Below are positions 1-64,000 of a DNA stretch of 64,000 nucleotides, piece by piece (positions within the stretch are counted from its first letter, which is position 1; the number at the start of each line of letters is the position of its first letter). This DNA is from an uncultured Acidobacteriota bacterium (GTDB taxonomy: Bacteria; Acidobacteriota; UBA6911), in the NCBI GenBank assembly GCA_963843575.1, contig CAWJKZ010000010.1, positions 384,001 through 448,000 of the forward strand, written 5' to 3'. The notes under the pieces are model-generated. The model was not told where the DNA came from, did not search any database, and saw only the letters and a list, made by a program, of their open reading frames with translations. The translations under genes and the position numbers were made by a program.

Positions 1-742
1 GTCGGTCCTGCTGCACCGCGAGGTGCGGCGCATCCTGGTGCGCGGCCGGCGCGTCGCAGCCTTCGTAGCGGGCCGGCCCGGCGGCGGCGAAGAGCGTTTC
101 GACGGGAGTCACTTCGTCGCCAGCATGCCCGTCACCGAGCTGATCGCCCGGATGGACCCGTCGCCGCCGGCGCCCGTCGTGGAGTCGGCCCGCCGGCTGC
201 GTCACAGGGATTTCCTGACCGTCTGCCTGATCCTGGACCGCCCCGGCCTATTCCCCGACAACTGGATCTACATTCAGGACGCCGAGCAGCGCATGGGCCG
301 GCTCCAGAACTTCGGGAACTGGAGTGCCCGCATGCTTGCCGACCCGTCGCGTTCCAGCCTCGGCGCCGAGTACTTCGTAAACGAGGGGGACGATCTCTGG
401 ACCATGCCGGACGCCGAGCTGCTGCGTCTTGCGGAAGCGGAGCTGCGCTGTGTCAACCTCATCGGCAGCACCCGCGTCCAGGACGGCGTCGTCTACCGGC
501 AGAAGAAAGCCTACCCCGTGTACGACCACGACTACCGTGAAAACCTGGGACGCATCCGCGCCTTCCTCGGGGAGCTGGAAAACCTCCAGCTGGTCGGGCG
601 CAACGGTCTCCACCGCTACAACAACCAGGACCACAGCATGCTCACCGCGCTGCTGGCCGTCGAGAACCTGTTCGGCGCGAGACACGACGTCTGGAGCGTC
701 AACACCGACGACCGCTACCACGAAGAGTCTGAAACCCGCTAG
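1..742 (+). CDS. FAD-dependent oxidoreductase (protoporphyrinogen oxidase/UDP-galactopyranose mutase-like), 5'-truncated by window edge
   Basis: C-terminal motifs AYPVYD and LVGRNGLHRYNNQDHSMLTALLAVENL...W.VN...YHEE typical of this family. Confidence 0.8.
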   Translation, partial: SVLLHREVRRILVRGRRVAAFVAGRPGGGEERFDGSHFVASMPVTELIARMDPSPPAPVVESARRLRHRDFLTVCLILDRPGLFPDNWIYIQDAEQRMGRLQNFGNWSARMLADPSRSSLGAEYFVNEGDDLWTMPDAELLRLAEAELRCVNLIGSTRVQDGVVYRQKKAYPVYDHDYRENLGRIRAFLGELENLQLVGRNGLHRYNNQDHSMLTALLAVENLFGARHDVWSVNTDDRYHEESETR

Positions 743-838
743 GACGCGGATCAACGCAGATTAAAAACACCGGCATTGGTGACAGGCCGCGCCCGGCCGA
801 TCTGCGCAAACCCGTTAAATCCGTGGAGATCCGCGTTC
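742..838. repeat. Imperfect inverted repeat built from ACGCGGAT/ATCCGCGT-type 9-10 nt units (REP-like)
   Basis: ggacgcggatcaacgcagatt (742-762) pairs with aatccgtggagatccgcgttc (818-838); similar units at 12437-12508 and 47222-47253. Confidence 0.6.
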
Positions 839-970
839 TGCTTTTGCTTTTGTCTTTCTTGACCGGTCCAGACGCAGACAAACACCGATCACCGCCGCGT
901 TATTCCGGGCCCTGATAATATGTCACCGCGATTATGAAGTAGCGTACTCAGCAAGGTGAGGCGTTAGAGC

Positions 971-1273
971 TCAATGCCGCACGACCCGGTTGTAGACCGA
1001 CCCGAGCAAGTAGCCGGATACAAAGCCGAGGCCCAGCCCGTAGAGGAACCCGATGATGCTGCCGCCGATGCTGACGGAGTAGCCGGGCAGGTATTGGCCC
1101 AGGAGGGACAGGTGGGGTCCGACCTTCGGGCCTCCCTTTATGACCAGCCAGAGCGTGGCCACCAGCAGGACCGCTCCCGCAAAGGCACCCAGCACGACGC
1201 CCATCGTGACGGAATTCAGCCGGACCACGACCGTCGAAATCGCGTCGTCTTCCGTTTGTTCATGATCGCACAT
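971..1273 (-). CDS. Small two-TM membrane protein (100 aa), paralog of the neighbouring gene
   Basis: ATG at 1273 (MCDHEQ...); hydrophobic helices flank LLGQYLPGYSVS..G...G.LYG. Confidence 0.7.
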   Translation of the reverse strand: MCDHEQTEDDAISTVVVRLNSVTMGVVLGAFAGAVLLVATLWLVIKGGPKVGPHLSLLGQYLPGYSVSIGGSIIGFLYGLGLGFVSGYLLGSVYNRVVRH

Positions 1274-1281
1274 CGGATCTC

Positions 1282-1692
1282 CTAACCTAGGCGGTCCAGG
1301 ATGTCGCTGAGCTGCTGCTGCTCCGCGCGCTTCCGGAGGTAGGCCAGATAGAGCCGGATGGTCGTATTCCTGGTTACCGCGAGCAGCCAGCCTGCGGCAA
1401 ACCCGGCTCCGAACGCATAAAGCAAACCTGCGACGGCGCCCTGCGCCGTGACACGGTATCCCGGAAAGTACTGGGACAGCAATCCCAGGGCGCGTTGAGC
1501 CGCTTCGGCACCCGCTAGAGCTGTCCAGAGCGTGACCGAGAAAACCCACGCGGCGCATACCGTTCCGAAGGCAATGCCCAGGGCGACAGGGTGCAGCCGG
1601 GCCAGCTCCAGGGTTGCCGAGGACGGGAGACCTCCGCCATCGGCGCTCTTGATTCCCTGCGATAACGGGGCCGGATGCCGCATAGCGTCCAT
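1282..1692 (-). CDS. Small two-TM membrane protein (about 136 aa), paralog of the neighbouring gene
   Basis: Motif LLSQYFPGYRVTAQGAVAGLLYAF aligns with the 971-1273 product; start codon uncertain. Confidence 0.7.
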   Translation of the reverse strand: MDAMRHPAPLSQGIKSADGGGLPSSATLELARLHPVALGIAFGTVCAAWVFSVTLWTALAGAEAAQRALGLLSQYFPGYRVTAQGAVAGLLYAFGAGFAAGWLLAVTRNTTIRLYLAYLRKRAEQQQLSDILDRLG

Positions 1693-1968
1693 TATAGGCT
1701 GCGTCGCGCCCTTGTGTTCCGTGAAAAAGCCGGCGATTCTTCGAGTCCCTGGAGCCTTCGAGGTGAGTTTGCGGCTCGCCTGCAAGACTTCACGATCTTG
1801 AAGCCAACGCAGGGGCGCCGAGGCGCCGAGTATTTCGATCTCAGGACGCAAGTGGAAAGCGGCGCCGAGGCGCCGCACTCCAGATTGTCTGCCGGGGATT
1901 AGCCTGGAGACAACCCCTGGCGTTCCGTATAAAATCATGGTGCCGGCAGTGACTCGTGGAGACAGATA

Positions 1969-3624
1969 TTGGCTGCAAATGACCGCCCATCCCTTTTTTC
2001 ACGGCTGAAGTGGAGCGGCTACCTGGCGGCCCAGATGCGGGGTCAGCAGCGGCTGCCCTTCCGCTCGCCGGAAGAGCTGGAGCGGATCCAGAGGCGTCGC
2101 CTGCACGCCATGGTGACGCACGCATACCGAACGGTGCCGTATTATCGCGAGACGATGGACCGCCTCGGCCTGCGGCCGACGGATTTTCACGTCGTCGCGG
2201 ACCTGGCGAGACTCCCGGTCATCGAACCCAGCGACCTCCAGACGGATGCGGAGCGGTTCCTTTCCTCCCGGCGTCCCCGGGATCATTACATCCTGCTCCG
2301 CACGGGCGGCAGCACGGGCGACCCACGGCCGGTTTATCACAGCCCGGAGGGGATTTTTCAGAACGCCGCCCACGGCGAACGCGAACGGTGCATCGTCTGG
2401 GCGCTGCTGGGCAAGCGTTTCGGCTACAAGGAAACGGTCATCGCCTCCCTCAACTGCACCGCCGCGAAACTGCAGGACTTCGTCCAGTCGCGCGGCCTCA
2501 TGCCGGGCGGCCTGAGGATCCGTCGGCAGTATCTGTCGCTGTCGGACACGCCCCAGAAGAATGTCGCCCTGATCAACGAATTCAAACCCGACATCATCCA
2601 CACGTACGGTTCCTACCTCGAGATCCTGTTCTCGTATCTGGCGGATTCCCGAGAAGGGTTCCACCGGCCCGTGACGGTCACCTACAGTTCCGACGGCCTG
2701 GACGAGTGGGCCCGACGCCTGATCCAGGACTCATTCGGACTCCCGGTCTTCAGCACCTATCAGGCTAACGAAGCGCTCAAGATCGGCTTCGAGTGCGAGC
2801 AGCACCTCGGACTTCACCTCAACGTCGATCTCTACCCGGTGCGTATCGTGGACGCTTCGGGCCGTGACGTCCCCGCCGGGCAGACGGGGGACCTGGTCGT
2901 GTCAAATCTGGTGAACAACGCCACGGTGCTCCTGAACTACAGGCTGGGCGACCTTGCTGCGATGCTCGGGAGGAGTTGTCCCTGCGGGCGGACGCTGCCG
3001 CTGCTGTCTTTCCCGCCGGGGAGGTGCGACGATCTCGTTGAGTTGCCCTCGGGCCGGATCATTCACCCGCAGGCGGCCCGGACGGTGTTCATGGCGGAAG
3101 GCGGCGTCCGGCAGTTCCAGATCGTTCAACGATCCCCCACGCGTTTCGACATCAAGATAGTCGTGGCGCCCGGCACCGATCATGCGGGTTTGCAGGACCG
3201 CGTCGCCCGGGAATTCGTCAACCGGTTCGGTGCCGAGGTGAGCACGGACATTCAGTTTGTGGACGCTATCGACCGCACCGCCGCCGGGAAGTTTCGCCCG
3301 GTGATATCGCTTCATCCCCGGTCATGCCACCCCGCGACGGCCGGAGTCCCCGGCGGCTGGGCAGGATCGTCGAGCCACGGCGGGCAGTCCTGCGACGGAT
3401 TCCGGCGGGCTGTACTGGGATGGTGTCGCACGAGACTGGCAACGCGACGCCCGGCAGCAATTGTGGAGAAGATATTGCGACGCTCTGCACAGCGCACTGC
3501 TGGACCGCTGGCTCGGCCGGGAGCGTTTCCAGTCGGCACTAAAGACCGACCTGTTCGACGAGGCGGTTGCCGACGGGCTTTATCCCTTCCTCGCCTCCAG
3601 GGCGTCCGAGGTTACGGCGGTTGA
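1969..3624 (+). CDS. Phenylacetate-CoA ligase/CapK-like adenylate-forming enzyme; natural end probably near 3330
   Basis: RTGGSTGDP P-loop, YRLGDLA, CPCGRTLP..GR.DD and GKFRPVIS; the tail after about 3330 is non-homologous and overlaps the next gene. Confidence 0.8.
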   Translation: MAANDRPSLFSRLKWSGYLAAQMRGQQRLPFRSPEELERIQRRRLHAMVTHAYRTVPYYRETMDRLGLRPTDFHVVADLARLPVIEPSDLQTDAERFLSSRRPRDHYILLRTGGSTGDPRPVYHSPEGIFQNAAHGERERCIVWALLGKRFGYKETVIASLNCTAAKLQDFVQSRGLMPGGLRIRRQYLSLSDTPQKNVALINEFKPDIIHTYGSYLEILFSYLADSREGFHRPVTVTYSSDGLDEWARRLIQDSFGLPVFSTYQANEALKIGFECEQHLGLHLNVDLYPVRIVDASGRDVPAGQTGDLVVSNLVNNATVLLNYRLGDLAAMLGRSCPCGRTLPLLSFPPGRCDDLVELPSGRIIHPQAARTVFMAEGGVRQFQIVQRSPTRFDIKIVVAPGTDHAGLQDRVAREFVNRFGAEVSTDIQFVDAIDRTAAGKFRPVISLHPRSCHPATAGVPGGWAGSSSHGGQSCDGFRRAVLGWCRTRLATRRPAAIVEKILRRSAQRTAGPLARPGAFPVGTKDRPVRRGGCRRALSLPRLQGVRGYGG

Positions 3625-4195
3625 CGTCTCACCGGAAATCGCGACTGCCGCCGGCGGGAAATACCCTGCGCTGCGGGTCCACCGGGCCGACGTACGCCGC
3701 CTTCCTTTTGCCGACGCCTCGTTTGACCTGGTGGTGTCGGACTCGACACTGGACCACTTCGCTTCCCGCGAAGGCATCCTCGCGGCGCTGGGCGAGCTGT
3801 CACGGGCACTCCGCCCGGGGGGGCGCCTGGTGCTCACGATGGACAACCCCGCAAACCCGTTCGTGTGGCTTCGCAACCACATGCCTCTGCGCCTGCTCAT
3901 GCGCTTGGGACTGGTCCCCTATTTCGTGGGGGCCACCGGCGGGCGACGATGGCTGGAGCGCAGCCTGCGGCAAGTCGGCCTGGCCGTCGTGCAATCGACC
4001 GCAATCATGCACTGTCCACGCGTCGTCGCGGTAGCCTCCGCCAGCCTGGCGGGCAACCGCGCCGACAACAGGAAGCAGGAGGCCTTCCTGCGCCGCCTGA
4101 TGGCCTGGGAAAGGCTGGAGAGCTTCCCGACCCGCTACACCACAGGCCATTTCGTCGCGGTGCTCGCGGCAAAACCGGGGCCGGCTGGAGCGTAA
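3461..4195 (+). CDS. Class I SAM-dependent methyltransferase
   Basis: AVDVSP, ADVRRLPFADASFDLVVSDSTLDHF and LRPGGRLVL motifs; frame stays open upstream (LYWDGVARDW), so true start is probably earlier. Confidence 0.8.
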   Translation: MWRRYCDALHSALLDRWLGRERFQSALKTDLFDEAVADGLYPFLASRASEVTAVDVSPEIATAAGGKYPALRVHRADVRRLPFADASFDLVVSDSTLDHFASREGILAALGELSRALRPGGRLVLTMDNPANPFVWLRNHMPLRLLMRLGLVPYFVGATGGRRWLERSLRQVGLAVVQSTAIMHCPRVVAVASASLAGNRADNRKQEAFLRRLMAWERLESFPTRYTTGHFVAVLAAKPGPAGA

Positions 4196-4198
4196 CCG

Positions 4199-5461
4199 AT
4201 GGGGCTGACAAGCAGGAGAGAAGGCGATTGCACGCTCCACACCGCGTCGCGCGACGGCGAGGTTCTGGGCTATGTGGCCATCCACACCACGGTCGCGGGG
4301 CGTGCCTGCGGCGGACTGCGTATGATGCCCGACGTGAGCGAGTCGGAGATCTGCGGACTCGCGCGGGCGATGACGCTGAAATACGGCATCCTGGGATTGC
4401 CCCAGGGGGGCGCAAAGGCGGGCGTGCTGGGAGACCCAGACGCAGCCCAGGACGCCCGCCGCAGGCGCCTGGTGGAGTTCGGCCGGGTGATCGCCCCGTT
4501 GCTTCGCGGACGCCTGTTTGCGCCCTGCGCCGATATGGGAACCGACGCGCTCGACATGCGCCATATGCTCGGCGCCGTAGGCGTGCGCGTCGGGTTGCGC
4601 GAGCAGCGCAACAACTCCTCCGGACTGTATACCGCGATGTCGGTCCTCGCGGGAACGGTCCAGTCGGCCAGCCACGTCGGCCTGCGGCTCGAACAGTGTA
4701 CGGCCGCCATAGAAGGGTTCGGCAAGGTCGGCGCACCCCTCGGGCGGCTGCTCGGCGAGCGCGGCGTGAAGATCGTGGCCGTCTCGACCTCGCGCGGCGC
4801 CCTGTACAACCCCGAGGGCCTCGAGGTGTCACGGCTGATCGAGCTTTCCGGACGCGTCGGCAGCCACGTCGTGGAGAGTTACCCGCACGCGGACCGCATC
4901 GACCGGCGCGCCCTGCTCGAACTGCCCGTGGACATCCTCTGCCCGTGCGCGCGCCACGACAGCATCGCCGCCGACAACGCCGCGCGCATTCGGGCGAGGA
5001 TCATCTGCCCGGGTGCAAACAATCCCGTGACGCCGGAGGCGCACGAGACCCTCACGGCAAGAGGCGTGCTCTGTATGCCCGATTTTCTGACCAACTGCGG
5101 CGGAGTCCTCGGAGGGACCATGGAATTCGCGTCCATCGCCCCATCGAAGATCGCCGCCCTGATCGAGAGCTCGCTCGGCGCGGCCATCGCCGCAATCCTC
5201 AGGAAATCCGCCGGGAGCGGGCGCCCGCCCGGCCCGGTTGCGCGGGAACTCGCACTGCGGCGCTTCGAACAGGTGAAGCGGATCGGCGAGCACCCCGGCC
5301 TTGCCGGCCGTCTTCTTTCACTCGGACTGGTTCTGTACCGACAGGGGATCGTCCCCTCGTCGATCACCGCCCCGCTGGCCGAACGATATTTCCGGCGTCT
5401 GCTCGTGCCCCTGGCCGCCGGCGGAGTCCCCGAGCTGAACCTCGGTTCAGAAATACGCTGA
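4199..5461 (+). CDS. Glu/Leu/Phe/Val dehydrogenase family protein
   Basis: GGLRM, MTLKY...GGAKAG, ADMGT, EGFGKVG, GANNP and PDFLTNCGGV. Confidence 0.9.
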   Translation: MGLTSRREGDCTLHTASRDGEVLGYVAIHTTVAGRACGGLRMMPDVSESEICGLARAMTLKYGILGLPQGGAKAGVLGDPDAAQDARRRRLVEFGRVIAPLLRGRLFAPCADMGTDALDMRHMLGAVGVRVGLREQRNNSSGLYTAMSVLAGTVQSASHVGLRLEQCTAAIEGFGKVGAPLGRLLGERGVKIVAVSTSRGALYNPEGLEVSRLIELSGRVGSHVVESYPHADRIDRRALLELPVDILCPCARHDSIAADNAARIRARIICPGANNPVTPEAHETLTARGVLCMPDFLTNCGGVLGGTMEFASIAPSKIAALIESSLGAAIAAILRKSAGSGRPPGPVARELALRRFEQVKRIGEHPGLAGRLLSLGLVLYRQGIVPSSITAPLAERYFRRLLVPLAAGGVPELNLGSEIR

Positions 5462-5568
5462 CGTTTCCAGGATGCGGATATACTCGGATGCTCGTGAATT
5501 CGACTGGTCACAGCCAAAGGTCGAGGGGCGCTTCGGCATCATGAGGAATACATCACCGTATTTGCTGC

Positions 5569-6201
5569 ATGGTGTACTTACCGGGAGGTGCGGTCTTGAT
5601 TGGGTATCTGCTCATCGGCGTGAACGTCCTGATCTCGATGCTCGCCTTCTCGTCCGGGAAGGGGGGCGTCTCGAATCGTTTCCTCTTTGTTCCGAGCGAG
5701 GTGGCCGCAGGGCGTAACATCGGCGGGATGATCCTTTCGAACTTCTCGCACGCGGACATGGGGCACCTGTTGTTCAACATGCTCTCGCTGTACTTCTTCG
5801 CACCCGTGGTCGAGTACGGGCTCGGGGGGTCGGGGCTGCTGACGATCTACTTCGTCTCGGGAATCTGCGCGGGCATCTTCATTTTCTATTTCCACCGCCG
5901 CAATCCCGCCTATCGCGCCCTCGGGGCAAGCGGCTCGGTGTCGGGCGTGATCTTCGCCTCGATCGTGCTCCAACCCTCGATGAGCCTCTATCTCTTCCTG
6001 GTGCCCGTCCCCATCCCCGGCCCGGTCTTTGCCGTGGGATACATCTTCCTCTCGACAATCCTGATGCGCCGTGGCGGGGGCGGTATCAGCCACGAGGCGC
6101 ATATCGGAGGGGCGGTGGCGGGGTTCGTGCTAGCCGGGCTGCTCTATCCTCCCGGGTTCAATCCCCTTCTCGAGAGGATCGCGCACCTGTTCGGGGGATG
6201 A
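5569..6201 (+). CDS. Rhomboid family intramembrane serine protease
   Basis: HLLFNM, GASG (catalytic Ser) and AHIGG (catalytic His). Confidence 0.9.
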   Translation: MVYLPGGAVLIGYLLIGVNVLISMLAFSSGKGGVSNRFLFVPSEVAAGRNIGGMILSNFSHADMGHLLFNMLSLYFFAPVVEYGLGGSGLLTIYFVSGICAGIFIFYFHRRNPAYRALGASGSVSGVIFASIVLQPSMSLYLFLVPVPIPGPVFAVGYIFLSTILMRRGGGGISHEAHIGGAVAGFVLAGLLYPPGFNPLLERIAHLFGG

Positions 6202-6213
6202 GGCGGAGGGCCG

Positions 6214-8154
<1,941 letters not shown>

Positions 8155-8285
8155 TCTCTCCGTCTTCGACGACGACCTATGGGAACTCGCAACACTCTAA
8201 GCCGCTTTCCTCAATAACGCAAGATTCCGCTGTGCTTGCCGCGCTTCGAGATGCTGCGAGTCCCTGGAGCCTTCCGGGAAGAATG

Positions 8286-9014
8286 CTATCGCTCACCTCC
8301 GGGACTGTCGGCTCCCAGGTTTTCGGTGACCTCCCGGGACCCAGTCTCAAAGTTGCCGACGAAGGCGCTGCGCCTGTTCAGCAGCCGCCACCGCGACCCG
8401 AGCGACGCGCCCGAGTACTCGTTGGCAAGCGCAAAGACCGGCATGGAGTGGGAGAGTTGCCGCGCCAGCGGCGGATAGTACGTGACCTCGTTACCGCAGA
8501 AATGGTCCTTGTGCCCCAGCGAGCGGGTGCGAACGGAGACGACGTCGCCCGCCGCGAGGACCGCGGACCCGTGTTGGTCGCCCTCCCCGATCACCAGGGA
8601 GATGGGCGCCGCCTGCACCTCGACGACGTCTTCGAGCAGACGCCCGGCCATCGCTTTGGCAAACTCGACGAGCGCCAACTTCTGCGCGCCGGTGGCGTTT
8701 TCGTCCACGATGACGACGGCCCGCGCCGGGTACGGATCGTGATAGAGGTCGCCGAGCGTCGCGCCTGCGCGGGCGATCCCGACCACGCTCAGGCCACCGA
8801 GCGACACGCCGTTCCAGGTTCCGCGACGCACCCTCCACGCCACGATCGCCTGGTTGCCCTGGAGCCCGACCTCGCCGTTGGCGAAACAAGGCCCGGTGTA
8901 AACATCCGCACTGCGCGTTTCGAGATAATCGCCCTCGATCCCCGCGGCATAAGCGGCCGCAGAAAGCCACAACGACAGCGCTGGTATCAGCCCAAACCGG
9001 ATTGCCGTCCTCAT
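8286..9014 (-). CDS. Secreted DUF1326-like protein
   Basis: Signal peptide then GDYLETRSADVYTGPCFANGE and CGNEVTYYPPL; ATG at 9014. Confidence 0.7.
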   Translation of the reverse strand: MRTAIRFGLIPALSLWLSAAAYAAGIEGDYLETRSADVYTGPCFANGEVGLQGNQAIVAWRVRRGTWNGVSLGGLSVVGIARAGATLGDLYHDPYPARAVVIVDENATGAQKLALVEFAKAMAGRLLEDVVEVQAAPISLVIGEGDQHGSAVLAAGDVVSVRTRSLGHKDHFCGNEVTYYPPLARQLSHSMPVFALANEYSGASLGSRWRLLNRRSAFVGNFETGSREVTENLGADSPGGER

Positions 9015-9200
9015 CTTTCCCTCCCCGAGTCGCCACCCGGCCCCGTTGCGGGATCGGGCGCGACGACCTGCACCCTTGATGACGCAATGATACCGTACGG
9101 GTTGCCCGGTGAGAAGCTTGCCCGACCGTCCACCATTGTGAGACGATGGACGCACACCGGATTCTGGCAGGTATTCGTCAACCCTCAGGGAGGGGTTCTT

Positions 9201-10124
9201 ATGACTGGCATGTCGAGACGTGAGTTTGTGGAGAAGGCGGCAGTCGGTTCCGCCGCGGCTGGGTTTCTGACCTTGAATGCGGCGGAGCTTGGAGCCAATC
9301 CGCTGGGCATGCCGATTGGGGCGCAGATTTATCCGCTCAGTCCGTTGCTCAAGGACTTTCCCGCGTTCGTCAAAATGATGGCCGGACATCGGCGTGACGA
9401 GGCTCGAGCTGTGTTCGCCGATCGGATACGGCGGCTGACTTCGCCGTCCTCGCGAACGGGAAAGAAGTGAAGAAGATCCTGGCCGATCACGGCATGAAGG
9501 CGAGAGTTCCCACTTCAGCATGAAGGAGCTCCGGGAGAGCAGGACAAGAGCATCGAGTGGGCAAAGCAGGTCGGGATCACGCAGATGATCACGGCAAGCC
9601 TCGGTGACGGGAACGGCGGGAAGCAATCCCACGATGGACCAGGTGAAGAAAGCGGCGGACGAGTACAACAAGATCGCCGCGGTGGCCGCCAAGGCCGGCT
9701 ATGCAGCAGGGCCTGCACAACGAGGGGTTCGAGCTGTCGATGGTCGACGGCAAGCGGACCTACGACATGCTGTTCGATCTGCTCGATCCGAAGCTGGTCA
9801 AGTTCCAGTTTCAGATGTCGACGATCACGGCAGGCTTCGTCGGCGCCGAGTATTTCGCGAAGTACCCGGGCCGCTTCATCTCGATGCACGTGCAGGACGT
9901 GGACATGAATGCCCCGGTCCCGCCGCCGCCGCCGAGGCGGAGCGCGGCCGGGCGGGTCGGACGCGGCGGGACGACGCCCGCAGGTTGCGGTCGGGACAGG
10001 GCACCATCGACTGGGTCAAGACCTTCAAGGCGGCAAAGAAGGCGGGGTCAAGAACTACTTCGTCGAGCAGAACTGGGAGCTCACGCAGAAGAGCGTCGCG
10101 TATCTCAAGACCCTCAAGGTCTGA
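9201..10124 (+). pseudogene. Tat-exported sugar phosphate isomerase/epimerase (TIM barrel) with multiple frameshifts
   Basis: SRREF Tat motif, GMPIGAQIY, GLHNEGFE, SMHVQD, GTIDW and YFVEQ lie in different frames. Confidence 0.75.
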
Positions 10125-10186
10125 TCGCCCAGAGGACCGACCAAGCCATTCGCCGGGGACGCGGCGGGCCGGTGCAGCCCGCCGCG

Positions 10187-12187
10187 TCAGCGGACCTGCT
10201 GCACCGTCACGGTGCGGCTCTCCGGTTCGGCGCGGGCGACGACGTGCTGGTGCTCCGCGATCGAGACCGTCGACGACAACTCCCGCCCGGCGTACTTCCC
10301 TGAACTCCACCGGAACACGACACGGTGATCGCCGGCGGCAAGCTGCGGTATCCGCGCAGGGTAAGGGCCGTCGAGCCGGGTGCCGTCCAACACGATTTCA
10401 CAACCGTCGAATGCATCGTCGGGCACCTCGAGGTAGGCGCTCCCAATCCCCAGCTCGGCCCGAGGCAGTTCGACCGCAACCGGACGGAGGGCGGCGCTTT
10501 CGGCAACCTGGATGGGGGCCGCAGGATCCAGCCGCCGGGCCGGGCCGGATCGCTGCCCGGCGAGCTGGCTCCGGATGGACAGTGCGGCGGCATTGGCGGG
10601 ATCGACCTCCAGTACCCGGCGGAGCTTCGCGTCGCTCTCCGGAAACTTGCGCTGCGCCCGCAGCGACTGAGCCTCGAGCAGCAAGACCTCGACCTTCCTG
10701 CGGCTGCTTTGCCCGTCCGCTTCGTCGAGGATTTTCCTGGCCTGGGGATTTTCAGGGTAGGATCCCAGGACGCGCCTGGCGATCTCCGCCGCCTTATCGA
10801 GCTGTCCCCGGTCGAGTTCGGACTTGGCCTGAGTCACCGCCGCTTCGAGTGCCCGGCGGGCCGTATCGGGCCGGCTCAACACGACCAACGCGGTGACCCC
10901 GAGGGCCAACAGGAGAGCGACCGGAACTCCCAGCCGCAGTGCCGGGTGCAAACTGGTACGCGGCAACAGGACGGTCGACTCCAACCCCGGGGGTGGTTCG
11001 GGCGGCGGCACTGATCCGGCATTGATTCTCGGGGGCCGCGCCGCCATCCCTCCGGCAACGCAGTCGTCGATGAACTTCTTTCTTTGCGCCTCGATCTGAT
11101 CGAGGAGACTCCGCGGGGCCGAGCCGCCGTCGAGCTGCAGCGCCTGCTGCGCAAACCGTTCCGCCCGGGCGAAATCGTTGCTGCCCAGCGCCTGCCGGCC
11201 GAGACCCACGAGCCGGCCCACCTCGCCCGACGCCGAGGGAGTCGGCGGCGGGGCAAGGGCCGGACCGCTCGAGCGCTGCACCGGCATCGCCGCCGTCGCC
11301 TCTGCCTGCGCCGCGGGCGTGGAGAGGCGCGCGGGCCGACCCTCTCGCAGCGGCTCGGCAGGACGCTGCGGGTCGCGCAATAGCGCGCGGCAAGCGCCGC
11401 CCAAATCGGCCATGGCCGCGTAACGGCGGCCCGGATCCTTGACGAGGGCAAGACCTACAACCGGCCAGAGGCCGGCGGGCGCATCCGGAAGATGCCGGCC
11501 GAAGTCGCAGGGCTCGCCAAACAGGATCCGGTCGAGCGTCTTCTGCAGCGTCTTCTCGCGGAACGGGTGAGTGTAGGTGAGGAGTTCGTACATCACGATG
11601 CCCAGCGAAAAGATGTCGCTCCGGGCGTCGCACTTCAGCCCGCGGATCTGTTCCGGCGACATGTACAGGGGGGTCCCGAGCCGGACGCCGGATTCCGTGA
11701 GGTTCGAGGCGGGGATGTGGGCTATGCCGAAGTCCAGGATCTTGGCGTTCCCGGACGCGCCGACGTGAATGTTGCCGGGTTTCAGGTCGCGGTGGAGGAT
11801 TCCGTTGTCGTGAGCGTGAGCCATCCCCTCCGCGACCTGGGCGATGATCGAGAGCTTCCGCTCGAGCGCCATCGGGGTCTTTTCCTCGATGATCTTCTTC
11901 AGGTCCTTGCCCTCCAGCAGCTCCATCGCGATGTACGCCGTCTCGCCTTCCTCGCCCATGTCGTAAACGCCGACGATGTTCGGGTGCTGCAGCCGCGCGG
12001 CGGATTTCGCCTCGCGGTAGAACCTCAGTTGCAGCTCGGGATCCCGGCCGCGTTGGGCCGCAATCGTCTTGATCGCGACGTGCCGCTCCAGCACCTCGTC
12101 GTACGCGGCGTAGACGGCCCCCATGGACCCGCCACCGATCTTCTCTCTCAGCGTGTACTTTCCCAGTCTGGTCTTCATGCGTGCCAT
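10187..12187 (-). CDS. Hanks-type Ser/Thr protein kinase with TPR-like helices, TM segment and PEGA-like C-terminus
   Basis: IGGGSMGAVY, VAIK, HRDLKPGN, DFG, GTPLYMSPE and SDIFSLG. Confidence 0.92.
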   Translation of the reverse strand: MARMKTRLGKYTLREKIGGGSMGAVYAAYDEVLERHVAIKTIAAQRGRDPELQLRFYREAKSAARLQHPNIVGVYDMGEEGETAYIAMELLEGKDLKKIIEEKTPMALERKLSIIAQVAEGMAHAHDNGILHRDLKPGNIHVGASGNAKILDFGIAHIPASNLTESGVRLGTPLYMSPEQIRGLKCDARSDIFSLGIVMYELLTYTHPFREKTLQKTLDRILFGEPCDFGRHLPDAPAGLWPVVGLALVKDPGRRYAAMADLGGACRALLRDPQRPAEPLREGRPARLSTPAAQAEATAAMPVQRSSGPALAPPPTPSASGEVGRLVGLGRQALGSNDFARAERFAQQALQLDGGSAPRSLLDQIEAQRKKFIDDCVAGGMAARPPRINAGSVPPPEPPPGLESTVLLPRTSLHPALRLGVPVALLLALGVTALVVLSRPDTARRALEAAVTQAKSELDRGQLDKAAEIARRVLGSYPENPQARKILDEADGQSSRRKVEVLLLEAQSLRAQRKFPESDAKLRRVLEVDPANAAALSIRSQLAGQRSGPARRLDPAAPIQVAESAALRPVAVELPRAELGIGSAYLEVPDDAFDGCEIVLDGTRLDGPYPARIPQLAAGDHRVVFRWSSGKYAGRELSSTVSIAEHQHVVARAEPESRTVTVQQVR

Positions 12188-12436
12188 CCCACACCGCGAG
12201 TATGCGGACGCCGTCCGCAGCCCATGTCGTCGAAAATATCCGTACGAGGAAATCCACCCAACCCGTTAATGTCTTAAATATGCACCTCGGGATCGGGCAG
12301 ATGCAAACACGAATCTTCGGATTGCTGTTCGCTGCATGGAATCGCGCGAATGCCGGGCGCAGCGGCCTTCCCGGTCCCGCTGCGGCCGCAATCGACCGCA
12401 CAATGGAGGTGAAAGTAGCAGCAGAAAAGCGGGGTG

Positions 12437-12508
12437 GGACGCGGATAAACGCTGGCAGAGCGAATCGTCAGTTCTGATCCGCGTTTCTCCGCGTGCATCC
12501 GCGTACCG
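12437..12508. repeat. REP-like inverted repeat, same family as 742-838
   Basis: ggacgcggataaacgc ... gatccgcgtttctccgcgtgcatccgcgtacc. Confidence 0.55.
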
Positions 12509-12726
12509 CACCGGTCGTCTGGTGCATCCCCATGCCGGCCCGGATGCCGCCGCAGGGCCTTCCCGAGCGATTGGGCCTCTTGAATTTGGTTGCGGTAATT
12601 GAGTATTTTCTAGATGTTGTGTCTCCCCCTCGCTCATCTTATGCCAGCTCCTGTCGAGCATCGATCGCATGAGAAGGGCGTTTTGACGCCGAAGCTCTTG
12701 TCTTTGTCGAACCAGGGAGGTAGAAA

Positions 12727-13554
12727 ATGCTGCCAGGCAAGTCCGCGGCAGTTGTATCCGTCGTGCTCTGTATGGCCGTGCTTGCAGTGCCGGTCGTGCT
12801 TTACCCGGATGACAACTCTCCAATCGAAGTCGGCTACGCCGTGGTCACCCCGACCTCAGCCAACACTTCGGGTCTCGTCGTGTTCGAGACCTTTGGCCAG
12901 AAGCGAGGGAACGACACGACGCAGGCCGGTGTCATACCATCGGAGTTGACAACGGATGCGGTGGTTTTCGTCAACGCCAGCGGGAGGCTGTCCCGAAACC
13001 TGGGGGTGGCCATCGCCAACCCTGGCGCCATCGACGCCACCGTGAGGCTCACGCTTCGCGATCAGAGCGGTGCCGTCCTCGCCACAAGAGACATCACCGT
13101 GGCGGATAAGAACCAGAGAGCTCGATTCGTGACCGAGTTGTTCTCGGGGCAGCCCGATGTCCCCCAAGACTTCGAGGGTACTCTGCTCATTCACTCGTCA
13201 GTCCCGGTTGCCGTGATTGGACTGCGCTTCCGCGGCGATAATTTCAGCACGATTCCGACCACGAACCTTTCAGCGCCTGTCCCGCTGCCTGAAGTCGCTC
13301 CGGGAGTCGGTGGCGCAAGCGCAGTGATATTGCCTCATTTCGCAACCGGCGGCGGCTGGGCGTCGGAAATCGTTCTGGCCAACACGGGGGCTGCACCCCT
13401 GACCGTGAGGGTGGACGTATTCCGGCAGAGCGGTTCACCGTTGACGGTCAGCCTGAATGGTCAAACCCAAAGCAGTTTTCAGGATCTGACGATTCCCGCA
13501 GGCGGCGTGATTACGCTGGCCCCGCGGGACAACCAGGGCGATTCGGTTTTCTAG
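12727..13554 (+). CDS. Secreted beta-rich hypothetical protein; domain shared with the C-terminus of 53050-56217
   Basis: RBS ggaggt, signal peptide, GVAIANP and LPHFATGGGW motifs. Confidence 0.75.
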   Translation: MLPGKSAAVVSVVLCMAVLAVPVVLYPDDNSPIEVGYAVVTPTSANTSGLVVFETFGQKRGNDTTQAGVIPSELTTDAVVFVNASGRLSRNLGVAIANPGAIDATVRLTLRDQSGAVLATRDITVADKNQRARFVTELFSGQPDVPQDFEGTLLIHSSVPVAVIGLRFRGDNFSTIPTTNLSAPVPLPEVAPGVGGASAVILPHFATGGGWASEIVLANTGAAPLTVRVDVFRQSGSPLTVSLNGQTQSSFQDLTIPAGGVITLAPRDNQGDSVF

Positions 13555-13744
13555 ACCTCCTGCGTGGGAAGCAGGGCGGCTGGGTTCGGTCGGCCGTTGC
13601 TCCCGCCTGCGCGCACCGGGTAGGATTCCTGCTCCTCTCCGCGGAACCGCGTGGGGCACTCCGCTGTGACAGTCACGATGCCATGCGCGCACACAAATAT
13701 GGACAGCAGGAGCGAAGCAGTGCAGAATCGGGTGCCAAAACCGC

Positions 13745-13834
13745 GGAGGAATGGCCGAGTGGTTGAAGGCGGCGGTCTTGAAAACCGTTAGGGGGGTAAC
13801 CCCCTCGTGGGTTCGAATCCTACTTCCTCCGCCA
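13745..13834 (+). tRNA. tRNA-Ser (TGA)
   Basis: GGAGGAA acceptor stem pairs with TTCCTCC; D-loop GAGTGG; anticodon loop CT-TGA-AA; long variable arm; GTTCGAATC; encoded CCA. Confidence 0.97.
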
Positions 13835-13880
13835 CCACCTCTAGAATAAACATCTTGCATCCATTACTAGCCACAAATTT

Positions 13881-14141
13881 TCAAAAATGCTTGCGCTGCA
13901 ACTCCGTGCCCGGGTAAACGCGTACGCCCAAAGAAACTCCGGCGCTATCCGGTCCAGCCCGTCTGACGAGCTCCACCGTTTGCCCAATGCTCTCGCTCGT
14001 CTCGCCCGGTGAGCCCAGCAACAGGTCGAGCATGGCCACGATCCCTTGTTCCTTTGCCCAGTGTGTCGCATTAAGGATATCAGCCGGGCTCGGCGCAACA
14101 GGCGGCTGCATACGGTTTGTATTTATCAGTGCTGTCCGCAT
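13881..14141 (-). pseudogene. Internally deleted B12-binding radical SAM gene remnant
   Basis: N-terminal MRTALINTNRMQPPVAP joined in frame to the late-barrel segment LLLGSPGETSESI...GVRVYPGTEL; no CxxxCxxC. Confidence 0.7.
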
Positions 14142-14224
14142 AGGCGATTAGGCGGCCTGGGACGTCGGCCCGACGATGCTGTCCTCGGGGTCACGAGTTT
14201 GGCTCACCCTCGGCCTGGAACGTA

Positions 14225-14938
14225 TCACGAAGCTCCTGCCTCGACCGCGGCGACGCCAGTATCGTGCTGCACAACGCCGTCCTTCAACAGGATCCTGCGG
14301 CTTGCCATGTTCATGATGCTGGCGTCATGCGTGGAGAATATGAAAGTGACGCCGTTCTGTTGGTTAATGCGCTGCATGAGCTGAATGATCGCAGTTCCTG
14401 TTTCAGAATCCAGGTTCGCGGTCGGCTCGTCCGCCAGCACTATAAGAGGATCGGTAACCAGCGCGCGCGCAATCGCCACGCGCTGGCGCTGCCCGCCGCT
14501 CAGCTGATCCGGCTGGTGCTTCTGCTGCGGTTCCAGATCCACCGCGCACAGCATCTGCTTGACCCGGCGGGCCCGCTCCGCCGGCGGGCACCGTTTCAGT
14601 ATCAACGGGAACTCGACGTTCTCATAGACGTTGAGCACTGGGATGAGGTTGAAATTCTGGAAAATGAATCCGAGTGTATCCCTCCGGAGTGCGGTGGCCT
14701 TTTGATCGTCCAGATTGCTGACGGGCTGTCCGTGCACGTATACCTCCCCGGTGGTCGGCACGTCCAGGCAGCCTATCAGGTTGAGCATCGTGGTTTTTCC
14801 CGACCCAGAAGGCCCTACCACGGCAACAAACTCGCTCTTAGCGATGCGCAGATTGACATGTTTCAGGGCAGCAACGACAGTTTCACCGAGCTGGTAGGTC
14901 TTCCCCGCACCTACAAACTGCACCACCGGCTCCGTCAT
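14225..14938 (-). CDS. ABC transporter ATP-binding protein (LolD/MacB-like)
   Basis: GPSGSGKT, LSGGQRQRVAIARAL, ADEPTANLD and STHD. Confidence 0.95.
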   Translation of the reverse strand: MTEPVVQFVGAGKTYQLGETVVAALKHVNLRIAKSEFVAVVGPSGSGKTTMLNLIGCLDVPTTGEVYVHGQPVSNLDDQKATALRRDTLGFIFQNFNLIPVLNVYENVEFPLILKRCPPAERARRVKQMLCAVDLEPQQKHQPDQLSGGQRQRVAIARALVTDPLIVLADEPTANLDSETGTAIIQLMQRINQQNGVTFIFSTHDASIMNMASRRILLKDGVVQHDTGVAAVEAGAS

Positions 14939-14958
14939 AGCGATCTCCCTCGGGGGAT

Positions 14959-16119
14959 TCACATGTAGTATTTCAACCTTACGGTCACCGAGGACCGCAG
15001 TGGCAAAAGCCCGAATTCACCCCTCCCCCCACTGAAGTTCAGGAACAGGTCCGTACCGAATTCCAGGTGATCGCCGATCAGCCACGTAACAGCTGGCTGC
15101 AGGTATCCCGAACCGTCATCAAGGCAGACCAGGGACCGGGCGCCCCAGCTGAAGTCGTGCTTTTGCCGGTGGTAATATGCCGCGTATGCATAATTCCGGC
15201 GCAAAGTTCCCGGTCCGTATGCGCTCGCTAGCGCATCAGCCGGCTGAAGGGCCCCGGAATCCGAGTCGGACAATGCGCGCACCACATCGAACTCGGCTCC
15301 CGCCAACCCAGAGTCGTCGTGATAGTACTCGAGCGAAAACAGCCCCTTACCCAAAACCGACCTGTTGGCGCCCACGACGAACTTGCCGGTCAGGTCGTGC
15401 TGCCTCCTCTCGACGGTGGGGATTTCGCCCAAAACGGCTGGGTACGTCCGGGGGTTGTTCCAAACCAGTCCACCCTCTCCGTGCATGGTCCAGCCGCCTA
15501 GATTTCTTCTCACCGCTACTCCCAGGGTGCGCTCCCGCCGAGCGCTCCAAAAACCGTTGATATACGCTTCGGTACCGCCCCAGTACGAGTCCATCTGGAT
15601 GCCTGCGTAGGTGTCCCCCGAGTCCCGGACCGCCACAAACTTCGGCGCCACCCTCCCGAGCCGCCGCGAAACCACCAGCATGGGAACACCCGCCGCGAGG
15701 TAATCGGGACGCGACAGGTCGGTCTTGGGCTGTGCCGGGAACGTGGGGTTCCAATAATAAGAATACTGATCCGCATACCGCTCTACGCCGCCGGATACTC
15801 CCCACGTCCCCGGCAATTCCAGGCTCACGAACCCCTCGTCGAACCGGAGAGCATTGACGCGATCGCCGGCCAGGATTCCGTATGTCTGCAAGGTTCCACT
15901 CAGCCTGGCCGATCCGAGCGTTGCTGAACCCTTGCCCCGCAGTACCAGGAATGACTCCCAGCCGGGGACATCCTCATGGTTCGCGTTCTCTGTTGCATTG
16001 TTCAGCCTGCCGATCAGCTCGGCGCTGCCCGACAAGTCCTGGAATGCCCATGCGCCCATCCCCGCCCCCAGGGCCCAGACGCAACCGAGATTGATGAGGA
16101 AACGGCCCAGCTTGACCAT
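14959..16119 (-). CDS. Probable outer-membrane beta-barrel protein
   Basis: Signal peptide, alternating beta-strand pattern, aromatic C-terminus (VRLKYYM), position in exporter operon. Confidence 0.6.
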   Translation of the reverse strand: MVKLGRFLINLGCVWALGAGMGAWAFQDLSGSAELIGRLNNATENANHEDVPGWESFLVLRGKGSATLGSARLSGTLQTYGILAGDRVNALRFDEGFVSLELPGTWGVSGGVERYADQYSYYWNPTFPAQPKTDLSRPDYLAAGVPMLVVSRRLGRVAPKFVAVRDSGDTYAGIQMDSYWGGTEAYINGFWSARRERTLGVAVRRNLGGWTMHGEGGLVWNNPRTYPAVLGEIPTVERRQHDLTGKFVVGANRSVLGKGLFSLEYYHDDSGLAGAEFDVVRALSDSDSGALQPADALASAYGPGTLRRNYAYAAYYHRQKHDFSWGARSLVCLDDGSGYLQPAVTWLIGDHLEFGTDLFLNFSGGRGEFGLLPLRSSVTVRLKYYM

Positions 16120-16120
16120 G

Positions 16121-16882
16121 TTACTTCCTGATGCTCTCGACCGAGAAAATCCCTGGCGCCAGTTTCGCTTCTTTCATGCTTTCAATCGTGATCACGGTGA
16201 AGTCATTGTCCACCGACGCATCGCGCATCTCTATGCGGGATGCCCGCAAACGCCCCGCCAAATGCTTCCGCTCGCTGAACACGCATGTCTTCAGCAGCAT
16301 TCCAGAACGGGCGAAGTAGTCGAATTGCAGGGGGATGTAGGTCTCGCTTTCGACCATCATGCGGATCGAGTGATAGGTGACCCGCGGCGATTTCGCTGCG
16401 CAGCGCAGGACGTAGTGGCGCACGCCGTCATTCTCGACAGTTTTCTCGATTCCGACCTCGTAGTCGTCGCTGTATTCGGTGTCCATCAAGTCGTTGTTGG
16501 CGAAGGTGGAGTCCATGAAGGCCTCTTTGGACGACACTCGGATCGCGTTGGGCAGCCCCGGAATGGAGATCCAGACATTCCGGTCCTTGAAGAGGTAGTT
16601 CTTCCCGACCTCCGTGGGAGGCGACAGGAGGGCTACTATGCTGCCTATCCGTTTTGTCGCCTGCACGTGTATCCTGAAACTCCGTCCCCTCCCTTTCGGC
16701 GGATGGTCGACGAGTGTCATGTCCATCACGAGGGAACCGGGGAACATCGCTTCATCGAGTTCGCGGAGGACCTCCGGGCCTGTCATCGCAGTGCTGCGGG
16801 CCTGCCCGGAGCCGTCAGGCAGACTCGTAGCTATCCAAAGCAGGACGATGCCGACGGTGATGAGCATGCTTGCATGTTTCAT
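16121..16882 (-). CDS. Outer membrane lipoprotein-sorting protein (LolA-like)
   Basis: LSPPTEVGKNYL, FMDSTFANNDL and DYFARSGMLLK motifs. Confidence 0.8.
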   Translation of the reverse strand: MKHASMLITVGIVLLWIATSLPDGSGQARSTAMTGPEVLRELDEAMFPGSLVMDMTLVDHPPKGRGRSFRIHVQATKRIGSIVALLSPPTEVGKNYLFKDRNVWISIPGLPNAIRVSSKEAFMDSTFANNDLMDTEYSDDYEVGIEKTVENDGVRHYVLRCAAKSPRVTYHSIRMMVESETYIPLQFDYFARSGMLLKTCVFSERKHLAGRLRASRIEMRDASVDNDFTVITIESMKEAKLAPGIFSVESIRK

Positions 16883-16886
16883 ACCA

Positions 16887-18119
16887 TCAGTCTCCGTGCA
16901 GGATTTCCACGATATTCACACCACGGGCGCGGATCGCGGCGCGCAATCCACCCAGCCACCCCGAAACCGCGCCCAGAACAAGGCAGCCCGCGTACTCGAT
17001 GGGCCGGCTGATCGTGTAAAAGCGGGGGCTGACCGGGATTGATGACAACTCCCCGACGTCCGTTGGGATGCCGTAGATGCCAAAGTACCAGCAAAACAGT
17101 GCACCCACGACGCAGCCCGCGACCGAGCCCAGCACGCCAATGAGGATTGACTCAGTCGAAACAAGCCCCAGGAGCATGTTTTTGGACATGCCGAGCGCGC
17201 GCATCGTGCCGAACTCGCGCATCCGCTCGAACACGGTCATGGACATGGAGTTGTTCATGATGAAGATCGAGATCAGCAGGAGGATTCCAAAAAAGAAGGC
17301 GAGGAAACGCGTGTCGATGAAAATGTCGGCCACCAGGGCGGTCTCGTAATGGCGCCAGTCGAAAAGCTCCAGTTGTTTCATGGCCGGCTCGCCGAGCTGG
17401 CGCTGCAAGTCGCGCAGCAGCGCTGCCGCATCATTCTCCCGGGCGGCCATGATGGCGATCTCCGTCGACTTGGAACCCATCTCCAGCAAGTCGCGGCCGA
17501 AAGCGATGGGGAGAAAAATGACGGTTTGGTCGAGCGAGTTGAACGGCGGCCGCACGATGCCGAGGACAGCGGCGTCCACGAGGTTCGGCACGTCGTAAAA
17601 CGTCCGCGCCTTCAAACGCACGGAATCACCGACCTTGGCGTGGAGGTCTCTCGCGAGGCGTTCCGTGATCAGGATCCCGGCGTCGTTCTCCTCCAGGTAT
17701 CGCCCCTGCTCGATGCACTCGGGAAGCAGGGAGACGGCCTTTTCCCTTTCCGGGGAGAAGGCCACTGCCGTCGTGTGCAGCACCTCTTCGCCTCTGGACA
17801 TGTAACAGAAGAAGCGGATCCGCTCGGATGCCATGCGCACCCGCGGATCGGAACGTACGATGCTTTCGACGCGGCCTGCCTCGGGAACGGCCAGCGTCAC
17901 CGGGAGCTTACGCGCGATCGTGTCATATCCCTTTGCATGGATCTGCAGGTGCGCAGTCCGATACCGTGTCGCTTTCGTCACTCCGTCCACGATCCGGAAC
18001 CGGTACACGCCGACGAAGAAAACGATCATGGACAGGCAGACAATAAAGGCGGCCATGTCCAGCAGTGTCCGTCTGGGATTCCGCAGCACATTACGGTACG
18101 CCAGCCACAGCAACTCCAT
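16887..18119 (-). CDS. ABC transporter permease (FtsX/LolE-like)
   Basis: AYRNVLRNPRRT and ERMREFGTMRALGM motifs; 4 TM. Confidence 0.9.
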   Translation of the reverse strand: MELLWLAYRNVLRNPRRTLLDMAAFIVCLSMIVFFVGVYRFRIVDGVTKATRYRTAHLQIHAKGYDTIARKLPVTLAVPEAGRVESIVRSDPRVRMASERIRFFCYMSRGEEVLHTTAVAFSPEREKAVSLLPECIEQGRYLEENDAGILITERLARDLHAKVGDSVRLKARTFYDVPNLVDAAVLGIVRPPFNSLDQTVIFLPIAFGRDLLEMGSKSTEIAIMAARENDAAALLRDLQRQLGEPAMKQLELFDWRHYETALVADIFIDTRFLAFFFGILLLISIFIMNNSMSMTVFERMREFGTMRALGMSKNMLLGLVSTESILIGVLGSVAGCVVGALFCWYFGIYGIPTDVGELSSIPVSPRFYTISRPIEYAGCLVLGAVSGWLGGLRAAIRARGVNIVEILHGD

Positions 18120-18133
18120 ACGACACCGTTCAA

Positions 18134-19351
18134 CTATTTGAAAGTGAGGGCTTTCAGCGGCTGCATCTTCCCTGCCAGATGCGCCGGGTAAAAGGCTCCC
18201 AGAAGCGACACCAGGATACCGACACAGAAACAGAAGACAGCGATCTGTCCCGAAAAGGTGGGGTAGATGATCCGGGCGATGCCATCGAGTTCCGGGCCCA
18301 TGTCGATCCCGCGAATCGCCACGATGCGGATTGCCACGGCACCGAGTGCCACACCCAGAAGCGACCCGATCAAGCCCACCAGTCCCGTCTCAGTCATTAC
18401 CATCGCCATCAGCGCCTTCCGCGACATGCCGATCGAGCGCATCGTCCCCAGGATACGAATCCGCTCGAACACCGAAATCAGGTGCGTGTTGACGATGCCG
18501 AAGGTGATCACAGCGACGATGATCGAAAACAGGATGACGATGACGGTGTTGACCCAGACAAGCCCCACGGCAACCTCCGCGTAAATGCTTTTCCACGGAT
18601 GCGCCCGGAGGCCTGCGCGGGAAAAAGAGGCGTTGAATGCAGCGACCATCGTGCCCGTCGACTCCGGGTCCTTCAGGCGGACCAGGATCGAACTGGACGC
18701 ACCCTGGACCTGGAGGAGAGTGCGGACCAATTCGATGCTCGCCAGGACGAGAAACTCGTTCTCGTCGGTCTTGTCCGTCTCGAAGATCCCTGCTACCGAG
18801 GCCTCTACTGCGTTGACGCCGCCGTTGCTGTTGTAAGCCATGAGGGTTAGCCGCGTTCCCGGATTGAGTTTGAGGTATGCCGCTGTAGGTTTGCCCAGCA
18901 GGATTTCGCCGGGCGCGTCCGGGAACCGGCCCAAGACCAGGGCCTGCCTGTACCGGGTGTTCCACCTCAGGTCGCGGGTGTCCACTCCACGGATCAGAGC
19001 ATCAGCTGATTGATCGGGACCCAGGATCATGCCGCCGCATACTAGCTCCTCCGTCGCTGCGTCCACCCATGGGTTTGCCCGTACGGACCGGAGCGCCGCC
19101 TGGGGATCCTCCACAAGCAGGCTGACGGGAAGAGTCGAGGCCTGCTCGAGATAGCCCTGCCGCTGGATGCAGATGTGTCCGATCGTGTCGAAGGCCAACG
19201 CCAGGAACATCTGCTTCATCCCGAGGAGAAAGCCCAAGGCAAAGGTCAAAACCGCGATGCTCAGGGCCACCGCGCTCAGCACGGCGACGGAGCGATGCCT
19301 GTCTTTGACGGCGTGACGAGCCGCCACCTTCAAAACCGTTCCGCCTCCCAT
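18134..19351 (-). CDS. ABC transporter permease (FtsX/LolC-like)
   Basis: VFERIRILGTMRSIGM and FYPAHLAGKMQPLKAL motifs. Confidence 0.9.
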   Translation of the reverse strand: MGGGTVLKVAARHAVKDRHRSVAVLSAVALSIAVLTFALGFLLGMKQMFLALAFDTIGHICIQRQGYLEQASTLPVSLLVEDPQAALRSVRANPWVDAATEELVCGGMILGPDQSADALIRGVDTRDLRWNTRYRQALVLGRFPDAPGEILLGKPTAAYLKLNPGTRLTLMAYNSNGGVNAVEASVAGIFETDKTDENEFLVLASIELVRTLLQVQGASSSILVRLKDPESTGTMVAAFNASFSRAGLRAHPWKSIYAEVAVGLVWVNTVIVILFSIIVAVITFGIVNTHLISVFERIRILGTMRSIGMSRKALMAMVMTETGLVGLIGSLLGVALGAVAIRIVAIRGIDMGPELDGIARIIYPTFSGQIAVFCFCVGILVSLLGAFYPAHLAGKMQPLKALTFK

Positions 19352-19355
19352 CGAC

Positions 19356-20069
19356 TCACCGCGCGCCTTTCGATGACGTCAACTTTCCTTCGAGTTCCGG
19401 CAGCAACCTGTTCGGTTTTCCATCCATCTCGTCGAAGAGATCGAATTCATAAAACGGGACCTTGATCCTGCGCCGGTTGAGCTGGCGGCTGAGGAATCCT
19501 ATGAAGATCCCGGGGCCCGGCCTGGATACCTTCCGCAGCACCTCGTTCTGCTCGTCCGCGGTAACCTTGTCGATTTCCACCTTGGAGCTCCACTCGAAGT
19601 ACTCGCGCAGATCCGGGTGAGAGGTCACCGCACATGTCGGCGAACCGCGGATCCCGACTATCCCGACGACGTTCATGCCTTCCCTCAGGTAGTCGGCAAT
19701 CTCCCTGGCGGTGTATCTGGCAACCCAGCGCATCCTCCAGTTCAGGACGAAGAGATACAGCGGCATCAAGAACGCGAACACGGCATGGACGATCTTGCAT
19801 CTGCCCATTCCGTGAAACTGGTACACGTGCTTTTTATAGATGCCGCCCCAGGCCACCCTCTCGGGGCAGATCATCTGGATGACACCGCAGTCCGTCCTCG
19901 CGACAAGAAGGCGGAGGATCTCGGGATTCACTCCCTTTGCGAATGCGCCGCCCATGTAACGCGTGTTAGCGTTGAGCAGACAGTGAGACAGGAAGAGCAC
20001 CCGGTTGCCGCGCCGGTCGCTCAGCCGCTCACGCAGGGTGCACATTGTTCTTGGAAACAGCGTTTTCAT
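19356..20069 (-). CDS. DUF523/2-thiouracil desulfurase (TudS)-like Fe-S protein
   Basis: SHCLLNANTRY, ICPE and GSPTCAV cysteine motifs. Confidence 0.65.
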   Translation of the reverse strand: MKTLFPRTMCTLRERLSDRRGNRVLFLSHCLLNANTRYMGGAFAKGVNPEILRLLVARTDCGVIQMICPERVAWGGIYKKHVYQFHGMGRCKIVHAVFAFLMPLYLFVLNWRMRWVARYTAREIADYLREGMNVVGIVGIRGSPTCAVTSHPDLREYFEWSSKVEIDKVTADEQNEVLRKVSRPGPGIFIGFLSRQLNRRRIKVPFYEFDLFDEMDGKPNRLLPELEGKLTSSKGAR

Positions 20070-21288
20070 GACACTCCAGCGGGTTGCGCCAGCGGCATGC
20101 GACCGCGTAGTCCATGCAGCGCCGGAACATCTCGTAGTCGACTTCCGGGCAGCGCACGACGCTGTCGGCTTCCAGGATCGCGTCCGCCCGGGCAGTATCG
20201 AACTGCCGGCTATCGCTCATGTAGGGCAGGTAGACCCGACAGAAGTTCTCGTAACGCCGTTCCAGCGCGGTCTTGGGCGCGGCCGGGAACACCTCGGCCG
20301 TGCAGACACGGCTTCCTTTCAGACCGAGATAGTGCTGGCCCCAGGCGACCAGTGTCTCCAGGGTACAGGGATGCTTGTTGACAAGGTGGTACATGCCGGA
20401 ATCGGCCGCACGGGTCATGATGGCGCGAAAAGCCTCCACGACGAAGTCGATCGGGACAAGGTTGATGACCCCGCCGGTGTCAGTTCCCGTGTCGAACCGG
20501 ATAGGGACTTCAAGAGTCCCGTCGGGCTCCTGCCGGATACCGAGCCTCGAGGCAAGCCGCCCCTGGTTTTCGGCAAAATCCTTGCGGAATTCGTTCGCGA
20601 GGTACTCTGCCACCTTGACCGGGTAGTACATGGCGTTGAAAAGCAGCGTCCTGCCGCGTTTGGAGTCGCCGATGATGACGGAGGGCCGGTAAATGGACAG
20701 GCGGATGCCGGAACCTTCACAGGCGTCAATCAGAAGCTTTTCAGCTTTGTTCTTTGATGCTTCGTAGGCGTTGTGAAAACCTTCCGGTTCCCGCCATGAC
20801 TCGAGGCACAGGCCCACTACCTTCCCGACACAATATGCCGTGCTGAGGTAGTGAATGACCGAGCAACAGCCGGCCTGCGCCAGCTCGAGGACCCGTCGCG
20901 TCCCTCCAACGTTGATTTCGTACGTCGTCTCTTTGTCTTTCTCCTGGAAGCTGGTGTAAGACCCGCAGTGCACAATCTCGTCGACCTGGCGCGCGAGATC
21001 GAGGAAATCAGCCGGTGCGCATCCCAGTCTCTCCCTGCTCAGCTCGCCCTCAACGATCTGAAGCTCGGGACCGGACTCAATGCCGTGCCACTCAAGGACT
21101 CTCCGGACCCGCTCCCGGGCGCTGTGTTCCTTCCCCGCACGTGCCAGCACAACAACGCGGTACCCGTCGCGGAGTAACGACGCTGCGACATGGCTGCCCA
21201 CAAATCCGGTCGCGCCGGTCAGGAAAACCACAGCAGAGCGGTTCTGGCGCGCTCTCTGGATCTCCGAAACAGATGCCCTCATCACCAT
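20029..21288 (-). CDS. Extended SDR (thioester/fatty-acyl reductase-like, NAD_binding_4)
   Basis: FLTGATGFVG, STAY, YEASK and RPSVIIGDS. Confidence 0.8.
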   Translation of the reverse strand: MVMRASVSEIQRARQNRSAVVFLTGATGFVGSHVAASLLRDGYRVVVLARAGKEHSARERVRRVLEWHGIESGPELQIVEGELSRERLGCAPADFLDLARQVDEIVHCGSYTSFQEKDKETTYEINVGGTRRVLELAQAGCCSVIHYLSTAYCVGKVVGLCLESWREPEGFHNAYEASKNKAEKLLIDACEGSGIRLSIYRPSVIIGDSKRGRTLLFNAMYYPVKVAEYLANEFRKDFAENQGRLASRLGIRQEPDGTLEVPIRFDTGTDTGGVINLVPIDFVVEAFRAIMTRAADSGMYHLVNKHPCTLETLVAWGQHYLGLKGSRVCTAEVFPAAPKTALERRYENFCRVYLPYMSDSRQFDTARADAILEADSVVRCPEVDYEMFRRCMDYAVACRWRNPLECHENAVSKNNVHPA

Positions 21289-21376
21289 ACAAGAAACCAG
21301 ATCTCTGATGGCGTCTGACAGCGCATCCGAGCGCTGTCAGAGCGGCATAGAACATCGGGCGGACGCCCCGGAGCAG

Positions 21377-23275
21377 TTATCCGCCCGCACAGAGCTCGCT
21401 GTCATTCCCTTCGTAGCAGCCAAAGAGATACGTCTCCGGGCGCGACATCCCCTGCATCAAGATCCACTCGCCCGAACAGACGAACCCGGGCCTCGCTGAA
21501 AGCTGGGCAACCAGTTCCGCCGATTCCTTCATCGCCTCGCGCATCGCCTCGACATGCGCCGGGTTCGTCTGGTCAAAGTAATAGTCGTACTCCATCAGCC
21601 CACGGGTCCCTTCCTCCAGCGGCACCAGGTAGCCGAACCCGTGTCTGAGGCCGTGTCGTTCGCCGACCTCGCCGAGCCTGTCGCATGCCTGGATGATCGA
21701 GCGCGGATCCTCGAGCGCATAGTAGAGCACCCGCGAGATAAACTGCTCTCCCCTCCCCATCCGGGCGGGCAGGATGCGAAAGCTGTTCAACCATAGCGGG
21801 TCCGACCGTTCGGGGTTGCGGCGCAAAGCAGTGAAGAAGTCCCGCATGTCCTCGTGCACATCCTCGTCCACTATGGAAGCGCTCGAGCGCAGGGATATCT
21901 CCAGCAGGGGCCGCATGTCGGGCGCAAAGATCTCACGGTAGTCACCCTGCGCCCCCTCCTCGCCCATGATCAGCTGGAACCCCGGCTCTCGGTGCAGCAT
22001 CGATAGGCCCCGGAGCATGAGCGAGGCAAGTTCTGCGTCGAGCACTGGGGACGCGAAGTTCCCGATCGAGGCGAGTGATCCGCGGTCCCCGAGCACCACC
22101 ACAAAGGCCTGAATGCCGAGACACCTTACGAGGGTGTCCGCGACCTGCGTTACGGTCTGGGAGCTCGAGGCGGCGAAGATGGAAAGATAAAGGCTGCCGA
22201 TCACCCCCAGGCCGACGCCGATCCTTCGCCGAGCGATGTTACGCGCCAGCGAAATGGCCTCTTCGATGCTGCCGCACGGCACGAGCGCGCTGCTCTCGTC
22301 CGGACCGATGGCGTGCAGCCGAAGCTGCAGCCCCGTGCAGATCCCGAGCGGTCTTACCTGCCGTCCTTTTCGGAAGAAGAACGGGTTCGGCGACCCATCT
22401 CCGCTTAAGCGGTAGATCTCGCCCGCAGGGCTGACGAATTCGGCGTCAATGTAATGGTTGGCTCCGATCCCATACCCGTAGGAGAAGAAAGAATGCATGT
22501 TCGTATGAATCACATTGGCGCACACCGATGCCGCGGGTTCGGCTACGTTGGCCCTCATTCCGTGATGCGACGCGGCCTTCTGCAGATCAAACGCCGAGAC
22601 GCCGGGCCCCACCCAGACACACCACCTTGCATCATCGATGCGGATTGCGTCCATGCGGCCGAGGTCGATTACGAGCCCGGGCGTCAGGGCGCCAGCAAGG
22701 CTCGTCGCCGCACCGCGGGCCAGGTACGGCAATCCACGGCGAGTGCACAGCTTCACGAGCTCCGCCACCTCGTGCGAGGACGACGGAAGGGCAACGTACT
22801 GGGGGCGGATTTCGTCGCAAAGCGGAGACCTCGCCCGCGCATAGCTCGCCGTGATTGCCGGATCCGAACTGCACCACTTCGGGCCGACAATAGCCGCGAT
22901 CTCGTCAATCACGGGATCCCGGATCGGTTCCACCGCGCTGTGCCGGACCGACGCGACATGAGACGCGAACGCGTCGAATATTCTGGATGTCCGGAGGCCG
23001 GCGACGAAATAGCACTGTTTGTCGCAGATACCGCACTTCCGGCACGACAGCGCGACCTCAACAAGCATCGGCGTCAACGGGACGAGCCCCCGTCGGTAGG
23101 CGCTGATCACCTGCATTCTTCCCTGTGGATAGAACGCCGCGAAACGTCGCTGCAATGCTACAGGACAGGTGCCGGTGTCCAGGAAATCGATACGGCACAT
23201 CCCGTAGCCGGAACAGCGGTCCGCTTCGGCGGTGTCCTCCAGGAATCGCGAACTTTTTTGGATTTCAGCATCCAT
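21377..23275 (-). CDS. Fe-S dicluster + FAD-binding (FAD_binding_4/VAO-type) oxidoreductase
   Basis: N-terminal CSGYGMC...CP and CRKCGICDKQC; then P.YVALPSS..EV...RGAATSL...VIDLGRMD..VGPGV; ATG at 23275. Confidence 0.75.
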   Translation of the reverse strand: MDAEIQKSSRFLEDTAEADRCSGYGMCRIDFLDTGTCPVALQRRFAAFYPQGRMQVISAYRRGLVPLTPMLVEVALSCRKCGICDKQCYFVAGLRTSRIFDAFASHVASVRHSAVEPIRDPVIDEIAAIVGPKWCSSDPAITASYARARSPLCDEIRPQYVALPSSSHEVAELVKLCTRRGLPYLARGAATSLAGALTPGLVIDLGRMDAIRIDDARWCVWVGPGVSAFDLQKAASHHGMRANVAEPAASVCANVIHTNMHSFFSYGYGIGANHYIDAEFVSPAGEIYRLSGDGSPNPFFFRKGRQVRPLGICTGLQLRLHAIGPDESSALVPCGSIEEAISLARNIARRRIGVGLGVIGSLYLSIFAASSSQTVTQVADTLVRCLGIQAFVVVLGDRGSLASIGNFASPVLDAELASLMLRGLSMLHREPGFQLIMGEEGAQGDYREIFAPDMRPLLEISLRSSASIVDEDVHEDMRDFFTALRRNPERSDPLWLNSFRILPARMGRGEQFISRVLYYALEDPRSIIQACDRLGEVGERHGLRHGFGYLVPLEEGTRGLMEYDYYFDQTNPAHVEAMREAMKESAELVAQLSARPGFVCSGEWILMQGMSRPETYLFGCYEGNDSELCAGG

Positions 23276-23291
23276 CGACGATCTCCGCACC

Positions 23292-23654
23292 TCACCGGGG
23301 CCCTTGCCGCTGTTTCGATAATTCCTGCACGGACGCCGACAGAACGGAAGCAAATCGCAGGATATCTACGATATTCCCGGAGGTATGGATCAGGCCGCTC
23401 AACTTACCCGCAAGAGGCGTGATCTGACGGCGGGCGAGAAGATCCAACGTTTCCTCGCTCAGCCGGAACGAGATGTCAGGCGGGAGGGCACACGAATCGC
23501 ACACGACAGCATTCCCGTCAGCCACCTGCACGGAGAAAACGGACTCGCCGACGGTCAGGCCGACGTTCCTGTTCCACCCTCGAAGCATGCGCCCGACCTG
23601 CGCACTTGCCTTGCCTGCGTCGATAATGGCCTGAATCTGCTCCAGTGCGCCCAT
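23292..23654 (-). CDS. SCP2 sterol/lipid-binding domain protein
   Basis: PDISFRLSEETL...ITPLAGKLSGLIHTSGN pattern typical of SCP2. Confidence 0.7.
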   Translation of the reverse strand: MGALEQIQAIIDAGKASAQVGRMLRGWNRNVGLTVGESVFSVQVADGNAVVCDSCALPPDISFRLSEETLDLLARRQITPLAGKLSGLIHTSGNIVDILRFASVLSASVQELSKQRQGPR

Positions 23655-23681
23655 GAACTCTCCCTTGGCCGCGGGTTTTAT

Positions 23682-25140
23682 TCAATGGCTCGAGAGCCTT
23701 TCTGGGGGAAGGTAACGAGACAGATCCGTCTGTTCCATCCAGGCAGTCTCCGACCGGATCAGGCGGTGGGCATGTCCTTGCTTCCTGGTTGCGTCGATGC
23801 CCATCTTCACGGAGAAATCCCCGACCCGGGCGGCGTCGGTCAATTCGCCCGTGGCCTCGAGAACCATCACATCTCGGAGCGCAACAACCCTCGTGTCGGT
23901 CGCCCACTGCACATCGAACGGGTCGTAGACGTCGATGTCGTCGTCCACCACCACCACCCTTTTTAACCTGGCGGAGAAGGCAAACAACGCCCGCAGGATG
24001 TCGTAAGGCTCGCTCGCACTCTGCTTGTAGATAGACACGGCCAGCCCGGTCCCGGGCACCCCGGGGCAGCATGAATAGATCCTTGATGTTGGGAGATATC
24101 GATCCCAGGAACGCGCGTGTTTTCGCGAGCTCCGTCATCCCAAGGGGCATGATGAGCGACATCATTTCGAAAGAGGTGCAGACCAGGCTGTGGAACATAG
24201 GGTCCTCCCGAGTCCGCACAGCCTTGATTTCGACCGGGAAGCTTTCGGTGGCTTGGCTGGCCACGAGGTCGTACTCGGTAAACGGGCCTTCCCGTACCCG
24301 CTCCTCGGGGTGGAGCACTCCCTCGAGCAGGTACTCGGCGTCTGCAGGCACGGGGAGGTCAACGGTCTCAGCCTGCGCGAGCCTGAACGGCGATTGCGTG
24401 AGCCCGCCGGCGACGCAATACTCGCTCTGGCCGAACGGTACGCTCATGGTGGCGGCCCACAGCATCTCGGGTGCGACACCTACCGCGATGGCAATGGGCA
24501 GGGATCTGCCTTTCCGGGCCGCACGGTGAATTATGGCTAGCAGGTCGCGTTTGGCGTTCACCATCATCACCATCCGCTGCCGGTCCAAGACCTGAATGCG
24601 GTAGATCCCGGCGTTTACATAGTTGTTTTCGGGATCGCGGGCCACGGTCACAGCCGCGGTTAGGTAAGGTCCCGCATCCTCCCGGAAGTACCATGGGGCC
24701 GGGACCTGGCGCGTCAGGTCCACGTCGCAACCCATATGCGAGACGGGCCACGCGCCCTCGCAATGGACGGGATCGACAGGGTGAGCCAGGGCGTGCAGGA
24801 CGGATTTTTCCACGTCCCGGTATATCGACAGGTACATTTCGTTGGAAGACCACAGCGGATAGACGATACCAGGCTTGCGCAGCCCGGAGTAAAAGCTCAG
24901 GAATTCCGGCTGCAGGGGAACCGTTGGGAGTATCCCCGTCCGGAGCGGGGTCAGGAAAATGTTCCCCACGATGCGCCCGGGATACCCGCGCAGCCTTTCG
25001 AAAAGGACGCTCTGCAGGTGTTTCTTCTCGATCTGCCACTGGAGGGCCGCGAGTTCATGACGGGTATCGACGCACGTGTCTACCCGCACCAGATGGCCGA
25101 AATCGTCCAGTTCCTGAATGTACTCTCTCAGTTCCGGCAC
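23682..25140 (-). CDS. UbiD-family (prFMN-dependent) decarboxylase with a one-base frameshift near 24065
   Basis: EDAGPYLT, NAGIYRIQ and EGPFTEY; the C-terminal VVVDDDIDVYD..VQWA and KMGIDAT lie in a second frame. Confidence 0.88.
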
Positions 25141-25160
25141 CGGGCCCCCGATTGATCGCC

Positions 25161-25424
25161 CTACGCTTCAGCCGAGCGCTGCTGGTTGATCCTCCCGAAC
25201 ACGTAGTCGGCGATGTCCTTGACTGTCCTGGCAGCCTTCTCGAGGTCCTGCGGGATCTCGATATCGAAGTTCTCTTCGATTTGCCACACGATTTCGACAG
25301 CCGACAGTGAGGTGGCGTCCAGGTCCTCACGAAGCCGCGAGTCCGGTTTGATCTCGGCGGGGTCAGTCTCAAGGTTCTCCGCGATGATCTCGATGATTTT
25401 GCGTTGAACGTCATCGTATGTCAT
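25161..25424 (-). CDS. Acyl carrier protein with atypical attachment motif
   Basis: EDLDATSLSAVEIVWQIEENFDIEIP; start overlaps the fabF stop (ATGA). Confidence 0.88.
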   Translation of the reverse strand: MTYDDVQRKIIEIIAENLETDPAEIKPDSRLREDLDATSLSAVEIVWQIEENFDIEIPQDLEKAARTVKDIADYVFGRINQQRSAEA

Positions 25425-26677
25425 GACACCTCCACTCTCTTCAACACGAGGCAAGCGTTACAGCTGCCGAACCCGAAGGAATTTGAAAGGGCCGCCCCCA
25501 CCGGTGTGCGCCGCGCCGCATTCGGCACATAATCGAGATCGCAATCCGGGTCTCTGCATTCGTAGTTGATTGTGGGGGGGATGATTCCCCGGTCCAGAAC
25601 CAGCGCGGTGACAAGCGCCTCGATGGCTCCCGCGGCCCCGATCGTGTGCCCGATCATCGACTTAGTGGACGAAATCGGCACCTGGTACGCCCGGTCGCCG
25701 AAGACCTCCTTGATCGCCAGCGTTTCTGCCGCGTCGTTCAGAGTCGTTGAGGTCCCGTGCGCGTTGATGTAACCGACGTCCTCCAGCACAAGCCCGGCAT
25801 CGCGGATGGCTCCGCGGATGACGCGTGCCGCATCCTTGCCGTCGGGCTGCGGCATGACGATGTGATAGGCGCCACAGCCCGCCGAGTATCCGGCGACTTC
25901 AGCGTAAATTCGGCGATTCCTACGGACGGCCCGTTCCAGTTCCTCGAGGACTAGCATGGCCCCGCCCTCAGACATCACGAAGCCATCGCGATCCTTGTCG
26001 AACGGGCGGGAAGCCTCTTGGGGCGTGTCGTTCCGTTTCTTCGACAGCGCGCCCAACGCCGCATAGGACCCATAGGTGAATCGCGTCAGGGGAGCCTCGA
26101 CGCCACCGCAGAGGCACACATCGATTTCCCCGGTGCGGATTTTTCCCAACGCCTCGCCTATAGCGATGGCGCCGGAAGTGCACGCGGCGGAGATGACGAG
26201 ATTGGGCCCCCACAGACCAAACTGGATTGCGATGTGGCCGGCAACGGCGTTGGGTGATACTCTGGGCACCGAGAGGGGGTTGATCCTATGCACTCCCTTG
26301 TCGTAGGCGGCCATCATCTGTTCCTCGTGGAAGGCGATGCCTCCCAGTCCGGAACCGACGACTACTCCGATCCTGGCGGAATCCTCCCGGTTCAGATCCA
26401 GCCCGCTGTCCTCGAGCGCCATCCGTGCCGCGGCGACCCCGTAGTGGACGAAACGGTCCGTTCTTTTTGCAGTGGCGGACGGCATGTACACGGACGGGTT
26501 GAAATCCTTGATTTCACCTGCAATCCGGGATTCGAAATCGGAGGAGTCGAATCGGGTAATTTGGCCAATACCGGACCGGCCTTCGACATTCGCCTGCCAG
26601 AAGGCCTCGAGACCAACTCCATTTGGTGCAACTACTCCCACGCCAGTGACCACTGCACGGTTCGTAGCCATTTGCAC
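25421..26677 (-). CDS. fabF: Beta-ketoacyl-ACP synthase II
   Basis: Catalytic AACTSG, NAHGTST and KSMIGH; SNSFGFG. Confidence 0.92.
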   Translation of the reverse strand: MQMATNRAVVTGVGVVAPNGVGLEAFWQANVEGRSGIGQITRFDSSDFESRIAGEIKDFNPSVYMPSATAKRTDRFVHYGVAAARMALEDSGLDLNREDSARIGVVVGSGLGGIAFHEEQMMAAYDKGVHRINPLSVPRVSPNAVAGHIAIQFGLWGPNLVISAACTSGAIAIGEALGKIRTGEIDVCLCGGVEAPLTRFTYGSYAALGALSKKRNDTPQEASRPFDKDRDGFVMSEGGAMLVLEELERAVRRNRRIYAEVAGYSAGCGAYHIVMPQPDGKDAARVIRGAIRDAGLVLEDVGYINAHGTSTTLNDAAETLAIKEVFGDRAYQVPISSTKSMIGHTIGAAGAIEALVTALVLDRGIIPPTINYECRDPDCDLDYVPNAARRTPVGAALSNSFGFGSCNACLVLKRVEVS

Positions 26678-26845
26678 CGTTCGAAGTCGTTAGAAGATGG
26701 ACATATCTTATGTCCGGTGCGGGACGAGAGGCAACTATAAAAGGACTCGGAGCGCTCATCACTTCACCGAGTTCATCGAGGACAGAGGAACACAACTCGG
26801 TGGCACCAGTGTAATCTGTAGCATCGGAATCGGTGTCGCTTAGGA

Positions 26846-26918
26846 CCTTCGCGGTCTCGGCGGTCTTTCCGGTTCAGCCTTGAAATGAAACCGGGAGGAC
26901 GACGAAGACCGCGAAAGC
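26846..26918. repeat. Imperfect inverted repeat of about 70 bp upstream of fabF
   Basis: ttcgcggtct...tccggttca pairs with tgaaaccggga...agaccgcgaa. Confidence 0.55.
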
Positions 26919-27585
26919 TCCCTGAACCGCAAATGTCAGCTTGAGCCGTCGAGGCCCTGCGTTACGCGCTGGGGCACAGGGCAGCAAACCCCACTGCGCA
27001 CCTGGCCCTGGCGCTCACCATGTCGAGCAAAAGGATCGCCGGCGATCTCGACCGCATCGTCGAGGCCGCCGCGCAGTCCATCGATCGGCGGCTGACATAC
27101 GAACAGGCGCTGCGCGATCACTTCGCGCGGCTTCGCGTACACTCCCAGGGATTCATGTTCTCGCTCGACGGCATCCAAGCGGAGTACCGGCAAAAATGAG
27201 ACATCACCCTGTGGGGCCGCCGTGTGCCTAAGGGAGAACCACATGCGATACGAGGAGTTTCGCAATCAGCTCCAGGATGCTCTCGTTCAGGTGCGTCTGC
27301 TTGACCGGCGCCCCTGGGACATTTTCCCATCCCCTATCGTCCGGGATTTCATGCATCAAAACCCAGACGTGTGCATGTTATTTCATGACGCTGCCCAAGC
27401 TGGAGGCCGAAGATCCGGAATCCTTGAGCCTGATGCTCTCAATCCCGGGGGAGAATTTTCTTAGCAGCAGCATAGTTCCATGATTTACTGGTTTACTGGA
27501 GAGTTGGGTGTTGAAATCTCCAACTTCTCCAGCTACATTCCGTGCCACATCCGATGCTCAACCGCATCTTGGAAAGGGGACGCCA

Positions 27586-29082
27586 TTGAGTACAAAACTG
27601 AGCCGCAGAAGGTTTATTGGTGCATCCGGAGCTGGTATAGCCGGAGCCGGTCTGGCTAGTTCCAACATTCTGGCCGGGCGCGCTGAGATTGGAGAACAAT
27701 CGCCTCCAGATCGCATAAGACAGGAGTCTGGCAAACAGCACACACAGAAATTCAACATGTCTGGTTATCGTGCTCCCAAGATCGACCTGGTGCGTGTCGG
27801 CTTTATCGGCCTTGGAAGCCGGGGACCAGGTCATGCCAGAAACATGAGCCTTCTGGAGGGGGTTGGAGTCAAGGCGTTATGCGACATCGTTCCGGAGGAG
27901 GCAGAAAAAGCAAGGAAAGGGATTGAATTTGCAGGTTTTAATCCGACCCTGTACACGGGCGATTCCGAGGCGTGGAAGAAGCTATGCGACCGGGATGATA
28001 TCGACCTTGTCTACATCTGTACTCCCTGGAACTTACATGCGCAGATGGCGGTTTATGCAATGGAACACGGCAAGCATGTTGCCATTGAAGTTCCTGCAGC
28101 CGATACCCTCGAAGAGTGCTGGCAGCTTGTCGAAACATCCGAGAAGACCAGGAAGCATTGCATGATGATGGAAAACTGCTGCTACGACTTCTTCGAGCTC
28201 CTGACTCTGAATATGGCGCGGCAGGGGTTCTTTGGCGATATCGTGCACGGGGAAGGCGCCTATATACACACTCTGTTAGAGGGTAATTTTAGCAGGAATG
28301 GATATTGGAATATGTGGCGCCTCAGAGAAAATGCAGACAGGCGCGGCAATTTATATCCGACACACGGCCTGGGTCCAATATGCCAAATAATGGACATTAA
28401 CAGGGGCGACAAGATGGATTACCTCGTATCCGTCATGGGCAGCGATTTCTTGATGAACGAGACGGCCAAGAAACTGTCAGCGACAGACAATTTCTTCAAG
28501 GAATTCGTTAATCGGCCATATAGAGGCAATATGACCACGACTTCGATCCGTACCAGCAAAGGACGGACGATACTGCTGCAGCATGACGTAACATCACCAA
28601 ATGTTTATTCCAGGATCCACAAGGTCAGCGGCACCAAAGCTTCGGCGCTGAAATATCCTCTTCCCCCTAAGATCGCCATCGGTCATCGTGAATGGGTTTC
28701 GGATGAGGAGTTCAAGTCGCTTGAAGAAAAGTACGCCCCTCCCATTGTGAAGAGAGTAGGTGAAATGGCCAAGCAGGTTGGCGGTCATGGCGGCATGGAC
28801 TTTCTTGAAGACTGGCGCCTGATTGATTGCCTTCGCAATGGATTGCCTCTCGACCAGGACGTCTATGATGCGGCGCTTTGGACCGCTATCGCACCATTAA
28901 GTGAATGGTCGGTTGCTAACCGCTCAAATTCGATTGACGTGCCTGATTTCACAGGCGGATCATGGAAAACCAACAAACCGGTGGACGTATTCTTGGAAGA
29001 GGGCGGGAATACAAAGGTGATCAGAGCGGCGCCACCCAGAGCGCGCAGAGTACAACCCGCGGTCGAAGGAGTAGAAAACTAA
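27586..29082 (+). CDS. Tat-exported Gfo/Idh/MocA oxidoreductase, GH109 (alpha-N-acetylgalactosaminidase-like)
   Basis: SRRRF, GFIGLGSRG, MMMENCCY, LYPTHGLGP and GGHGGMDF; TTG start after an AG-rich RBS. Confidence 0.9.
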   Translation: MSTKLSRRRFIGASGAGIAGAGLASSNILAGRAEIGEQSPPDRIRQESGKQHTQKFNMSGYRAPKIDLVRVGFIGLGSRGPGHARNMSLLEGVGVKALCDIVPEEAEKARKGIEFAGFNPTLYTGDSEAWKKLCDRDDIDLVYICTPWNLHAQMAVYAMEHGKHVAIEVPAADTLEECWQLVETSEKTRKHCMMMENCCYDFFELLTLNMARQGFFGDIVHGEGAYIHTLLEGNFSRNGYWNMWRLRENADRRGNLYPTHGLGPICQIMDINRGDKMDYLVSVMGSDFLMNETAKKLSATDNFFKEFVNRPYRGNMTTTSIRTSKGRTILLQHDVTSPNVYSRIHKVSGTKASALKYPLPPKIAIGHREWVSDEEFKSLEEKYAPPIVKRVGEMAKQVGGHGGMDFLEDWRLIDCLRNGLPLDQDVYDAALWTAIAPLSEWSVANRSNSIDVPDFTGGSWKTNKPVDVFLEEGGNTKVIRAAPPRARRVQPAVEGVEN

Positions 29083-29157
29083 CGCCAGTTTCGGGTTTGG
29101 CGCATGGATACCGGGTATCCTGCGGCCGTATGTGAAAGACAGCACTACCGGGGGTGC

Positions 29158-29190
29158 AAAAAGGCGAGCCTCCCTGGGCGGCCCGCCGTT
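29158..29190 (-). terminator. Probable intrinsic terminator downstream of the kdp locus
   Basis: Minus strand ggcgggcc-loop-ggctcgcc followed by TTTTT. Confidence 0.45.
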
Positions 29191-29333
29191 ATTTCACCTT
29201 GCGACGGTTCCCCGGCGGCCGGCTCCCGTCACAACTCAATACCGATGCGGTGACAGAGCGGGTGAGACGTGTGCTGCGGATTTCCCAAACATGACCGGTT
29301 AACGTCGATGTCATCGATCCCGGCTGTGCGGCA

Positions 29334-30467
29334 TCAACAGGGTCTCGAGCGACGCTCGGCGACTGCCGTGATCCGCATGTCCCTGCCGAGGCGGATCACA
29401 TCAAATACGAGGGGTGTGCTGAACAGTTCCGTCCAGCGCCGTCGGTCGCCGCGCCCGAGAAAGATCTGCGTAATCTGATGACGTCTCGAAAAAGCGACCA
29501 GCGTTTCAGCAACGTTGCCGCCCTGAATCACCCGTGTCTCGATGTGCAGATTTCGCGCAAAATTCAAGTGCCGCTCGAGCGCCCCTCGCTCGGCAATAGG
29601 CAGGCGCGTCAGATCGGGGTACGGACAAACATACACGGCGAAGCATTCTGCTCGGATATAGTCCGCCACTCGCTTTGCCCGGCGGATCAGCATCGCACTC
29701 GCGGCATCCGACGTCACATGGACGAGCACCTTTTCCCTGGCCGTCATGTGACACTCCTCGGAACCCGGCGGGGAAAGGCGTTGCGTGGACGCAGACTCGA
29801 CGGAGTCTTCCTGCTGTATCTGAACCTGGTGCGCCGTCTGCCTCAACGCCAGTTCCCTGAGTGCCCCCAGAGTTGACTCCCTGAAAAAGTTCTCGAGAGC
29901 CCTCTCTGCCTTCTCAGGTGGATACACGGCGCCGCGTCGAAGCCTGTTCATGAGCGCTTCAACCGTGAGGTCGACCATGACCACCTCGTCCGCCTGGGCC
30001 ACGACCCAGTCAGGCACGGTCTCGCGAACCCGTATCCCGGTCATGTGCAACACCTGGTCGTTCAGGCTCTCCAGGTGTTGCACGTTCAGCGTGGTAAGGA
30101 CGTCGATACCCGCCTCGAGCAGCATGAGAACGTCCTCCCAGCGCTTGGCGCGCTCCGACCCGGGTACATTGGTGTGGGCAAGTTCGTCGACCAGGCAAAC
30201 GGCAGGGTGACGGGCCAAGATCGCGGCTGTGTCCATCTCTTCGAAAGCATGTCCTCTGTAGGGAATCGTGCGGCGCGCCACTGCTTCGAGTGTCTCGGCC
30301 TTCGCGATGGTGTCCTGGCGCCCGTGTGGCTCAAAGTAGCCGATGGCGACGTCCACCCCCGATCGCTTGAGGTCCTGCCCTTCCTCGAGCATGCGGAACG
30401 TCTTGCCGACGCCAGCCGCAAAGCCCAGGAAGATCTTCAGCCGGCCTGGCACTGCAACCTTTCCCAT
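29334..30467 (-). CDS. kdpD: KdpD N-terminal sensor domain + Usp domain, no kinase (copy 2)
   Basis: GRLKIFLGFAAGVGKT, LVDELAHTN, TTLNVQHLESLND and LRELAL. Confidence 0.88.
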   Translation of the reverse strand: MGKVAVPGRLKIFLGFAAGVGKTFRMLEEGQDLKRSGVDVAIGYFEPHGRQDTIAKAETLEAVARRTIPYRGHAFEEMDTAAILARHPAVCLVDELAHTNVPGSERAKRWEDVLMLLEAGIDVLTTLNVQHLESLNDQVLHMTGIRVRETVPDWVVAQADEVVMVDLTVEALMNRLRRGAVYPPEKAERALENFFRESTLGALRELALRQTAHQVQIQQEDSVESASTQRLSPPGSEECHMTAREKVLVHVTSDAASAMLIRRAKRVADYIRAECFAVYVCPYPDLTRLPIAERGALERHLNFARNLHIETRVIQGGNVAETLVAFSRRHQITQIFLGRGDRRRWTELFSTPLVFDVIRLGRDMRITAVAERRSRPC

Positions 30468-30479
30468 GACGGCAGCCTT

Positions 30480-31577
30480 TCAGTGCGGGAAAACGGTGAC
30501 GTCGATCCCTTCAGCTTGCCGGATCAATCGGTTGATGATGCTGCCCCAGAGACGCCGCCATCCTCCCTGGCGCAGAGTGTGCCCGACATAGATCTGGGTT
30601 ATCGCCTTCCGCCGCGCATATTTGAGGATTGCATCCACAACATCGAGACCTTCAAGCATTACGACTTCTGCGCCGACAGTGCGGGCACACGACAAATTGC
30701 CCTCGAGAGTCGCCTGATCCCCCGCGGACAGCATGGGCTGCCTCACGTAGGTCACGTAGAGCTCGCCGTGAAAGCGGTCCGCATTGCGCCTGCCGCTGGC
30801 AATCATGGTCGAAGCGTTGGATTTTGGCGTAACGCAAAGCAGTACGCGCTCGTTGGCGCCCCAGCTTTGTTCTATCCCGTGGGCCTCCAGATAGGCTTCG
30901 AGTTGCCTGTCGACCACGTCCGCCGCGACCACCAGGGCCATTTCCCGCAGCCGTGACAGTTTCTGTTCCTCGTCCTCGAGGTCGGGACGACTGACTCTTG
31001 CGGATCGGGCTACACTCTCCGGCGTCGGGGCATCAACGACGACAATCTCGTCTGAGACGTCGAGAAAGGCCCTCGGAATACTGTGGGCCGCACGTTTACC
31101 GGTGATGCGCCCCAGTTCGTCCCTGAATTCCTCGATATACTGCAGATTCATCGACGTGATGACGGAGATGCCCTTCTGGAGCAACTCCTCCACATCCATC
31201 CATCGGTTCGGGTTACGGCTTCCCGGAGGATTATTGAACGCAAGGCCGTCAATGACGACGACGCGTGGCCGCCGCTGCAGAATCGCCTCGACGTCAAGCA
31301 CCTGCTCCCCTGAGATTCTGAGCGGAGCTATGACTTCGGCTGAGGCGACAAGTCTTTCGACTTCAGCGGAGTATTTGGGTTGCAGCAGCCCCAGGACGAC
31401 ATCCTCGCCTCGTTCGCGCCGCCGCCGTGCTTCATCCAGCATCTGGTACGACTTGCCCACGCCGGAGGCGTACCCTAGAAAGACCTTGAGCTTTCCCCGC
31501 TGTCCCATTCGCTCCTGCAGCTCAACCTGCCGCAGCAGTTTTTCGGGATCCGGTCTCTCGCCAGGGGAATCGTGCAT
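30480..31577 (-). CDS. kdpD: KdpD N-terminal sensor domain + Usp domain, no kinase (copy 1, more divergent)
   Basis: GKLKVFLGYASGVGKS, VIDGLAFNN, TSMNLQYIE and LREMAL. Confidence 0.85.
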   Translation of the reverse strand: MHDSPGERPDPEKLLRQVELQERMGQRGKLKVFLGYASGVGKSYQMLDEARRRRERGEDVVLGLLQPKYSAEVERLVASAEVIAPLRISGEQVLDVEAILQRRPRVVVIDGLAFNNPPGSRNPNRWMDVEELLQKGISVITSMNLQYIEEFRDELGRITGKRAAHSIPRAFLDVSDEIVVVDAPTPESVARSARVSRPDLEDEEQKLSRLREMALVVAADVVDRQLEAYLEAHGIEQSWGANERVLLCVTPKSNASTMIASGRRNADRFHGELYVTYVRQPMLSAGDQATLEGNLSCARTVGAEVVMLEGLDVVDAILKYARRKAITQIYVGHTLRQGGWRRLWGSIINRLIRQAEGIDVTVFPH

Positions 31578-31635
31578 CGTGGCTCACCAAGTCTTGCGAT
31601 AAGCGGCTTAGGGTCTGTCACAGGATAACAGGCCC

Positions 31636-32325
31636 TTAGGGAAGCTCCATCCGATAGCCGATCCAGGGCTCGGTTATGATGTACGTCGGTCTCGCAGGGT
31701 CCGGTTCGATTTTCTTACGCAAGTGGTTTATGAAAGTGCGTAGATACTCCAGTTCGCTGCCGTAATCCGGGCCCCAGACGGCCTGCAGCAGTCTCGCATG
31801 AGTGAGCGGCGCATTCGCATGCGTGACGAGGTAGTGCAACAGATCGAATTCCTTCGGTGTGAGGTGAACTCTATCCCCGTGAACCGTGACGCGGCGCTGC
31901 ACAAGATCAATGGCTACGGCTCCGAATTCCAGAGCACTCGGCCCCCCTTCGGGAGCCAGCGGCACCCGGCGGAGCGCGGCGCGCATCCTGGCCAGAAGCT
32001 CAGGCGTGCTGTACGGCTTGGTGACGAAGTCGTCGGCTCCGGCGTCAAGGGCTGCAATCTTGTCCTTCTCGCTATCGCGTACCGTGAGCATGATGATCGC
32101 AGCCTCCGAAACCGAACGGATCCGTCTACAGGCCTCGATCCCTCCCACGCCCGGCAAGTTAATGTCGAGCAGGACGAGGTCGTACGGCTGCTTCCCGAGT
32201 ATGTCGAACGCCTCCTCGGCCGTGCGCGCCGCTCCAACCTCGTGCCCCTGCGCAATCAAGGTGACCTTCATCACCCGGCGTATCTGTGGATCGTCATCCA
32301 CAACCAGAACTCGTGCTGCACTCAT
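31636..32325 (-). CDS. kdpE: Response regulator KdpE (OmpR family)
   Basis: VVDDD, LLDINLP, LDAGADD, LTPKEFDLL and TEPWIGYR; kdp context. Confidence 0.9.
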   Translation of the reverse strand: MSAARVLVVDDDPQIRRVMKVTLIAQGHEVGAARTAEEAFDILGKQPYDLVLLDINLPGVGGIEACRRIRSVSEAAIIMLTVRDSEKDKIAALDAGADDFVTKPYSTPELLARMRAALRRVPLAPEGGPSALEFGAVAIDLVQRRVTVHGDRVHLTPKEFDLLHYLVTHANAPLTHARLLQAVWGPDYGSELEYLRTFINHLRKKIEPDPARPTYIITEPWIGYRMELP

Positions 32326-33812
32326 GGCGCTGTCCTCGTCCTCGCATGCGGCAGACGGATCACGAATTCCGCCCCCTGCCCGGGCACCGAATCGACCCAG
32401 ATATCTCCTGCGTGCGCCACCACGATTTCCCGTGCGATGGCGAGACCCATGCCGGTTCCCGGGACGTGGCCGCGAGCGTTGGCGCCGCGGTAGAACTTTT
32501 CAAAGATTCGCGACATCTCGGACTCGGAGATCCCCTCTCCCTCATTCCGGATGGCGATCACTATTGAATTGCCATCTGGAACCGCACTGATCCGGACAGG
32601 CGATGCCGGAGGCGAATACTTCACCGCGTTGTCGATCAGGTGGCGCACGACGAGTTGCATCAGTTCGAGGTCGACGGCTACGGCGGGCAGATCGTCGGCG
32701 ATTGAGAGTTCGACGGCTCTCCCGTCGAGGGTGGCCCGCATCTGGTAGAGTGAGTCCTCGACGAGGGCCCGAGCGGTGCACGGCTCTCTTTTCAGCTGCA
32801 GATTCCCGGCATCGATCCGCGATAGATGAATGGCTTCGTTCACGAGCACGTTCAGTTGCTCCACAGATTCATCGATGATGCTCAGCGCCTGCTGCCGGTC
32901 GTTCAGTTCCACCACGGTTGAGGAAAGGATAGCGGTGATGGCCGCCTTGATCGACGTGATCGGAGTCTTCAGTTCATGGGCCAGCGCATCCATCAATGTC
33001 GATTTCAGCTCTTCGCTTTGCCGCGCCACGTCGGCGCGAATTGCCGCTTCCTGGGCATGGGCCTTGGCGAGGCCGAGCGATACCAGGCTCAGGAGTGCAT
33101 CCAAGGCCGCCTCGGAAATCAGGCGGTCTGTCAACGCCAGGCTCCCAATCGGATCCCCCCCGAAGGTGACGGGCACTACCAGGACTTGGTCCTCCGCGGC
33201 GCGGATGCTGCCCCCCTGAACGGCAACTTCGCGAAGGCGGGGCTGGATCCCTGGCATGTCGTCAGCGCCGGCCAGCCACGTATGGTCAGCGCCCCTGTCA
33301 TACAGGGCAACATAAGGAATTTCGTAAATCCGAGCTACGTGCTGCGTGATCTGTTCTCCCACGGGTTGATGAGGATCGGAAACCAGGATCGCCCGGCTGA
33401 GCGCATAGAGCCTCTCAACCTCGAGACGGCCGCTCAAGGCTTCGCGTGTCCGCCGGCGGGCACGCTCGGACATTTGGCTGGCCGTGACGGAGGTGATGAG
33501 AAATGCGAGCAGGGCTATCCAGTTGAGCGGGTCTTCGATGTTGAGAGTACCGACCGGCGGAAGGAAGAGCAGGTTCAGAAGAAAGGTTGCGCCAAAAGAT
33601 CCGGCGAGCGCTTCCGGGAGCCCCCATCGCGCGGCCACGAAAAGAATGGTGACCAGGTAGAGGAACCCAACCGTCATCGGGTTAAGGACAAGCCACCGGC
33701 TGCAAACAAACGATTCGATTCCGACAATCGCCAGTGTTGCAGCGATACGAAATGCGATTAAGAGCATACGAGGCCGCACCGCGATCTCCAGCAATTGACT
33801 ATTATGCGCCAT
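32322..33812 (-). CDS. kdpD: KdpD membrane/GAF/histidine kinase module
   Basis: 4 TM (DUF4118-like), AHELKTP, LIDNAVKYS and GTGMGL. Confidence 0.88.
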   Translation of the reverse strand: MAHNSQLLEIAVRPRMLLIAFRIAATLAIVGIESFVCSRWLVLNPMTVGFLYLVTILFVAARWGLPEALAGSFGATFLLNLLFLPPVGTLNIEDPLNWIALLAFLITSVTASQMSERARRRTREALSGRLEVERLYALSRAILVSDPHQPVGEQITQHVARIYEIPYVALYDRGADHTWLAGADDMPGIQPRLREVAVQGGSIRAAEDQVLVVPVTFGGDPIGSLALTDRLISEAALDALLSLVSLGLAKAHAQEAAIRADVARQSEELKSTLMDALAHELKTPITSIKAAITAILSSTVVELNDRQQALSIIDESVEQLNVLVNEAIHLSRIDAGNLQLKREPCTARALVEDSLYQMRATLDGRAVELSIADDLPAVAVDLELMQLVVRHLIDNAVKYSPPASPVRISAVPDGNSIVIAIRNEGEGISESEMSRIFEKFYRGANARGHVPGTGMGLAIAREIVVAHAGDIWVDSVPGQGAEFVIRLPHARTRTAP

Positions 33813-33884
33813 CTTATCGGTGCATCACATGCAGCCTGAGTCTAAGGCCTCCCCCGCCAAGTCCCGCTGACATGCGCGCCCCTG

Positions 33885-35492
33885 TCAAAATTTGATGAGC
33901 AAGGCGACGGTGAACCTTCTCTCGTACTTGCGAAGATCGGGTGTAAAACCGGGCACGACTGAGCCCGGCGGACTGATGTTGCCACCCGGCGGCGTCACCC
34001 CTCCAGGTCCGGAAAAATAAGGTACGTTCGACGCGCGGTTATTGTACTCGAAACGGAAGGTCGAGAACTGCCTGGGCATATAATCGAAGGTGACCGAAGC
34101 GTCCCAGGCTTTGTACTTGTCCCCGGGACTCGCCGTGAAGTAAGGCGTTCCGGAGAACGCCGTCGCTCCATTGATCGGCGGTATCAGCACCAGGTAGCGT
34201 CCCGGGTTTGTGATCGCACCACCGCCGAACGTCAAACCGAACAGGTCGTTGTGGAACCAGAACCGGTTGTAGGCCATGAATCCGAGGAAGTACTGCGATG
34301 GCTTGCCGGGAGTACCGCCTGCGCAATTCACGCCACTGTCGCGGCCGTATTCACATCCCGCATCGAACGTAAACGTGAATGCTGCCTTGCTCAAAGGGTC
34401 CTGCGGACTGTCGAGGTATTTGACCTGAATGCTATTGTCGGTATGTATGCGCTTGCGGCCGGGTAATCCCAGCGTGTCTGTGCCCCAGTACTGGTTTCCG
34501 AGGATCGAAATCGAGCCGTTCGGGCGCCACAAGATCTGCATTCCGACACCAGGGGCCTTGTTGAACTTGCCGTAGGACTGCCATCCGTTGACGACCCAGG
34601 GCTCAATCTTCAGCTTTTCGTTGGGAAAAATCTGAATCCGCACGCCATTGAAAAACCACGGCGTGTTCGAGGAGACATACGACGGCTGATACGCCCAGTT
34701 GTCGAATTGGTAATAGCTGAACAGGCCCACGTACGACATGAAGATTCCCGCATCAATGTTGATGCCGTTCAACTTGTCAATGTGGTATCCCCCGTATGCT
34801 TCAGAGATGTAGCGATAGGCGTTGTCCAGGTTCCATTCGCCTCGCGCAGGGCTGGCGTCGTTACGCGGTGTCGTTTGCGAGTACATCCCGAACTGCGTCA
34901 TAAACCGTCCCCGAACATTGTTGTAGTGAAAATCGCCGCCTACGCCGAGTTGCGTGAGCTGGACTTCGTCCGACCTGAATACCTCGCTTGACCCACCGAT
35001 CGTGTGATCCTGTGGATCGTTGAAAGAGTGGTGGTAGGCCGTGTCGAATCTGATTTCGCCAGTGAAGACTTTTGTGTCGATAGGCGATTCCCTCGCACGC
35101 GGGTTGCCGGTCAGCCATGTGAAATCAGCGAAGGCGAACGGCTCCATTCTCCCAGGCTCAGAAGGCGTCCCCGCAAGATCAACTGGCGCGTTCAAAGCTG
35201 ATTTGGGTCTTGCCTCCTCTGGACACAAGTCGCGGGCGTCCGTATCGGAACCGGGCTGAACTGGATCAGCCGCAGGCTTAACTGCCCTGCGGGACTCAAG
35301 CTCGGCAACCCGGCGCTCCAATTTCTCAATTCGGTCGAGCAGCATTCGTTCGCGTTCGGCCGATTCGGAAGATACGGCGGCCGGCCCGGCTTGTGCAGGC
35401 CGGGTCTCGGCTGCCTGTTGTGCGAGCACCCGGGCTGATAGCAGCACGAGAATCACAGCCACACCTAGAACGTGTCTGCGGAAGGTAGGCAT
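33885..35492 (-). CDS. Outer-membrane beta-barrel/porin in the kdp operon
   Basis: Signal peptide, coiled coil, aromatic-rich beta-strands, C-terminal Phe (ALLIKF). Confidence 0.7.
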   Translation of the reverse strand: MPTFRRHVLGVAVILVLLSARVLAQQAAETRPAQAGPAAVSSESAERERMLLDRIEKLERRVAELESRRAVKPAADPVQPGSDTDARDLCPEEARPKSALNAPVDLAGTPSEPGRMEPFAFADFTWLTGNPRARESPIDTKVFTGEIRFDTAYHHSFNDPQDHTIGGSSEVFRSDEVQLTQLGVGGDFHYNNVRGRFMTQFGMYSQTTPRNDASPARGEWNLDNAYRYISEAYGGYHIDKLNGINIDAGIFMSYVGLFSYYQFDNWAYQPSYVSSNTPWFFNGVRIQIFPNEKLKIEPWVVNGWQSYGKFNKAPGVGMQILWRPNGSISILGNQYWGTDTLGLPGRKRIHTDNSIQVKYLDSPQDPLSKAAFTFTFDAGCEYGRDSGVNCAGGTPGKPSQYFLGFMAYNRFWFHNDLFGLTFGGGAITNPGRYLVLIPPINGATAFSGTPYFTASPGDKYKAWDASVTFDYMPRQFSTFRFEYNNRASNVPYFSGPGGVTPPGGNISPPGSVVPGFTPDLRKYERRFTVALLIKF

Positions 35493-35600
35493 CCAACGAG
35501 CATTCCTTTCTCCAAAGCTGAGCCGGCGAGGCTAAGCCGGCTTGCCTTCGAGGTCGCCATCTGGCACCCGTTCAGCCCCACGGCGCACCGAGGGGCGCGG

Positions 35601-36176
35601 CTACGTGCGTGGGAATAACCGATCCAGAGCGAGGTTCAATTCGAGCACCGATACGCGCGGCTCGCCCAATATGCCGAGGTCGGGCCCGATGGTATGACTT
35701 CGGACGAGGTCGTGGATGCGATCAGGGATGGCGTGGCGAGCTTCGGCGATCCGCGCGACCTGGGCCTCGGCGGCCGCCGGGCTGATATGGGGATCCAGCC
35801 CGCTTGCGGAAGTTGTAACGATGTCGGCCGGAATCGTATCCCTGAACTGGGGATTCTCCTTCCTGAACTCAACTGCCGAAGCTGCAACACGGTCGACCAG
35901 CTTTCGGCTGGTCGGGCCGAGGTTGGAGCCTCCCGAAACAACCGTGTCGTAACCAGCGCCGGCCGCCGAGGGTCGCGGATGAAAGTATTCAGGACGCGTG
36001 AACCTCTGGCCGATCAACGCCGACCCGACAACCCTGTTGTCGACGACGATCATGCTGCCGTTGGCCTGTCGCGGGAAAAGCAGTCGGCACAGCCCCGTCA
36101 CGATCCCGGGATACAGCAATCCGGTGAGTACCGTCATGATTAGGGTGAAACGGATTCCAGTTGCTGAATGCTTCAT
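35601..36176 (-). CDS. kdpC: K+-transporting ATPase subunit C
   Basis: QANGS, YFHPRPSA, SGGSNLGP, TSASGLDPHIS and GEPRV. Confidence 0.95.
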   Translation of the reverse strand: MKHSATGIRFTLIMTVLTGLLYPGIVTGLCRLLFPRQANGSMIVVDNRVVGSALIGQRFTRPEYFHPRPSAAGAGYDTVVSGGSNLGPTSRKLVDRVAASAVEFRKENPQFRDTIPADIVTTSASGLDPHISPAAAEAQVARIAEARHAIPDRIHDLVRSHTIGPDLGILGEPRVSVLELNLALDRLFPRT

Positions 36177-36216
36177 GCAATTTCTCCAAAACCAGTTCCC
36201 GTCTGGCGACCGGGAC

Positions 36217-38352
36217 CTACTGTACCAGCCCCAACGCGACAACGATTTTGTCGACCAGCCAGATGCCGGGGAAAGGGACGACAACCCCGCCGAGACCATA
36301 GATGAGCAGGTTGCGGCGTAACAGGGCGGCCGCACCGGCAGCCCTGTATTTGACGCCGCGCAGAGCGAGGGGAATGAGCGCGATGATGATCAGCGCGTTG
36401 AAGATCACGGCTGCCAGCACTGCGCTCTGAGGCGAATGCAGCCCCATAATGTTCAGTTTGCCCAACTGCGGATACATCGCCGCAAACATCGCCGGGATGA
36501 TCGCAAAATACTTGGCAATATCGTTTGCGATGGAAAAGGTGGTCAGGGCGCCGCGGGTAATCAGCAACTGCTTCCCGATCGCAACGATCTCGATAAGCTT
36601 GGTCGGGTTGCTGTCCAGGTCGACCATGTTCCCGGCCTCCTTGGCGGCCATAGTGCCCGTATTCATCGCGACACCGACATCCGCCTGTGCCAGTGCCGGC
36701 GCGTCGTTGGTGCCGTCGCCCGTCATCGCGACCAGCCGGCCCTGCGCCTGCTCCTTTCGAATGTAATCTAGCTTGGCCTTGGGTGTTGCCTGAGCCAGGA
36801 ACGTGTCCACGCCCGCTTCGGATGCGATCGCAGCGGCTGTAAGGGGGTTATCCCCCGTGATCATGACCGTGCGGATCCCCATGGCCCGGAGTTGGGCAAG
36901 CCGCTCACTCATCCCGCCCTTCACCACATCTTTCAGGTGAACGAGCCCCAGAATTCTCGCCCCGTCTGCCACCGCAAGCGGCGTGCCGCCCGTGCGCGAA
37001 ATGCGGTTTGAAGCTGCGAGAAATCCCTCGGGCAGAGTGCCACCCTGGTCCCCGACGTAGCGCACGATCGCGTCCGTTGCCCCCTTGCGCAGGCGCCGGC
37101 CGTCCAGATCGACTCCGCTCATGCGCGTGAAAGCAGAGAATGGAATGAAATGGGCCTCCTGCTCCCCCAACTCTCGGCCGCGCAGTTGGTATTTCTGTTT
37201 GGCCAGCACGACGATCGACCGCCCCTCCGGTGTTTCGTCGGCGAGGCTCGAAAGCTGGGCCGCGTCCGCAAGTTCGCGTTCCGTGAAGCCCGGAACAGGG
37301 ATGAACGCGACCGCCTGCCGGTCGCCCATCGTTATTGTGCCGGTCTTGTCGAGGAGCAACGTGTTCACATCGCCCGATGCTTCGACGGCCTTGCCGCTCG
37401 TGGCAAGCACGTTGTGTTGCATGACGCGGTCCATCCCCGCGATGCCGATGGCGGAAAGGAGCCCTCCGATGGTGGTCGGGATGAGGCAGACCAGCAGCGA
37501 TACGAGTACCGCAACTGACGGCGCGGTGCCCCCGCCCACGGCCCGGATTGCATACGCGGCGTAGGGCGGGAGGGTCGCCACCGCAAGCACGAATATCAGG
37601 GTAAGCCCGGCAATCAGGATGTTCAGGGCTATCTCGTTCGGTGTCTTCTGCCGGACAGCACCTTCGACCAGCGCGATCATGCGATCCAGAAAGGTCTCGC
37701 CGGGATTCGAAGTGATGCGGATGGTGATGTGATCGGACAAGACCCTGGTCCCGCCCGTAACGGCACTCCGGTCGCCGCCGGATTCGCGGATAACGGGCGC
37801 GCTTTCGCCGGTAATGACAGACTCGTCCACGGTCGCGATTCCTTCGACAACCTCGCCATCGCCTGGGATGAGATCACCCGCGGCGCAGTTGACGAAGTCG
37901 CCAGCGCGCAAGGTGGACGCTGGTACGGACTCGGTTCGACCTCCGGGTAGAAGCTTCGCGGCGACCGCGTCGCTCTTGGCCTTGCGCAAGGCGTCTGCCT
38001 GCGCCTTCCCTCTCGCTTCCGCCATCGCCTCCGCAAAGTTCGCGAACATCACGGTAAACCAGAGCCACAGGGCGATCTGGACGCCGAATCCGAGACCTGC
38101 TGCCCCGACAACCGCGTCTTTTGCGACCAGCACCGTGGTGAGAGCGGCCCCGACTTCGACCACGAAGATGACCGGGTTTTTGGCGACCACAACCGGGTTG
38201 AGTTTCAGCAGCGCATCCCGGGACGCCCGTTTCAGTATCTCCGGATCGAGCAGCGGCCTCGCCCTCAACCCCTTCCCGGCAATGAGCGGTGTTCCCGGTT
38301 TGTCCGCCGGTTTCGGAGTGTATTGGGGTGGTAACGATGTGGTCGTTGACAT
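36217..38352 (-). CDS. kdpB: K+-transporting P-type ATPase subunit B
   Basis: [18 protein letters not shown] and [11 protein letters not shown]. Confidence 0.97.
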
Positions 38353-38354
38353 AT

Positions 38355-40148
38355 TCAGCCCTGGAAAAGAACCGCTCCGCGCATGAGCAGATGCTCCACC
38401 ACCGGACCCAGCGACAGCACCGGGAAGAACGTGAGGGCACCGACAATGACAACCGTTCCCACCAGCAAACCAACGAACAGAGATCCGTGGGTCGGCAGCG
38501 TCCCACTCGTGAAAGGGACGCGCCCCTTTGCGGCCAGGCTCCCCGCAATGGCGAGGATCGGTACGATAAACAGGAAACGCCCGATCAACATCGCGAGCCC
38601 GATCGTCAGGTTGTACCAGGGAGTATTCGCGTTCAGCCCGGCGAAGGCGCTCCCGTTATTCCCCGTTCCGCTGGAATAGGCATAGAGTATTTCGGTGAAC
38701 CCGTGCGGTCCGCCGTTGTTCAGATTCGCCGTTGCAGGCCCGGGAGGATTCCAATACCCGTCTTTGGCAAAAGGGATCACCGAACTCAGGCCGGAGAAAA
38801 CAAGGATCGTGGCGGCCGCGGCGAGCAACGCAATCATCGCCATCTTCACTTCTTTCTGTTCGATCTTTTTGCCGATGTATTCCGGGGTCCGGCCAACCAT
38901 GAGACCCGCGATGAAGACGGCGAGAATCGCATAGACCAGCATCCCGTACAGGCCCGAACCCACTCCACCGAAGATGACTTCACCGGTCTCGATATTGAAC
39001 AGCGCGACCAACCCTCCCAGGGGCGTCAGGCTGTCGTGCATAGTGATTACCGCCCCGCAACTGGCATCGGTCGTGATCGTGGCAAACAGGGCTGAAGCCG
39101 CATTCCCGAAACGGACCTCCTTGCCCTCCATGTTGCCGCCGGGCTGCGCGCCTGTGTAATAGCTTTCGACTCCCGTGCCGGCCAGCACGGGATTGCCGGC
39201 CTGTTCCGACCAGTAGCTGGCGAATGCCCCTGCCAGAAAAAGAGCAGACATGGCAGCCAAGATCGTCCAGCCCTGGCGCGTGTCGCCCACCATCCTGCCG
39301 AACGTGTAGGTCAGGCCGGCCGGGATGCACAGAATAAGCAGCATCTGGAAGAAGTTCGACAGCGGCGTCGGGTTTTCATAGGGGTGCGCCGAGTTCGCGT
39401 TGAAAAAGCCGCCGCCGTTGGTCCCCAGCATTTTGATCGCTTCTTGAGATGCGACGGGCCCCTGCGGCAGTACTTGAATGCCTCCCTCGACTGTCTGAAC
39501 GGTTTTGTAGCCACCGAAATTCTGGATGACACCCTGGGAGCAAAGGAAAAGTGCCGCTGCGAGGGATGCGGGCAAAAGGATGTAAACGGTGCAGCGGGTC
39601 AGATCCACCCAGAAGTTGCCTATGGCAGTCGCGGTCTGCCGGGCGAAACCACGGATCAACGCGATGGCAACGGCTATCCCGACTGCTGCAGAGGCAAAGT
39701 TTTGGACGGCCAGGCCCGCCATCTGTACGAAGTAGCTCATCGTGATTTCAGGCACATACGACTGCCAGTTCGTGTTGGTCATGAAACTCACTGCAGTATT
39801 GAAAGCCAGGTCGGGGGTGATGCTGATGGCATCTTTCGGAGCGCCCGCCGTGCCGAAATGTTGCGGATTGAATGGCAACAGCCCCTGGAGGCGCTGCATC
39901 GCGTACAGCAGCAGGAAACTGCTCAGGCTGAACGAGAGCAGGGACGCGGCATACTTCGACCACCCCTGCTCGCTATCCTCCTCGACACCTCCGAACCGGT
40001 AGATCAGTTTCTCGAGCGGACGCAGGAGCGGGTGCAGGAAGGTCCGTTCGCCTTCGAAGACCCGGAGCATGAACAGCCCGACGGGTTTGGCAATGGCCAG
40101 CAAGACAGCAACATAGATGAGGATCTGGACGACACCGGCAGCGCTCAT
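38355..40148 (-). CDS. kdpA: K+-transporting ATPase subunit A
   Basis: [22 protein letters not shown] and NNGSAF. Confidence 0.97.
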
Positions 40149-40157
40149 CTCAACACC

Positions 40158-40241
40158 TCAAAAACGCTCCGGCCGGAGCAGGGCGTAAATCAGATACCCG
40201 CAAAGGCAAACGGCGGCGACACCTGCGATAGCGTATTCCAC
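40158..40241 (-). CDS. kdpF: KdpF peptide (27 aa), absent from the ORF track
   Basis: GTG start; MEYAIAGVAAVCLCGYLIYALLRPERF with the YL.YALL.PE.F signature. Confidence 0.9.
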   Translation of the reverse strand: MEYAIAGVAAVCLCGYLIYALLRPERF

Positions 40242-40252
40242 GGAGGTTCTCC

Positions 40253-40336
40253 CTAAAGACGGTCACAGGCCCTGGTAAAGCCCCATATCAGGGCAAAAAA
40301 GAGCAAAGCGACGAGCAGATAGAAAAGGTCCGACAT
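40253..40336 (-). CDS. 27-aa single-TM peptide upstream of kdpF
   Basis: MSDLFYLLVALLFFALIWGFTRACDRL; RBS-like GAGG before ATG; tightly packed in the operon. Confidence 0.75.
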   Translation of the reverse strand: MSDLFYLLVALLFFALIWGFTRACDRL

Positions 40337-40345
40337 TGTTGTGCC

Positions 40346-40804
40346 TCACAAAGCCTCGATCAGCACGCGATGCCCGCGTTTTCGCAGGCCCCTGGCGAGC
40401 GGAACCATCTCCGACTCCGACAGCCGCCAGCGGCTACCTGGAGCGATCAGCACGACAGAGCCGGGTTTCAGCGGCAGCCCTGCAAGATCCAGGAGCGTCC
40501 GACATAAGAGGATGGATAATCGGGCCCGGCGTCCGTCGTGCTCCGTGATCGTCGCGAGCCTCTTTCGAATGAAGACGGGATCAATAACCGGGCGACTCAA
40601 GTCGAGCGGGTAAGGAATGATCTGGGGGACGAAAACGTTGACGACCGTGTCAGGGCTCCGGGTCAGATCAAGGGCCGTCACCCAGGCGCGGTGAGATGCC
40701 TGCAGGTCCAAAATAATCAGATTGACCTCGAGCTCGTTTGCGGGTGCCACATCGGACAGCGGTTGGAGGTTTTCGCGACCAACCGTCTCGGCTCCGGGTT
40801 TCAT
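40346..40804 (-). CDS. Hypothetical Usp-like protein, first gene of the kdp operon
   Basis: VPQIIPYPL...LLCR...LKPGSVVLI...LARGLRKRGHRV; ATG at 40804 after GGGGAGG. Confidence 0.6.
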   Translation of the reverse strand: MKPGAETVGRENLQPLSDVAPANELEVNLIILDLQASHRAWVTALDLTRSPDTVVNVFVPQIIPYPLDLSRPVIDPVFIRKRLATITEHDGRRARLSILLCRTLLDLAGLPLKPGSVVLIAPGSRWRLSESEMVPLARGLRKRGHRVLIEAL

Positions 40805-40849
40805 CTTCGCCTCCCCAATCACATCCCGAGCACAGATTACGCGCGGATC

Positions 40850-40889
40850 CATAAACAAGGCATAAACGGGGGCTAAGGATTTTGTGAAG
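40850..40889 (-). promoter_or_regulatory. Putative KdpE-binding direct repeats
   Basis: Minus strand TTTATG-N5-TTTATG (40866-40850), plus degenerate CTTCAC and CCTTAG upstream at about 11-bp period. Confidence 0.55.
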
Positions 40890-40994
40890 GTGAAGTGGGG
40901 CAATTTAGCAGGGATCACGGCCGGTCCTCGTAAGACCTACCGAAAATCAGCCTGAGTATGTCGGGGGGGGTTGCTTCTTCAGAGGCCTGGCGCT

Positions 40995-41135
40995 GGCTTG
41001 GCGAGCAGGGACTGGCTCTGCCGGAGGCCGTCGATCTCCTCGGGAGCAGCTTGAGGCCCAAGCCCTCGACGCTCGAGCAGCCGCACGATGCGGCGGCAGA
41101 CCGTGCCGGCAATGCGGGCAATGACTTCTATTTGG
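40995..41135 (-). mobile_element. IS91-family transposase fragment
   Basis: EVIARIAGTVCRRIVRLLERRGLGPQAAPEEIDGLRQSQSLLA resembles the central segment of IS91/IS801-type transposases (recognised from memory); no start, no catalytic motifs. Confidence 0.5.
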
Positions 41136-41338
41136 AGAGGCGCACTCGCCCGAGGCGGCGAGCGGCTGCTTCTCGGGCGGCACGCATATTGGCGCGGGTT
41201 AAGTTCCACGTACGCGAAGCGAGGACATAACCCCGTTTGCGTCGCATCCTTAAGCGGTCCGGCCCCCGGTCGAACAGCCGGAGCGTGACCGTTGCGGCAC
41301 CGTTCCATGGCCCTCGATCCAGCTTTCCGATGAATTCT

Positions 41339-42166
41339 TCAGTGGAAGGATTCGATCGCGAGCATTGGAGTGCCGTCCTTCGTCGATGTCCCTGCCAGCA
41401 GGGTTCTCTTGGGGGGGACCCGCGTCAGCGCGGGTTGCGGAAAGACCGCTATGCGTTTGTGCAGCAGGACCGTCGGGCCGATCACGATGACGGCAGGGGG
41501 CTGGACCTCCTCCCATCCTTCCAAGGCTTCGGCCAGCGTCGTCACCACCGCGCGCTGCGACTCCAGCGTTCCGCTCTCGATGACCGCGACCGGCACCGAG
41601 CCGTCGACACCGTCGTCGAGCAGGAGGCGCCGGATTTCCGGAAAGCCGTCGACGCCCATCAGGATTACCAGGTTTCCGGCACTGCGATAGAGAGCAACAT
41701 AGTCGGGCGTCGAAGCCCCGGCGCACCGGTGCCCCGTCACAACCGCGAAGCTGTCCGAAACACCGCGGAACGTCAGGGGGATGCCGGCCGCAGCCGGCAC
41801 CGCGAGCGCGCTCGTTACCCCCGGAACCACTTCAAAAGCAATGCCTCTCGCGGCGAGGAAAGCTGCTTCCTCGCCCCCGCGCCCGAAAACGAATGGATCT
41901 CCCCCCTTCAGACGCACGACGGTCTTGCCCATTGCGGCGTACCTCGCGAGCTGTTCGTTGATGTGGTCCTGGCAGAGGGCGTGCGCTCCCGGCTTCTTTC
42001 CCGCATAGATCCGTTCGGCTTCGGCCGGAGCCTCCTCGAGCAGCGCAGAACTCACCAGGCGGTCATAGACGATCACGTCGGCCGCGCGGATGCGCTCCAG
42101 GCCGCGCAGCGTGATGAGCCCTGGATCTCCGGGGCCGGCACCCACAATGTACACTTTGCCGTTCAT
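41339..42166 (-). CDS. cobA: Uroporphyrinogen-III C-methyltransferase
   Basis: VGAGPGDPGLIT, VYDRL, RLKGGDPFVFGRGGEE and VPGVTS. Confidence 0.95.
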   Translation of the reverse strand: MNGKVYIVGAGPGDPGLITLRGLERIRAADVIVYDRLVSSALLEEAPAEAERIYAGKKPGAHALCQDHINEQLARYAAMGKTVVRLKGGDPFVFGRGGEEAAFLAARGIAFEVVPGVTSALAVPAAAGIPLTFRGVSDSFAVVTGHRCAGASTPDYVALYRSAGNLVILMGVDGFPEIRRLLLDDGVDGSVPVAVIESGTLESQRAVVTTLAEALEGWEEVQPPAVIVIGPTVLLHKRIAVFPQPALTRVPPKRTLLAGTSTKDGTPMLAIESFH

Positions 42167-42789
42167 AAGTCCTCTCTCTCCTGGAGATGCTTCAGGACCG
42201 GGGCTTCGCCCTGCATCAGCCGAGGCAACACGTGCTCATCCAGGAGCCGGTACCAGGCCGCGCGCCGGAGACTTGCGTCCGGATAGCGCGCTTTCAGAAA
42301 GCCGCGCAGGCCGGCTAAGTCTTCGAGAACCTCCCCGAAAGGTTCTCCGAGAATGCCGCCCAGACAGTCCCGAATCCTGGAAGCGAACGCCGGGGCGGCA
42401 CCGGAAGTCGATACCGTGACGACGAGGTTGCCGCGGCGCAGCACGGCGGGAAAAATGAAGTCCGAATGCAGGGGATCATCGACGATGTTGACCAGGACGT
42501 TGCGGCTCCGCGCACAATCAAAGATCTCCCGGTTGACCGCGGGGTCGTCGGTCGCCCCCACCACGATCCACATCCCATCGAGGTCGGCAGGGACGAATCC
42601 CCGCCTCTCCCACGACACGCCGACTCCCCGGATCAGCTCCTGCACAGGATCGGTGAGCTGCGGGGCAATCACCCGGACACGAGCACCTCCCTGAAGAAGG
42701 GCGCGGATCTTCATGGCCGCCGCGACGCCCCCGCCCACGACAAGCGCCGACCGTCCGTCGAATTTCAGGTGTACAGGATAAAGATCCAT
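42163..42789 (-). CDS. Precorrin-2 dehydrogenase/sirohydrochlorin ferrochelatase (CysG N-terminal part, SirC/Met8-like)
   Basis: LVVGGGVAA..K, ATDD..VN, VNIVDDP..SDF.FP and VSTSGAAP. Confidence 0.92.
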   Translation of the reverse strand: MDLYPVHLKFDGRSALVVGGGVAAAMKIRALLQGGARVRVIAPQLTDPVQELIRGVGVSWERRGFVPADLDGMWIVVGATDDPAVNREIFDCARSRNVLVNIVDDPLHSDFIFPAVLRRGNLVVTVSTSGAAPAFASRIRDCLGGILGEPFGEVLEDLAGLRGFLKARYPDASLRRAAWYRLLDEHVLPRLMQGEAPVLKHLQEREDL

Positions 42790-42830
42790 AAAACGAAAAA
42801 CCCGCCACCTGCTCAGTGGCGGTGGCGGGC
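42790..42830 (-). terminator. Intrinsic terminator (attenuator) immediately before the siroheme operon start codon
   Basis: Minus strand CCCGCCACC-gccactgagca-GGTGGCGGG-TTTTTCGTTTT-ATG. Confidence 0.85.
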
Positions 42831-42858
42831 TCAGGAGTGTCGTTGATGTGTGCCTGGT

Positions 42859-42939
42859 TTAGACTGCGCCTTCCGCCACCCGGAAACCGCGCAGCGTGCA
42901 ACAACAGGCGCAGATCATGTTCGAGCGGCGGAGAACCAT
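42859..42939 (-). CDS. Cys-rich leader peptide, 26 aa (MVLRRSNMICACCCTLRGFRVAEGAV)
   Basis: 4 Cys in 5 codons; contains GGTGGCGG complementary to the terminator 5' arm; ATG 6 nt after the -10 box. Confidence 0.8.
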   Translation of the reverse strand: MVLRRSNMICACCCTLRGFRVAEGAV

Positions 42940-42945
42940 GCGAGA

Positions 42946-42974
42946 TTTATACCGCGCCACCCGTGCCCTGGCAA
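42946..42974 (-). promoter_or_regulatory. sigma70 promoter TTGCCA-N17-TATAAA
   Basis: -35 at 42974-42969, -10 at 42951-42946, exact 17-nt spacer. Confidence 0.7.
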
Positions 42975-42990
42975 GCCGAATGTGTAGTGT

Positions 42991-43010
42991 ATCTAATCCT
43001 CGGATTAGAT
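42991..43010. promoter_or_regulatory. Perfect palindrome ATCTAATCC-TC-GGATTAGAT, putative operator
   Basis: 9-bp perfect inverted repeat between the two divergent -35 boxes. Confidence 0.65.
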
Positions 43011-43015
43011 GATCG

Positions 43016-43044
43016 TTGACATCCGTCGCGGGCGCTGTTAGTCT
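43016..43044 (+). promoter_or_regulatory. sigma70 promoter TTGACA-N17-TAGTCT with extended -10 TG
   Basis: Consensus -35 at 43016-43021, -10 at 43039-43044. Confidence 0.75.
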
Positions 43045-43128
43045 TCGTCCCAGGATATACATTTGGACGGAGAGCGTCCCTTGGCAGCGAAAGCGACTGG
43101 AACCCGGACTGAAAAGAACGCGGCGGGA

Positions 43129-43206
43129 ATGACGGGGTTTGCCTGTTGCTGCATCTGTCGCGTGCCCGGGAACCGGTCTCTCGTCCATGAGACAATTGAG
43201 CCTTAG
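43129..43206 (+). CDS. Cys-rich leader peptide, 25 aa (MTGFACCCICRVPGNRSLVHETIEP); may start at in-frame TTG 43081
   Basis: 4 Cys in 5 codons; contains GGAACCGG complementary to the terminator 5' arm; GGAG RBS 8 nt before TTG 43081. Confidence 0.8.
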   Translation: MTGFACCCICRVPGNRSLVHETIEP

Positions 43207-43227
43207 CTCAAGGCCATCATTGGGACG

Positions 43228-43270
43228 AAAAAGCCCCGGTTCCTTCGAAGGAACCGGGGCTTTTTTATTT
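43228..43270 (+). terminator. Intrinsic terminator (attenuator) upstream of sulfite reductase
   Basis: GCCCCGGTTCCT-tcga-AGGAACCGGGGC (12-bp perfect stem) followed by TTTTTTATTT. Confidence 0.9.
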
Positions 43271-43323
43271 TGGGGCCGTTCAAACCCGAAAGACCAGGGG
43301 CCTTTCAGCTTCGAGGAGACCTG

Positions 43324-45507
43324 ATGCGCGACGCGAGTCTGGAGATTGCCCGGGACCGCGGTTTGGGCCTAACCGACACAGTGCGCGAGGAATTGGATGT
43401 TTACGAAGAGCTGATCCGGAAATACCGCGCCGGCCAGGTCGACGAAACCAAAATGCAGAAACAGCGGCTGCATTTCGGCACGTACGCGCAGCGCCAGGAA
43501 GGCGTGCAGATGCAGCGGATCAAAATCCCGGGCGGGCGCCTCACTTCCTGCCAGCTCGGTCGCCTTGCAGACGCGGCGGATCGTTTCGCCAGCGGGTTCA
43601 TTCACTTCACCACGCGCGAAGACGCGCAGATCTACTATGTCAAGCTCGATGAAGTACCTGCTCTTCTTCGTTTCCTGGCCGAGGCCGGCATCACGACCCG
43701 CGAAGCCTGCGGCAATACCGTCCGCAACATAACCTGCTGCTACCGTTCGGGCACGACCAAAGATGAGGCTTTCCCGGTGGCGCCGTACGCCGAAGCGCTC
43801 TTCCGTTATCTGGTCCGAAACAGGTACAACCAGAATCTCGGGCGCAAGTTCAAGATCACCTTCGAAGGCTGCACCGAAGACCACTCGCACCTGCGAATTC
43901 ACGACATCGGGCTGCTCGCCCGCCAGCGCCCCGATGAACACGGCAACGTCCAACGCGGATTCCGCATCTGGCTCGGGGGCGGCCTCGGGGCGGCTCCGCA
44001 GGTCGGCTTGCTCTATTGCGACTTCCTTCCCGAAGACGAGCTGTTCAACGTGGTCGCCGCAACGCTGCGTCTGTTCGATCGATACGGGGAGCGCAAGGCC
44101 AGGATGAAGGCGCGCATGAAATTCCTCATTCAGACCATGGGATGGGACCGATTCCGCGAGGAACTCGAGGCCGAGCGCATGCGCATGGGACCCGTCGACC
44201 TCCTCCCGGAATATCTCGCGGAAGCGCGCGACGTCGTTCCTCCTCTGACGGAACCGGATGCGGGATTCCGGGTGCTGGAGGGCCGCCTCGACGACGCCTC
44301 CTTTACCAGGTGGGTGCAGGACTCCGCTATCGAACACAGGATCCCGTGGCTTCGCGGCGTGCACGTACGCCTCAAAATGGGGGACATAACCGCGGAACGC
44401 GCGCGCCGTCTGGCGCTTCTGGCGCGCAGATTCTCGGCGGGAGAACTGCGGATCTCCATCGAGCAGAACATCTATTTCCCGTGGGTTTCCGCGGACGCTC
44501 TCCCCGACCTGTACGACGGTCTGGGCGAATTGTCGCTGGCCGATCCGGGCGCGGAGACCGTCGAAGACACGACGACCTGCCCGGGAGCCGATACGTGCAG
44601 GCTTGGCATTGCTTCAGCGAAAGGCCTGGGCAGCGTCATCTCCGAGGCCCTGACCGGCCCGGGGACCGCGCATCGCGAACTTGCCCGTTCGCTGCGTATC
44701 AAGGTCTCCGGCTGTCCCAACGGGTGTGCTCAACACTCGATTGCCGACGTCGGATTCCAGGCAGCGGCACTGAATCACGAAGGTCGTACGGTGCCGGCCT
44801 ATCTCGTGTCGGTGGGAGGAAGAGCAAATCTCGACGACGCCGAGTTCGGCCGGCTGATCGGGCGAATTCCGGCAAGGAACGGGGTGCCGGCCCTGCAGGC
44901 ACTCCTCGATCTGTTTAGTCGAGAGAAACTTCCGAACGAGACCTTCGGCAAGTTTGTGGACCGAGTGGGAGAGACCACTTTGAAAGCGGCGCTCGAGCCG
45001 TTGAAACACGTTCCGGCTTATGCGGAGGACCCGTCGTATTACGAAGACTGGGGACATGAGAACGAGCGTTTCGCCGTGCGGCAGGGTGTCCGGGGCGAAT
45101 GCGCCGGTGCGACAGTCGCAGAAACCGTGCCCACGATCGCGGCGGCGTGGGAATGGCTCGCCCAGGCGCGTGCCTTTTTGTATCACCAGGAGTACAAGTC
45201 GGCAGCCCTGGCCGCTTACGAGGCGGCCGCGTGTGCTGCCCGCGTTCCGCTGTATCAGCGTCTCGTCGATCCATTCACTTCGGATCAGGCTCTTTGGGAA
45301 TTCGAGAACATCTTCGTGCTGTCCGGCATGACGGGGGACGAGTGGAAAGATATCTCGAATTGGTTCGAGAGTCGGAAAAACCGGACGGCGGACGATGGGT
45401 CCGCTCGCGAAATTCTGGGTGGGGCGCAGCGACTGATCGAGTACTGTGCCTCATTCAACGAGGCGTCGCCGAAACCGGTGTCGCCCCCCGCAGGTGCGGG
45501 ACTGTAA
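43324..45507 (+). CDS. Ferredoxin-type sulfite (nitrite/sulfite) reductase hemoprotein with C-terminal HEPN-like extension
   Basis: HFTTR, ACGNTVRN, RKFK, TCPGADTCRLG and SGCPNGC siroheme/4Fe-4S motifs; RBS GAGGAG; adjacent to cysH. Confidence 0.92.
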   Translation: MRDASLEIARDRGLGLTDTVREELDVYEELIRKYRAGQVDETKMQKQRLHFGTYAQRQEGVQMQRIKIPGGRLTSCQLGRLADAADRFASGFIHFTTREDAQIYYVKLDEVPALLRFLAEAGITTREACGNTVRNITCCYRSGTTKDEAFPVAPYAEALFRYLVRNRYNQNLGRKFKITFEGCTEDHSHLRIHDIGLLARQRPDEHGNVQRGFRIWLGGGLGAAPQVGLLYCDFLPEDELFNVVAATLRLFDRYGERKARMKARMKFLIQTMGWDRFREELEAERMRMGPVDLLPEYLAEARDVVPPLTEPDAGFRVLEGRLDDASFTRWVQDSAIEHRIPWLRGVHVRLKMGDITAERARRLALLARRFSAGELRISIEQNIYFPWVSADALPDLYDGLGELSLADPGAETVEDTTTCPGADTCRLGIASAKGLGSVISEALTGPGTAHRELARSLRIKVSGCPNGCAQHSIADVGFQAAALNHEGRTVPAYLVSVGGRANLDDAEFGRLIGRIPARNGVPALQALLDLFSREKLPNETFGKFVDRVGETTLKAALEPLKHVPAYAEDPSYYEDWGHENERFAVRQGVRGECAGATVAETVPTIAAAWEWLAQARAFLYHQEYKSAALAAYEAAACAARVPLYQRLVDPFTSDQALWEFENIFVLSGMTGDEWKDISNWFESRKNRTADDGSAREILGGAQRLIEYCASFNEASPKPVSPPAGAGL

Positions 45508-46292
45508 TGAGTGAATCGCCTACTCCACACGAAATCCGCGAAGAACACCAGGTTCTCGTGGCAGGTCGTGTTTTGACTGGAGAAACTGCCTTGCCCGAAC
45601 AGCAGACGAGCTCGTTGTCGCTCTCCGAAAAAGTCGAGATCAGCAAGACCATCATCGAATATGCCATCAGCAAGCACCCGCGTATTTTTGCCGCGTGCTC
45701 CTTCGGCAAGGATTCCCGAGTGATTGTGGATCTTGCGGCGCAGGTTCGTCCGGAGATCCCGTTCATAGGCATCGACACCGGCTACGAATTCCCGGAAACC
45801 CTGGCGTATGCCGACGAGCTCGTGCGCCAAACCGGCGTACGCTTCCGGTGGGTGCGGCCATCGGACGAAGCGCGCCGCAGGATCGACGAACAGTACGGCG
45901 ATTCGTTCATCAGGAACGATCAGTACAAGTGCTGCGAGATGAAGATCCCGGCGATCGAGGGGATCCTGGCGGAATACGACGCCTGGATCACGGGTCTGCG
46001 GCGCGACGAAACCGAATATCGTAAGAATACGAGACTGATCGAGGCGGGAAGGGTCGCCAAGGTCAATCCCATCGCCTTCTGGAACAAGGAGGACGTCTGG
46101 AACTACATCAGCGGCAATGGTCTGAGTTATCACCCGCTGTATGACCTCGGTTATACCTCTCTCGGCTGCAAGCCCTGCACAACCGGCGGCAGAGTTCGTT
46201 CCGGTGGTGGCAGGCAGGGCCAGTTTGAGAGAGCAGGACGCTTCGCGGGCACATCCAATCAGGGACAGGAGTGTGGACTGCATCTGATCTGA
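45507..46292 (+). CDS. cysH: (Phospho)adenylyl-sulfate reductase, Fe-S (APS reductase) type
   Basis: SFGKDS, DTGY.FPET, KCCEMK, TGLRRDE, SLGCKPCT and ECGLH; TAATG coupling to the upstream gene. Confidence 0.93.
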   Translation: MSESPTPHEIREEHQVLVAGRVLTGETALPEQQTSSLSLSEKVEISKTIIEYAISKHPRIFAACSFGKDSRVIVDLAAQVRPEIPFIGIDTGYEFPETLAYADELVRQTGVRFRWVRPSDEARRRIDEQYGDSFIRNDQYKCCEMKIPAIEGILAEYDAWITGLRRDETEYRKNTRLIEAGRVAKVNPIAFWNKEDVWNYISGNGLSYHPLYDLGYTSLGCKPCTTGGRVRSGGGRQGQFERAGRFAGTSNQGQECGLHLI

Positions 46293-46519
46293 CCCGCTCG
46301 GACAAGCGGGATCAGCCTTCGAGGAGGGCCGACGATCCTGCGGCCGCAGGAACCGCGCGCGGCCTGTTTGGGCCGTGGCCGAGAGGAGGCCGACGTCGAC
46401 CACCCGCGCCAGCGCGGTCTGGAGTCCCGCCCCCCAAGCCTGGCGAGCCTCTGGAAGAGCCACGTCGAAGCTCGTCTGGTTGGGCGGGGAATGCAGGGTC
46501 CAGCGCAAGCCGGACAGGG

Positions 46520-47119
46520 TCACTTCAAACTTGGAGCGATGAAGGCGTTCAACAAGGGAAACGACAATCCTCCCACGACGCGCTGCTCCTTGCCCTCCAT
46601 CGTGACGAAAAATGTGGGGGTCGACACCACGTTTCTCTTCTTGCCCAGGGCGATTTCGCGATCAATCGTCTCCTGGATCGCCTGGTCCTTCAGTCTTTCT
46701 CTCACCTTTTCCATTTCGCCCGGCGTAAGAACGCGGGCAACCACGCGATCGATGTTACCGTCGAAAGCCCATTCTGCCTGACAGGTATAGAGATATCTGA
46801 TGACTTTGATGAGCTGCTCTTGACCCAGGCCCGCGCACGCCACAGCGTAAGTGCTTGCGATCCTGGAGGATGCATGCACGGGAAGCGGAAGCTCGTGGAA
46901 AATGACCGCCACCTTGTTGCCGGAAGAGTACCGGTCCAACAGCGGGTCGACAGTGTCGAGATAAAACGTGCGGCAGGCCGGACACTCAAAATCCGAGAAA
47001 ATTTCGATCCTGACAGGGGAGTCGGGCCTGCCCATAAGATAATTCCCGGGAGCGTCGGTGCGGGTCGCTTCCACCGCCGGTTGTACCATGACCAGGAGTG
47101 CCAGCACGATCCAACTCAT
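46520..47119 (-). CDS. DsbA-family thioredoxin-fold protein
   Basis: FSDFECPAC and VVSTPTFFV; signal peptide. Confidence 0.88.
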   Translation of the reverse strand: MSWIVLALLVMVQPAVEATRTDAPGNYLMGRPDSPVRIEIFSDFECPACRTFYLDTVDPLLDRYSSGNKVAVIFHELPLPVHASSRIASTYAVACAGLGQEQLIKVIRYLYTCQAEWAFDGNIDRVVARVLTPGEMEKVRERLKDQAIQETIDREIALGKKRNVVSTPTFFVTMEGKEQRVVGGLSFPLLNAFIAPSLK

Positions 47120-47423
47120 CGCGGTTCCTCTCCTCTAGAGATCGCTACAGGGTCCTCTTAACTGATAACACGTTTTGCCGCGACGGTGTATGCCGTTTGT
47201 CAGGCGGCCTGTCGCCAGGTCGATCTGTGGGGATCCGCGCGCATCCGCGTCCTGACAAATACGTTGGCGTATTTGTGAACATCAGTACTTTGTGAGGACG
47301 CAGCTTGTCGTTGTGCCGCGTGGGGCAAGGAACCCGGTGGAACGGCCGACCCCCCGAGCACCCAAATCCTTCGAGGTGAGCCTCTCGGGGCCGCGGCGAG
47401 CCGCCGCGGCCCACTCCGCTGTT

Positions 47424-49229
47424 TCAGGAGCCTGCCGCCTGATCGAGGATGCGCTTCACCGCCGGATTGGGATCGGCGATTTCCCTCCCCGAGCGCACCG
47501 TGATGGTCGGGATCGCGCCGTGTTCTTCGTGAATGCGCATCCGGAGCTGCTCCTCGGCATTGCTGCCTCCAAGCGACGAGTAGCCGAAAGCCCGGCACAG
47601 CCGTCCGAGGAGAAAATCGTTCAGCGGACAGCTGCCGGTCCTGTCGAGCCCCTCGATACTGCCTTGCCAGCTCCGGAAGAGGTGCACCTGCCCGAAGGAC
47701 TGGCCCTGGGCGGTGATTTCGTTCAATCCCTCGCCGCCGACGACCAGCCCGCTGCCGAGACCTGCGATCTCGGCGATCAACCTCTTGATCCCCTCCGTGG
47801 AGGTTGTGCTCTCGACGATGCTGTTGTGGAGGTTGAACGTGTTCAGCGTTACATCGATGAAGACCGATTCCAGCGAAAGCGCGCTGGCGGCGCCGGCGAT
47901 CGCCTCAGACAGAAGGGCCCGCCACATGCTCAGCCCCGGGTGGATCTTCGCCATGACTTTCTTGTCGCGGTGCTCGACTCTGCTCAGGTTGGACTCCGGT
48001 ACCCCGAGCACCTTGCCGTCAACCCAGCTCCATCCCATGATCTTCCTGCTCTCGATATCGCGAAACTGAAAATCCCTGACCATGGGATAGACGGCGTGAC
48101 CGGGGTCGACCTCCAGCGAGTTGAAATGCGGCATGACGTGGAAACCCAGGGACAGGCATTTTGCGATAAACGCCCGCCCGCTTTCGCTCGCTACGTACGT
48201 CGGGTAGTTTTCGTCGTAGTTGTCCGTGCGCCAGCCCGGGAAGTGCAACAGCACCCGGCGGGGCTCGACGCGCTTTGCCAGGGCGTCCAGAATCTGTGGG
48301 TCACCCGGGCACCACGAGATGGCCAGCCGGATGTCGCGCACCCAGGGGCGGCGCGAACGCTCGGCAGCATCGAGTCCGTAAGCCTGCCACAGCCAATCCC
48401 TGTAGCGCTGCACGGGCTTTTTCCAGTCGCCCTGGAAGACGTTGATCCGCCAACCGAGGCCGCCCGCCGCCAGGTTATCGTCGACGGGTCCATACTGTTC
48501 GGTATCGAAAGCGAGCACGTTCGGTCCTGTCCGGTCCCCCGTCAGCAGGGCCTTGTATCGATAGGAGCTGTCCTGCGTGTGGATCCAGAACCCGCCGTTT
48601 TGACCCTGGAGCACAACAAAACCGGCCTCCCAGGCTTGTGGCCAGGTCCAGCGCGAGCCGCGCAGCAAGGGGTCGTCCAATTTGAGTTTGATGCCCTGGA
48701 AGAGAGGCGCCACGAGATACAGGTCGGGACGGATGCCGCCGACAGTCCAGCGACACGCGCGCGCCCCGGGACGTGACGAGTAAGCCGACGGTTCCAGGAC
48801 GAGGTCTCCGGACTCGGGCTCGACAGTCACTGCGATCACGCCGTCGGCGTCCCAGTGGTGGAAGATGATCTCCGCCCTGAGGTCGGACAGTTTTCGGCAT
48901 CCGATGCTGCCGTAACGGTTCTCGTCGATGGAGACGGTCTCGGAACCGGAATAAAGCAGCTGCAGGGCCGGTGCTGCCGGCTGTTGCCCGGTAATCAGGT
49001 ACTCCCCCGTGGCCTTGTTCTTCAGGGAGGTAATCGAGCCCTTGTCGATCACCGCCGCGAGGGTGCCCGTCTCAATGTACAACCGCCCTTCTTTGATTTC
49101 GAGGGACGCCTGTCCAGCGGCGCCTTGCCCGCCCGTGCTCGCGCGCGACCGGTTTGTTGCGTGCACGACGGGGGCCGCGGTAACCGCGGCTGCAACTTCT
49201 TTCAGGAATGTCCTGCGCGAGCTTGACAT
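47424..49229 (-). CDS. Tat-exported hypothetical protein, possible glycoside-hydrolase-like TIM barrel
   Basis: SRRTFL; GWRTDNYDENYP, GFHVMPHFN, VFIDV and GGEGLNE. Confidence 0.6.
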   Translation of the reverse strand: MSSSRRTFLKEVAAAVTAAPVVHATNRSRASTGGQGAAGQASLEIKEGRLYIETGTLAAVIDKGSITSLKNKATGEYLITGQQPAAPALQLLYSGSETVSIDENRYGSIGCRKLSDLRAEIIFHHWDADGVIAVTVEPESGDLVLEPSAYSSRPGARACRWTVGGIRPDLYLVAPLFQGIKLKLDDPLLRGSRWTWPQAWEAGFVVLQGQNGGFWIHTQDSSYRYKALLTGDRTGPNVLAFDTEQYGPVDDNLAAGGLGWRINVFQGDWKKPVQRYRDWLWQAYGLDAAERSRRPWVRDIRLAISWCPGDPQILDALAKRVEPRRVLLHFPGWRTDNYDENYPTYVASESGRAFIAKCLSLGFHVMPHFNSLEVDPGHAVYPMVRDFQFRDIESRKIMGWSWVDGKVLGVPESNLSRVEHRDKKVMAKIHPGLSMWRALLSEAIAGAASALSLESVFIDVTLNTFNLHNSIVESTTSTEGIKRLIAEIAGLGSGLVVGGEGLNEITAQGQSFGQVHLFRSWQGSIEGLDRTGSCPLNDFLLGRLCRAFGYSSLGGSNAEEQLRMRIHEEHGAIPTITVRSGREIADPNPAVKRILDQAAGS

Positions 49230-49604
49230 AACCGACCTCCTGAGTGATCCGGTCCACATCAACCGCGATTGTACGCCGGCAACGGCGCTCGTGATTGTCG
49301 CTCACTGATCCCTGAAAAACGAGAACTCTGTCGATCGGCGGTTTTTTGGCCGCGGAACTCCCTCCCCGTACGCCGACCTGCGCCGACCCGGGCATTTCGT
49401 CGGCGCTTCCTCGGCGTCCCTCGGCGTGCGGGCTGCTGAACGAAACAGACCGGAGGACTGGGTCGAGACTTGGGTGTATCTGGAGACATGGCCTATGCCG
49501 GTGATTCGCCCGAGTTCAGGTTATACTTGGGCTACCCTTTTCGCGGCCTCCACGGCACGCGCCGGAAGCGGCCGGGGAAAGCCTCCGATGCAGGTCGAGG
49601 GCTT

Positions 49605-50423
49605 ATGCTGACAATCATGGTCGTCTCGGACGCGACCGGCGAGACTGCGGAGCGCGTGGTTCGCGCGGCCCTCGTGCAGTTCAGGAACGCGCCCGCAACC
49701 ATCGTCCGGCGCGGCAACGTGCGCACTCCGCAGAAGGTCCGCGCCGTCGTCAGGGAGGCAGCCCGGCACGACACGCTCATAGTCCACACGCTCGTCACTC
49801 ACGCGCTGCGCCGCCTGATGCTCAAGGAGTCCCGGCTGAACGGCGTCGAGTCGATGGACTTGATGGGCCCGGTGCTGGACCGGCTCGTCACCCTCTTGAG
49901 GCTGACGCCGCGGCAGCGGCCCGGGCTGTTCAAGCAGCTGGCCGAAGCCAAATCCAGGGTTATCGAGGCCGTGGAGTTCGCCTTCCGGCACGACGACGGG
50001 CTGCACGCGGAAGAACTCAACCAGGCGGAGATCGTGCTGGTCGGCATTTCGCGGGTGATGAAAACCCCCACCACGATGTACCTGGCTTACAGGGGCTGGT
50101 TCGCCGCAAATGTCCCGATCATCCTCGAGGTCCCGCCACCGCGGGAGTTACTGCGGCTGCGCGCCGACCGCGTGTTCTGTCTCGTCGGGGCCCCCGATCG
50201 CCTGCTGGAACTGCGGCGCGCCCGCGCCGACTCCGCCAACATCCCCGAACAGCCCTACGCCTCGCCTGCCTACATCCGACAGGAACTGCTCCACTCGCGG
50301 CGGCTCAGCCGCGATCGTGGCTGGCGGCAGATCGAAGTCACGGGAAAGTCGGTGGAAGAAGTCGCCCGCGAGATCCTCATGCTCCTCCCGGAAAAGGAAC
50401 AGTCACGCGGCCCCGCGTGGTAG
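49605..50423 (+). CDS. Pyruvate/PEP dikinase regulatory protein (DUF299, kinase/pyrophosphorylase)
   Basis: VSDATGETAE, HDDG, LVGISRVMKTPTTMYLA, ANVP and KSVEE. Confidence 0.9.
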   Translation: MLTIMVVSDATGETAERVVRAALVQFRNAPATIVRRGNVRTPQKVRAVVREAARHDTLIVHTLVTHALRRLMLKESRLNGVESMDLMGPVLDRLVTLLRLTPRQRPGLFKQLAEAKSRVIEAVEFAFRHDDGLHAEELNQAEIVLVGISRVMKTPTTMYLAYRGWFAANVPIILEVPPPRELLRLRADRVFCLVGAPDRLLELRRARADSANIPEQPYASPAYIRQELLHSRRLSRDRGWRQIEVTGKSVEEVAREILMLLPEKEQSRGPAW

Positions 50424-50440
50424 CCGGATCCCGTCGCAGT

Positions 50441-50465
50441 GGGTGGGGGCGGCCCGCCCCCACCC
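50441..50465. terminator. GC-rich hairpin between convergent genes
   Basis: gggtgggggcg-gcc-cgcccccaccc; similar hairpin at 56266-56291. Confidence 0.5.
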
Positions 50466-50529
50466 TCGATTGAGCTTCAGCCAGCAACGGGTCGGCTCAC
50501 CTTCGGGCCGACGCGGCCCACTAGCCCAT

Positions 50530-51342
50530 CTAGGGAGAGGCCGGGAAGCCGAGGCGGCCGAGTCCGGGCAGCCGCAGCGCGGGCGGGTTCAGGTCGATCC
50601 CGGCGCCGAGCCCTATCACGTCGAGCTCGAGGCCTTCGTCCAGCCCGAACGCGATGCCGGCCAACCCGCCGAGTGTAAGCTGCCAGCCCGTGCCGCTCGG
50701 GGTGCGGCTGAAGGCACCGTCGGCCGGGTAGTTCTTGCCGATGGCGGTGGCCGGCAGGTCCAGCCGCAGCTCGGGCACGCGCCGCGCCACGTGAGCGGTG
50801 AAGGTGTTGCTGTTCGGCCCGGGCCAGGCCACGTAGGTTTTTGGGTAGGGATAGTCGGCGGCGGCCGCGTAAATGCGGGGGATGGCCGCTTCAGCAGCTG
50901 CACCGCGCAGCTCGGCCAGGATCGTCGGCTCGTTGCCATACCAGCGGGTATCGGGTACGCCGGCCCCGGTCCGTACCGCCGGGAGACCGCGGTTTACACC
51001 CCAGCCGATCACCTCGAGACGCTCCCAGGATGTCGCCCCTGCCCTCTTCAGCGCAATCCACGTGTGCAGGGCGAAGATGCCGCGCCAGCTGTGGGTGCGA
51101 GCGGCATAGACCTGCACCAGGGCCTCCCGAGTCCGGGACGGATCAGGGGCCAAGCCTGTGGAGGAGCGGTCCGCCATCGACCAGTGTTCGTGCCGCCGGC
51201 CGTTGACGAAGTATGCGCCCGCACTGACGAGCACGGGCACGCAGTAAAGCAGGAACAACCCCGCAAGCAGGCGGTTTTGCAGCCGCCGACGTGGGCGCGC
51301 AGCGGGCGGGTTCGCCCGGGGGATCGCAGACGCTGTTGCCAA
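50530..51342 (-). CDS. DUF3750-like protein
   Basis: [23 protein letters not shown]...[10 protein letters not shown] and LPATAIGK. Confidence 0.75.
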
Positions 51343-51499
51343 GGGTCACTCCCGCGACAAAGACCAAAGAGCCGAGGATTCGGCCAGAGGTCGGCGCCTC
51401 GCCGCCTCCACATTCTCTGGACAGGCAGAAATGATAGAATGTTTAGTTTGGAATCACAGAACTCAAGAATCAAGACCTGACCCCGCAGGAAGGACGATC

Positions 51500-52526
51500 A
51501 TGAAGGCACTGGTGAAGAAGGAAGCGAGACCGGGACTCTGGCTGGACGAGGTGCCTGAGCCCGAGATCGGGATCAACGACGTTCTGATCCGGGTGGCGAA
51601 AACAGGGATCTGCGGCACGGACCTTCACATCTACAAGTGGGACGAGTGGGCGCAGAAGACCATCCCGGTCCCGATGGTGGTGGGCCACGAGTTCGTGGGG
51701 ACGATCGTGAAGGTCGGATCCAACGTCTCGGATTTCCACCCGGGCGACATCGTCAGCGGAGAGGGGCACGTCGTGTGCGGCCGCTGCCGGAACTGCCTGG
51801 CCGGCCGCCGCCACCTGTGCGCCAAGACGCAGGGGATCGGCGTGAACCGCCCCGGGGCCTTCGCCGAGTACATCGCGCTCCCGATGACCAACATCTGGCG
51901 CCACCACCCGTCCATCGACCTCGACGTCGCTTCGATCTTCGACCCGTTCGGCAACGCGGTCCACACCGCCCTATCCTTCCCGGTCCTCGGCGAGGACGTC
52001 TTGATCACCGGGGCGGGGCCGATTGGCATCATGGCCGCCGCCGTCGTGAGGCACTCCGGCGCGCGGTTCGTGGTCATCACGGACGTCAATCCGTGGCGGC
52101 TCAAGCTGGCCGAGAAGCTGGGGGTCACGATGGCGGTCGACTCCCGCACGAAACGGCTCGCCGAGGTGCAGAAAGAGCTCGGCATGCAGGAGGGGTTCGA
52201 CGTTGGGCTCGAGATGTCCGGAAACGAGTCCGCCTTCCAGGAGATGCTCGCCAACATGAGCCACGGCGCCCGGATCGCCATGCTGGGCATCCCGTCCAAG
52301 CCGATCTCCATCGACTGGAACGAGGTGATTTTCAACATGCTCACCATCAAGGGAATCTACGGGCGCGAGATGTACGAGACCTGGTACAAGATGACCGTGA
52401 TGATCCAGTCCGGCTTGGACATCCGCCCGGTGATCACACACCGCCTCGCCCACACGCGAGTTCGAAGAGGGCCTGCAGGCCATGGCCACCGGCGAAGCCG
52501 GCAAGGTGGTCCTCGATTGGCGGTAG
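51500..52526 (+). CDS. tdh: L-threonine 3-dehydrogenase with a one-base frameshift near 52455
   Basis: [33 protein letters not shown]; terminal [21 protein letters not shown] lies in another frame. Confidence 0.92.
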
Positions 52527-52539
52527 CGCCCGGAAGTCT

Positions 52540-52905
52540 TCAGTCGCGGATCACGACGTGGGCCGCAAACGAAACCAGGCTGATGACGATGCCGCCCAGC
52601 AGGGCCGCCCAGAAGCTGTCCACGTCGAAGGCGATCCCGAGCGAGCGGCCCGCCAGCGCCGTGACGCGCAGCAGGAGCGCGTTGATCACCAGGAGAAAGA
52701 ACCCCAGGGTGAGCAGCACGAGAGGGCACGTCAGGAAAGTGAGCAGCGGCTTGAGCACTGCGTTGATCAGGCCAAAAATCAAGGCAAGCGCCAGGAAACC
52801 CAATACGCCGCCGCGATAGTGCAGACCGGGGACGAGGTAAATCGCCGCCAGCAGCCCCGTTGCGCTGACAAGCCACCGCGATAAGAATGAGTTCCTTGCC
52901 CGCAT
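52540..52905 (-). CDS. Phage-holin-family (YvlD-like) 4-TM membrane protein
   Basis: [27 protein letters not shown] and FWAALLG. Confidence 0.85.
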
Positions 52906-53049
52906 CGCCGATCCCCTTCTCCTGCGCCTGATTATAAACCATCCGCGACGACGCTGAACCTTGAACACTCCAAACGCGTCTTATACACTCAGGTTGCGCC
53001 GCTTTGAACAAACAACCGCCAATGCGCACGCTTCGAAAAGGCTGATTTG

Positions 53050-56000
53050 ATGCGACACCTATCGGTCCGGGCAGCAGTGTTCATCCTGGGTCTGCTCTTG
53101 CCTCAACTGTGTGTTTCCAAAAACAACCACCCGAAAAAAACCAACGACGTCTTCATCTGCGGGACGAGCGCCGAGCGTGAGATAAACGCCCTGATCTCCG
53201 GCAGGTACCAGGAGGACTCCCAGCGCCGACAGAGACTGGCGCGCGGTCGCGTGCCGCTCGCGGCGGAAGCGGCGGCCGCCGCATTCGACAGCGGAGACGT
53301 TGCCGTCATCGAGGACGACGGCACCATTATCCGGCAGCCCAACCCGTTCGACCTCAGCGGCAGGTCGTTCCGCTTCGAGCCCGCTTCGGCGAACTCGTAC
53401 CGCGTCGTGGCGACTTCGACGGGTTTCAACGCCGCCGGCGGCACGACGCTCCGGCTCGCGGACGACGATACGGTCGCCCGCAATCTCGGGTTCGACTTTA
53501 CCTTTTACGGGAAGAGTTACACAACCATCCAACTCAACTCGGATGGGAACTTGACCTTCGGCCAGGGGGACGTGTCCACGTCGGATCGGGACCTCGGCAG
53601 GTTCGTCTCCGGCCCGCCGCGCATCGGGCCGTTTTTCGCGGATCTGGACCCTTCGAGAGGGGCGATTCTCGTCCGCGACGAGTCGGACGGGGTCGTCTTC
53701 GTGTGGAGCTCCGTGCCGCAGTTCAGCGAGTCCGGATCCAACCAGTACAACAACTTCAGCGCCAAGCTCTACCGGAACGGCAATATCGAATTCGTTTACG
53801 GCACCCAGGTCGACAGCACCGAATCGATCGTCGGGATCTCGCCGGGCGGGAATCAGGACGGCATCCAGGCCATCAGCTACGGCTCCGACCTTCCCACCGC
53901 CGCGCTCGCCGGCTCCATCGCCGAGTCCTTCGCCACCCAGATGGTGCTCTCGGAAACAGCCGCCGCGAAGAAGTTCTTCCAGACCCACCCCGACTCGTTC
54001 GACCACCTGAACCTGTTCCTCGCGTTCGACTACGACCTGGGAGGCAACGCCTATGCCTACGAACTCAACGTGAAAAACGAGATCGAAGGGATCGGGCTCG
54101 GGACGGCCGATCACAGCACGGAGTACGGAAGCAATCACCGGCTGCGCAGCTTCCTGAACATGGGGACGCTGACGGGGCCCTTCCGTTACCCGAGCGACCC
54201 TAACCAAGTCTTTCTCGGGACGAACAGCACCCTCGGGCTGATGGGACAGGAGTCGGGCCACAGGTGGCTGGCCTTCACCCCGTTTCGCGACCAGGACACG
54301 GGCCAGAGTTCGACGTCCATCCTCGGCCGCGACCTGGCGCACTGGAGCTTCTTCATGGACTCGGACGGCTCCGTGATGGAGGGGAACGACATCGAGGATC
54401 GGGGAGCCGGCCAGGGATCGGCCCGTTTCCGGACCGTCGGCGCAACCGACACGTACAGCCTGCTGGACCAGTACATCATGGGGTTGAGGGGGAAGGAGGA
54501 CGTCCCCTCCATGTTTTTCGTCCAGGACCCAACCGGAACCAGCAAGCAGGCAGCCAGCAACCCGTCGATCGGGGTGACGTTCGGGGGCACTCGCCGGGAT
54601 TTCACGGTCGATCAGATCATTTCCGCGAACGGGACGCGCGTCCCGTCCGTTTTCCAGGCGCCGAAGGTTTTCAGGCAGGGCTTTGTCCTGCTGACCCAGC
54701 GCGGACAGACCGCGACACAGGAGCAGATTCAGAAGGTGCAGCGGATCCGGGACGCGTGGGTCTCGTTCTTCAACCGGGAGACACAGGGACACGGTTGGAT
54801 TTTGACCGACCTCCAGGACACACCCGGGACGACGCCCGCCCGCCTGCTGTTTCCCTATTTTCACGGCAATGCCCAGCGCTTCACCGGCATCGCCCTGGCA
54901 AACTGGGGCTCGACCCCGGCCGACGTGACGCTCCAGGCCTACGACAACAACGGGAGCCCGATCGCCAGCCCCTCGAATATCATCAACCCGCGGGTCCTCA
55001 CGATCTCTCCCGGCGCGCAGACCGCCATGCTGGCCGAGCAGATCCTCGGTCTCTCCCTCAGCGACCCGAGGGACGGCTGGATCGCAGCCGACTCCACCAG
55101 CAGCCAGGTCACCGGTTTCTTCCTCGACCAGGACGTCGACCTGAAACTCATGGACGGGGCCGTGGCCGCTGGCGCCACCGCGACGAACCTGATCTTCGAT
55201 CGGGCACAACAGGGACCGGGCATATTCGGGAACCAGGCTCTGCGCAACCTCATCAACGTGGTCAATCCCAACCCGGGCGAAGTGCAGCTGACCTTCAAGC
55301 TGGTCAACGACCGGGGGAGCGACGACGCCAGCGCTTCGGCCACCCTGGGCGGAAACGCCCGGCTGTCGCAGGACTTAACCGCGCTGTTCCCGGGCAGCGG
55401 CGCACGCCAGTCCGGGTACGTCCGGTTGACCAGCAGCGGCGGCGTGGTGGGGTACCAGTCCGTGGAGACCGGGGCCGATTTGTTCGCGCTCCCCGCCCAG
55501 GCGCCGTCGGGCGCGACCCGGCTCTACTCCGCGCAGTTTGCCTCCGGCGGCGTGAGGGGGGTCCAGTACTTCACCGACCTCAACTTCATCAACACCTCCG
55601 CCCAAAGCAGGAGCGTTCAGGTTCTGCTGGTAGGCAACAACGGCGTCCCGGTCGCGGGAATAACGAACCCGGCGACGATCCAGCTCGGTCCGGGCCAGCA
55701 GTCCCGCAGCAGGGGAGACGCCGTCTTCGGACTCCCCGACCCTGCCGTGTCGCCCACCGTCGTCGAGGGATCGCTCGTGGTCACCGCCGATGGCCCCGGG
55801 ATCGTCGGTGATGTCGTATTCGGGGACGCCCTGAACCAGAAGTTCATCGCGAGCCTGCCCCTGGATTCCAGCCCCGCCTCGAACATGGTCCTGTCGCAGG
55901 TGGCCCAGGGGAGCCCTAATGCGGGCAAGCCTTATTTCACGGGGGTGGCGCTCTACAATCCAAACAGCACGGCGGTGCAGGTAACGCTGGACGTCTACTC

Positions 56001-56217
56001 CGAGCAGGGCACAAAGACCGGCTCGGGTATAGTCTCGCTTGGCGCGGGGAACCGCACCTCGCGCACGCTCCCGGAACTGGTGCCTGCCATTTCCAATCAG
56101 GTGCGCGGCTTCATCCGGCTGACGTCGAGCGGCGGCCCGGTGGTCGCGTTCGAACTGTTCGGCGATCAGGCGCAGGACTTCCTCGCAGCCGTGCCGCCCC
56201 AGCCCATCCAGCCGTAA
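53050..56217 (+). CDS. Large secreted protein: nidogen-like domain, metallopeptidase-like QESGH motif, C-terminal beta-rich repeats
   Basis: Signal peptide; FDFTFYG..Y..NSDGNLTF...PFFADLDP; MGQESGHRW...HWSF; YSLLDQYIMG. Confidence 0.7.
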   Translation: MRHLSVRAAVFILGLLLPQLCVSKNNHPKKTNDVFICGTSAEREINALISGRYQEDSQRRQRLARGRVPLAAEAAAAAFDSGDVAVIEDDGTIIRQPNPFDLSGRSFRFEPASANSYRVVATSTGFNAAGGTTLRLADDDTVARNLGFDFTFYGKSYTTIQLNSDGNLTFGQGDVSTSDRDLGRFVSGPPRIGPFFADLDPSRGAILVRDESDGVVFVWSSVPQFSESGSNQYNNFSAKLYRNGNIEFVYGTQVDSTESIVGISPGGNQDGIQAISYGSDLPTAALAGSIAESFATQMVLSETAAAKKFFQTHPDSFDHLNLFLAFDYDLGGNAYAYELNVKNEIEGIGLGTADHSTEYGSNHRLRSFLNMGTLTGPFRYPSDPNQVFLGTNSTLGLMGQESGHRWLAFTPFRDQDTGQSSTSILGRDLAHWSFFMDSDGSVMEGNDIEDRGAGQGSARFRTVGATDTYSLLDQYIMGLRGKEDVPSMFFVQDPTGTSKQAASNPSIGVTFGGTRRDFTVDQIISANGTRVPSVFQAPKVFRQGFVLLTQRGQTATQEQIQKVQRIRDAWVSFFNRETQGHGWILTDLQDTPGTTPARLLFPYFHGNAQRFTGIALANWGSTPADVTLQAYDNNGSPIASPSNIINPRVLTISPGAQTAMLAEQILGLSLSDPRDGWIAADSTSSQVTGFFLDQDVDLKLMDGAVAAGATATNLIFDRAQQGPGIFGNQALRNLINVVNPNPGEVQLTFKLVNDRGSDDASASATLGGNARLSQDLTALFPGSGARQSGYVRLTSSGGVVGYQSVETGADLFALPAQAPSGATRLYSAQFASGGVRGVQYFTDLNFINTSAQSRSVQVLLVGNNGVPVAGITNPATIQLGPGQQSRSRGDAVFGLPDPAVSPTVVEGSLVVTADGPGIVGDVVFGDALNQKFIASLPLDSSPASNMVLSQVAQGSPNAGKPYFTGVALYNPNSTAVQVTLDVYSEQGTKTGSGIVSLGAGNRTSRTLPELVPAISNQVRGFIRLTSSGGPVVAFELFGDQAQDFLAAVPPQPIQP

Positions 56218-56220
56218 AGT

Positions 56221-56253
56221 GGGCCGCGTCGGCTCGACGCGGCCCCCGTTTCC
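56221..56253 (+). terminator. Probable terminator hairpin
   Basis: gggccgcgtcg-gct-cgacgcggccc followed by a pyrimidine-rich run. Confidence 0.55.
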
Positions 56254-56340
56254 TTCACCTCCCTCGGGCGGGGTCGGGCCGACCCCCGCCCACCACAAAG
56301 CTTCTGCCGCTGTCTTCCGCGGTGGCTCTATAATGCGGTA

Positions 56341-58589
56341 ATGCGGACAAAAGCGAACCTCTGCGCCCTTGTCGTGGTGTGCGTCCTCTGGCTGCCCCCG
56401 GCGCTCCAAGCCCAGGAGGAAGGCCGCGTCACCCTCGCCTTGAACGGCACGTGGGAGTTCGACCAGACCCGGGACGCGTTTCCGCCCCGGCAATTCACCC
56501 GCCGGATCACGGTTCCGGGACTGATCCACATGGCCGAGCCGAAGGTGGACCAATACGACATCTTTTTCGCCAAACCGGAGAAGGTGGAGAGCGTCGGCGA
56601 GCATGACCTCTCGAAACTGCACTACGAACCGCGGTACAGCTGGTACCGGCGGACCGTCATGCTCCCGGAGCAGCTTCGGGATCGGCATGCCGTGATCAGC
56701 CTGCTCAAGAGCCAGTACGTGACCCAGGTCTACGTCAATCGCATGGACGTCGGTTCGTCGATGGCGTGCTACACGCCGGTCGAATTCCCCGTGAGCCACG
56801 TCCTCAAATTCGGACAGGAGAACGAAATCCTCATCCGGGTCGGCGACCGCGCCTGGCTGCCCAGCCAGGCGGCCGGCAGCACGGACAAGGAGAAGGTGAA
56901 TTACCTTCCCGGCATCTGGGACGACGTCTCCCTCTCGTTCACAGGCACGTTTCGGGTTCACCGAGTTCTGATGCTCCCCTCTCTTCGAGACAAAAAGGTG
57001 ACGGCCAAACTCCTGATCCGGAGTTTTCTCCCGGCGCAGACCCTCTACGGCGCCGCCACGAACGATTCGTGCGACGTCACAGTCGATATCCGCGAGAAGC
57101 GCGGGGGAGGCGTGATCGCTTCCGGGACGCGCAGGGAGGTCGCGGTCAAACGCGACAACCTCACGGAGGTCGCCCTGGACATCCCGATGCCGGACGCCCG
57201 TCTCTGGACCCCCGACGATCCGTTTCTCTACACCGCGGAGATCGGCCTGAGCGGATCCGGCCGGAAAAGCGACGTCAGACGCGTCCACTTCGGGATGCGG
57301 GAATTCGGGCGCCAGGGAAAACACTTCACCCTGAACGGGCAGAAGATCATTCTGCGCGGCACCAACATCACCCTGCACCGCTTCTTCGAAGACCCGGAGT
57401 GCGAGGGACTGCCCTGGGACCGCGCCTGGGTCAAGAGGCTCATGGCCGACATCCCAAAACAACTCCACTGGAACGCCATGCGCGTCTGCGTCGGGATCGC
57501 CCCGGATTTCTGGTACGACATCGCCGACGAGTCCGGACTCCTGCTCCAGAACGAATGGCTCTATTGGCAGAATCACGGCTGGGACGACCAGATCCGCGCC
57601 GAGTACACCGACTGGGTCTGGAACGACGGCAATCACCCGAGCATCGCCATCTGGGACGCGATAAACGAAAACTGGGACCCGTTCATCGGCAACGTGCTGA
57701 TCCCGGACCTCAAGAAACTCGACCCCACGCGCATATGGGACGCCGGGTATATGACCTCGGACCATATGCAGCTCGACGAGATGGACGAGCCCCACCCCTA
57801 CATGGCCGCGGGTTGGGGCATGACGCTCGAACAATATGCCAAAGACCAGCAGGAAAGACCTTACCCGCTGGGCGACCTCGACGCGTGGCCGGACCAGTGG
57901 CGGAAAACCATCCAAAGCAGCGCAGCCCAGCTCGTCAACGAGTACGGCTGGATCTGGCTGTGGCGCGACGGTCGCCCGCCAAACTCACCGTGAACCAGTT
58001 CGACTATTTCGCCGGGAGGAACGCCACGCCCGCAGAGCGTCGGGAAATGCAGGCCTACTGGCTCCAGCTCGAGACGGAGTGGCTGAGGTCGGAACGGGCG
58101 CTGGCCGGAGTGCTGAGTTTCTGCTACCTGACCAACAATTACGGCTTCACCGGTGACTGGTTCGTCGGTCCCATCAAGGACCTCGCGCCGGGGCCGACCC
58201 TCGACTGGTTCCGCCACTGCTTCGCCCCCGTGGCCGTTTTTGTGAACCTGGCCGACGAGCGGTATGTGAAATCCCGGCCCCCGCACGCGCCCGGCTCAGT
58301 CCTGCTGTTCAACCTGGTCGGCGTTAACGATTTTCCACAGATGACGAGCGGGAAGGTAAGGGTGAGATTGCTGGATGCTTCAGCCAAGTCCGTAGCGGAA
58401 CAGACGGTGGACGCCTCCGTGCCTGGATACGGCAAATCCTACATCCCGGTGAGCCTGACCCTCCCCAAACAACCCGGCGGCTATCTCCTCCTGGCCGAGT
58501 TCACCCCATCCGGCGCAGCCGCCACCCAAAGCCGCCGCTACATACGAGTGGGGACGGACCAGGATAAACTTTTTAAATTCAGTAGGTAA
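56341..58589 (+). CDS. Glycoside hydrolase family 2 protein with a one-base frameshift near 57975
   Basis: LNGTWEF, GIWDDV, LWTPDDPFLY, FGMREF, NHPSIAIWDAINE and VNEYG; continues in a second frame to 58589. Confidence 0.85.
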
Positions 58590-58607
58590 TCGCGAAAACA
58601 CAGGAGG

Positions 58608-58827
58608 AAAAGGTCCTTATTTGCGTTTTTTGCCGGCATTTTCTGCAAATAAGCCGTCTGCCGTGGGACTGCGCAGTGCCCATCAGACCCGTGACCGGGT
58701 TGAAGTGCCGATGCAGCCTTGCCCGCGGTAGCAGGCCAGCCGCCGGCTCCGGTAGATCATCGGCCCTCACATGGGCATCGCTTATTTCAAGAAAAGAGGT
58801 GCAAAAAACGCAAATAAGGGCCTCTTT
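58608..58827. repeat. Element of about 220 bp with long AT-rich terminal inverted repeats (MITE-like)
   Basis: Perfect 19-bp IR ccttatttgcgttttttgc (58615-58633) / gcaaaaaacgcaaataagg (58801-58819), extending imperfectly to about 45 bp. Confidence 0.65.
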
Positions 58828-58887
58828 GGGGCTAGTTTTTTTGGTAACTCTTTGATTCTAGGCCGGTTGTCCTGGTCCGTCCCCGAC

Positions 58888-58914
58888 TGTAATAATTTGG
58901 TGGGGGGTGCGTTA
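58888..58914 (+). promoter_or_regulatory. Possible autoregulated ECF promoter TGTAAT-N16-CGTTA
   Basis: ECF-like -35/-10 spacing directly upstream of the ECF sigma gene. Confidence 0.4.
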
Positions 58915-58935
58915 TGGATGGTGAGGCGACCGGAT

Positions 58936-59439
58936 ATGGGAACAGCCAGCCAGCTTGAGATTATGAGCTCGTCAACGGAGTTCGCCGAACTGTACGAACG
59001 CCACTACGGCATCGTGTATCGCGCCGCCCTTCGCATCACGGGCAATCCCGCCGATGCGGAGGACGTCTTGCAGACGGTGTTTCTGCGCTTTCTGAACCAG
59101 GGGAGCCGTCTGCATTCGGCCGAGGTGTCCCAGGCGTACTTCAGGCGCGCGAGCGCCAACGCCGCCGTGGACTTGCTTCGGCGCAGGGTTTCGCATGCCG
59201 AATCCCCGTTCGACGACGCGGTCCCGCACGGTGGCACGGAAAACCAGGCGCTCCTGAAGGAGAGGCTGAGACGAGCGATTGCGACCCTCGAGCAGAGCGA
59301 CGCGGTCCTGTTTCTTTTGCGCTACGTCGAGGGGCTCTCCAACGGGGAGCTCGCCGCGCTGTTCGGGCTGGAGAAGAACAATGTGGCGGTTCGGCTGCAC
59401 CGCATCCGGCAGGCGCTTCAGGCGGAAATGGAGCGTTAG
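58936..59439 (+). CDS. ECF RNA polymerase sigma factor
   Basis: DAEDVLQTVFL (region 2) and LRYVEGLS..E.A...VAVRLHR (region 4); start uncertain. Confidence 0.9.
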   Translation: MGTASQLEIMSSSTEFAELYERHYGIVYRAALRITGNPADAEDVLQTVFLRFLNQGSRLHSAEVSQAYFRRASANAAVDLLRRRVSHAESPFDDAVPHGGTENQALLKERLRRAIATLEQSDAVLFLLRYVEGLSNGELAALFGLEKNNVAVRLHRIRQALQAEMER

Positions 59440-59453
59440 ACAGGAGGTCGGCG

Positions 59454-61925
59454 ATGTCCGAAGATCGTTTGGAAAAGGCTTTGGAGGGAATGCGGGACGA
59501 AAACGTCACCCCCGAGCAACTGGCCGGGGCGAGAACCCGAGTCTGGGAGAAGCTGGGGAGCCCGAGCCTGAGCGTTTGCGCGGAGTTTGAGCCCGGTTTC
59601 GGCGCATACCTGGAGGGACGGCTCAACGAAAACCGCCGTCTCCTGACGGAAGACCACCTCAGCCGCTGCACGCATTGCCGGGCGCAGCTTGCCGCGCTGC
59701 GGGGCGAGCAGAAGGCGATCCCGCTGCCGCCGCACAAGATTTCCCGTTGGTTCCGGGCTGCTGCCTGGGCTGGGGCTGCCGCGATGATCATGGTGGCGCT
59801 CTACCTGGGCCGCGACCGCATCGACTCGCTGCTGGCGCCGAGCGGCCCGCGTGCCACGGTCGCTTCGGTAAGCGGGGCGCTGTACCGCGTGCCGACGGGC
59901 GCGCTGCTCCCCGGCTCCGCCATCGCGGACGGCGAGACCGTGCGCACCGGGCCCGGTGCCCGCGCGGTGTTGCGGCTGGCCGACGGCTCGCTCGTGGACG
60001 TCAACGAACGCACCGAACTGTTTGTGCGCGCCGCGTGGAGCGGCCAGTCTGTCCACCTCCAACGTGGCGACGTGATCGTCCAGGCGGCCAAGCAACGGCG
60101 CGGCCACCTGCGGGTCCAAACCCGGGATTCGCTGGCGTCGGTCAAGGGAACGGTGTTTGCCGTTTCCGCGGGGCTCGGCGGCACGGTCGTCTCGGTGGTC
60201 GAAGGCTCGGTATCGGTGACACAACCCAGCGGTGAGGTCGTGCTGCGCCCGGGCGAGCAGGCCGCCTCAAACCCGGCCCTGGCACTCTCCGTGCAGGATG
60301 CGGTCTCGTGGAGCCCGGACGCGGAAAACTACGCGGCACTGCTCGCCTCCTTCGCCAAGATCGAGAAGGAGATCGCCGGGCTGCCCGCCCCGGCGCCGCG
60401 CACCGGGAGCCACCTGGTGCAGTTCCTGCCGTCAAACACGGTGCTCTACGGCGCGGTCCCCAACCCGGGCGGCACCATCGCCCAGGCGGTGGTGCTGGCC
60501 GAGCAGCAGTCGGCCGAAAACCCGGTCTTCCGCGACTGGTGGAATTCGGGCACCGGCCAAGAACTGAAGCGGCTGATCGACCGGATCCAGACGGTGACGC
60601 CACTGCTCGGCGACGAGATCGTCTTCGGCTTCGTGGCGGGTGCCTCAGGGGCGAACGACCAGATCCCAATGGTGATGGCCGAGCTGCAGCCGGGGAAAGC
60701 GACCGAGCTGGCGGCCGCCCTGGACGCGTTGCGCAATGAAGCAGGCGGGATTCCTTTGCCGTATACTCTCGCCGACAACCTGATGGTGGCTTCCGATTCG
60801 CAACCGCACCTGCAGTGGGTGGTAGAGCACCTCGGAGAGGGGGCATCTACGCCGTTTGCGGAGGCGATCGCCGCGCGTTACTCGCGCGGGGCCGGCTGGC
60901 TGCTGGGTATGGACATAGGGCCGGCACTCCCGGCGGCCCCCGGCGTCGCCGAGGCAGAGCTGACGGGTGCACGGCAGATGAGGCATCTTTTCGTGGAGCA
61001 GCGCAACGTGCGGGGCGCGGAGGAAAATGAAGTGACCCTTACGTTCAACGGTCCGCGCATGGGCATGGCCTCGTGGCTGGCCAGCGCCGGTTCGGGCGGA
61101 GCGGCCGAGTATATTTCCGCCGACGCCGTCTGCGCCCTTTACGCCTCCACGCGGGAACCGAAACAGCTTTTCGACGAGCTCACGGCGCAGTTCGCGAGCT
61201 CGGGCTCATCCGACGCGGAGGGCTTCGCCGCGGTAGAGTCAAAGCTCGGGCCCGGTTTCGCCGGCGCCCTGGCCGCCTCCTTCGGGACCGAGTCGGCATT
61301 CGCACTGGAAGGATTCGCGGTGACCGGGCCCGTGTGGGTCCTGGCCGCGCTCGTCAACGATCCGGCGACGGTCGACGGCTCGGTCCAAAGGCTGGTGGAG
61401 GTGTTCAACGCGGAGCTGGCCCCGGAGAATCGGGCCAGGCAGATCGTGCTCACGCAGGAAACCGTCGACGGGCGCCGCTGGACGACCATGAAGACTGGCC
61501 TGTCCCCGCTTTCGGCCACCTGGACGTATGACGGGGGTTACCTTGTAGCCGCGTCCGACCGCGCCGCGGCGCAGCGCGCCATCGCGACCCGCAACGGCGG
61601 CTCGCCGCTGGTCTGGTCGGCTGCCTTCCAGCAGCAGTTGCCGTCGTCCGCCGCGCTGCACCCGTCGGCGTTCGCTTGGCTGAACACGAAGGGCGTCTTC
61701 CAGGATTTCGCCGCGCTGGTGTCGAACCCGACCCTCCAGCGGCTGCTGGCGGAGCGGGATCCGATCCTGGTGGCCTTCAACGGTACGACGGAACAAATCC
61801 ACGCCGCCAGCCGTACTCGGATATCGGGGCTGATCGTCGACGCAATGCTGCTGGAGGGCCTCGGCCGGGGTGGCACCGCGTCGCCGGCCGCGATCCTCCA
61901 GGGTGCTCGCCCAGGGACACGCTGA
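59454..61925 (+). CDS. Anti-sigma factor: zinc finger (HxxxCxxC), TM, FecR domain, long C-terminal domain
   Basis: EDHLSRCTHC; LADGS, VKGTVFAV and VSVVEGSV. Confidence 0.82.
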   Translation: MSEDRLEKALEGMRDENVTPEQLAGARTRVWEKLGSPSLSVCAEFEPGFGAYLEGRLNENRRLLTEDHLSRCTHCRAQLAALRGEQKAIPLPPHKISRWFRAAAWAGAAAMIMVALYLGRDRIDSLLAPSGPRATVASVSGALYRVPTGALLPGSAIADGETVRTGPGARAVLRLADGSLVDVNERTELFVRAAWSGQSVHLQRGDVIVQAAKQRRGHLRVQTRDSLASVKGTVFAVSAGLGGTVVSVVEGSVSVTQPSGEVVLRPGEQAASNPALALSVQDAVSWSPDAENYAALLASFAKIEKEIAGLPAPAPRTGSHLVQFLPSNTVLYGAVPNPGGTIAQAVVLAEQQSAENPVFRDWWNSGTGQELKRLIDRIQTVTPLLGDEIVFGFVAGASGANDQIPMVMAELQPGKATELAAALDALRNEAGGIPLPYTLADNLMVASDSQPHLQWVVEHLGEGASTPFAEAIAARYSRGAGWLLGMDIGPALPAAPGVAEAELTGARQMRHLFVEQRNVRGAEENEVTLTFNGPRMGMASWLASAGSGGAAEYISADAVCALYASTREPKQLFDELTAQFASSGSSDAEGFAAVESKLGPGFAGALAASFGTESAFALEGFAVTGPVWVLAALVNDPATVDGSVQRLVEVFNAELAPENRARQIVLTQETVDGRRWTTMKTGLSPLSATWTYDGGYLVAASDRAAAQRAIATRNGGSPLVWSAAFQQQLPSSAALHPSAFAWLNTKGVFQDFAALVSNPTLQRLLAERDPILVAFNGTTEQIHAASRTRISGLIVDAMLLEGLGRGGTASPAAILQGARPGTR

Positions 61926-62900
61926 ATGACATCGCCGGTCGTCGAACTGGAGAACTTAAAGGTCAGGTTCGGACGGCGGGAGATCCTTCGCGGGATCTCC
62001 TGCCGTCTTGGCGTTTCAGGGGTCGGCAGGGCGATCGGGCTCCTGGGACCCAACGGCGCCGGCAAGTCCACCCTGATCCTCACGCTGTTGGGTTTCCACC
62101 GCCGCGTCGAGGGACGGGCGCGCGTGCTCGGCTTCGACTGCCACCGTCAGCCCCACGAGGTGCGGTCCCGCATCGGCTACATGCCCGAAACCGACTCGTT
62201 CATCGCCAACCTCACGGCGGTCACCCAGCTGCGACTGATGGCCGAGCTCTCCGGCCTTCCCCCTGAAGCCGCCCTCGAGAAGGCGCACGAGGTGTTGTTT
62301 CACGTGGGGCTCGGCGAGGCGCGCTATCGCGAGCTGCGCACCTATTCCCTGGGCATGAAACAGATGGCCAAACTCGCCCAGGCGATCGTGCACGGCCCGG
62401 AGCTGGTCATCCTCGACGAACCCACCAACGGCCTCGACCCCGCCGCCCGGCGCCGCATGCTCAGGCTGGTGCGTGAAATGAAGGAAGAACAGGGGATGAA
62501 CGTCCTCCTCTGCTCCCACTTGCTGCGTGATGTCGAACAGGTGTGCGACGAGGTCGTCATCATGAAGGACGGCGTGATCGTGCACGAGTGCAACCTCGAA
62601 CAGGAAAGGCGCTCGAACAAGAGCTTCGTCGAACTCGAGGTCACGGGCAACGACGACGATCTGCGCGGGGCGCTGCCGGGCATCGGGGCCGACGGGGTGA
62701 CGGAGGGCGGCGGCCGGTGGCGCATCGTCCTGCCCCCCGACACGGACGTGCAGGTGGTGTGGGACCTGATGGCGCGCCAGAAGCTGCTGGTGCGCAAGCT
62801 CACCCACCGTCGCGACACGCTCGAAGAGATCTTTATGAAGGCCATGGCAGGGAATGCCTCGGCCGGCACCCAGCAACCAGCAACCGAAGCCCGGGTCTAG
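61926..62900 (+). CDS. ABC transporter ATP-binding protein
   Basis: GPNGAGKS, YSLGMKQ and LDEPTNGLDP. Confidence 0.93.
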   Translation: MTSPVVELENLKVRFGRREILRGISCRLGVSGVGRAIGLLGPNGAGKSTLILTLLGFHRRVEGRARVLGFDCHRQPHEVRSRIGYMPETDSFIANLTAVTQLRLMAELSGLPPEAALEKAHEVLFHVGLGEARYRELRTYSLGMKQMAKLAQAIVHGPELVILDEPTNGLDPAARRRMLRLVREMKEEQGMNVLLCSHLLRDVEQVCDEVVIMKDGVIVHECNLEQERRSNKSFVELEVTGNDDDLRGALPGIGADGVTEGGGRWRIVLPPDTDVQVVWDLMARQKLLVRKLTHRRDTLEEIFMKAMAGNASAGTQQPATEARV

Positions 62901-62903
62901 CAC

Positions 62904-63764
62904 ATGGCAGTCTACAGGCGCGGTTACCGGAGATACCAGGGCAGGATCACCGGAAGGTGGTCCCGGTTCATGGTCTTGCCCCGTTTTTCCTGGCACCGCC
63001 TCTTCCAGCAGCGGCTGGTCGTCCTGCTCACCGTCGTCGCCACGATCTGGCCGTTGCTGTGCGCCACCTTCATCTACCTCACCAACCACGCCGAGCTGCT
63101 CAAGGGTCTGGACAGCGAGTTCCGCAGGTTCATCGAGGTCGACGGCCGGTTCTTCATCATCTTCATGAACGTCCAGGCCGTCTTTGCCATTTTCCTTGCG
63201 GCGCTCACCGGTCCCGGGCTGATCGCCCCCGATCTGGCGAACAACGCCCTGCCGCTCTACTTCTGCCGCCCGGTTACCCGGTCCGGCTACGCACTGGCAC
63301 GCCTGCTGGTCCTGGTGGGGATGCTGTCGGTCATCACCTGGATCCCCGGCTTGTTCCTGTTCGGGATGCAGGCAGGGATGGCGGGCGGGGGGTGGCTCCA
63401 GGCAAACTGGACGATCGGTTCCGGCATCGTCGCCGGCTTTGCCATCTGGGTGCTGCTGGTGAGCATGGTTGCACTCGCCGGTTCGGCCTGGGTGAAGTGG
63501 AGGGTGGTGGCGGGGGCACTGGTGCTGGCATTCTTCTTCATACTCGCCGGCCTGTCGGTTATGGTCAACGGGGTCTTTCGCGTGACCTGGGGCCACGCGC
63601 TGAACCCTGCCTGGGCGGTCAACCGGTTGTGGTGCGCGATGCTCGGGGTCGACCCCCCCGACGGACCCGGCATCGTGCCCTGCATAACCGCGCTGGTGCT
63701 CATCATCCTCCTGCTTGCGCTCGTACTCGAGCGCAAGCTGCGCCCTGTGGAGATAGTTACATGA
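62904..63764 (+). CDS. ABC-2 type permease
   Basis: Multiple TM segments; IAPDLANNALPLYFCRP motif. Confidence 0.85.
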   Translation: MAVYRRGYRRYQGRITGRWSRFMVLPRFSWHRLFQQRLVVLLTVVATIWPLLCATFIYLTNHAELLKGLDSEFRRFIEVDGRFFIIFMNVQAVFAIFLAALTGPGLIAPDLANNALPLYFCRPVTRSGYALARLLVLVGMLSVITWIPGLFLFGMQAGMAGGGWLQANWTIGSGIVAGFAIWVLLVSMVALAGSAWVKWRVVAGALVLAFFFILAGLSVMVNGVFRVTWGHALNPAWAVNRLWCAMLGVDPPDGPGIVPCITALVLIILLLALVLERKLRPVEIVT

Positions 63765-63863
63765 TGGGTGATGGGGTTTGGGTGTCGGGTTTTGGCGAGC
63801 ACCGCATGGCCACCCTTCGCTGCCCGGGTTCTCGAACACCCAACACCCAAGACCCAAAACCCG
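63765..63863. repeat. Inverted array of heptamer repeats forming a hairpin
   Basis: gggtgat/ggggttt/gggtgtc/gggtttt versus aacaccc/aacaccc/aagaccc/aaaaccc. Confidence 0.6.
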
Positions 63864-63876
63864 CTTTGGAGCTTTC

Positions 63877-64000
63877 GTGAGCGCGCCGTCGGTGGTGTTC
63901 GAGGAGGTATCGAGATTCTATGGCGAGGTGCTCGGGGTGAACCGCGTCACCCTCGACATCCCGCCGGGGATAACGAGCCTGGTCGGGCCAAACGGCTCCG
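63877..64000 (+). CDS. ABC transporter ATP-binding protein, 3'-truncated by window edge
   Basis: GTG start; [24 protein letters not shown]...LVGPNGS (Walker A beginning). Confidence 0.85.

Follow-up and report, generated by a model that had tools for sequence, protein, structure and literature searches.

Within the window, which is the whole 64,000-nucleotide stretch of DNA that was analysed, twelve genes form an operon-like block that we tentatively read, with a probability of about 0.45, as a single operon that makes a hydrophobic product, namely a reduced and possibly decarboxylated lipid, and delivers it to the outer membrane. On the same tentative footing, its core would be a redox module widely distributed among anaerobes and made up of two enzymes, an NAD(P)H-dependent SDR of the thioester-reductase type and a VAO/PCMH flavoprotein. 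What is conserved across genomes is this two-gene pair rather than the twelve genes, a point missed in the initial annotation. The gene content, folds, synteny, conservation of the pair and lack of the cluster in relatives are observations, around which we infer the substrates, the order of the steps and the product.

In the open reading frame calls, all twelve genes are co-oriented on the minus strand, running from 26677 to 14225, and the intergenic gaps from FabF to the ATPase are -4, 20, 27, 16, 88, -41, 4, 14, 4, 1, and -4 nt. The earlier description of twelve co-oriented, mostly abutting genes therefore held (gaps of -41 to +88 nt). The gene families it had named were also recovered, as one operon-like block, with Pfam and NCBIfam, within the limits that the DUF523 match is weak and that SCP2 is assigned by fold. 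The features are as follows:

25421..26677, minus strand: FabF-type beta-ketoacyl-ACP synthase II (TIGR03150, 545.3 bits, cut-off 493.75)
25161..25424, minus strand: acyl carrier protein, ACP (PF00550, 51.2 bits)
23682..25140, minus strand: UbiD-family decarboxylase, frameshifted (PF01977, 185.8 bits)
23292..23654, minus strand: SCP2-fold small protein, 120 aa (AlphaFold and Foldseek)
21377..23275, minus strand: Fe-S/FAD flavoprotein, 632 aa (FAD_binding_4, 84.6 bits)
20029..21288, minus strand: NAD_binding_4 extended SDR, thioester-reductase/FAR-type (PF07993, 146.6 bits, cut-off 20.1)
19356..20069, minus strand: DUF523/TudS-like protein (PF04463, 19.8 bits, below 34.7; NF045597, 77.7 bits, below 130)
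18134..19351, minus strand: LolC/E-like FtsX permease 1 (FtsX 56 bits, MacB_PCD 39.8 bits)
16887..18119, minus strand: LolC/E-like FtsX permease 2 (FtsX 70.2 bits, MacB_PCD 36.2 bits)
16121..16882, minus strand: LolA-like periplasmic carrier (PF17131, LolA_like, 116.5 bits, cut-off 30)
14959..16119, minus strand: 386-aa protein with an N-terminal signal-like sequence (ESM Atlas clusters)
14225..14962, minus strand: LolD/MacB-type ABC ATPase (ABC_tran, 114 bits)
13745..13834, plus strand: tRNA-Ser(TGA) (ARAGORN; Rfam 59.2 bits)

The whole cluster is rare, and the complete set was not found in 40 relatives. The initial annotation had asked whether these genes co-occur elsewhere, and they do: in one Acidobacteriota MAG (L013), nine of the twelve, from UbiD to the ABC ATPase, are syntenic in the same order at 40–75% identity, locus L102 holds a UbiD-SCP2-flavoprotein fragment, and the pair is found together far more broadly. 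The L013 block lacks FabF, ACP, and the DUF523-like gene, which may therefore be add-ons. The nine-gene synteny, together with the overlaps of 4 nt, speaks for treating the window genes as one unit, and the operon was probably acquired horizontally. Literature searches for this gene combination returned no match to a characterised cluster.

The reductase adjoins the flavoprotein in 105 of the 116 loci with room, meaning at least 1300 nt downstream of the flavoprotein, and its start falls between -150 and +700 nt from the flavoprotein end in 62/66 genome loci and 43/50 metagenome loci; in many pairs the two genes overlap by 4 nt. The 79 genome loci of the pair span 18 named phyla, mostly anaerobes. 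A pattern search of 185,579 species genomes gave 330 matches, 308 of which encode a relative, and the distribution is patchy and accessory, at ~0.2% of species genomes (308/185,579). The family tree does not track taxonomy. At most loci the pair is alone (bicistronic) or amid housekeeping genes, the latter in one lineage, and such a setting does not on its own indicate a lipid role. No characterised member of the flavoprotein and reductase pair was found.

The neighbours that recur beside the pair suggest that its product is hydrophobic and exported, be it a lipid or a quinone-like compound. Those of lipid type are few: KS, FabA-like DH, and ACP genes at L126, L130, and L169 (3/159 loci), a FabK-like NMO at 5/159, and MacB/FtsX exporters within 5 kb at 7/159. 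A further MacB/FtsX exporter, at L126, lies just past 5 kb and is accompanied by a LolA_like gene. A UbiE/MenG-type quinone methyltransferase passes a curated family cut-off more often than any other neighbour (10/159 loci by strict score, 19/159 by loose cluster), and these genes point to quinone-like rather than acyl chemistry. This link of the pair to UbiE-type methyltransferases was absent from the initial annotation.

The reductase of the pair has the NAD_binding_4 domain, the Gly-rich NAD(P) motif, and the YxxxK of a thioester reductase or fatty acyl reductase, and its motifs TGxTGFxGSH and YxxxK are retained in 23/23 aligned orthologues. It scored 136.2 bits against TIGR01746, below the cut-off of 213.35. 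Among solved structures it is closest to thioester reductase domains, the best match being the MxaA reductase domain (3e-19). A complex with the flavoprotein was predicted with a score of 0.59 (best of three controls 0.00) and the verdict "weak support", at a mark reached by 116/157 solved complexes and 2/215 mismatched pairs, where scores of 0.60 or below include just 18 of the 157 solved complexes, yet both mismatches that passed. The runs had at least 88% contact agreement and a partner pLDDT of at least 85.

The flavoprotein has two parts. Residues 1–115 are Cys-rich and helical, and residues 116–629 have the VAO/PCMH fold (model, pLDDT 88). A putative Fe-S part at the N-terminus is deduced from seven conserved Cys, CxxCxxCxxxC among them, and a Fer4_8 domain was found in one homologue. 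Membership in the VAO/PCMH superfamily is indicated by PF01565 (84.6 bits, cut-off 26.4) and by VIA structural matches to many members over residues 116–629 (Z 18–21). The best of these are mouse D-lactate dehydrogenase (8jdb, Z 20.9) and 4-ethylphenol oxidase (7pbi, Z 20.7), which makes the fold equally near to D-lactate dehydrogenases and 4-phenol oxidases; no AGPS occurs in the top 50 VIA matches. By sequence, and for the FAD domain only, glycolate oxidase and D-lactate dehydrogenase (7e-26) are closer than AGPS (5e-14), and no solved protein matches the cap domain. AGPS carries a catalytic His loop, a Tyr, and an Arg in its cap domain, and the metal site of D-2-hydroxyacid dehydrogenases consists of two His and a Glu. 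Across 24 aligned family sequences, the single His conserved at 75% or more is H321, with none in the C-terminal half. Judged by catalytic residues, the flavoprotein does not fit AGPS, for which no cap-domain His is conserved across the 24 members, or a D-2-hydroxyacid dehydrogenase (GlcD/D-LDH), for whose metal site there is no conserved cap-domain His counterpart; the glcD model TIGR00387 gave 41.8 bits against a cut-off of 567.9. In 4-phenol oxidases, a Tyr-Tyr-Arg site binds the phenolate. That site could not be aligned, and F499-R500, invariant in the flavoprotein family, is possibly at the equivalent position.

At the upstream end of the operon, FabF scores above the equivalog cut-off for KAS II listed above (PF00109 193.7 bits, PF02801 131.4 bits) and is a second copy in the genome; the copy at C14:716078 (653 bits) is probably the housekeeping one. 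The ACP (NF002148, 71.9 bits, cut-off 71) starts with ATG at 25424, overlapping the FabF stop by 4 nt. The UbiD gene carries a +1 frameshift, a single additional C within the CCCC run at ~24059–24062 relative to the intact L013 homologue. One frame runs from 25140 to ~24060 and encodes the N-terminal and Rift domains, while the C-terminal domain, up to 23682, is in the other, so that the three domains of the window copy are split between reading frames. In L013 the homologue is intact, with 484 aa and all three domains, and the two window parts are 64% and 71% identical to it. The frameshift and the C/G run had gone unmentioned in the initial annotation. Neither UbiD nor MqnL is its equivalog (NF008175, 109 bits, cut-off 788; TIGR03701, 146 bits, cut-off 496), and among solved structures the L013 protein is closest to entry 6h6v (7e-60), which we take to be HmfF. 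As noted earlier for the cluster, no ubiX, fabG, or fabZ is present among the 12 ORFs by Pfam; a UbiX-like gene of 192 aa lies elsewhere in the genome, at C25:131669. The 120-aa protein has no Pfam match, and its L013 homologue falls short of the SCP2 cut-off (19.6 vs. 21.3 bits). Its AlphaFold model (pLDDT 89.6) has an SCP2 fold, with all top Foldseek matches being SCP2 (AF1534 1.1e-6, UbiJ-SCP2 2.6e-6, TM 0.6–0.68), and from this model it is probably a carrier of a hydrophobic ligand.

The downstream genes had been described simply as an exporter. Export genes are indeed present, and they can now be specified as a Lol-like trans-envelope set. Both permeases have the FtsX and MacB_PCD architecture in Pfam, and the LolCDE equivalog models score below their cut-offs (TIGR02212 lolCE, 102.6 bits for permease 1 and 78.9 bits for the other, cut-off 362.45; LolD TIGR02211, 228.5 bits, cut-off 307.75). 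The 386-aa ORF has no Pfam or NCBIfam match and is 40% identical to the same-position gene of L013. Its nearest ESM Atlas clusters, labelled 'porin' and 'alginate export' (feature score 0.98), are a lead only, and the protein is probably an outer-membrane barrel.

Taken together as a pathway, the extra FabF with its own ACP would build or extend an acyl chain, and the SDR would release the chain as an aldehyde or alcohol by reducing its thioester-bound carboxyl. The Fe-S flavoprotein probably forms a complex with the SDR and may carry out an oxygen-independent redox step at or near the carbon that the SDR reduces, taking or donating electrons via its own N-terminal Fe-S domain. UbiD could decarboxylate an unsaturated or aromatic acid intermediate that the SCP2-fold protein carries, with prFMN supplied by the UbiX-like gene elsewhere in the genome. 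The LolCDE-like ABC transporter, LolA-like carrier, and porin-like protein would then move the product across the envelope. A lipid is suggested by the second FabF with its own ACP, the SCP2 fold, LolA_like, the FtsX permeases, the ABC ATPase, and the porin-like protein, and also by the KS/DH/ACP, FabK-like, and exporter neighbours at other pair loci. The frameshifted UbiD of the window counts against a pathway reading.

The methyltransferase neighbours raise the question of quinone or phenolic-lipid tailoring, which we consider unlikely. The target of the pair would then be a hydroxy-aromatic head group, at its carboxyl or benzylic carbon, with the SDR reducing an aryl thioester to an aldehyde or alcohol and the flavoprotein performing quinone-methide chemistry of the PCMH/VAO type without oxygen, in either direction; UbiD and SCP2 would take the parts that UbiD and UbiJ/UbiT have in ubiquinone synthesis, with ring methylation by the UbiE-type enzyme. 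The methyltransferases beside the pair pass TIGR01934 (204–234 bits, cut-off 158) and lie on the same strand, up- or downstream, in Thermodesulfobacteriota and Aminicenantota. They outscore the second copy in G041 (231 vs. 170 bits) and G043 (200 vs. 169 bits), and in G042 the pair-adjacent gene is the only copy. The tie of 4-phenol oxidases for best structural match and UbiJ-SCP2 among the best matches of the small protein fit as well. The cluster resembles ubiquinone synthesis in having UbiD beside an SCP2-fold protein, with ubiX in trans. However, neither the cluster of the window nor that of L013 has a UbiE, prenyltransferase, or aryl-acid ligase, and the cluster differs from ubiquinone synthesis in lacking a prenyltransferase, hydroxylase, and methyltransferase and in its non-equivalog UbiD. 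FabF/ACP and the KS/DH/ACP and FabK-like neighbours suit acyl chemistry better; the phenolate site could not be aligned, with F499-R500 as its possible equivalent; and in five other pair-carrying genomes the best UbiD match is 32% identical, that is, no close relative was found there. The pair beside the only MenG-type gene of G042 could also reflect a quinone-linked dehydrogenase. A catabolic or respiratory role of this kind, which strikes us as quite improbable, would have the flavoprotein oxidise an alcohol or hydroxy acid and pass electrons on, with the SDR handling the carbonyl product, or would make the pair an oxidise-then-reduce epimerase; its fatty-acid, UbiD, and transporter neighbours in the window would then be unrelated to it. 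The mostly solitary pair, housekeeping surroundings in one lineage, patchy distribution, family tree, and nearness of the FAD domain to D-lactate and glycolate dehydrogenases are consistent with it, but the His/His/Glu metal site is without a conserved His counterpart, the SDR belongs to the thioester-reductase branch rather than the classical ketoreductases, the L013 synteny and overlaps argue for one unit, and KS/DH/ACP genes lie beside the pair in three independent loci. For the epimerase variant the model is mycobacterial DprE1/DprE2, an adjacent FAD_binding_4 oxidase and NAD(P)H reductase that act sequentially, as a complex, on a lipid-linked substrate. Our pair shares this adjacency of FAD_binding_4 flavoprotein and NAD(P)H reductase, with DprE1 a weak NCBIfam match (E 1.2e-4) of marginal similarity; DprE2 is a classical SDR, not NAD_binding_4, and DprE1 is without an Fe-S domain.

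The initial annotation had offered two options, a decarboxylated alkene or aryl lipid, which may be made here, and an AGPS-like ether step, which we did not find supported. In such ether lipid synthesis, the SDR would act as FAR does and yield a fatty alcohol, and the flavoprotein would swap acyl for alkyl on an acyl-DHAP-like acceptor like AGPS. The FAR and AGPS route of eukaryotes and Myxococcus (MXAN_1676), whose substrates are lipids, indeed uses the same two families, an NAD_binding_4 reductase and a VAO-fold FAD_binding_4 flavoprotein; AGPS can be recognised as related to the FAD domain, and the carriers of the pair are largely sediment anaerobes. In contrast to that route, the flavoprotein here has an N-terminal Fe-S domain, which AGPS lacks and which implies a net electron transfer not required for the AGPS reaction. 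The C-terminal half has no conserved His that could match the His loop of AGPS, D-lactate dehydrogenases and glycolate oxidase match better by sequence, AGPS is absent from the 50 best structural matches, no DHAP acyltransferase gene is nearby, and the carriers are anaerobes. An ether lipid is a very unlikely product. The published bacterial ether lipid routes are ElbD, AGPS, and PlsA/Ger, and Ger alone, expressed in E. coli, yields alkylglycerols (PMC11150832; 10.64898/2026.06.23.733905).

For the exported-lipid reading that we prefer, partial precedents exist. The TtnD/SmdK-type UbiD enzymes of polyketide pathways can form a terminal alkene from an alpha,beta-unsaturated acid (PMC11350588), and the UbiD here likewise sits in a chain-building context and could make a terminal alkene; those pathways use type I PKS with ubiX in the cluster, whereas here the nearest solved relative is 6h6v. 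The assessment that the cluster is not of aryl polyene, ole, or elb type agrees with the absence of the signature domains from the 12 ORFs by Pfam, and OleD models gave 25.8–33.9 bits against a cut-off of 580. Those signatures are KS/CLF with KR, DH, and aryl-ACP ligase for aryl polyenes, OleA/B/C, and the multidomain ElbD. Heterocyst glycolipid synthesis uses DevBCA for export, and aryl polyene clusters include LolA-like proteins. Like these two systems, the window combines a dissociated KS/ACP with a thioester reductase for reductive release and with a MacB/DevCA-type ABC exporter or LolA-like carrier that would serve an envelope lipid (in NCBIfam, DevA and DevC matched below their cut-offs), but it has no glycosyltransferase, KR, DH, second KS, or MMPL pump, and its UbiD and Fe-S flavoprotein have no counterpart in them.

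The DUF523-like gene had no tblastn match across the 159 related loci, in addition to its absence in L013. The protein has an inserted hydrophobic stretch, and three of its Cys-containing stretches resemble what we take to be the DUF523/TudS motifs. The tRNA-Ser(TGA) gene flanks the operon 390 nt past its last gene.

The flavoprotein and the SDR of the operon form a pair that recurs across 18 named phyla. To assess their coupling, we searched 159 loci carrying flavoprotein relatives by tblastn with the 12 window proteins. Of the loci with at least 1300 nt of downstream sequence, 62 of 66 from genomes and 43 of 50 from metagenomes have the SDR immediately after the flavoprotein. The two genes frequently share a start–stop overlap of 4 nt, and in most cases no other co-directional gene comes after them. 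The 79 genome loci are distributed over Bacteroidota (19), Thermodesulfobacteriota (15), Spirochaetota (5), Bacillota (4), Aminicenantota (4), Nitrospirota (3), and Chloroflexota (3), among others, with two loci in a Methanophagales MAG. The flavoprotein tree does not track taxonomy and places the window protein on a long branch (1.23). Carriers are mostly anaerobes from sediments, soils, and digesters, and include the cultured Desulfobulbus alkaliphilus DSM 24258, Desulfonatronum species, and Geofilum rubicundum JCM 15548. SDR orthologues retain the TGxTGFxGSH and YxxxK motifs, and their closest solved relatives are thioester-reductase domains (MxaA, 3e-19; type I PKS reductase domain, 1.5e-18).

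Because the genes are so tightly coupled, a physical flavoprotein–SDR complex is predicted to be likely. Modeling of the complex lends weak support, with a score of 0.59 vs. 0.00 for the best of three controls; 116 of 157 solved complexes reach the mark used, as do 2 of 215 mismatched pairs, and scores of 0.60 or less are found for only 18 of the 157 solved complexes plus both passing mismatches. Contacts agreed by at least 88% between runs, and partner pLDDT was at least 85. The archaeal Methanophagales MAG carries two flavoprotein copies (~40% identity); at one locus (L014, the other being L016) a reductase gene lies upstream of the flavoprotein rather than directly downstream, and BioY, biotin carrier, biotin carboxylase, and carboxyltransferase genes follow. 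These copies could reflect gene transfer or a binning artefact.

In the window, the pair sits within a much larger gene set. The initial annotation had described 12 co-oriented, mostly abutting genes, and ORF positions, gaps, and family assignments bear this out: 12 ORFs run along the minus strand from 26677 to 14225, separated in order by −4, 20, 27, 16, 88, −41, 4, 14, 4, 1, and −4 nt.

Genes of the operon, numbered in order of transcription and annotated with Pfam and NCBIfam
Gene 1, minus strand: FabF-type ketosynthase (TIGR03150, 545.3 bits vs. a cut-off of 493.75)
Gene 2, minus strand: ACP (Pfam/NCBIfam)
Gene 3, minus strand: UbiD-family decarboxylase (Pfam/NCBIfam)
Gene 4, minus strand: 120-aa protein without a Pfam/NCBIfam match
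Gene 5, minus strand: flavoprotein (FAD_binding_4)
Gene 6, minus strand: extended SDR (NAD_binding_4)
Gene 7, 19356–20069, minus strand: weakly DUF523/TudS-like protein, under both curated cut-offs
Genes 8 and 9, minus strand: two permeases (FtsX/MacB_PCD; LolC/E resemblance under cut-off)
Gene 10, minus strand: LolA_like protein (Pfam/NCBIfam)
Gene 11, minus strand: 386-aa protein without a Pfam/NCBIfam match
Gene 12, minus strand: ABC ATPase, LolD/MacB-type (Pfam/NCBIfam)

The 120-aa protein adopts an SCP2 fold in its model (pLDDT 89.6), and its top Foldseek matches are all SCP2 proteins, UbiJ-SCP2 included. The 386-aa protein begins with a signal-like hydrophobic stretch, and its closest Atlas clusters are named "porin" and "alginate export", which serves as a lead only. 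The DUF523/TudS-like protein (19356–20069, minus strand) carries a hydrophobic insert of ~70 aa between its Cys-containing motifs, which resemble those of DUF523; it has no counterpart across the 159 related loci. At other sites the source genome has a higher-scoring FabF (653 bits), a second UbiD, a UbiX-like gene of 192 aa, and a single strong UbiE/MenG gene. The FabF and UbiD copies in the operon are thus extras, and supply of ubiX in trans, as initially suggested, is possible.

The UbiD gene appears to be frameshifted. As listed, its 540-aa ORF finishes with an Arg-rich tail running into the next gene, while the true C-terminal domain lies in a different frame. When the gene is aligned with its intact homologue (484 aa) in L013, an Acidobacteriota MAG locus, the break falls between "...KDLFMLP" and "GVPGTGL...", where the window reads CCCC and dropping a single C would preserve the frame; the remainder is 64–71% identical to L013 and free of other defects. 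Among public reads, seven runs contained 5–8% of sampled words and four were compared with the site; these four gave only 151–262-nt pieces at ≥99% identity on the stretch, leaving ~24040–24070 uncovered. In L013, the SDR (11863–12998) and the second permease (14289–15455) are each matched in two pieces in a frameshift-like manner, so single-base indels in such genomes may be assembly errors, and may occur often.

The complete cluster is rare. Across 40 related genomes, we found no orthologue of the flavoprotein (best E 1.4e-19, ~32% identity across the FAD domain; 2.7e-14 in G001, a genome of the same genus) and no match to the 386-aa protein at E ≤1e-8, both counts including one genome flagged as unpublished (G034). 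When the DNA of the region was compared with G001 (81% complete), only the flanks matched, on other contigs. There are three closer flavoprotein homologues, at 61, 58, and 49% identity. L013 encodes UbiD, SCP2, the flavoprotein, the SDR, two permeases, the LolA-like protein, a homologue of the 386-aa protein, and the ATPase in conserved order at 40–75% identity, without FabF, ACP, or the DUF523-like gene, and a short metagenome contig (L102) carries UbiD–SCP2–flavoprotein. Co-occurrence of the cluster elsewhere holds for nine genes in L013 and three in L102. In five other pair-carrying genomes we found no close relative of the window UbiD (best match 32% identical), and we conclude that the UbiD–SCP2 module belongs specifically to the acidobacterial branch.

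The flavoprotein itself probably begins with the ATG at position 23275; the resulting length of 632 aa agrees with database entry P0006. In an alignment of 24 sequences, C27, C37, C78, C81, C84, C88, and D30 are invariant and C21 is near-invariant, forming a CxxCxxCxxxC pattern plus a second, atypical Cys set; Fer4_8 was matched in one homologue, and Fer4_17 and Fer4_8 in sister Atlas clusters. The AlphaFold model (pLDDT 88, pTM 0.89) is helical over residues 1–115 and has a VAO/PCMH fold over 116–629. Its structural matches are tied: mouse D-lactate dehydrogenase (Z 20.9, rmsd 3.4, 387 aligned), 4-ethylphenol oxidase (Z 20.7), eugenol oxidases (~Z 20.5), and vanillyl-alcohol oxidase (~Z 19). 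By sequence, solved proteins were matched through the FAD domain only (glycolate oxidase 7.3e-26, D-LDH 2.7e-25, AGPS 5e-14), and the cap domain alone found nothing better than E 0.34 among solved structures. Candidate active-site features were read from residue conservation. H321 is the only His conserved at ≥75% in the family, with none in the C-terminal half, and positions with complete or nearly complete conservation include R351, R500, R505, R508, R612, E562, D564, D568, and C313. D-2-hydroxyacid dehydrogenases have a His/His/Glu metal site and AGPS has a His loop. The flavoprotein presumably has neither the metal site nor the His loop, and so we assign it to a branch of its own within the superfamily.

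A profile search of 1.84 billion representatives returned 22,665 proteins at E ≤0.001 and only 123 at E ≤1e-30; among the matches listed, full-length ones scored above ~350 bits and FAD-domain-only FAD_binding_4 proteins ~150 bits or less, a gap that delimits the family well. Family members made up 308 of 330 pattern matches in 185,579 species genomes and 281 of 343 in metagenome contigs. Their source names are only "FAD-binding oxidoreductase", "ferredoxin", and "hypothetical protein", and Atlas names are similar. In the main text of openly available papers, we found nothing on the pair or the cluster.

We propose that the pair is an unrecognised oxygen-independent system, transferred across at least 18 phyla, that takes a thioester-activated carboxyl past the aldehyde or alcohol, and that the acidobacterial operon uses it to make a new outer-membrane lipid; this is a tentative proposal, to which we give a probability of roughly 15%. 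The SDR would hand over an alcohol, and the flavoprotein, fed by its own Fe–S clusters, would remove or replace the oxygen via quinone-methide-like or ether-forming chemistry, yielding a hydrophobic alkyl, methyl, or ether-linked product. The acidobacterial operon would then be the most elaborate form of this two-enzyme system. The genes added to the pair are all compatible with a hydrophobic product leaving the cytoplasm, and a lipid is favoured by FabF/ACP, the KS/DH/ACP and FabK-like genes near the pair elsewhere, the thioester-reductase-type SDR, the SCP2 fold, and the Lol-like envelope route. In such a lipid pathway, a thioester-bound carboxyl would be reduced and then processed further by an oxygen-independent flavoenzyme, with an additional decarboxylation by a prFMN enzyme in the window. 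In polyketide pathways, UbiD enzymes are known to convert alpha,beta-unsaturated acids to terminal alkenes, and ubiX may sit elsewhere in the genome (PMC11350588).

An ether lipid formed by an AGPS-like step, one of the products initially suggested, is now the least supported lipid option: AGPS is a weaker sequence match than glycolate oxidase (5e-14 vs. 7.3e-26), is absent among the best 50 structural matches, below which it may rank, and there is no conserved His in the C-terminal half. Moreover, the bacterial ether-lipid routes in print, as far as the available text of the sources goes, are ElbD, AGPS, and PlsA/Ger, with Ger alone sufficing for alkylglycerols in E. coli (PMC11150832; 10.64898/2026.06.23.733905). 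A quinone or phenolic lipid is kept alive as the product by 4-phenol oxidases matching equally well in structure, by UbiD and SCP2, and by UbiE-type neighbours. Within 5 kb of the pair (159 loci, Pfam and NCBIfam annotation), a UbiE/MenG-type methyltransferase adjoins it in 10 loci by strict score and 19 by looser clustering. The methyltransferase invariably shares the strand of the pair, which it precedes in Aminicenantota and Syntrophales and follows in other Thermodesulfobacteriota. The five methyltransferases tested all pass TIGR01934 (204–234 bits vs. a cut-off of 158). Two genomes have two UbiE-type genes each, and in both the pair-adjacent copy scores higher (231 vs. 170 and 200 vs. 169 bits); in one genome it is the sole copy. 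A link to methyl-plastoquinone was rejected: MpqE is near the top for the neighbouring methyltransferases but at 223–257 bits, under its cut-off of 335, and the published pathway, in the text available, names no such flavoprotein or SDR (10.1101/2024.07.27.605408). The pair may also be purely catabolic.

Other neighbours within 5 kb were MacB/FtsX ABC exporters (7 of 159 loci, with HlyD also in L047 and a TolC-like OEP in L090), a FabK-like NMO protein (5 of 159), and a ketosynthase with a FabA-like dehydratase and/or ACP (3 of 159: L126, L130, and L169); L126 has a LolA_like gene just past 5 kb. At L046, L053, L058, L020, and L048 (Aminicenantes-type plus one Acidobacteria locus), a 470-aa FabK-like NMO and a 265-aa family-less protein precede the pair, often with a D-Ala-D-Ala-ligase-like ATP-grasp enzyme. 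A ten-gene conserved neighbourhood on ~20 metagenome contigs was set aside as housekeeping synteny of one Dehalococcoidia lineage (L027 and ~25 metagenome contigs within L113–L162), in which the pair lies amid enolase, GAPDH, helicase, Fur, FtsY, and Lgt genes and the flavoprotein is longer (match ~630 aa).

We class the cluster with operons for making and exporting an envelope lipid, here built around a pair lacking a described function. If the outer-membrane lipid proposal is true, the window contains the most complete form of a pathway whose central pair spans 18 or more named phyla. None of the established routes to reduced or ether-linked bacterial lipids (ElbD, AGPS, PlsA/Ger) includes this pair. 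Lipids and quinones of such anaerobes serve as environmental and geological markers. The VAO-fold family is known mostly as oxidases, and Fe–S-coupled members would give it an oxygen-independent branch. As the pair is small, self-contained, and present in cultured strains, its function is directly testable.

The flanks are unrelated to the operon, with a divergent GH109-like oxidoreductase gene from 27508. A tRNA-Ser(TGA) at 13745–13834 (plus strand), 390 nt past the operon's last gene, weakly suggests an island insertion site; no direct repeats of ≥16 nt flank the operon and no integrase was seen. An Rfam scan of the region found this tRNA alone and no riboswitch, promoter and terminator counts were not above those of shuffled sequence, and small ORFs outside the operon (13435–14141, 26936–27834) matched no family and lacked counterparts in both L013 and L126. 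Farther along (29334–33812, minus strand), two ORFs of 377 and 365 aa each carry a KdpD sensor domain, the second also a Usp domain, so that KdpD is apparently split into pieces; a response regulator and a histidine kinase with DUF4118 follow, and then a BBP2 porin at 33885–35492.

Follow-up and report, generated by a model that had tools for sequence, protein, structure and literature searches.

Divergent cysteine-codon leaders with the features of paired transcription attenuators upstream of sulfite reduction and siroheme genes in an uncultured Acidobacteriota bacterium

In the genome of an uncultured soil bacterium of the Acidobacteriota, a divergent intergenic region of 535 bp separates siroheme genes, read leftward (−), from sir-cysH, read rightward (+). 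On each strand, a short open reading frame (ORF) with four Cys codons within five is followed by an intrinsic terminator and then by the operon, which raises the question of whether the supply of charged tRNA(Cys) could decide if the two operons are transcribed. Leader-peptide transcription attenuators are the classical means of such control in amino-acid operons, as exemplified by E. coli trpL, Salmonella hisL, leuL, thrL, and pheL. To our knowledge, cysteine is among the few amino acids for which no terminator-type leader-peptide attenuation has become an established textbook case. Little is known of gene regulation in Acidobacteriota, although the phylum is abundant in soil. According to one report (PMC2965389), almost none of the attenuators predicted in this phylum have an assigned function.

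The features discussed here lie in a stretch of 64,000 nucleotides (the window; GenBank assembly GCA_963843575.1, contig CAWJKZ010000010.1, positions 384,001 to 448,000) and are collected in Table 1. The two Cys-rich short ORFs, the terminators, and the 8-nt complementary segments described in a first-pass annotation of this DNA were all recovered in place from the sequence, the ORF list, and scans, and its identification of the flanking genes as sulfite reductase with cysH on one side and siroheme genes on the other was borne out by Pfam and NCBIfam. The cysG-N product matches Pfam NAD_binding_7, Sirohm_synth_M, and CysG_dimeriser, as well as TIGR01470 with 158 bits against a cutoff of 62. 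The NCBIfam matches of the hemoprotein lie under the equivalog cutoffs, and its probable substrate, sulfite, is deduced from the neighboring cysH.

Table 1. Positions, within the window, of the leader elements, promoter-like sites, and flanking genes
Feature	Position	Strand	Details
Uroporphyrinogen-III C-methyltransferase (cobA/sirA type)	41339..42166	-	Pfam TP_methylase; NF004790 285 bits vs cutoff 198
Siroheme synthase N-terminal-domain protein (cysG-N; precorrin-2 dehydrogenase/ferrochelatase type)	42163..42789	-	
Left intrinsic terminator and T run	42790..42831	-	stem 42831-42800; -23 kcal/mol; 5′ arm AGCCCGCCACCG
Leftward leader ORF	42859..42939	-	long form MVLRRSNMICACCCTLRGFRVAEGAV from ATG 42939; short form from ATG 42918
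Left segment 2, antiterminator strand (CGGGTGGCGGA)	42872..42882	-	core GGTGGCGG at 42880-42873; folding
Left segment 1 (TCCGCCGCTCG)	42922..42932	-	pairs with segment 2 in free RNA; 11-bp helix (MFE/centroid)
-10-like hexamer TATAAA, leftward promoter	42946..42951	-	17-nt spacer; by eye; conserved in congener
-35-like hexamer TTGCCA, leftward promoter	42969..42974	-	by eye; identical in congener
Perfect 20-nt palindrome ATCTAATCC-TC-GGATTAGAT	42991..43010	.	between the two promoters; candidate regulator site
Rightward promoter-like site TTGACA-17-TAGTCT	43016..43044	+	by eye; TG at 43036-43037, upstream of TAGTCT
Right segment 1 (GACTGGAACCCGG)	43095..43107	+	5′ of leader ORF; pairs with segment 2 in free RNA (MFE)
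Rightward leader ORF MTGFACCCICRVPGNRSLVHETIEP	43129..43206	+	ATG 43129, stop TAG 43206; ORF list and translation
Right segment 2, antiterminator strand	43166..43178	+	core GGGAACCGG at 43168-43176; folding and complementarity
Hairpin holding the rightward leader stop codon, bridging segments 2 and 3	43181..43226	+	folding
Right intrinsic terminator and T run	43228..43271	+	stem 43233-43260, T run 43261-43271; -27 kcal/mol
Sulfite reductase hemoprotein (NirA/Sir family, 727 aa)	43324..45507	+	Pfam NIR_SIR, NIR_SIR_ferr
cysH, APS/PAPS reductase	45504..46292	+	Pfam PAPS_reduct; NF002537 182 bits vs cutoff 154

Each leader is preceded by a promoter-like site. The leftward one, TTGCCA-17-TATAAA, spans 42974-42946 (−) on visual reading, and in the rightward one the congener retains TTGACAT and GCTGTTA. 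The sigma70 promoters with 17-nt spacers claimed earlier can thus be seen by eye and are conserved, but a strict promoter scan of 42600-43500 returned 0 sites and flagged neither. The palindrome between them stands out in the congener alignment as a conserved block flanked by indels, and has a single exact copy genome-wide. As a regulon motif it was rejected, its one-mismatch copy adjoining an alginate-lyase-like gene and not a sulfur gene. Control by a protein bound to the palindrome and attenuation can coexist.

In the rightward leader, the ORF is preceded by a 5′ leader of ~77 nt and has its Cys codons at 43144, 43147, 43150, and 43156, within codons 6-10; it lacks a canonical Shine-Dalgarno sequence, the only candidate being GGCGGGA 2 nt before the ATG. 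Inside this ORF, GGAACCGG (43169-43176) is complementary to CCGGTTCC (43236-43243), which is part of the terminator 5′ arm; the terminator stem comprises 12-16 bp (up to 16 bp counting an A/U extension). The bridging hairpin shows one compensatory change in the congener. Since the stop codon lies 27 nt past segment 2, a terminating ribosome does not mask this segment as it does in trp.

The Cys codons of the leftward ORF start at 42912, 42906, 42903, and 42900, within codons 10-14 of the long form, and the short form, running from ATG 42918 to TAA 42859 (stop codon 42861-42859), encodes MICACCCTLRGFRVAEGAV. The in-frame ATG 42939 lies 21 nt upstream of ATG 42918. It follows TATAAA by 6 nt, a spacing also found in the congener, and the ORF beginning there may be a leaderless one of 26 codons; the choice of start codon (42939 versus 42918) is one that we infer, and no Shine-Dalgarno sequence was seen for this ORF. 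The terminator 5′ arm here contains CCGCCACC, complementary to GGTGGCGG (42880-42873), and two pairing registers of the antiterminator are possible because CGCCAC is repeated in that arm. The T run abuts ATG 42789 of the cysG-N gene, a start without a Shine-Dalgarno sequence. The antiterminators of the two leaders thus differ, each being complementary to its own terminator, in agreement with the earlier proposal that different pairing sequences serve the same logic.

The effect of ribosome position on these pairings was calculated by folding with a thermodynamic model, in which the ribosome enters as a constraint and the right transcript is cut before the 3′ arm. With segments masked in this way, a ribosome on the Cys codons frees the antiterminator in both leaders, whereas the terminator is favored when the RNA is free or the ribosome has reached the stop codon. 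For the right leader, the helix GGGAACCGG x CCGGUUCCU has a probability of 0.12 in free RNA and 0.00 with a ribosome at the stop codon, compared to 0.11, 0.87, 0.80, and 0.63 with the A site on Cys1, Cys2, Cys3, and Cys4, respectively. A codon-by-codon scan showed exceptions to the pattern: no antiterminator forms with the ribosome on Cys1, and one does form with the ribosome on codons 1-3. In the left leader, the expected number of base pairs between the terminator 5′ arm and the downstream part of the leader is 1.6 in free RNA and 3.9 at the stop codon, and 12.5, 12.5, 10.2, and 4.9 for Cys1 to Cys4; the corresponding scan peaks at the Cys codons and gives 0-0.8 from codon 18 onward. Both leaders of the congener respond to ribosome position in like manner. 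The antiterminators (8-11 bp) share the 5′ arm of the terminators (12-16 bp), and the terminator is present in every ribosome state in full-length equilibrium folds, so the switch must be kinetic. Scoring antiterminators in 18 leaders by MFE only was noisy and sensitive to the arbitrary 5′ end.

Taken from sequence and model together, the region probably holds two independent ribosome-mediated (leader-peptide) transcription attenuators, both reading the supply of Cys-tRNA(Cys), a reading to which we assign a probability of about 0.8. A promoter on each strand would give a transcript whose first element is the short ORF with its Cys codons. When Cys-tRNA is plentiful, the ribosome would run on, leaving segment 2 either covered or re-paired with segment 1; with segment 2 unavailable, the GC hairpin and U run would form, and RNA polymerase would halt before the operon. 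When Cys-tRNA is scarce, the ribosome would stall on the Cys codons and break the 1:2 pairing. Segment 2, 12-20 nt past the last Cys codon, would then lie just outside the stalled ribosome, free to pair with the emerging terminator 5′ arm, and transcription would go on into sir-cysH on the right and into the two siroheme genes on the left. Read-through into both operons would induce sulfite reduction and cofactor supply together, and a shortage of Cys-tRNA most likely switches on both. That the leader ORFs are translated, that ribosomes stall on them, and that the helices are chosen kinetically are steps that we infer. The ORFs, terminators, alternative pairings, and conservation in relatives come from sequence and computation, as does the dependence on ribosome position within the thermodynamic model. 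Every sequence-level prediction of trp/his-type attenuation that could be tested held on both strands, which supports the trp/his/leu-type architecture recognized in the first-pass annotation.

Sensing of Cys-tRNA could also be coupled to translation initiation of the first gene or to Rho-dependent polarity, with the hairpins serving mainly to mask the ribosome binding site or as stabilizing structures. The left hairpin and T run abut the cysG-N start, where opening of the hairpin could affect translation as well, and the polycysteine system of mycobacteria is translational (bioRxiv 10.1101/834739). We nevertheless regard such a read-out as unlikely, since both hairpins are canonical GC stems with T runs, and since the sir start has its own GGAGGAG ~55 nt past the right terminator, unpaired with the Cys codons. 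In the folds of both leaders, the Cys codons find their partners within the leader, leaving the start regions of sir and cysG unpaired with them. Genomes of the same class moreover have hairpin-plus-T-run elements at gene 3′ ends, consistent with the use of intrinsic termination in these bacteria.

Attenuators of the terminator type can be weighed against chance expectation. The 6.68-Mb genome contains 87 short ORFs with at least 4 Cys in 6 codons; a terminator follows eight of these, and two of the eight are the leaders described here. The terminator scan gave 4 sites against 1.2 ± 1.1 in shuffles. A genome scan at a lower threshold (3 Cys in 6 codons, strict terminator) retained 5 of 883, among which only the right leader is convincing, the left leader having been left out by the length filter. 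One candidate, C12:196534, was rejected because it falls within a sulfatase gene encoded on the opposite strand. Complementarity is statistically weak for single leaders, with at most 25 of 500 shuffles matching in only 7 of 19. TGT accounts for four of the eight leader Cys codons against 22% in long ORFs, which is not a significant enrichment in rare codons (P = 0.078), and a tRNA family search of the genome gave no further information.

Conservation was surveyed in public genomes at 52 sir loci, 51 of them assessable, by looking for the element in the 380 nt ahead of the operon's first gene. Of these 51 loci, 28 have a Cys-rich short ORF and a terminator in front of the sir or cysG operon, compared to 0/51 on the antisense strand and 13/1040 in random windows of the same loci; one locus scored as a miss (L066) carries the element on inspection. 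All four family genomes with a sir of at least 71% identity (G001, G003, G008, and G009) have a Cys-rich short ORF upstream of this gene. The cysG orthologues of G001, G008, and G009 have their own Cys short ORF and terminator directly before the start codon, and in G003, cysG lies 3′ of sir in one operon and has no separate leader. Leaders of the cysG type stand in front of cysG orthologues in three genera, and both leader types are conserved ahead of orthologous genes outside the source genus. Siroheme genes are found within the sir operon, under one leader, in most relatives, and a second leader would keep co-regulation once they have split from that operon. The back-to-back pair was seen only in the source genus among the related loci examined; at one other locus, a cysK-like gene is paired with sir.

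At the nucleotide level, TGTTG, GGGTGGC (segment 2), and AGCCCGCCACCG (terminator 5′ arm) are invariant in an alignment of four cysG leaders. The antiterminator varies by subfamily (GGGAACCGG, TGAGCGG, CGATAGTGGGC, and GGTGGCGG), each version being complementary to its own terminator. The antiterminator helix reaches at least 7 nt in 15 of the 19 leaders tested, and in 14 of the 19 it begins 12-20 nt past the final upstream Cys codon. In the sir-type alignment, a set selected by the motif itself, the helix is maintained by invariance rather than by covariation, and 180 of 500 shuffles reach its covariation score. A covariance model (R1), built from 12 sir-type leaders likewise selected by motif, gave full-length matches in 5 of 137 class genomes, one each and all before sir; these are the source genomes of the model or their equivalents, and the result shows specificity only. 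Ten other matches were inspected and set aside as plain terminators.

These comparisons also bear on the sensor itself. The terminators might be constitutive attenuators or insulators, with regulation exerted solely by a protein at the palindrome and with Cys codons that sense nothing. A perfect palindrome between two -35 elements, conserved in the congener, is what one would expect in that case, yet the Cys runs before sir and cysG, found on the sense strand only, would be left unexplained, as would the placement of the Cys codons at ribosome positions that free the antiterminator and the way segment 2 tracks the sequence of each terminator. We consider this very unlikely. We judge it highly improbable that the products of the short ORFs are functional micro-proteins, rich in Cys and with metal or redox activity, and that the hairpins end small independent transcripts. 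The frames do stay open with Cys clusters in relatives; however, ORF length (19-50 codons) and the non-Cys residues vary freely, and the residues conserved apart from Cys are those encoded by segment 2, namely AAC CGG in the sir type and GTG GCG G in the cysG type, which points to a constraint on the RNA. Moreover, sulfur-assimilation genes in the same orientation invariably follow directly after the elements.

Cys-tRNA charging as the signal, which attenuation at both leaders supposes, could in principle be replaced by a small molecule, a metal, or the redox state, sensed by the nascent peptide or the leader RNA. A search of 42000-44000 against Rfam 15 with E values up to 10 gave 26 matches, none near the gathering score (the best with 30 bits against 65), and the peptide sequences are conserved only at Cys. 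The regulated genes make the sulfide precursor of cysteine, so Cys-tRNA is the natural signal, and we hold another one to be extremely improbable. One soil metatranscriptome run yielded a single 151-nt contig with 90-95% identity over 42710-42807; the run contained 0.04 of the sampled words and is uninformative on expression or transcript ends.

If confirmed, attenuation of this kind would provide a simple, protein-free sensor of cysteine, and the elements could serve to mark sulfur-assimilation regulons in uncultured bacteria of the soil. As a natural example, the pair would show how an enzyme operon and the pathway for its cofactor can answer to the same signal, charged tRNA(Cys), through two unrelated RNA sequences. 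More tentatively, and with considerable doubt, we suggest that the family may use a regulon of interchangeable Cys-codon leader attenuators. Its members would be sir-cysH and the siroheme genes, a gene similar to clade-D β-carbonic anhydrases, and, in one relative, a cysteine synthase. Some of the leader ORFs would be leaderless, their ATG following the -10 by 6-7 nt; in this they would resemble those of mycobacteria, yet they would be coupled to intrinsic terminators. Solved relatives of the clade-D β-carbonic-anhydrase-like gene include COS and CS2 hydrolases. Such a regulon would link the polycysteine short ORFs of mycobacteria with classical attenuation, and would suggest that an enzyme liberating sulfide from carbonyl sulfide is induced under cysteine starvation.

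Literature searches found no description of a terminator-type Cys attenuator for the sulfite/siroheme pathway or for Acidobacteriota. The earlier claim that none had been described has to be qualified in one respect: for uORFC-8-2, upstream of cysS in Rhodobacterales, ribosome-mediated attenuation has been predicted from its Cys codons and intrinsic terminator (Brewer et al. 2021, PMC8632094). Our leaders resemble it in these respects but differ in others. The Cys codons of uORFC-8-2 are two in tandem, at about codons 14-15, and it contains two stems, regulates the gene for Cys-tRNA synthetase, and is alpha-proteobacterial, whereas the present leaders have four Cys codons and precede sir-cysH and cysG-N/cobA. 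That poly-Cys leader ORFs are known in Actinobacteria, as the first-pass annotation had noted, is confirmed by two reports (PMC1262725; bioRxiv 10.1101/834739). In the first, candidate Cys leader peptides precede cysteine-synthesis operons (Seliverstov et al. 2005); they are likewise short ORFs with runs of Cys codons but lack the terminators present here, and Rho dependence was suggested. In the second, leaderless polycysteine short ORFs mediate Cys-responsive attenuation upstream of mycobacterial sulfur and cysteine genes (Canestrari et al. 2020). The Cys tract there pairs with a downstream Shine-Dalgarno sequence, and reporters show no transcription termination. Our leaders share with that system the Cys-codon runs before sulfur genes, and the left leader and the β-carbonic-anhydrase leader may have a leaderless start as well, but here there are intrinsic terminators with antiterminators and a Cys tract unpaired with the downstream ribosome binding site.

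The mechanism itself is textbook attenuation. [quoted passage not shown] They differ in the placement of right segment 1 5′ of the ORF and of the right stop codon well past segment 2, in the possibly leaderless left ORF, and in the back-to-back arrangement of two units. Finally, the amino acid that would be sensed is cysteine, and the targets are sulfite/APS reduction and siroheme synthesis rather than the operon of a linear amino-acid pathway.

The window belongs to contig C10 of a genome that measures 6.68 Mb (64% G+C), and the closest public relatives of this genome carry the labels Acidobacteriota, Blastocatellia or Pyrinomonadaceae. The gene assignments of the first-pass annotation on either side of the intergenic region hold, with siroheme genes to the left and sulfite reductase and cysH to the right, and the Cys-rich short ORFs on both strands are genuine open frames encoding the claimed peptides.

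Features of the two leaders, their flanking operons and related loci (window positions unless a contig or locus is named)
Feature	Position	Strand	Remarks
KdpA potassium-ATPase subunit gene	38355-40148	-	past siroheme operon; looks ordinary
Uroporphyrinogen-III C-methyltransferase			second gene of leftward operon
Siroheme synthase N-terminal-domain protein (cysG-N)			208 aa; first gene of leftward operon; TIGR01470, 158 bits (cutoff 62)
Left T run into cysG-N ATG	42787-42801	-
Region between divergent operons	42790-43323		535 bp
Left leader ORF	42918-42859	-	peptide MICACCCTLRGFRVAEGAV
Left 1:2 helix	42932-42922 with 42882-42872	-	11 bp
Left upstream in-frame ATG	42939	-
Palindrome	42991-43010		ATCTAATCC-TC-GGATTAGAT
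Right segment 1	43095-43107	+	upstream of ORF
Right leader ORF	43129-43206	+	peptide MTGFACCCICRVPGNRSLVHETIEP
Right segment 2	43166-43178	+
Right terminator	43228-43271	+
NirA/Sir-family sulfite reductase hemoprotein (sir)			727 aa; first gene of rightward operon
cysH			second gene of rightward operon
DsbA/thioredoxin-like gene	46520-47119	-	convergent with cysH end; looks ordinary
L051 leftward leader	2268-2422 of L051	-	MVLVFTRLPCCCCCMATC..., five consecutive Cys
L051 rightward leader	2680-2900 of L051	+	upstream of sir
Third leader ORF	302196-302074 of contig C25 (locus L085, 3400-3720)	-	MAGLLSCICCSCGELYLPGG, longer if upstream ATG used; outside window

A pattern scan places a hairpin and T run downstream of each short ORF on the correct strand (four sites versus 1.2 ± 1.1 in shuffles), and RNAfold assigns the terminator hairpins −27 (right) and −23 kcal/mol (left). 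The entire right leader folds with z = −5.95, none of 200 shuffles being as good, and the left leader is weaker (z = −2.13, 7/200). In each leader, the 8-nt segment that complements the terminator 5′ arm was found in place. Short ORFs with at least four Cys in six codons number only 87 genome-wide; a terminator follows eight of these, two of which fall in this single intergenic region. The claimed sigma70 promoters stand in part: hexamers with 17-nt spacers exist and are conserved in the congener, the other genome of the genus, but they are by-eye calls, and a strict promoter scan returned no site in the intergenic region. Flanked by an A run on its 5′ side and a T run on its 3′ side, the right terminator is an almost perfect palindrome and matches the scan on both strands; it could also stop antisense transcription from the sir side.

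Neither leader ORF has a canonical Shine-Dalgarno sequence. In this genome and in the congener alike, the upstream in-frame ATG of the left ORF lies exactly 6 nt past TATAAA, from which we infer a leaderless ORF of 26 codons; if this start holds, segment 1, the partner of segment 2 in free RNA, falls inside the ORF, as it does in trpL. The cysG-N gene also lacks a Shine-Dalgarno sequence, and the terminator T run leads directly into its ATG, an arrangement conserved in 4/4 orthologous leaders, so the hairpin may also influence translation initiation. Between the two −35 elements lies a perfect 20-nt palindrome, which in the congener stays conserved as an island between insertions of 25 and 11 nt. 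Its exact sequence occurs once in the genome, and a one-mismatch copy has no adjoining sulfur genes; it is probably a transcription-factor binding site acting on top of the attenuators.

Folding was performed on leaders cut just 5′ of the terminator 3′ arm; a ribosome was represented by barring 28 nt around the selected A-site codon from pairing. In the free right leader, segment 2 pairs with segment 1 and the terminator arm is unpaired; the antiterminator helix has a probability of 0.12 in free RNA, 0.11, 0.87, 0.80 and 0.63 with the ribosome on the first to fourth Cys codons (Cys1 to Cys4), and 0.00 on the stop codon. In the free left leader, segment 2 is held in the 1:2 helix, and the number of pairs that the terminator arm is expected to form with the downstream leader goes from 1.6 to 12.5, 12.5 and 10.2 at Cys1 to Cys3, with 3.9 at the stop codon. 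A scan of all left codons peaks at the Cys codons, segment 2 being ribosome-covered from codon 18 on. The antiterminator thus appears in both leaders with the ribosome on Cys codons, and the congener's two leaders behave alike. The terminator prevails in every full-length equilibrium fold, so the choice between helices must be kinetic, as in known attenuators. The right leader has weak points: a ribosome on Cys1 causes no switch, one on codons 1–3 does, and the stop codon lies 27 nt beyond segment 2. For both leaders, the lack of a canonical Shine-Dalgarno sequence also counts against the model.

A Cys-rich short ORF precedes sir in all four family genomes whose sir is at least 71% identical (G001, G003, G008 and G009). 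Public genomes supplied 52 sir loci, of which 51 could be assessed. In 28 of these, a Cys-rich short ORF and a terminator lie no more than 380 nt ahead of the operon's first gene, against 0/51 on the antisense strand and 13/1040 random windows from the same loci. None of the conclusions draws on G034, a genome marked as unpublished. By record label, the positives comprise Pyrinomonadaceae 6/7, Blastocatellia 3/4, Terriglobia 2/2, Vicinamibacterales 2/6, Acidobacteriota or Acidobacteria without finer label 13/19, Gemmatimonadales 1/7 and Heliobacteriaceae 1/1, with 0/1 each for Gemmatimonadetes, Gemmatimonadota, Omnitrophica, Elusimicrobia and Actinomycetes; locus L066, counted negative, does carry the element on inspection, its estimated gene start having been off. 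GGAACCG and CGGTTC are common to 12 sir-type leaders, an invariance partly by construction because a motif search picked them, except for L057, which was included manually. Aligned, these leaders pair at 93.6% across the terminator and 96.2% across the antiterminator, and the most conserved strand is the terminator 5′ arm, which has two partners; covariation is not significant. Independently of motif choice, other subfamilies carry different sequences, each complementary to its own terminator (TGAGCGG, CGATAGTGGGC). Among 19 leaders (those with a terminator already found, plus the window's left leader), a complementary helix of at least 7 nt is present in 15, and in 14 it begins 12–20 nt beyond the final upstream Cys codon; individually, only seven are better than 95% of shuffles.

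A direct orthologue search found that cysG in G001, G008 and G009 has its own Cys short ORF, with a terminator abutting the start codon; in G003, cysG follows sir and has no leader of its own. Across the four cysG leaders aligned, chosen by gene orthology and not by motif, TGTTG, GGGTGGC (segment 2) and AGCCCGCCACCG (terminator 5′ arm) are invariant. Since cysG and sir lie on separate contigs in G008 and G009, the back-to-back layout is seen in only two of the four genomes with both leaders, both from one genus. Among the loci compared, a divergent cysG-cobA operon beside sir occurs only in the congener; Gemmatimonadales and Vicinamibacterales have a single cysG-cobA-sir operon, with a Cys short ORF and terminator upstream of cysG in 10/26 such loci, and other Pyrinomonadaceae and Terriglobia have the siroheme genes after sir. 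As the simplest history, we infer that the siroheme genes split from the sir operon and that the second leader came along, preserving co-regulation. In Vicinamibacterales-like MAGs (L062, L063, L068, L074-L077, L081), the cysG-cobA-sir leaders often read ..(A/T)CACC(C).., which resembles ICACCC of the window's left leader, a likeness too short for calling homology. A Pyrinomonadaceae MAG (L051) holds a different back-to-back pair, in which the leftward leader, with its terminator, precedes a cysteine-synthase-like PALP gene.

A third Cys-rich short ORF in the genome is followed by a hairpin and T run and then by a 165-aa beta-carbonic-anhydrase-family gene, whose best solved relatives are Rv1284, a carbonyl sulfide hydrolase and a CS2 hydrolase. 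Orthologues of this gene have a Cys short ORF and hairpin upstream in G001 and G011, and none in G008. The terminator pattern scan gave no match at these leaders, the hairpins being known from RNAfold only. In this genome as in G001 and G011, a sigma70-like site was picked up by the promoter scan; its −10 ends 6–7 nt before the short-ORF ATG, suggestive of leaderless mRNAs.

The feature is real, and folding together with conservation in relatives supports the trp/his-type attenuation reading for both leaders. No Rfam family matches them, and a search of the main text of openly accessible articles yielded no Cys attenuator described for siroheme or sulfate-assimilation genes, nor any from Acidobacteriota. 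The claim of novelty has to be narrowed in one respect: a terminator-type leader with two Cys codons had been predicted upstream of cysS in Rhodobacterales (PMC8632094). Poly-Cys leader ORFs are indeed known in actinobacteria. The mycobacterial leaderless polycysteine short ORFs act on translation, not via termination, and the authors of that study call uORF-mediated attenuation for cysteine previously undescribed (bioRxiv 10.1101/834739). Actinobacterial Cys leader peptides were reported without terminators (PMC1262725), whereas the window's leaders have them. The logic is that of textbook attenuation; we found no description of its use for this amino acid, in this pathway and in this phylum. 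What the locus adds is that two unrelated leader sequences stand back to back.

Follow-up and report, generated by a model that had tools for sequence, protein, structure and literature searches.

The minus-strand leader that precedes two siroheme biosynthesis genes in the 64,000-nt stretch of acidobacterial DNA analysed here (the window) works, with a probability of roughly 80%, as a ribosome-mediated transcription attenuator of the classical type, its signal being the charging of tRNA-Cys. The reading draws on sequence anatomy and folding models, and most likely the siroheme genes are switched on only under cysteine shortage. Its core, in which a leader peptide with Cys codons gates the siroheme genes through competing antiterminator and terminator helices, had been proposed in a first-pass annotation and is supported by the anatomy, by constrained folding and by conservation in 4 of 4 related Acidobacteriota loci. 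Two other parts of that interpretation fared less well: a coupled control of translation initiation, which is unsupported, and the view of the arrangement as unusual, which overlooked a second leader in the same intergenic region.

Anatomy of the leader upstream of sirC

The promoter, upstream open reading frame (uORF), pairing segment, terminator and U tract proposed in the first-pass annotation were all recovered base for base on the minus strand. The elements of this leader are as follows:

42969-42974, minus strand: -35-like hexamer TTGCCA of the sirC leader promoter; the same hexamer and spacing occur in the related locus L001
42946-42951, minus strand: -10-like hexamer TATAAA, after a 17-nt spacer from TTGCCA and followed by TCTCGC (6 nt) and ATG 42939
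42859-42939, minus strand: leader uORF of 26 codons, MVLRRSNMICACCCTLRGFRVAEGAV*, with homologous uORFs in L001, L002 and L003
42922-42932, minus strand: segment 1 (TCCGCCGCTCG), which pairs with segment 2 in the ribosome-free fold; proposed protector or pause hairpin
42898-42912, minus strand: regulatory Cys codons TGC GCC TGT TGT TGC (Cys at codons 10, 12, 13 and 14), with TGT/TGC exchanges in orthologues
42872-42882, minus strand: segment 2 (CGGGTGGCGGA; core GGTGGCGG at 42880-42873), pairing either with segment 1 or, as antiterminator, with segment 3
42801-42829, minus strand: intrinsic terminator hairpin (segments 3 and 4), CCCGCCACC...GGTGGCGGG / CCCGCCACCGC...GCAGGTGGCGGG, called by a terminator scan, -23.6 kcal/mol
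42790-42800, minus strand: U tract TTTTTCGTTTT, abutting the sirC ATG at 42789; the layout is the same in L001-L003

The uORF thus holds four Cys within five codons, consecutive Cys codons included, and these codons sit between segments 1 and 2, outside the switching helix. Between the end of the last Cys codon at 42898 and the segment 2 core lie 17 nt. The pairing proposed earlier between the uORF segment GGUGGCGG and the terminator 5' arm CCGCCACC corresponds to an exact 8-nt complement, and the 5' arm core (42828-42821) is common to terminator and antiterminator. The sequence features expected of a leader-peptide attenuator are present: a Cys-dense uORF, a GC stem with a U tract before the first structural gene, and a predicted, mutually exclusive antiterminator that uses the terminator 5' arm; constrained folds of the window, described below, behave as such a switch requires.

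The gated genes and a second, divergent leader

Downstream of the U tract lie two genes in close succession:

42163-42789, minus strand: sirC-like gene, 208 aa, precorrin-2 dehydrogenase/sirohydrochlorin ferrochelatase (NAD_binding_7, Sirohm_synth_M, CysG_dimeriser)
41339-42166, minus strand: cobA-like gene, 275 aa, uroporphyrinogen-III C-methyltransferase (TP_methylase; CobA/SirA-type), its start overlapping the sirC stop

By its domains, the sirC-like product is of the SirC/Met8 type; its N-terminus agrees with the consensus of 29 homologues, and its closest relatives are encoded in Acidobacteriota metagenome-assembled genomes. Together with the cobA-like product it is a predicted split siroheme synthase.

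On the plus strand, the same divergent intergenic region carries another Cys uORF, likewise followed by a terminator, which the earlier annotation had not noticed:

43016-43044, plus strand: promoter-like TTGACA-N17-TAGTCT of the divergent sir leader; TTGACA and a TA..CT/TA...T hexamer are kept in L001 and L004
43129-43206, plus strand: second leader uORF, MTGFACCCICRVPGNRSLVHETIEP*, with Cys codons at 43144-43158 (four Cys in five codons) and homologues in L001 and L004
43169-43176, plus strand: antiterminator segment GGAACCGG inside this uORF, complementary to the terminator 5' arm
43233-43272, plus strand: perfect palindromic hairpin (43233-43260) with a T run, called by the terminator scan and followed by TTTTTTATTTT
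43324-45507, plus strand: assimilatory sulfite reductase-like gene (siroheme and 4Fe-4S type; NIR_SIR, NIR_SIR_ferr), with GGAGA before the ATG
45507-46292, plus strand: PAPS/APS reductase gene, cysH-like (PAPS_reduct, the query being one codon short at the start), with a 1-nt overlap with the sir stop

An A run precedes the palindromic hairpin, which is therefore terminator-like on the minus strand too. The plus-strand and minus-strand units share the same design and are unrelated in sequence.

Siroheme is the prosthetic group of sulfite reductase. As it is the cofactor of the divergently encoded enzyme, both units belong to cysteine biosynthesis; what looks like a tetrapyrrole operon is functionally a cysteine-biosynthesis operon, and the two leaders form a pair. 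The initial remark that amino-acid attenuation of a tetrapyrrole pathway is unusual misses this logic, since the siroheme serves a sulfite reductase that has a Cys uORF and terminator of its own. The downstream genes serve synthesis of the very amino acid that would be sensed, the split siroheme synthase adjoining sulfite reductase and PAPS reductase.

Conservation of the leaders in related loci

A single genome scan with an alignment of 29 SirC homologues yielded 35 sirC loci, four of them from Acidobacteriota (L001-L004). In three of these four (L001-L003), the stretch immediately before sirC comprises a Cys uORF, the invariant GGTGGC and AGCCCGCCACCG, a terminator and a U tract, and the same design recurs in all four if L004 is counted through its sir-type leader. 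L001, with a SirC 84% identical to that of the window, has the same divergent layout and the uORF MVLCRSNMTCACCCTLRGLRVADSAV. Its promoter hexamers, their spacing and the TCTCGC-ATG are identical to those of the window, 4 of the 17 spacer bases being different, and it also carries a leader of the plus-strand type, MRCCICRVPRDRSLVHETAGP, before sir. The SirC proteins of L002 and L003 are 57-58% identical; their uORFs, MTRFCHILTCCCSGRHASVADGVT and MCQTHDRCVCCRVLRHAWVAAGVD respectively, are followed by the same terminator and then by a U/A-rich run of 10-12 nt that reaches the sirC ATG. L004 has sir and, after it, sirC in a single operon, upstream of which lie MRCWCCPLQFGGNRSRGESKN, GGAACCGG and a GCCCCGG/CCGGGGC terminator.

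In the four-way alignment of the window with L001, L002 and L003 (hereafter the four orthologues), GGTGGC, AGCCCGCCACCG, the 3' arm and TTATG are invariant. The Cys codons persist with TGT/TGC exchanges, and the non-Cys residues of the peptide diverge, as does the spacer between the uORF stop and the terminator.

Two loci outside the phylum, of Gemmatimonadota type, contain Cys uORFs that are unrelated in sequence to those above and are followed by a terminator before sirC-cobA: MINRPNSAMCCTTCPSSRERPGNTGGCLS in L014 (Gemmatimonadetes), where sir lies after cobA, and MLNRQACLCCFSLCPSASERPGKTGVCR in L013 (labelled Burkholderiales). Each of these uORFs holds a near-copy of the 3' arm of the downstream terminator. 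L013 gave no sir match and a cobA match of 35 residues only. In L004 and L014, sirC and cobA share one operon with sir. Altogether, nine leaders in three sequence-unrelated groups have the same order of elements: ATG, Cys run, copy of a terminator arm, stop and terminator.

By inspection, the remaining 29 of the 35 loci (Firmicutes, Chloroflexota and others) had no same-strand ORF with a Cys run ending within ~200 nt upstream of the sirC match. A Cys-rich stretch beside sirC in L007 was dropped as a leader, being on the opposite strand and having no terminator. A motif search of the window and the fetched loci found no further copies of either terminator type.

Chance expectation and the possibility of a non-regulatory ORF

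Among 436 ATG-led ORFs of 10-60 codons in the six frames of the 64 kb, only two contain at least four Cys in five residues, and these are the two leader uORFs; both fall in one divergent intergenic region and each is followed by a terminator. A third Cys-dense frame, seen near 39913 on the minus strand in a stop-to-stop scan, was dismissed because it lies out of frame inside kdpA. With both strands of the window scanned, TTGCCA-N17-TATAAA alone matches each hexamer at 5 or more of its 6 positions. Block-shuffled sequence gave 1.2 comparable sites per window, and so the weight of this promoter lies in its position, 7 nt from the last base of TATAAA to the A of the uORF ATG, and not in its existence. 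A standard promoter scan returned no sites, as it requires a T at the last -10 position; a relaxed scan finds the TATAAA site.

The pairing statistics differ between the two strands. On the minus strand, a complement of at least 8 nt to the terminator arm arose in 294 of 5000 dinucleotide shuffles of the uORF (5.9%), which makes it weak evidence when taken alone; on the plus strand, 8 nt was reached in 36 of 5000 shuffles, a stronger case. Likewise, the fold of the whole minus-strand leader is unremarkable (z -1.82; 7 of 200 shuffles reach its stability), and that of the plus-strand leader is exceptional (z -4.06). Judged from the sequences, the real support for an attenuator is conservation in related loci, beyond what these chance statistics provide.

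These numbers bear on a different explanation, in which the hairpins are constitutive terminators, or ones controlled by a protein or metabolite, and the Cys-rich ORF takes no part in regulation, either encoding a functional small protein or having arisen by chance. It would accommodate a promoter-like site that is no more frequent than in shuffles and an antiterminator complement that is weak by itself, and it gains from translation of the uORF being a prediction. We nonetheless consider it very improbable, given that the nine leaders keep their order of elements before sulfite-reduction or siroheme genes in three unrelated groups, that the non-Cys residues are not conserved between groups and that a longer frame of 109 aa in the window is interrupted by a stop in L001. 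The lack of an Rfam match also speaks against it: covariance models run with permissive E-values placed no leader or riboswitch family on the window element, the best overlapping match, isrD with 18.1 bits, falling short of its gathering score of 37, and the homologous leaders of six related loci gave nothing at E up to 0.1.

Alternative pairings and the proposed switch

In the ribosome-free minimum free energy (MFE) structure of the window, segment 1 (42932-42922) pairs with segment 2 (42882-42872) and the terminator forms. Sub-folds of the four orthologues gave -23.2 to -31.1 kcal/mol for the terminators, -20.1 to -23.9 kcal/mol for the antiterminator regions and -19.6 to -31.1 kcal/mol for the 5' hairpins; the predicted energies of the terminator and antiterminator helices are thus comparable. 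Across the four orthologues, the cells of the alignment were paired at 83% for helix 1:2, 94% for 2:3 and 93% for 3:4, and sliding the partner out of register lowered pairing to 22-72% (2:3 and 3:4). In the 1:2 helix, two pairs are changed on both sides, including a C-G in the window that is U-A in L002 and U-G in L001. With only four sequences, no significant covariation was found in 1:2, 2:3 or 3:4, shuffle controls reaching the same level in 140-500 of 500 runs; the covariation counts are uninformative because helices 2:3 and 3:4 hardly vary.

When the full leader was folded at equilibrium, the terminator was retained under every ribosome mask, as a kinetic switch would lead one to expect; the switch appears only under a kinetic, co-transcriptional assumption. 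The switch was accordingly examined by folding the transcript only to the end of segment 3, before segment 4, under the assumption, built into the ribosome masks, that sequence 5' of the ribosome is barred from pairing with sequence beyond it. In such truncated folds of the window, two nucleotides of segment 3 were paired without a ribosome, eight were paired to segment 2 (nt 60-67) whichever of the four Cys codons occupied the A site, and none was paired with the ribosome at the stop codon. The other eight leaders gave the corresponding result, segment 3 being engaged in the stalled state and freed with the ribosome at the stop. Some details vary between leaders. Helix 2:3 forms even in the absence of a ribosome in L003, L013, L014 and the three sir leaders, and in L001 the stalled state pairs segment 3 with nt 41-53 in place of segment 2 at 3 of the 5 Cys positions. 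The predicted 1:2 protector is a feature of the window's lineage and not general to the class. On the plus strand of the window, the stop codon lies ~30 nt beyond segment 2, and masking by a terminating ribosome would therefore be less direct.

Combined with the anatomy, the domain-based gene functions, the conservation and the predicted pairings given above, these folds outline a mechanism whose start site, uORF translation, stalling and conditional termination we infer from the sequence. Transcription would start at or very near ATG 42939, and a ribosome would translate the 26-codon leader. With plentiful Cys-tRNA, it would reach the stop codon (42861-42859), where its footprint would cover the 3' half of segment 2; with segment 2 masked, segment 3 would pair with segment 4 and transcription would end in the U tract, short of sirC. 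Under Cys-tRNA scarcity, stalling would occur at the four Cys codons (42912-42898), with 17-31 nt still separating the ribosome from segment 2, and would leave GGUGGCGG free to pair with CCGCCACC once the latter is made, so that no terminator would form and transcription would read through into sirC-cobA. If no ribosome is present, segment 1 would hold segment 2 and termination would be the default. The divergent plus-strand unit would act likewise on sir-cysH, and cofactor and enzyme would rise together when cysteine is short.

Leaderless initiation and the sirC start

Under the usual sigma-70 geometry, the transcription start site of the sirC leader is predicted to coincide with the start codon ATG 42939, and there is no Shine-Dalgarno (SD)-like motif before this ATG. 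Leaderless translation of the uORF is consistent with the promoter geometry in both the window and L001. L002 has TTGACA-N17-TACAAA farther upstream of the uORF ATG, and L003 has a purine-rich AGAGG 6 nt before it; in both, purine-rich stretches precede the uORF ATG and the promoter-like hexamers are placed differently relative to it. Leaderless initiation, if real, would therefore be lineage-specific.

The sirC start itself lacks an SD-like motif and abuts the U tract, as noted at first, and from this it had been suggested that the same switch also controls initiation of sirC translation. This suggestion is unsupported by the folding models, where accessibility of the start region shifts little, and inconsistently, between the two states. 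When helix 2:3 was forced in the four orthologues, the probability that the sirC AUG is unpaired went from 0.44 to 0.57, 0.40 to 0.48, 0.36 to 0.55 and 0.16 to 0.45; accessibility of the -12 to -1 region rose in the window and L003 and fell in L001 and L002.

An alternative centred on translation, in which the uORF controls access to the sirC start and the hairpin blocks translation, as in mycobacteria, or in which both levels act, has some appeal on these data: the AUG becomes more accessible in 4 of 4 orthologues, it pairs with a CAU upstream of the terminator in the MFE structure of the window, and its placement 11 nt past the hairpin with no SD-like motif is kept (10-12 nt) in L001-L003. 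In addition, the Cys short ORF (sORF) studied experimentally in Mycobacterium smegmatis acts on translation (10.1101/834739). We still regard the alternative as unlikely. The accessibility changes are small and the -12 to -1 region moves opposite ways between loci, a canonical GC-rich stem with a U tract is found in all leaders, and no pairing between the Cys tract itself and the sirC start region is predicted. Moreover, in L013 and L014, which share this uORF and terminator design, a GGAGG- or AGGAGA-like site stands apart from the terminator and well downstream of it, which indicates that the design needs no start codon abutting the hairpin. Transcription attenuation through the terminator thus remains the preferred reading.

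Relation to known leader-peptide systems

Classical leader-peptide attenuators are those of the trp, his, leu, thr, pheA and ilv operons of enterobacteria. The element described here resembles them in its alternative 1:2, 2:3 and 3:4 pairings, in having an intrinsic terminator before the first biosynthetic gene and in its predicted behaviour with a stalled or a terminating ribosome. It differs in that cysteine would be sensed, in that the uORF apparently stands at the mRNA 5' end with neither leader nor SD, in that the target is the siroheme cofactor branch and not the enzymes of an amino-acid pathway, and in its phylum, Acidobacteriota. There is no sequence relationship to the classical attenuator families and no Rfam match. 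By analogy, the element would work like a trp/his-type attenuator, having the Cys signal, and perhaps the leaderless start, in common with mycobacterial sORFs; on sequence comparison, it is not homologous to any described family.

One of the two closest known systems was described by Canestrari et al. (10.1101/834739); the other is the Rhodobacterales cysS motif treated below. In the account of Canestrari et al., leaderless polycysteine sORFs attenuate cysteine-related operons in M. smegmatis (a 'Cys ribulon'), uORF attenuation for cysteine is stated to be previously undescribed, and the dissected unit, Ms5788A, is translational: its Cys tract pairs with the downstream SD, and there is no intrinsic terminator. 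Both systems have a short ORF with consecutive Cys codons before cysteine-related operons, leaderless in mycobacteria and possibly so here, and both have several independent units per genome coordinated by ribosome stalling, here as a predicted pair in one intergenic region. Unlike in Ms5788A, the Cys codons of the window are part neither of the regulatory helix nor of the one touching the sirC start, and they are followed by a canonical terminator. The mycobacterial sORFs come from another phylum, have no sequence homology to the present leaders and are defined by an SD sequestration that fails here.

Leader-peptide attenuation was long thought to be missing for cysteine, and the tested cases are mycobacterial and translational. 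The locus described here is a clean, predicted pair of terminator-based Cys attenuators, in a phylum whose gene regulation is almost uncharted, and in it one amino-acid signal would control both an enzyme and the supply of its siroheme cofactor. It is conceivable, and we offer this as a tentative proposal that we think is more probably wrong than right, that Acidobacteriota, and apparently Gemmatimonadota, run sulfate assimilation as a ribosome-sensed 'Cys ribulon' of terminator-type attenuators before each operon, with a leaderless uORF in the window's lineage and with the SD-less sirC start in the U tract adding a translational layer. The mechanism is textbook, and the value of the locus lies in distribution and annotation, not in concept, the amino acid and the phylum being rarely reported. 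The succession of a Cys uORF, a copy of a terminator arm and a terminator provides an annotation rule for sulfur-assimilation regulons of uncultured soil bacteria.

A full-text literature search, with most subscription journals outside its coverage, found neither a Cys leader described in Acidobacteria nor one placed before siroheme genes. Two sets of earlier predictions concern other Cys leaders. Brewer et al. (PMC8632094) list uORFC-8-2 from Rhodobacterales, a predicted Cys-Cys uORF with a stem and U run before cysS, and propose that ribosome stalling at the Cys codons allows read-through. Like the leaders reported here, this element has conserved Cys codons followed by an intrinsic terminator, and both are known as predictions. 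The uORFC-8-2 motif is set apart by its two tandem Cys codons inside the first stem, its association with cysS and its occurrence in Alphaproteobacteria, whereas the present leaders have 3-5 Cys codons outside the switching helix and precede siroheme or sulfite-reduction genes. Seliverstov et al. 2005 (PMC1262725) reported candidate Cys leader peptides before cys and cbs operons in Actinobacteria; these lack conserved terminator hairpins, and Rho-dependent termination was suggested for them. Those candidates, too, are short ORFs upstream of cysteine biosynthesis genes, their runs of Cys codons lying close to the stop; unlike in them, the predicted terminator and antiterminator are explicit and conserved here.

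A palindromic terminator in the sir leader

The terminator of the plus-strand sir leader, which precedes the sulfite reductase gene (sir) and cysH, is a perfect palindrome at window positions 43233-43260, with an A run on one flank and a T run on the other, so it is also terminator-like on the minus strand. Read in that direction, it has the form GCCCC...GGGGC followed by TTTTTCG, and the site lies immediately upstream of the sirC promoter. The palindrome may act as an insulator between the two divergent units.

Cys leaders at other sirC loci

In L003, a related Acidobacteriota sirC locus, two frames with Cys codons cover the same bases (3640-3700). The frame ending …VAAGVD* was judged orthologous because of the position of its stop relative to GGTGGC, the motif that is invariant in the aligned sirC leaders. 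The second frame (…MTGACVAACCAMHGWQLA*) has a start similar to that of the plus-strand leader in the window (MTGFAC…). Outside the phylum, a nearly identical Cys leader (…ERPG(K/N)TG…) was detected in L013 (690-920), labelled Burkholderiales, and in L014 (3790-4000), on a Gemmatimonadetes contig, and the terminator CCGGCCGCTC...GAGCGGCC is common to both. This sharing of leader and terminator suggests either that a contig was mis-binned or that the sirC-cobA unit was transferred.

C-terminal extension of the sulfite reductase

The sulfite reductase encoded in the window is 727 aa long, and its C-terminal ~150-155 aa (45040-45507, plus strand) gave no match to a Pfam family. The extension is kept in two of the related Acidobacteriota loci, L001 and L004, where tblastn alignments covered residues 1-725 and 3-713, respectively.

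Downstream of cobA and the kdp region

Two features were recorded on the minus strand beyond cobA:
40346-40918, minus strand: ORF of 190 aa lying after cobA and before the kdp operon
40165-40180, minus strand: hairpin resembling a terminator (TGCTCCGGCCGGAGCG, with TTTTT after it); kdpA starts ~17 nt downstream, at 40148

The ORF had no match in a Pfam search, and no terminator-like sites were found in the stretch from cobA to it. L001 carries a tRNA gene (5721-5793) 3' of cobA; no tRNA was found at the equivalent position of the window. The hairpin, for which there was no Rfam match, could serve the kdp operon as a leader or attenuator, or else mark the end of the upstream transcript. The Kdp sensor (29334-33812, minus strand) is split across genes: a KdpD N-terminal sensor domain occurs in the products of two genes arranged in tandem, one of which also has a Usp domain. 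With them are genes for a KdpE-like response regulator and, as a protein of its own, a DUF4118-HisKA-HATPase kinase. A gene for an OmpL-like porin is located between this set of genes and kdpC.
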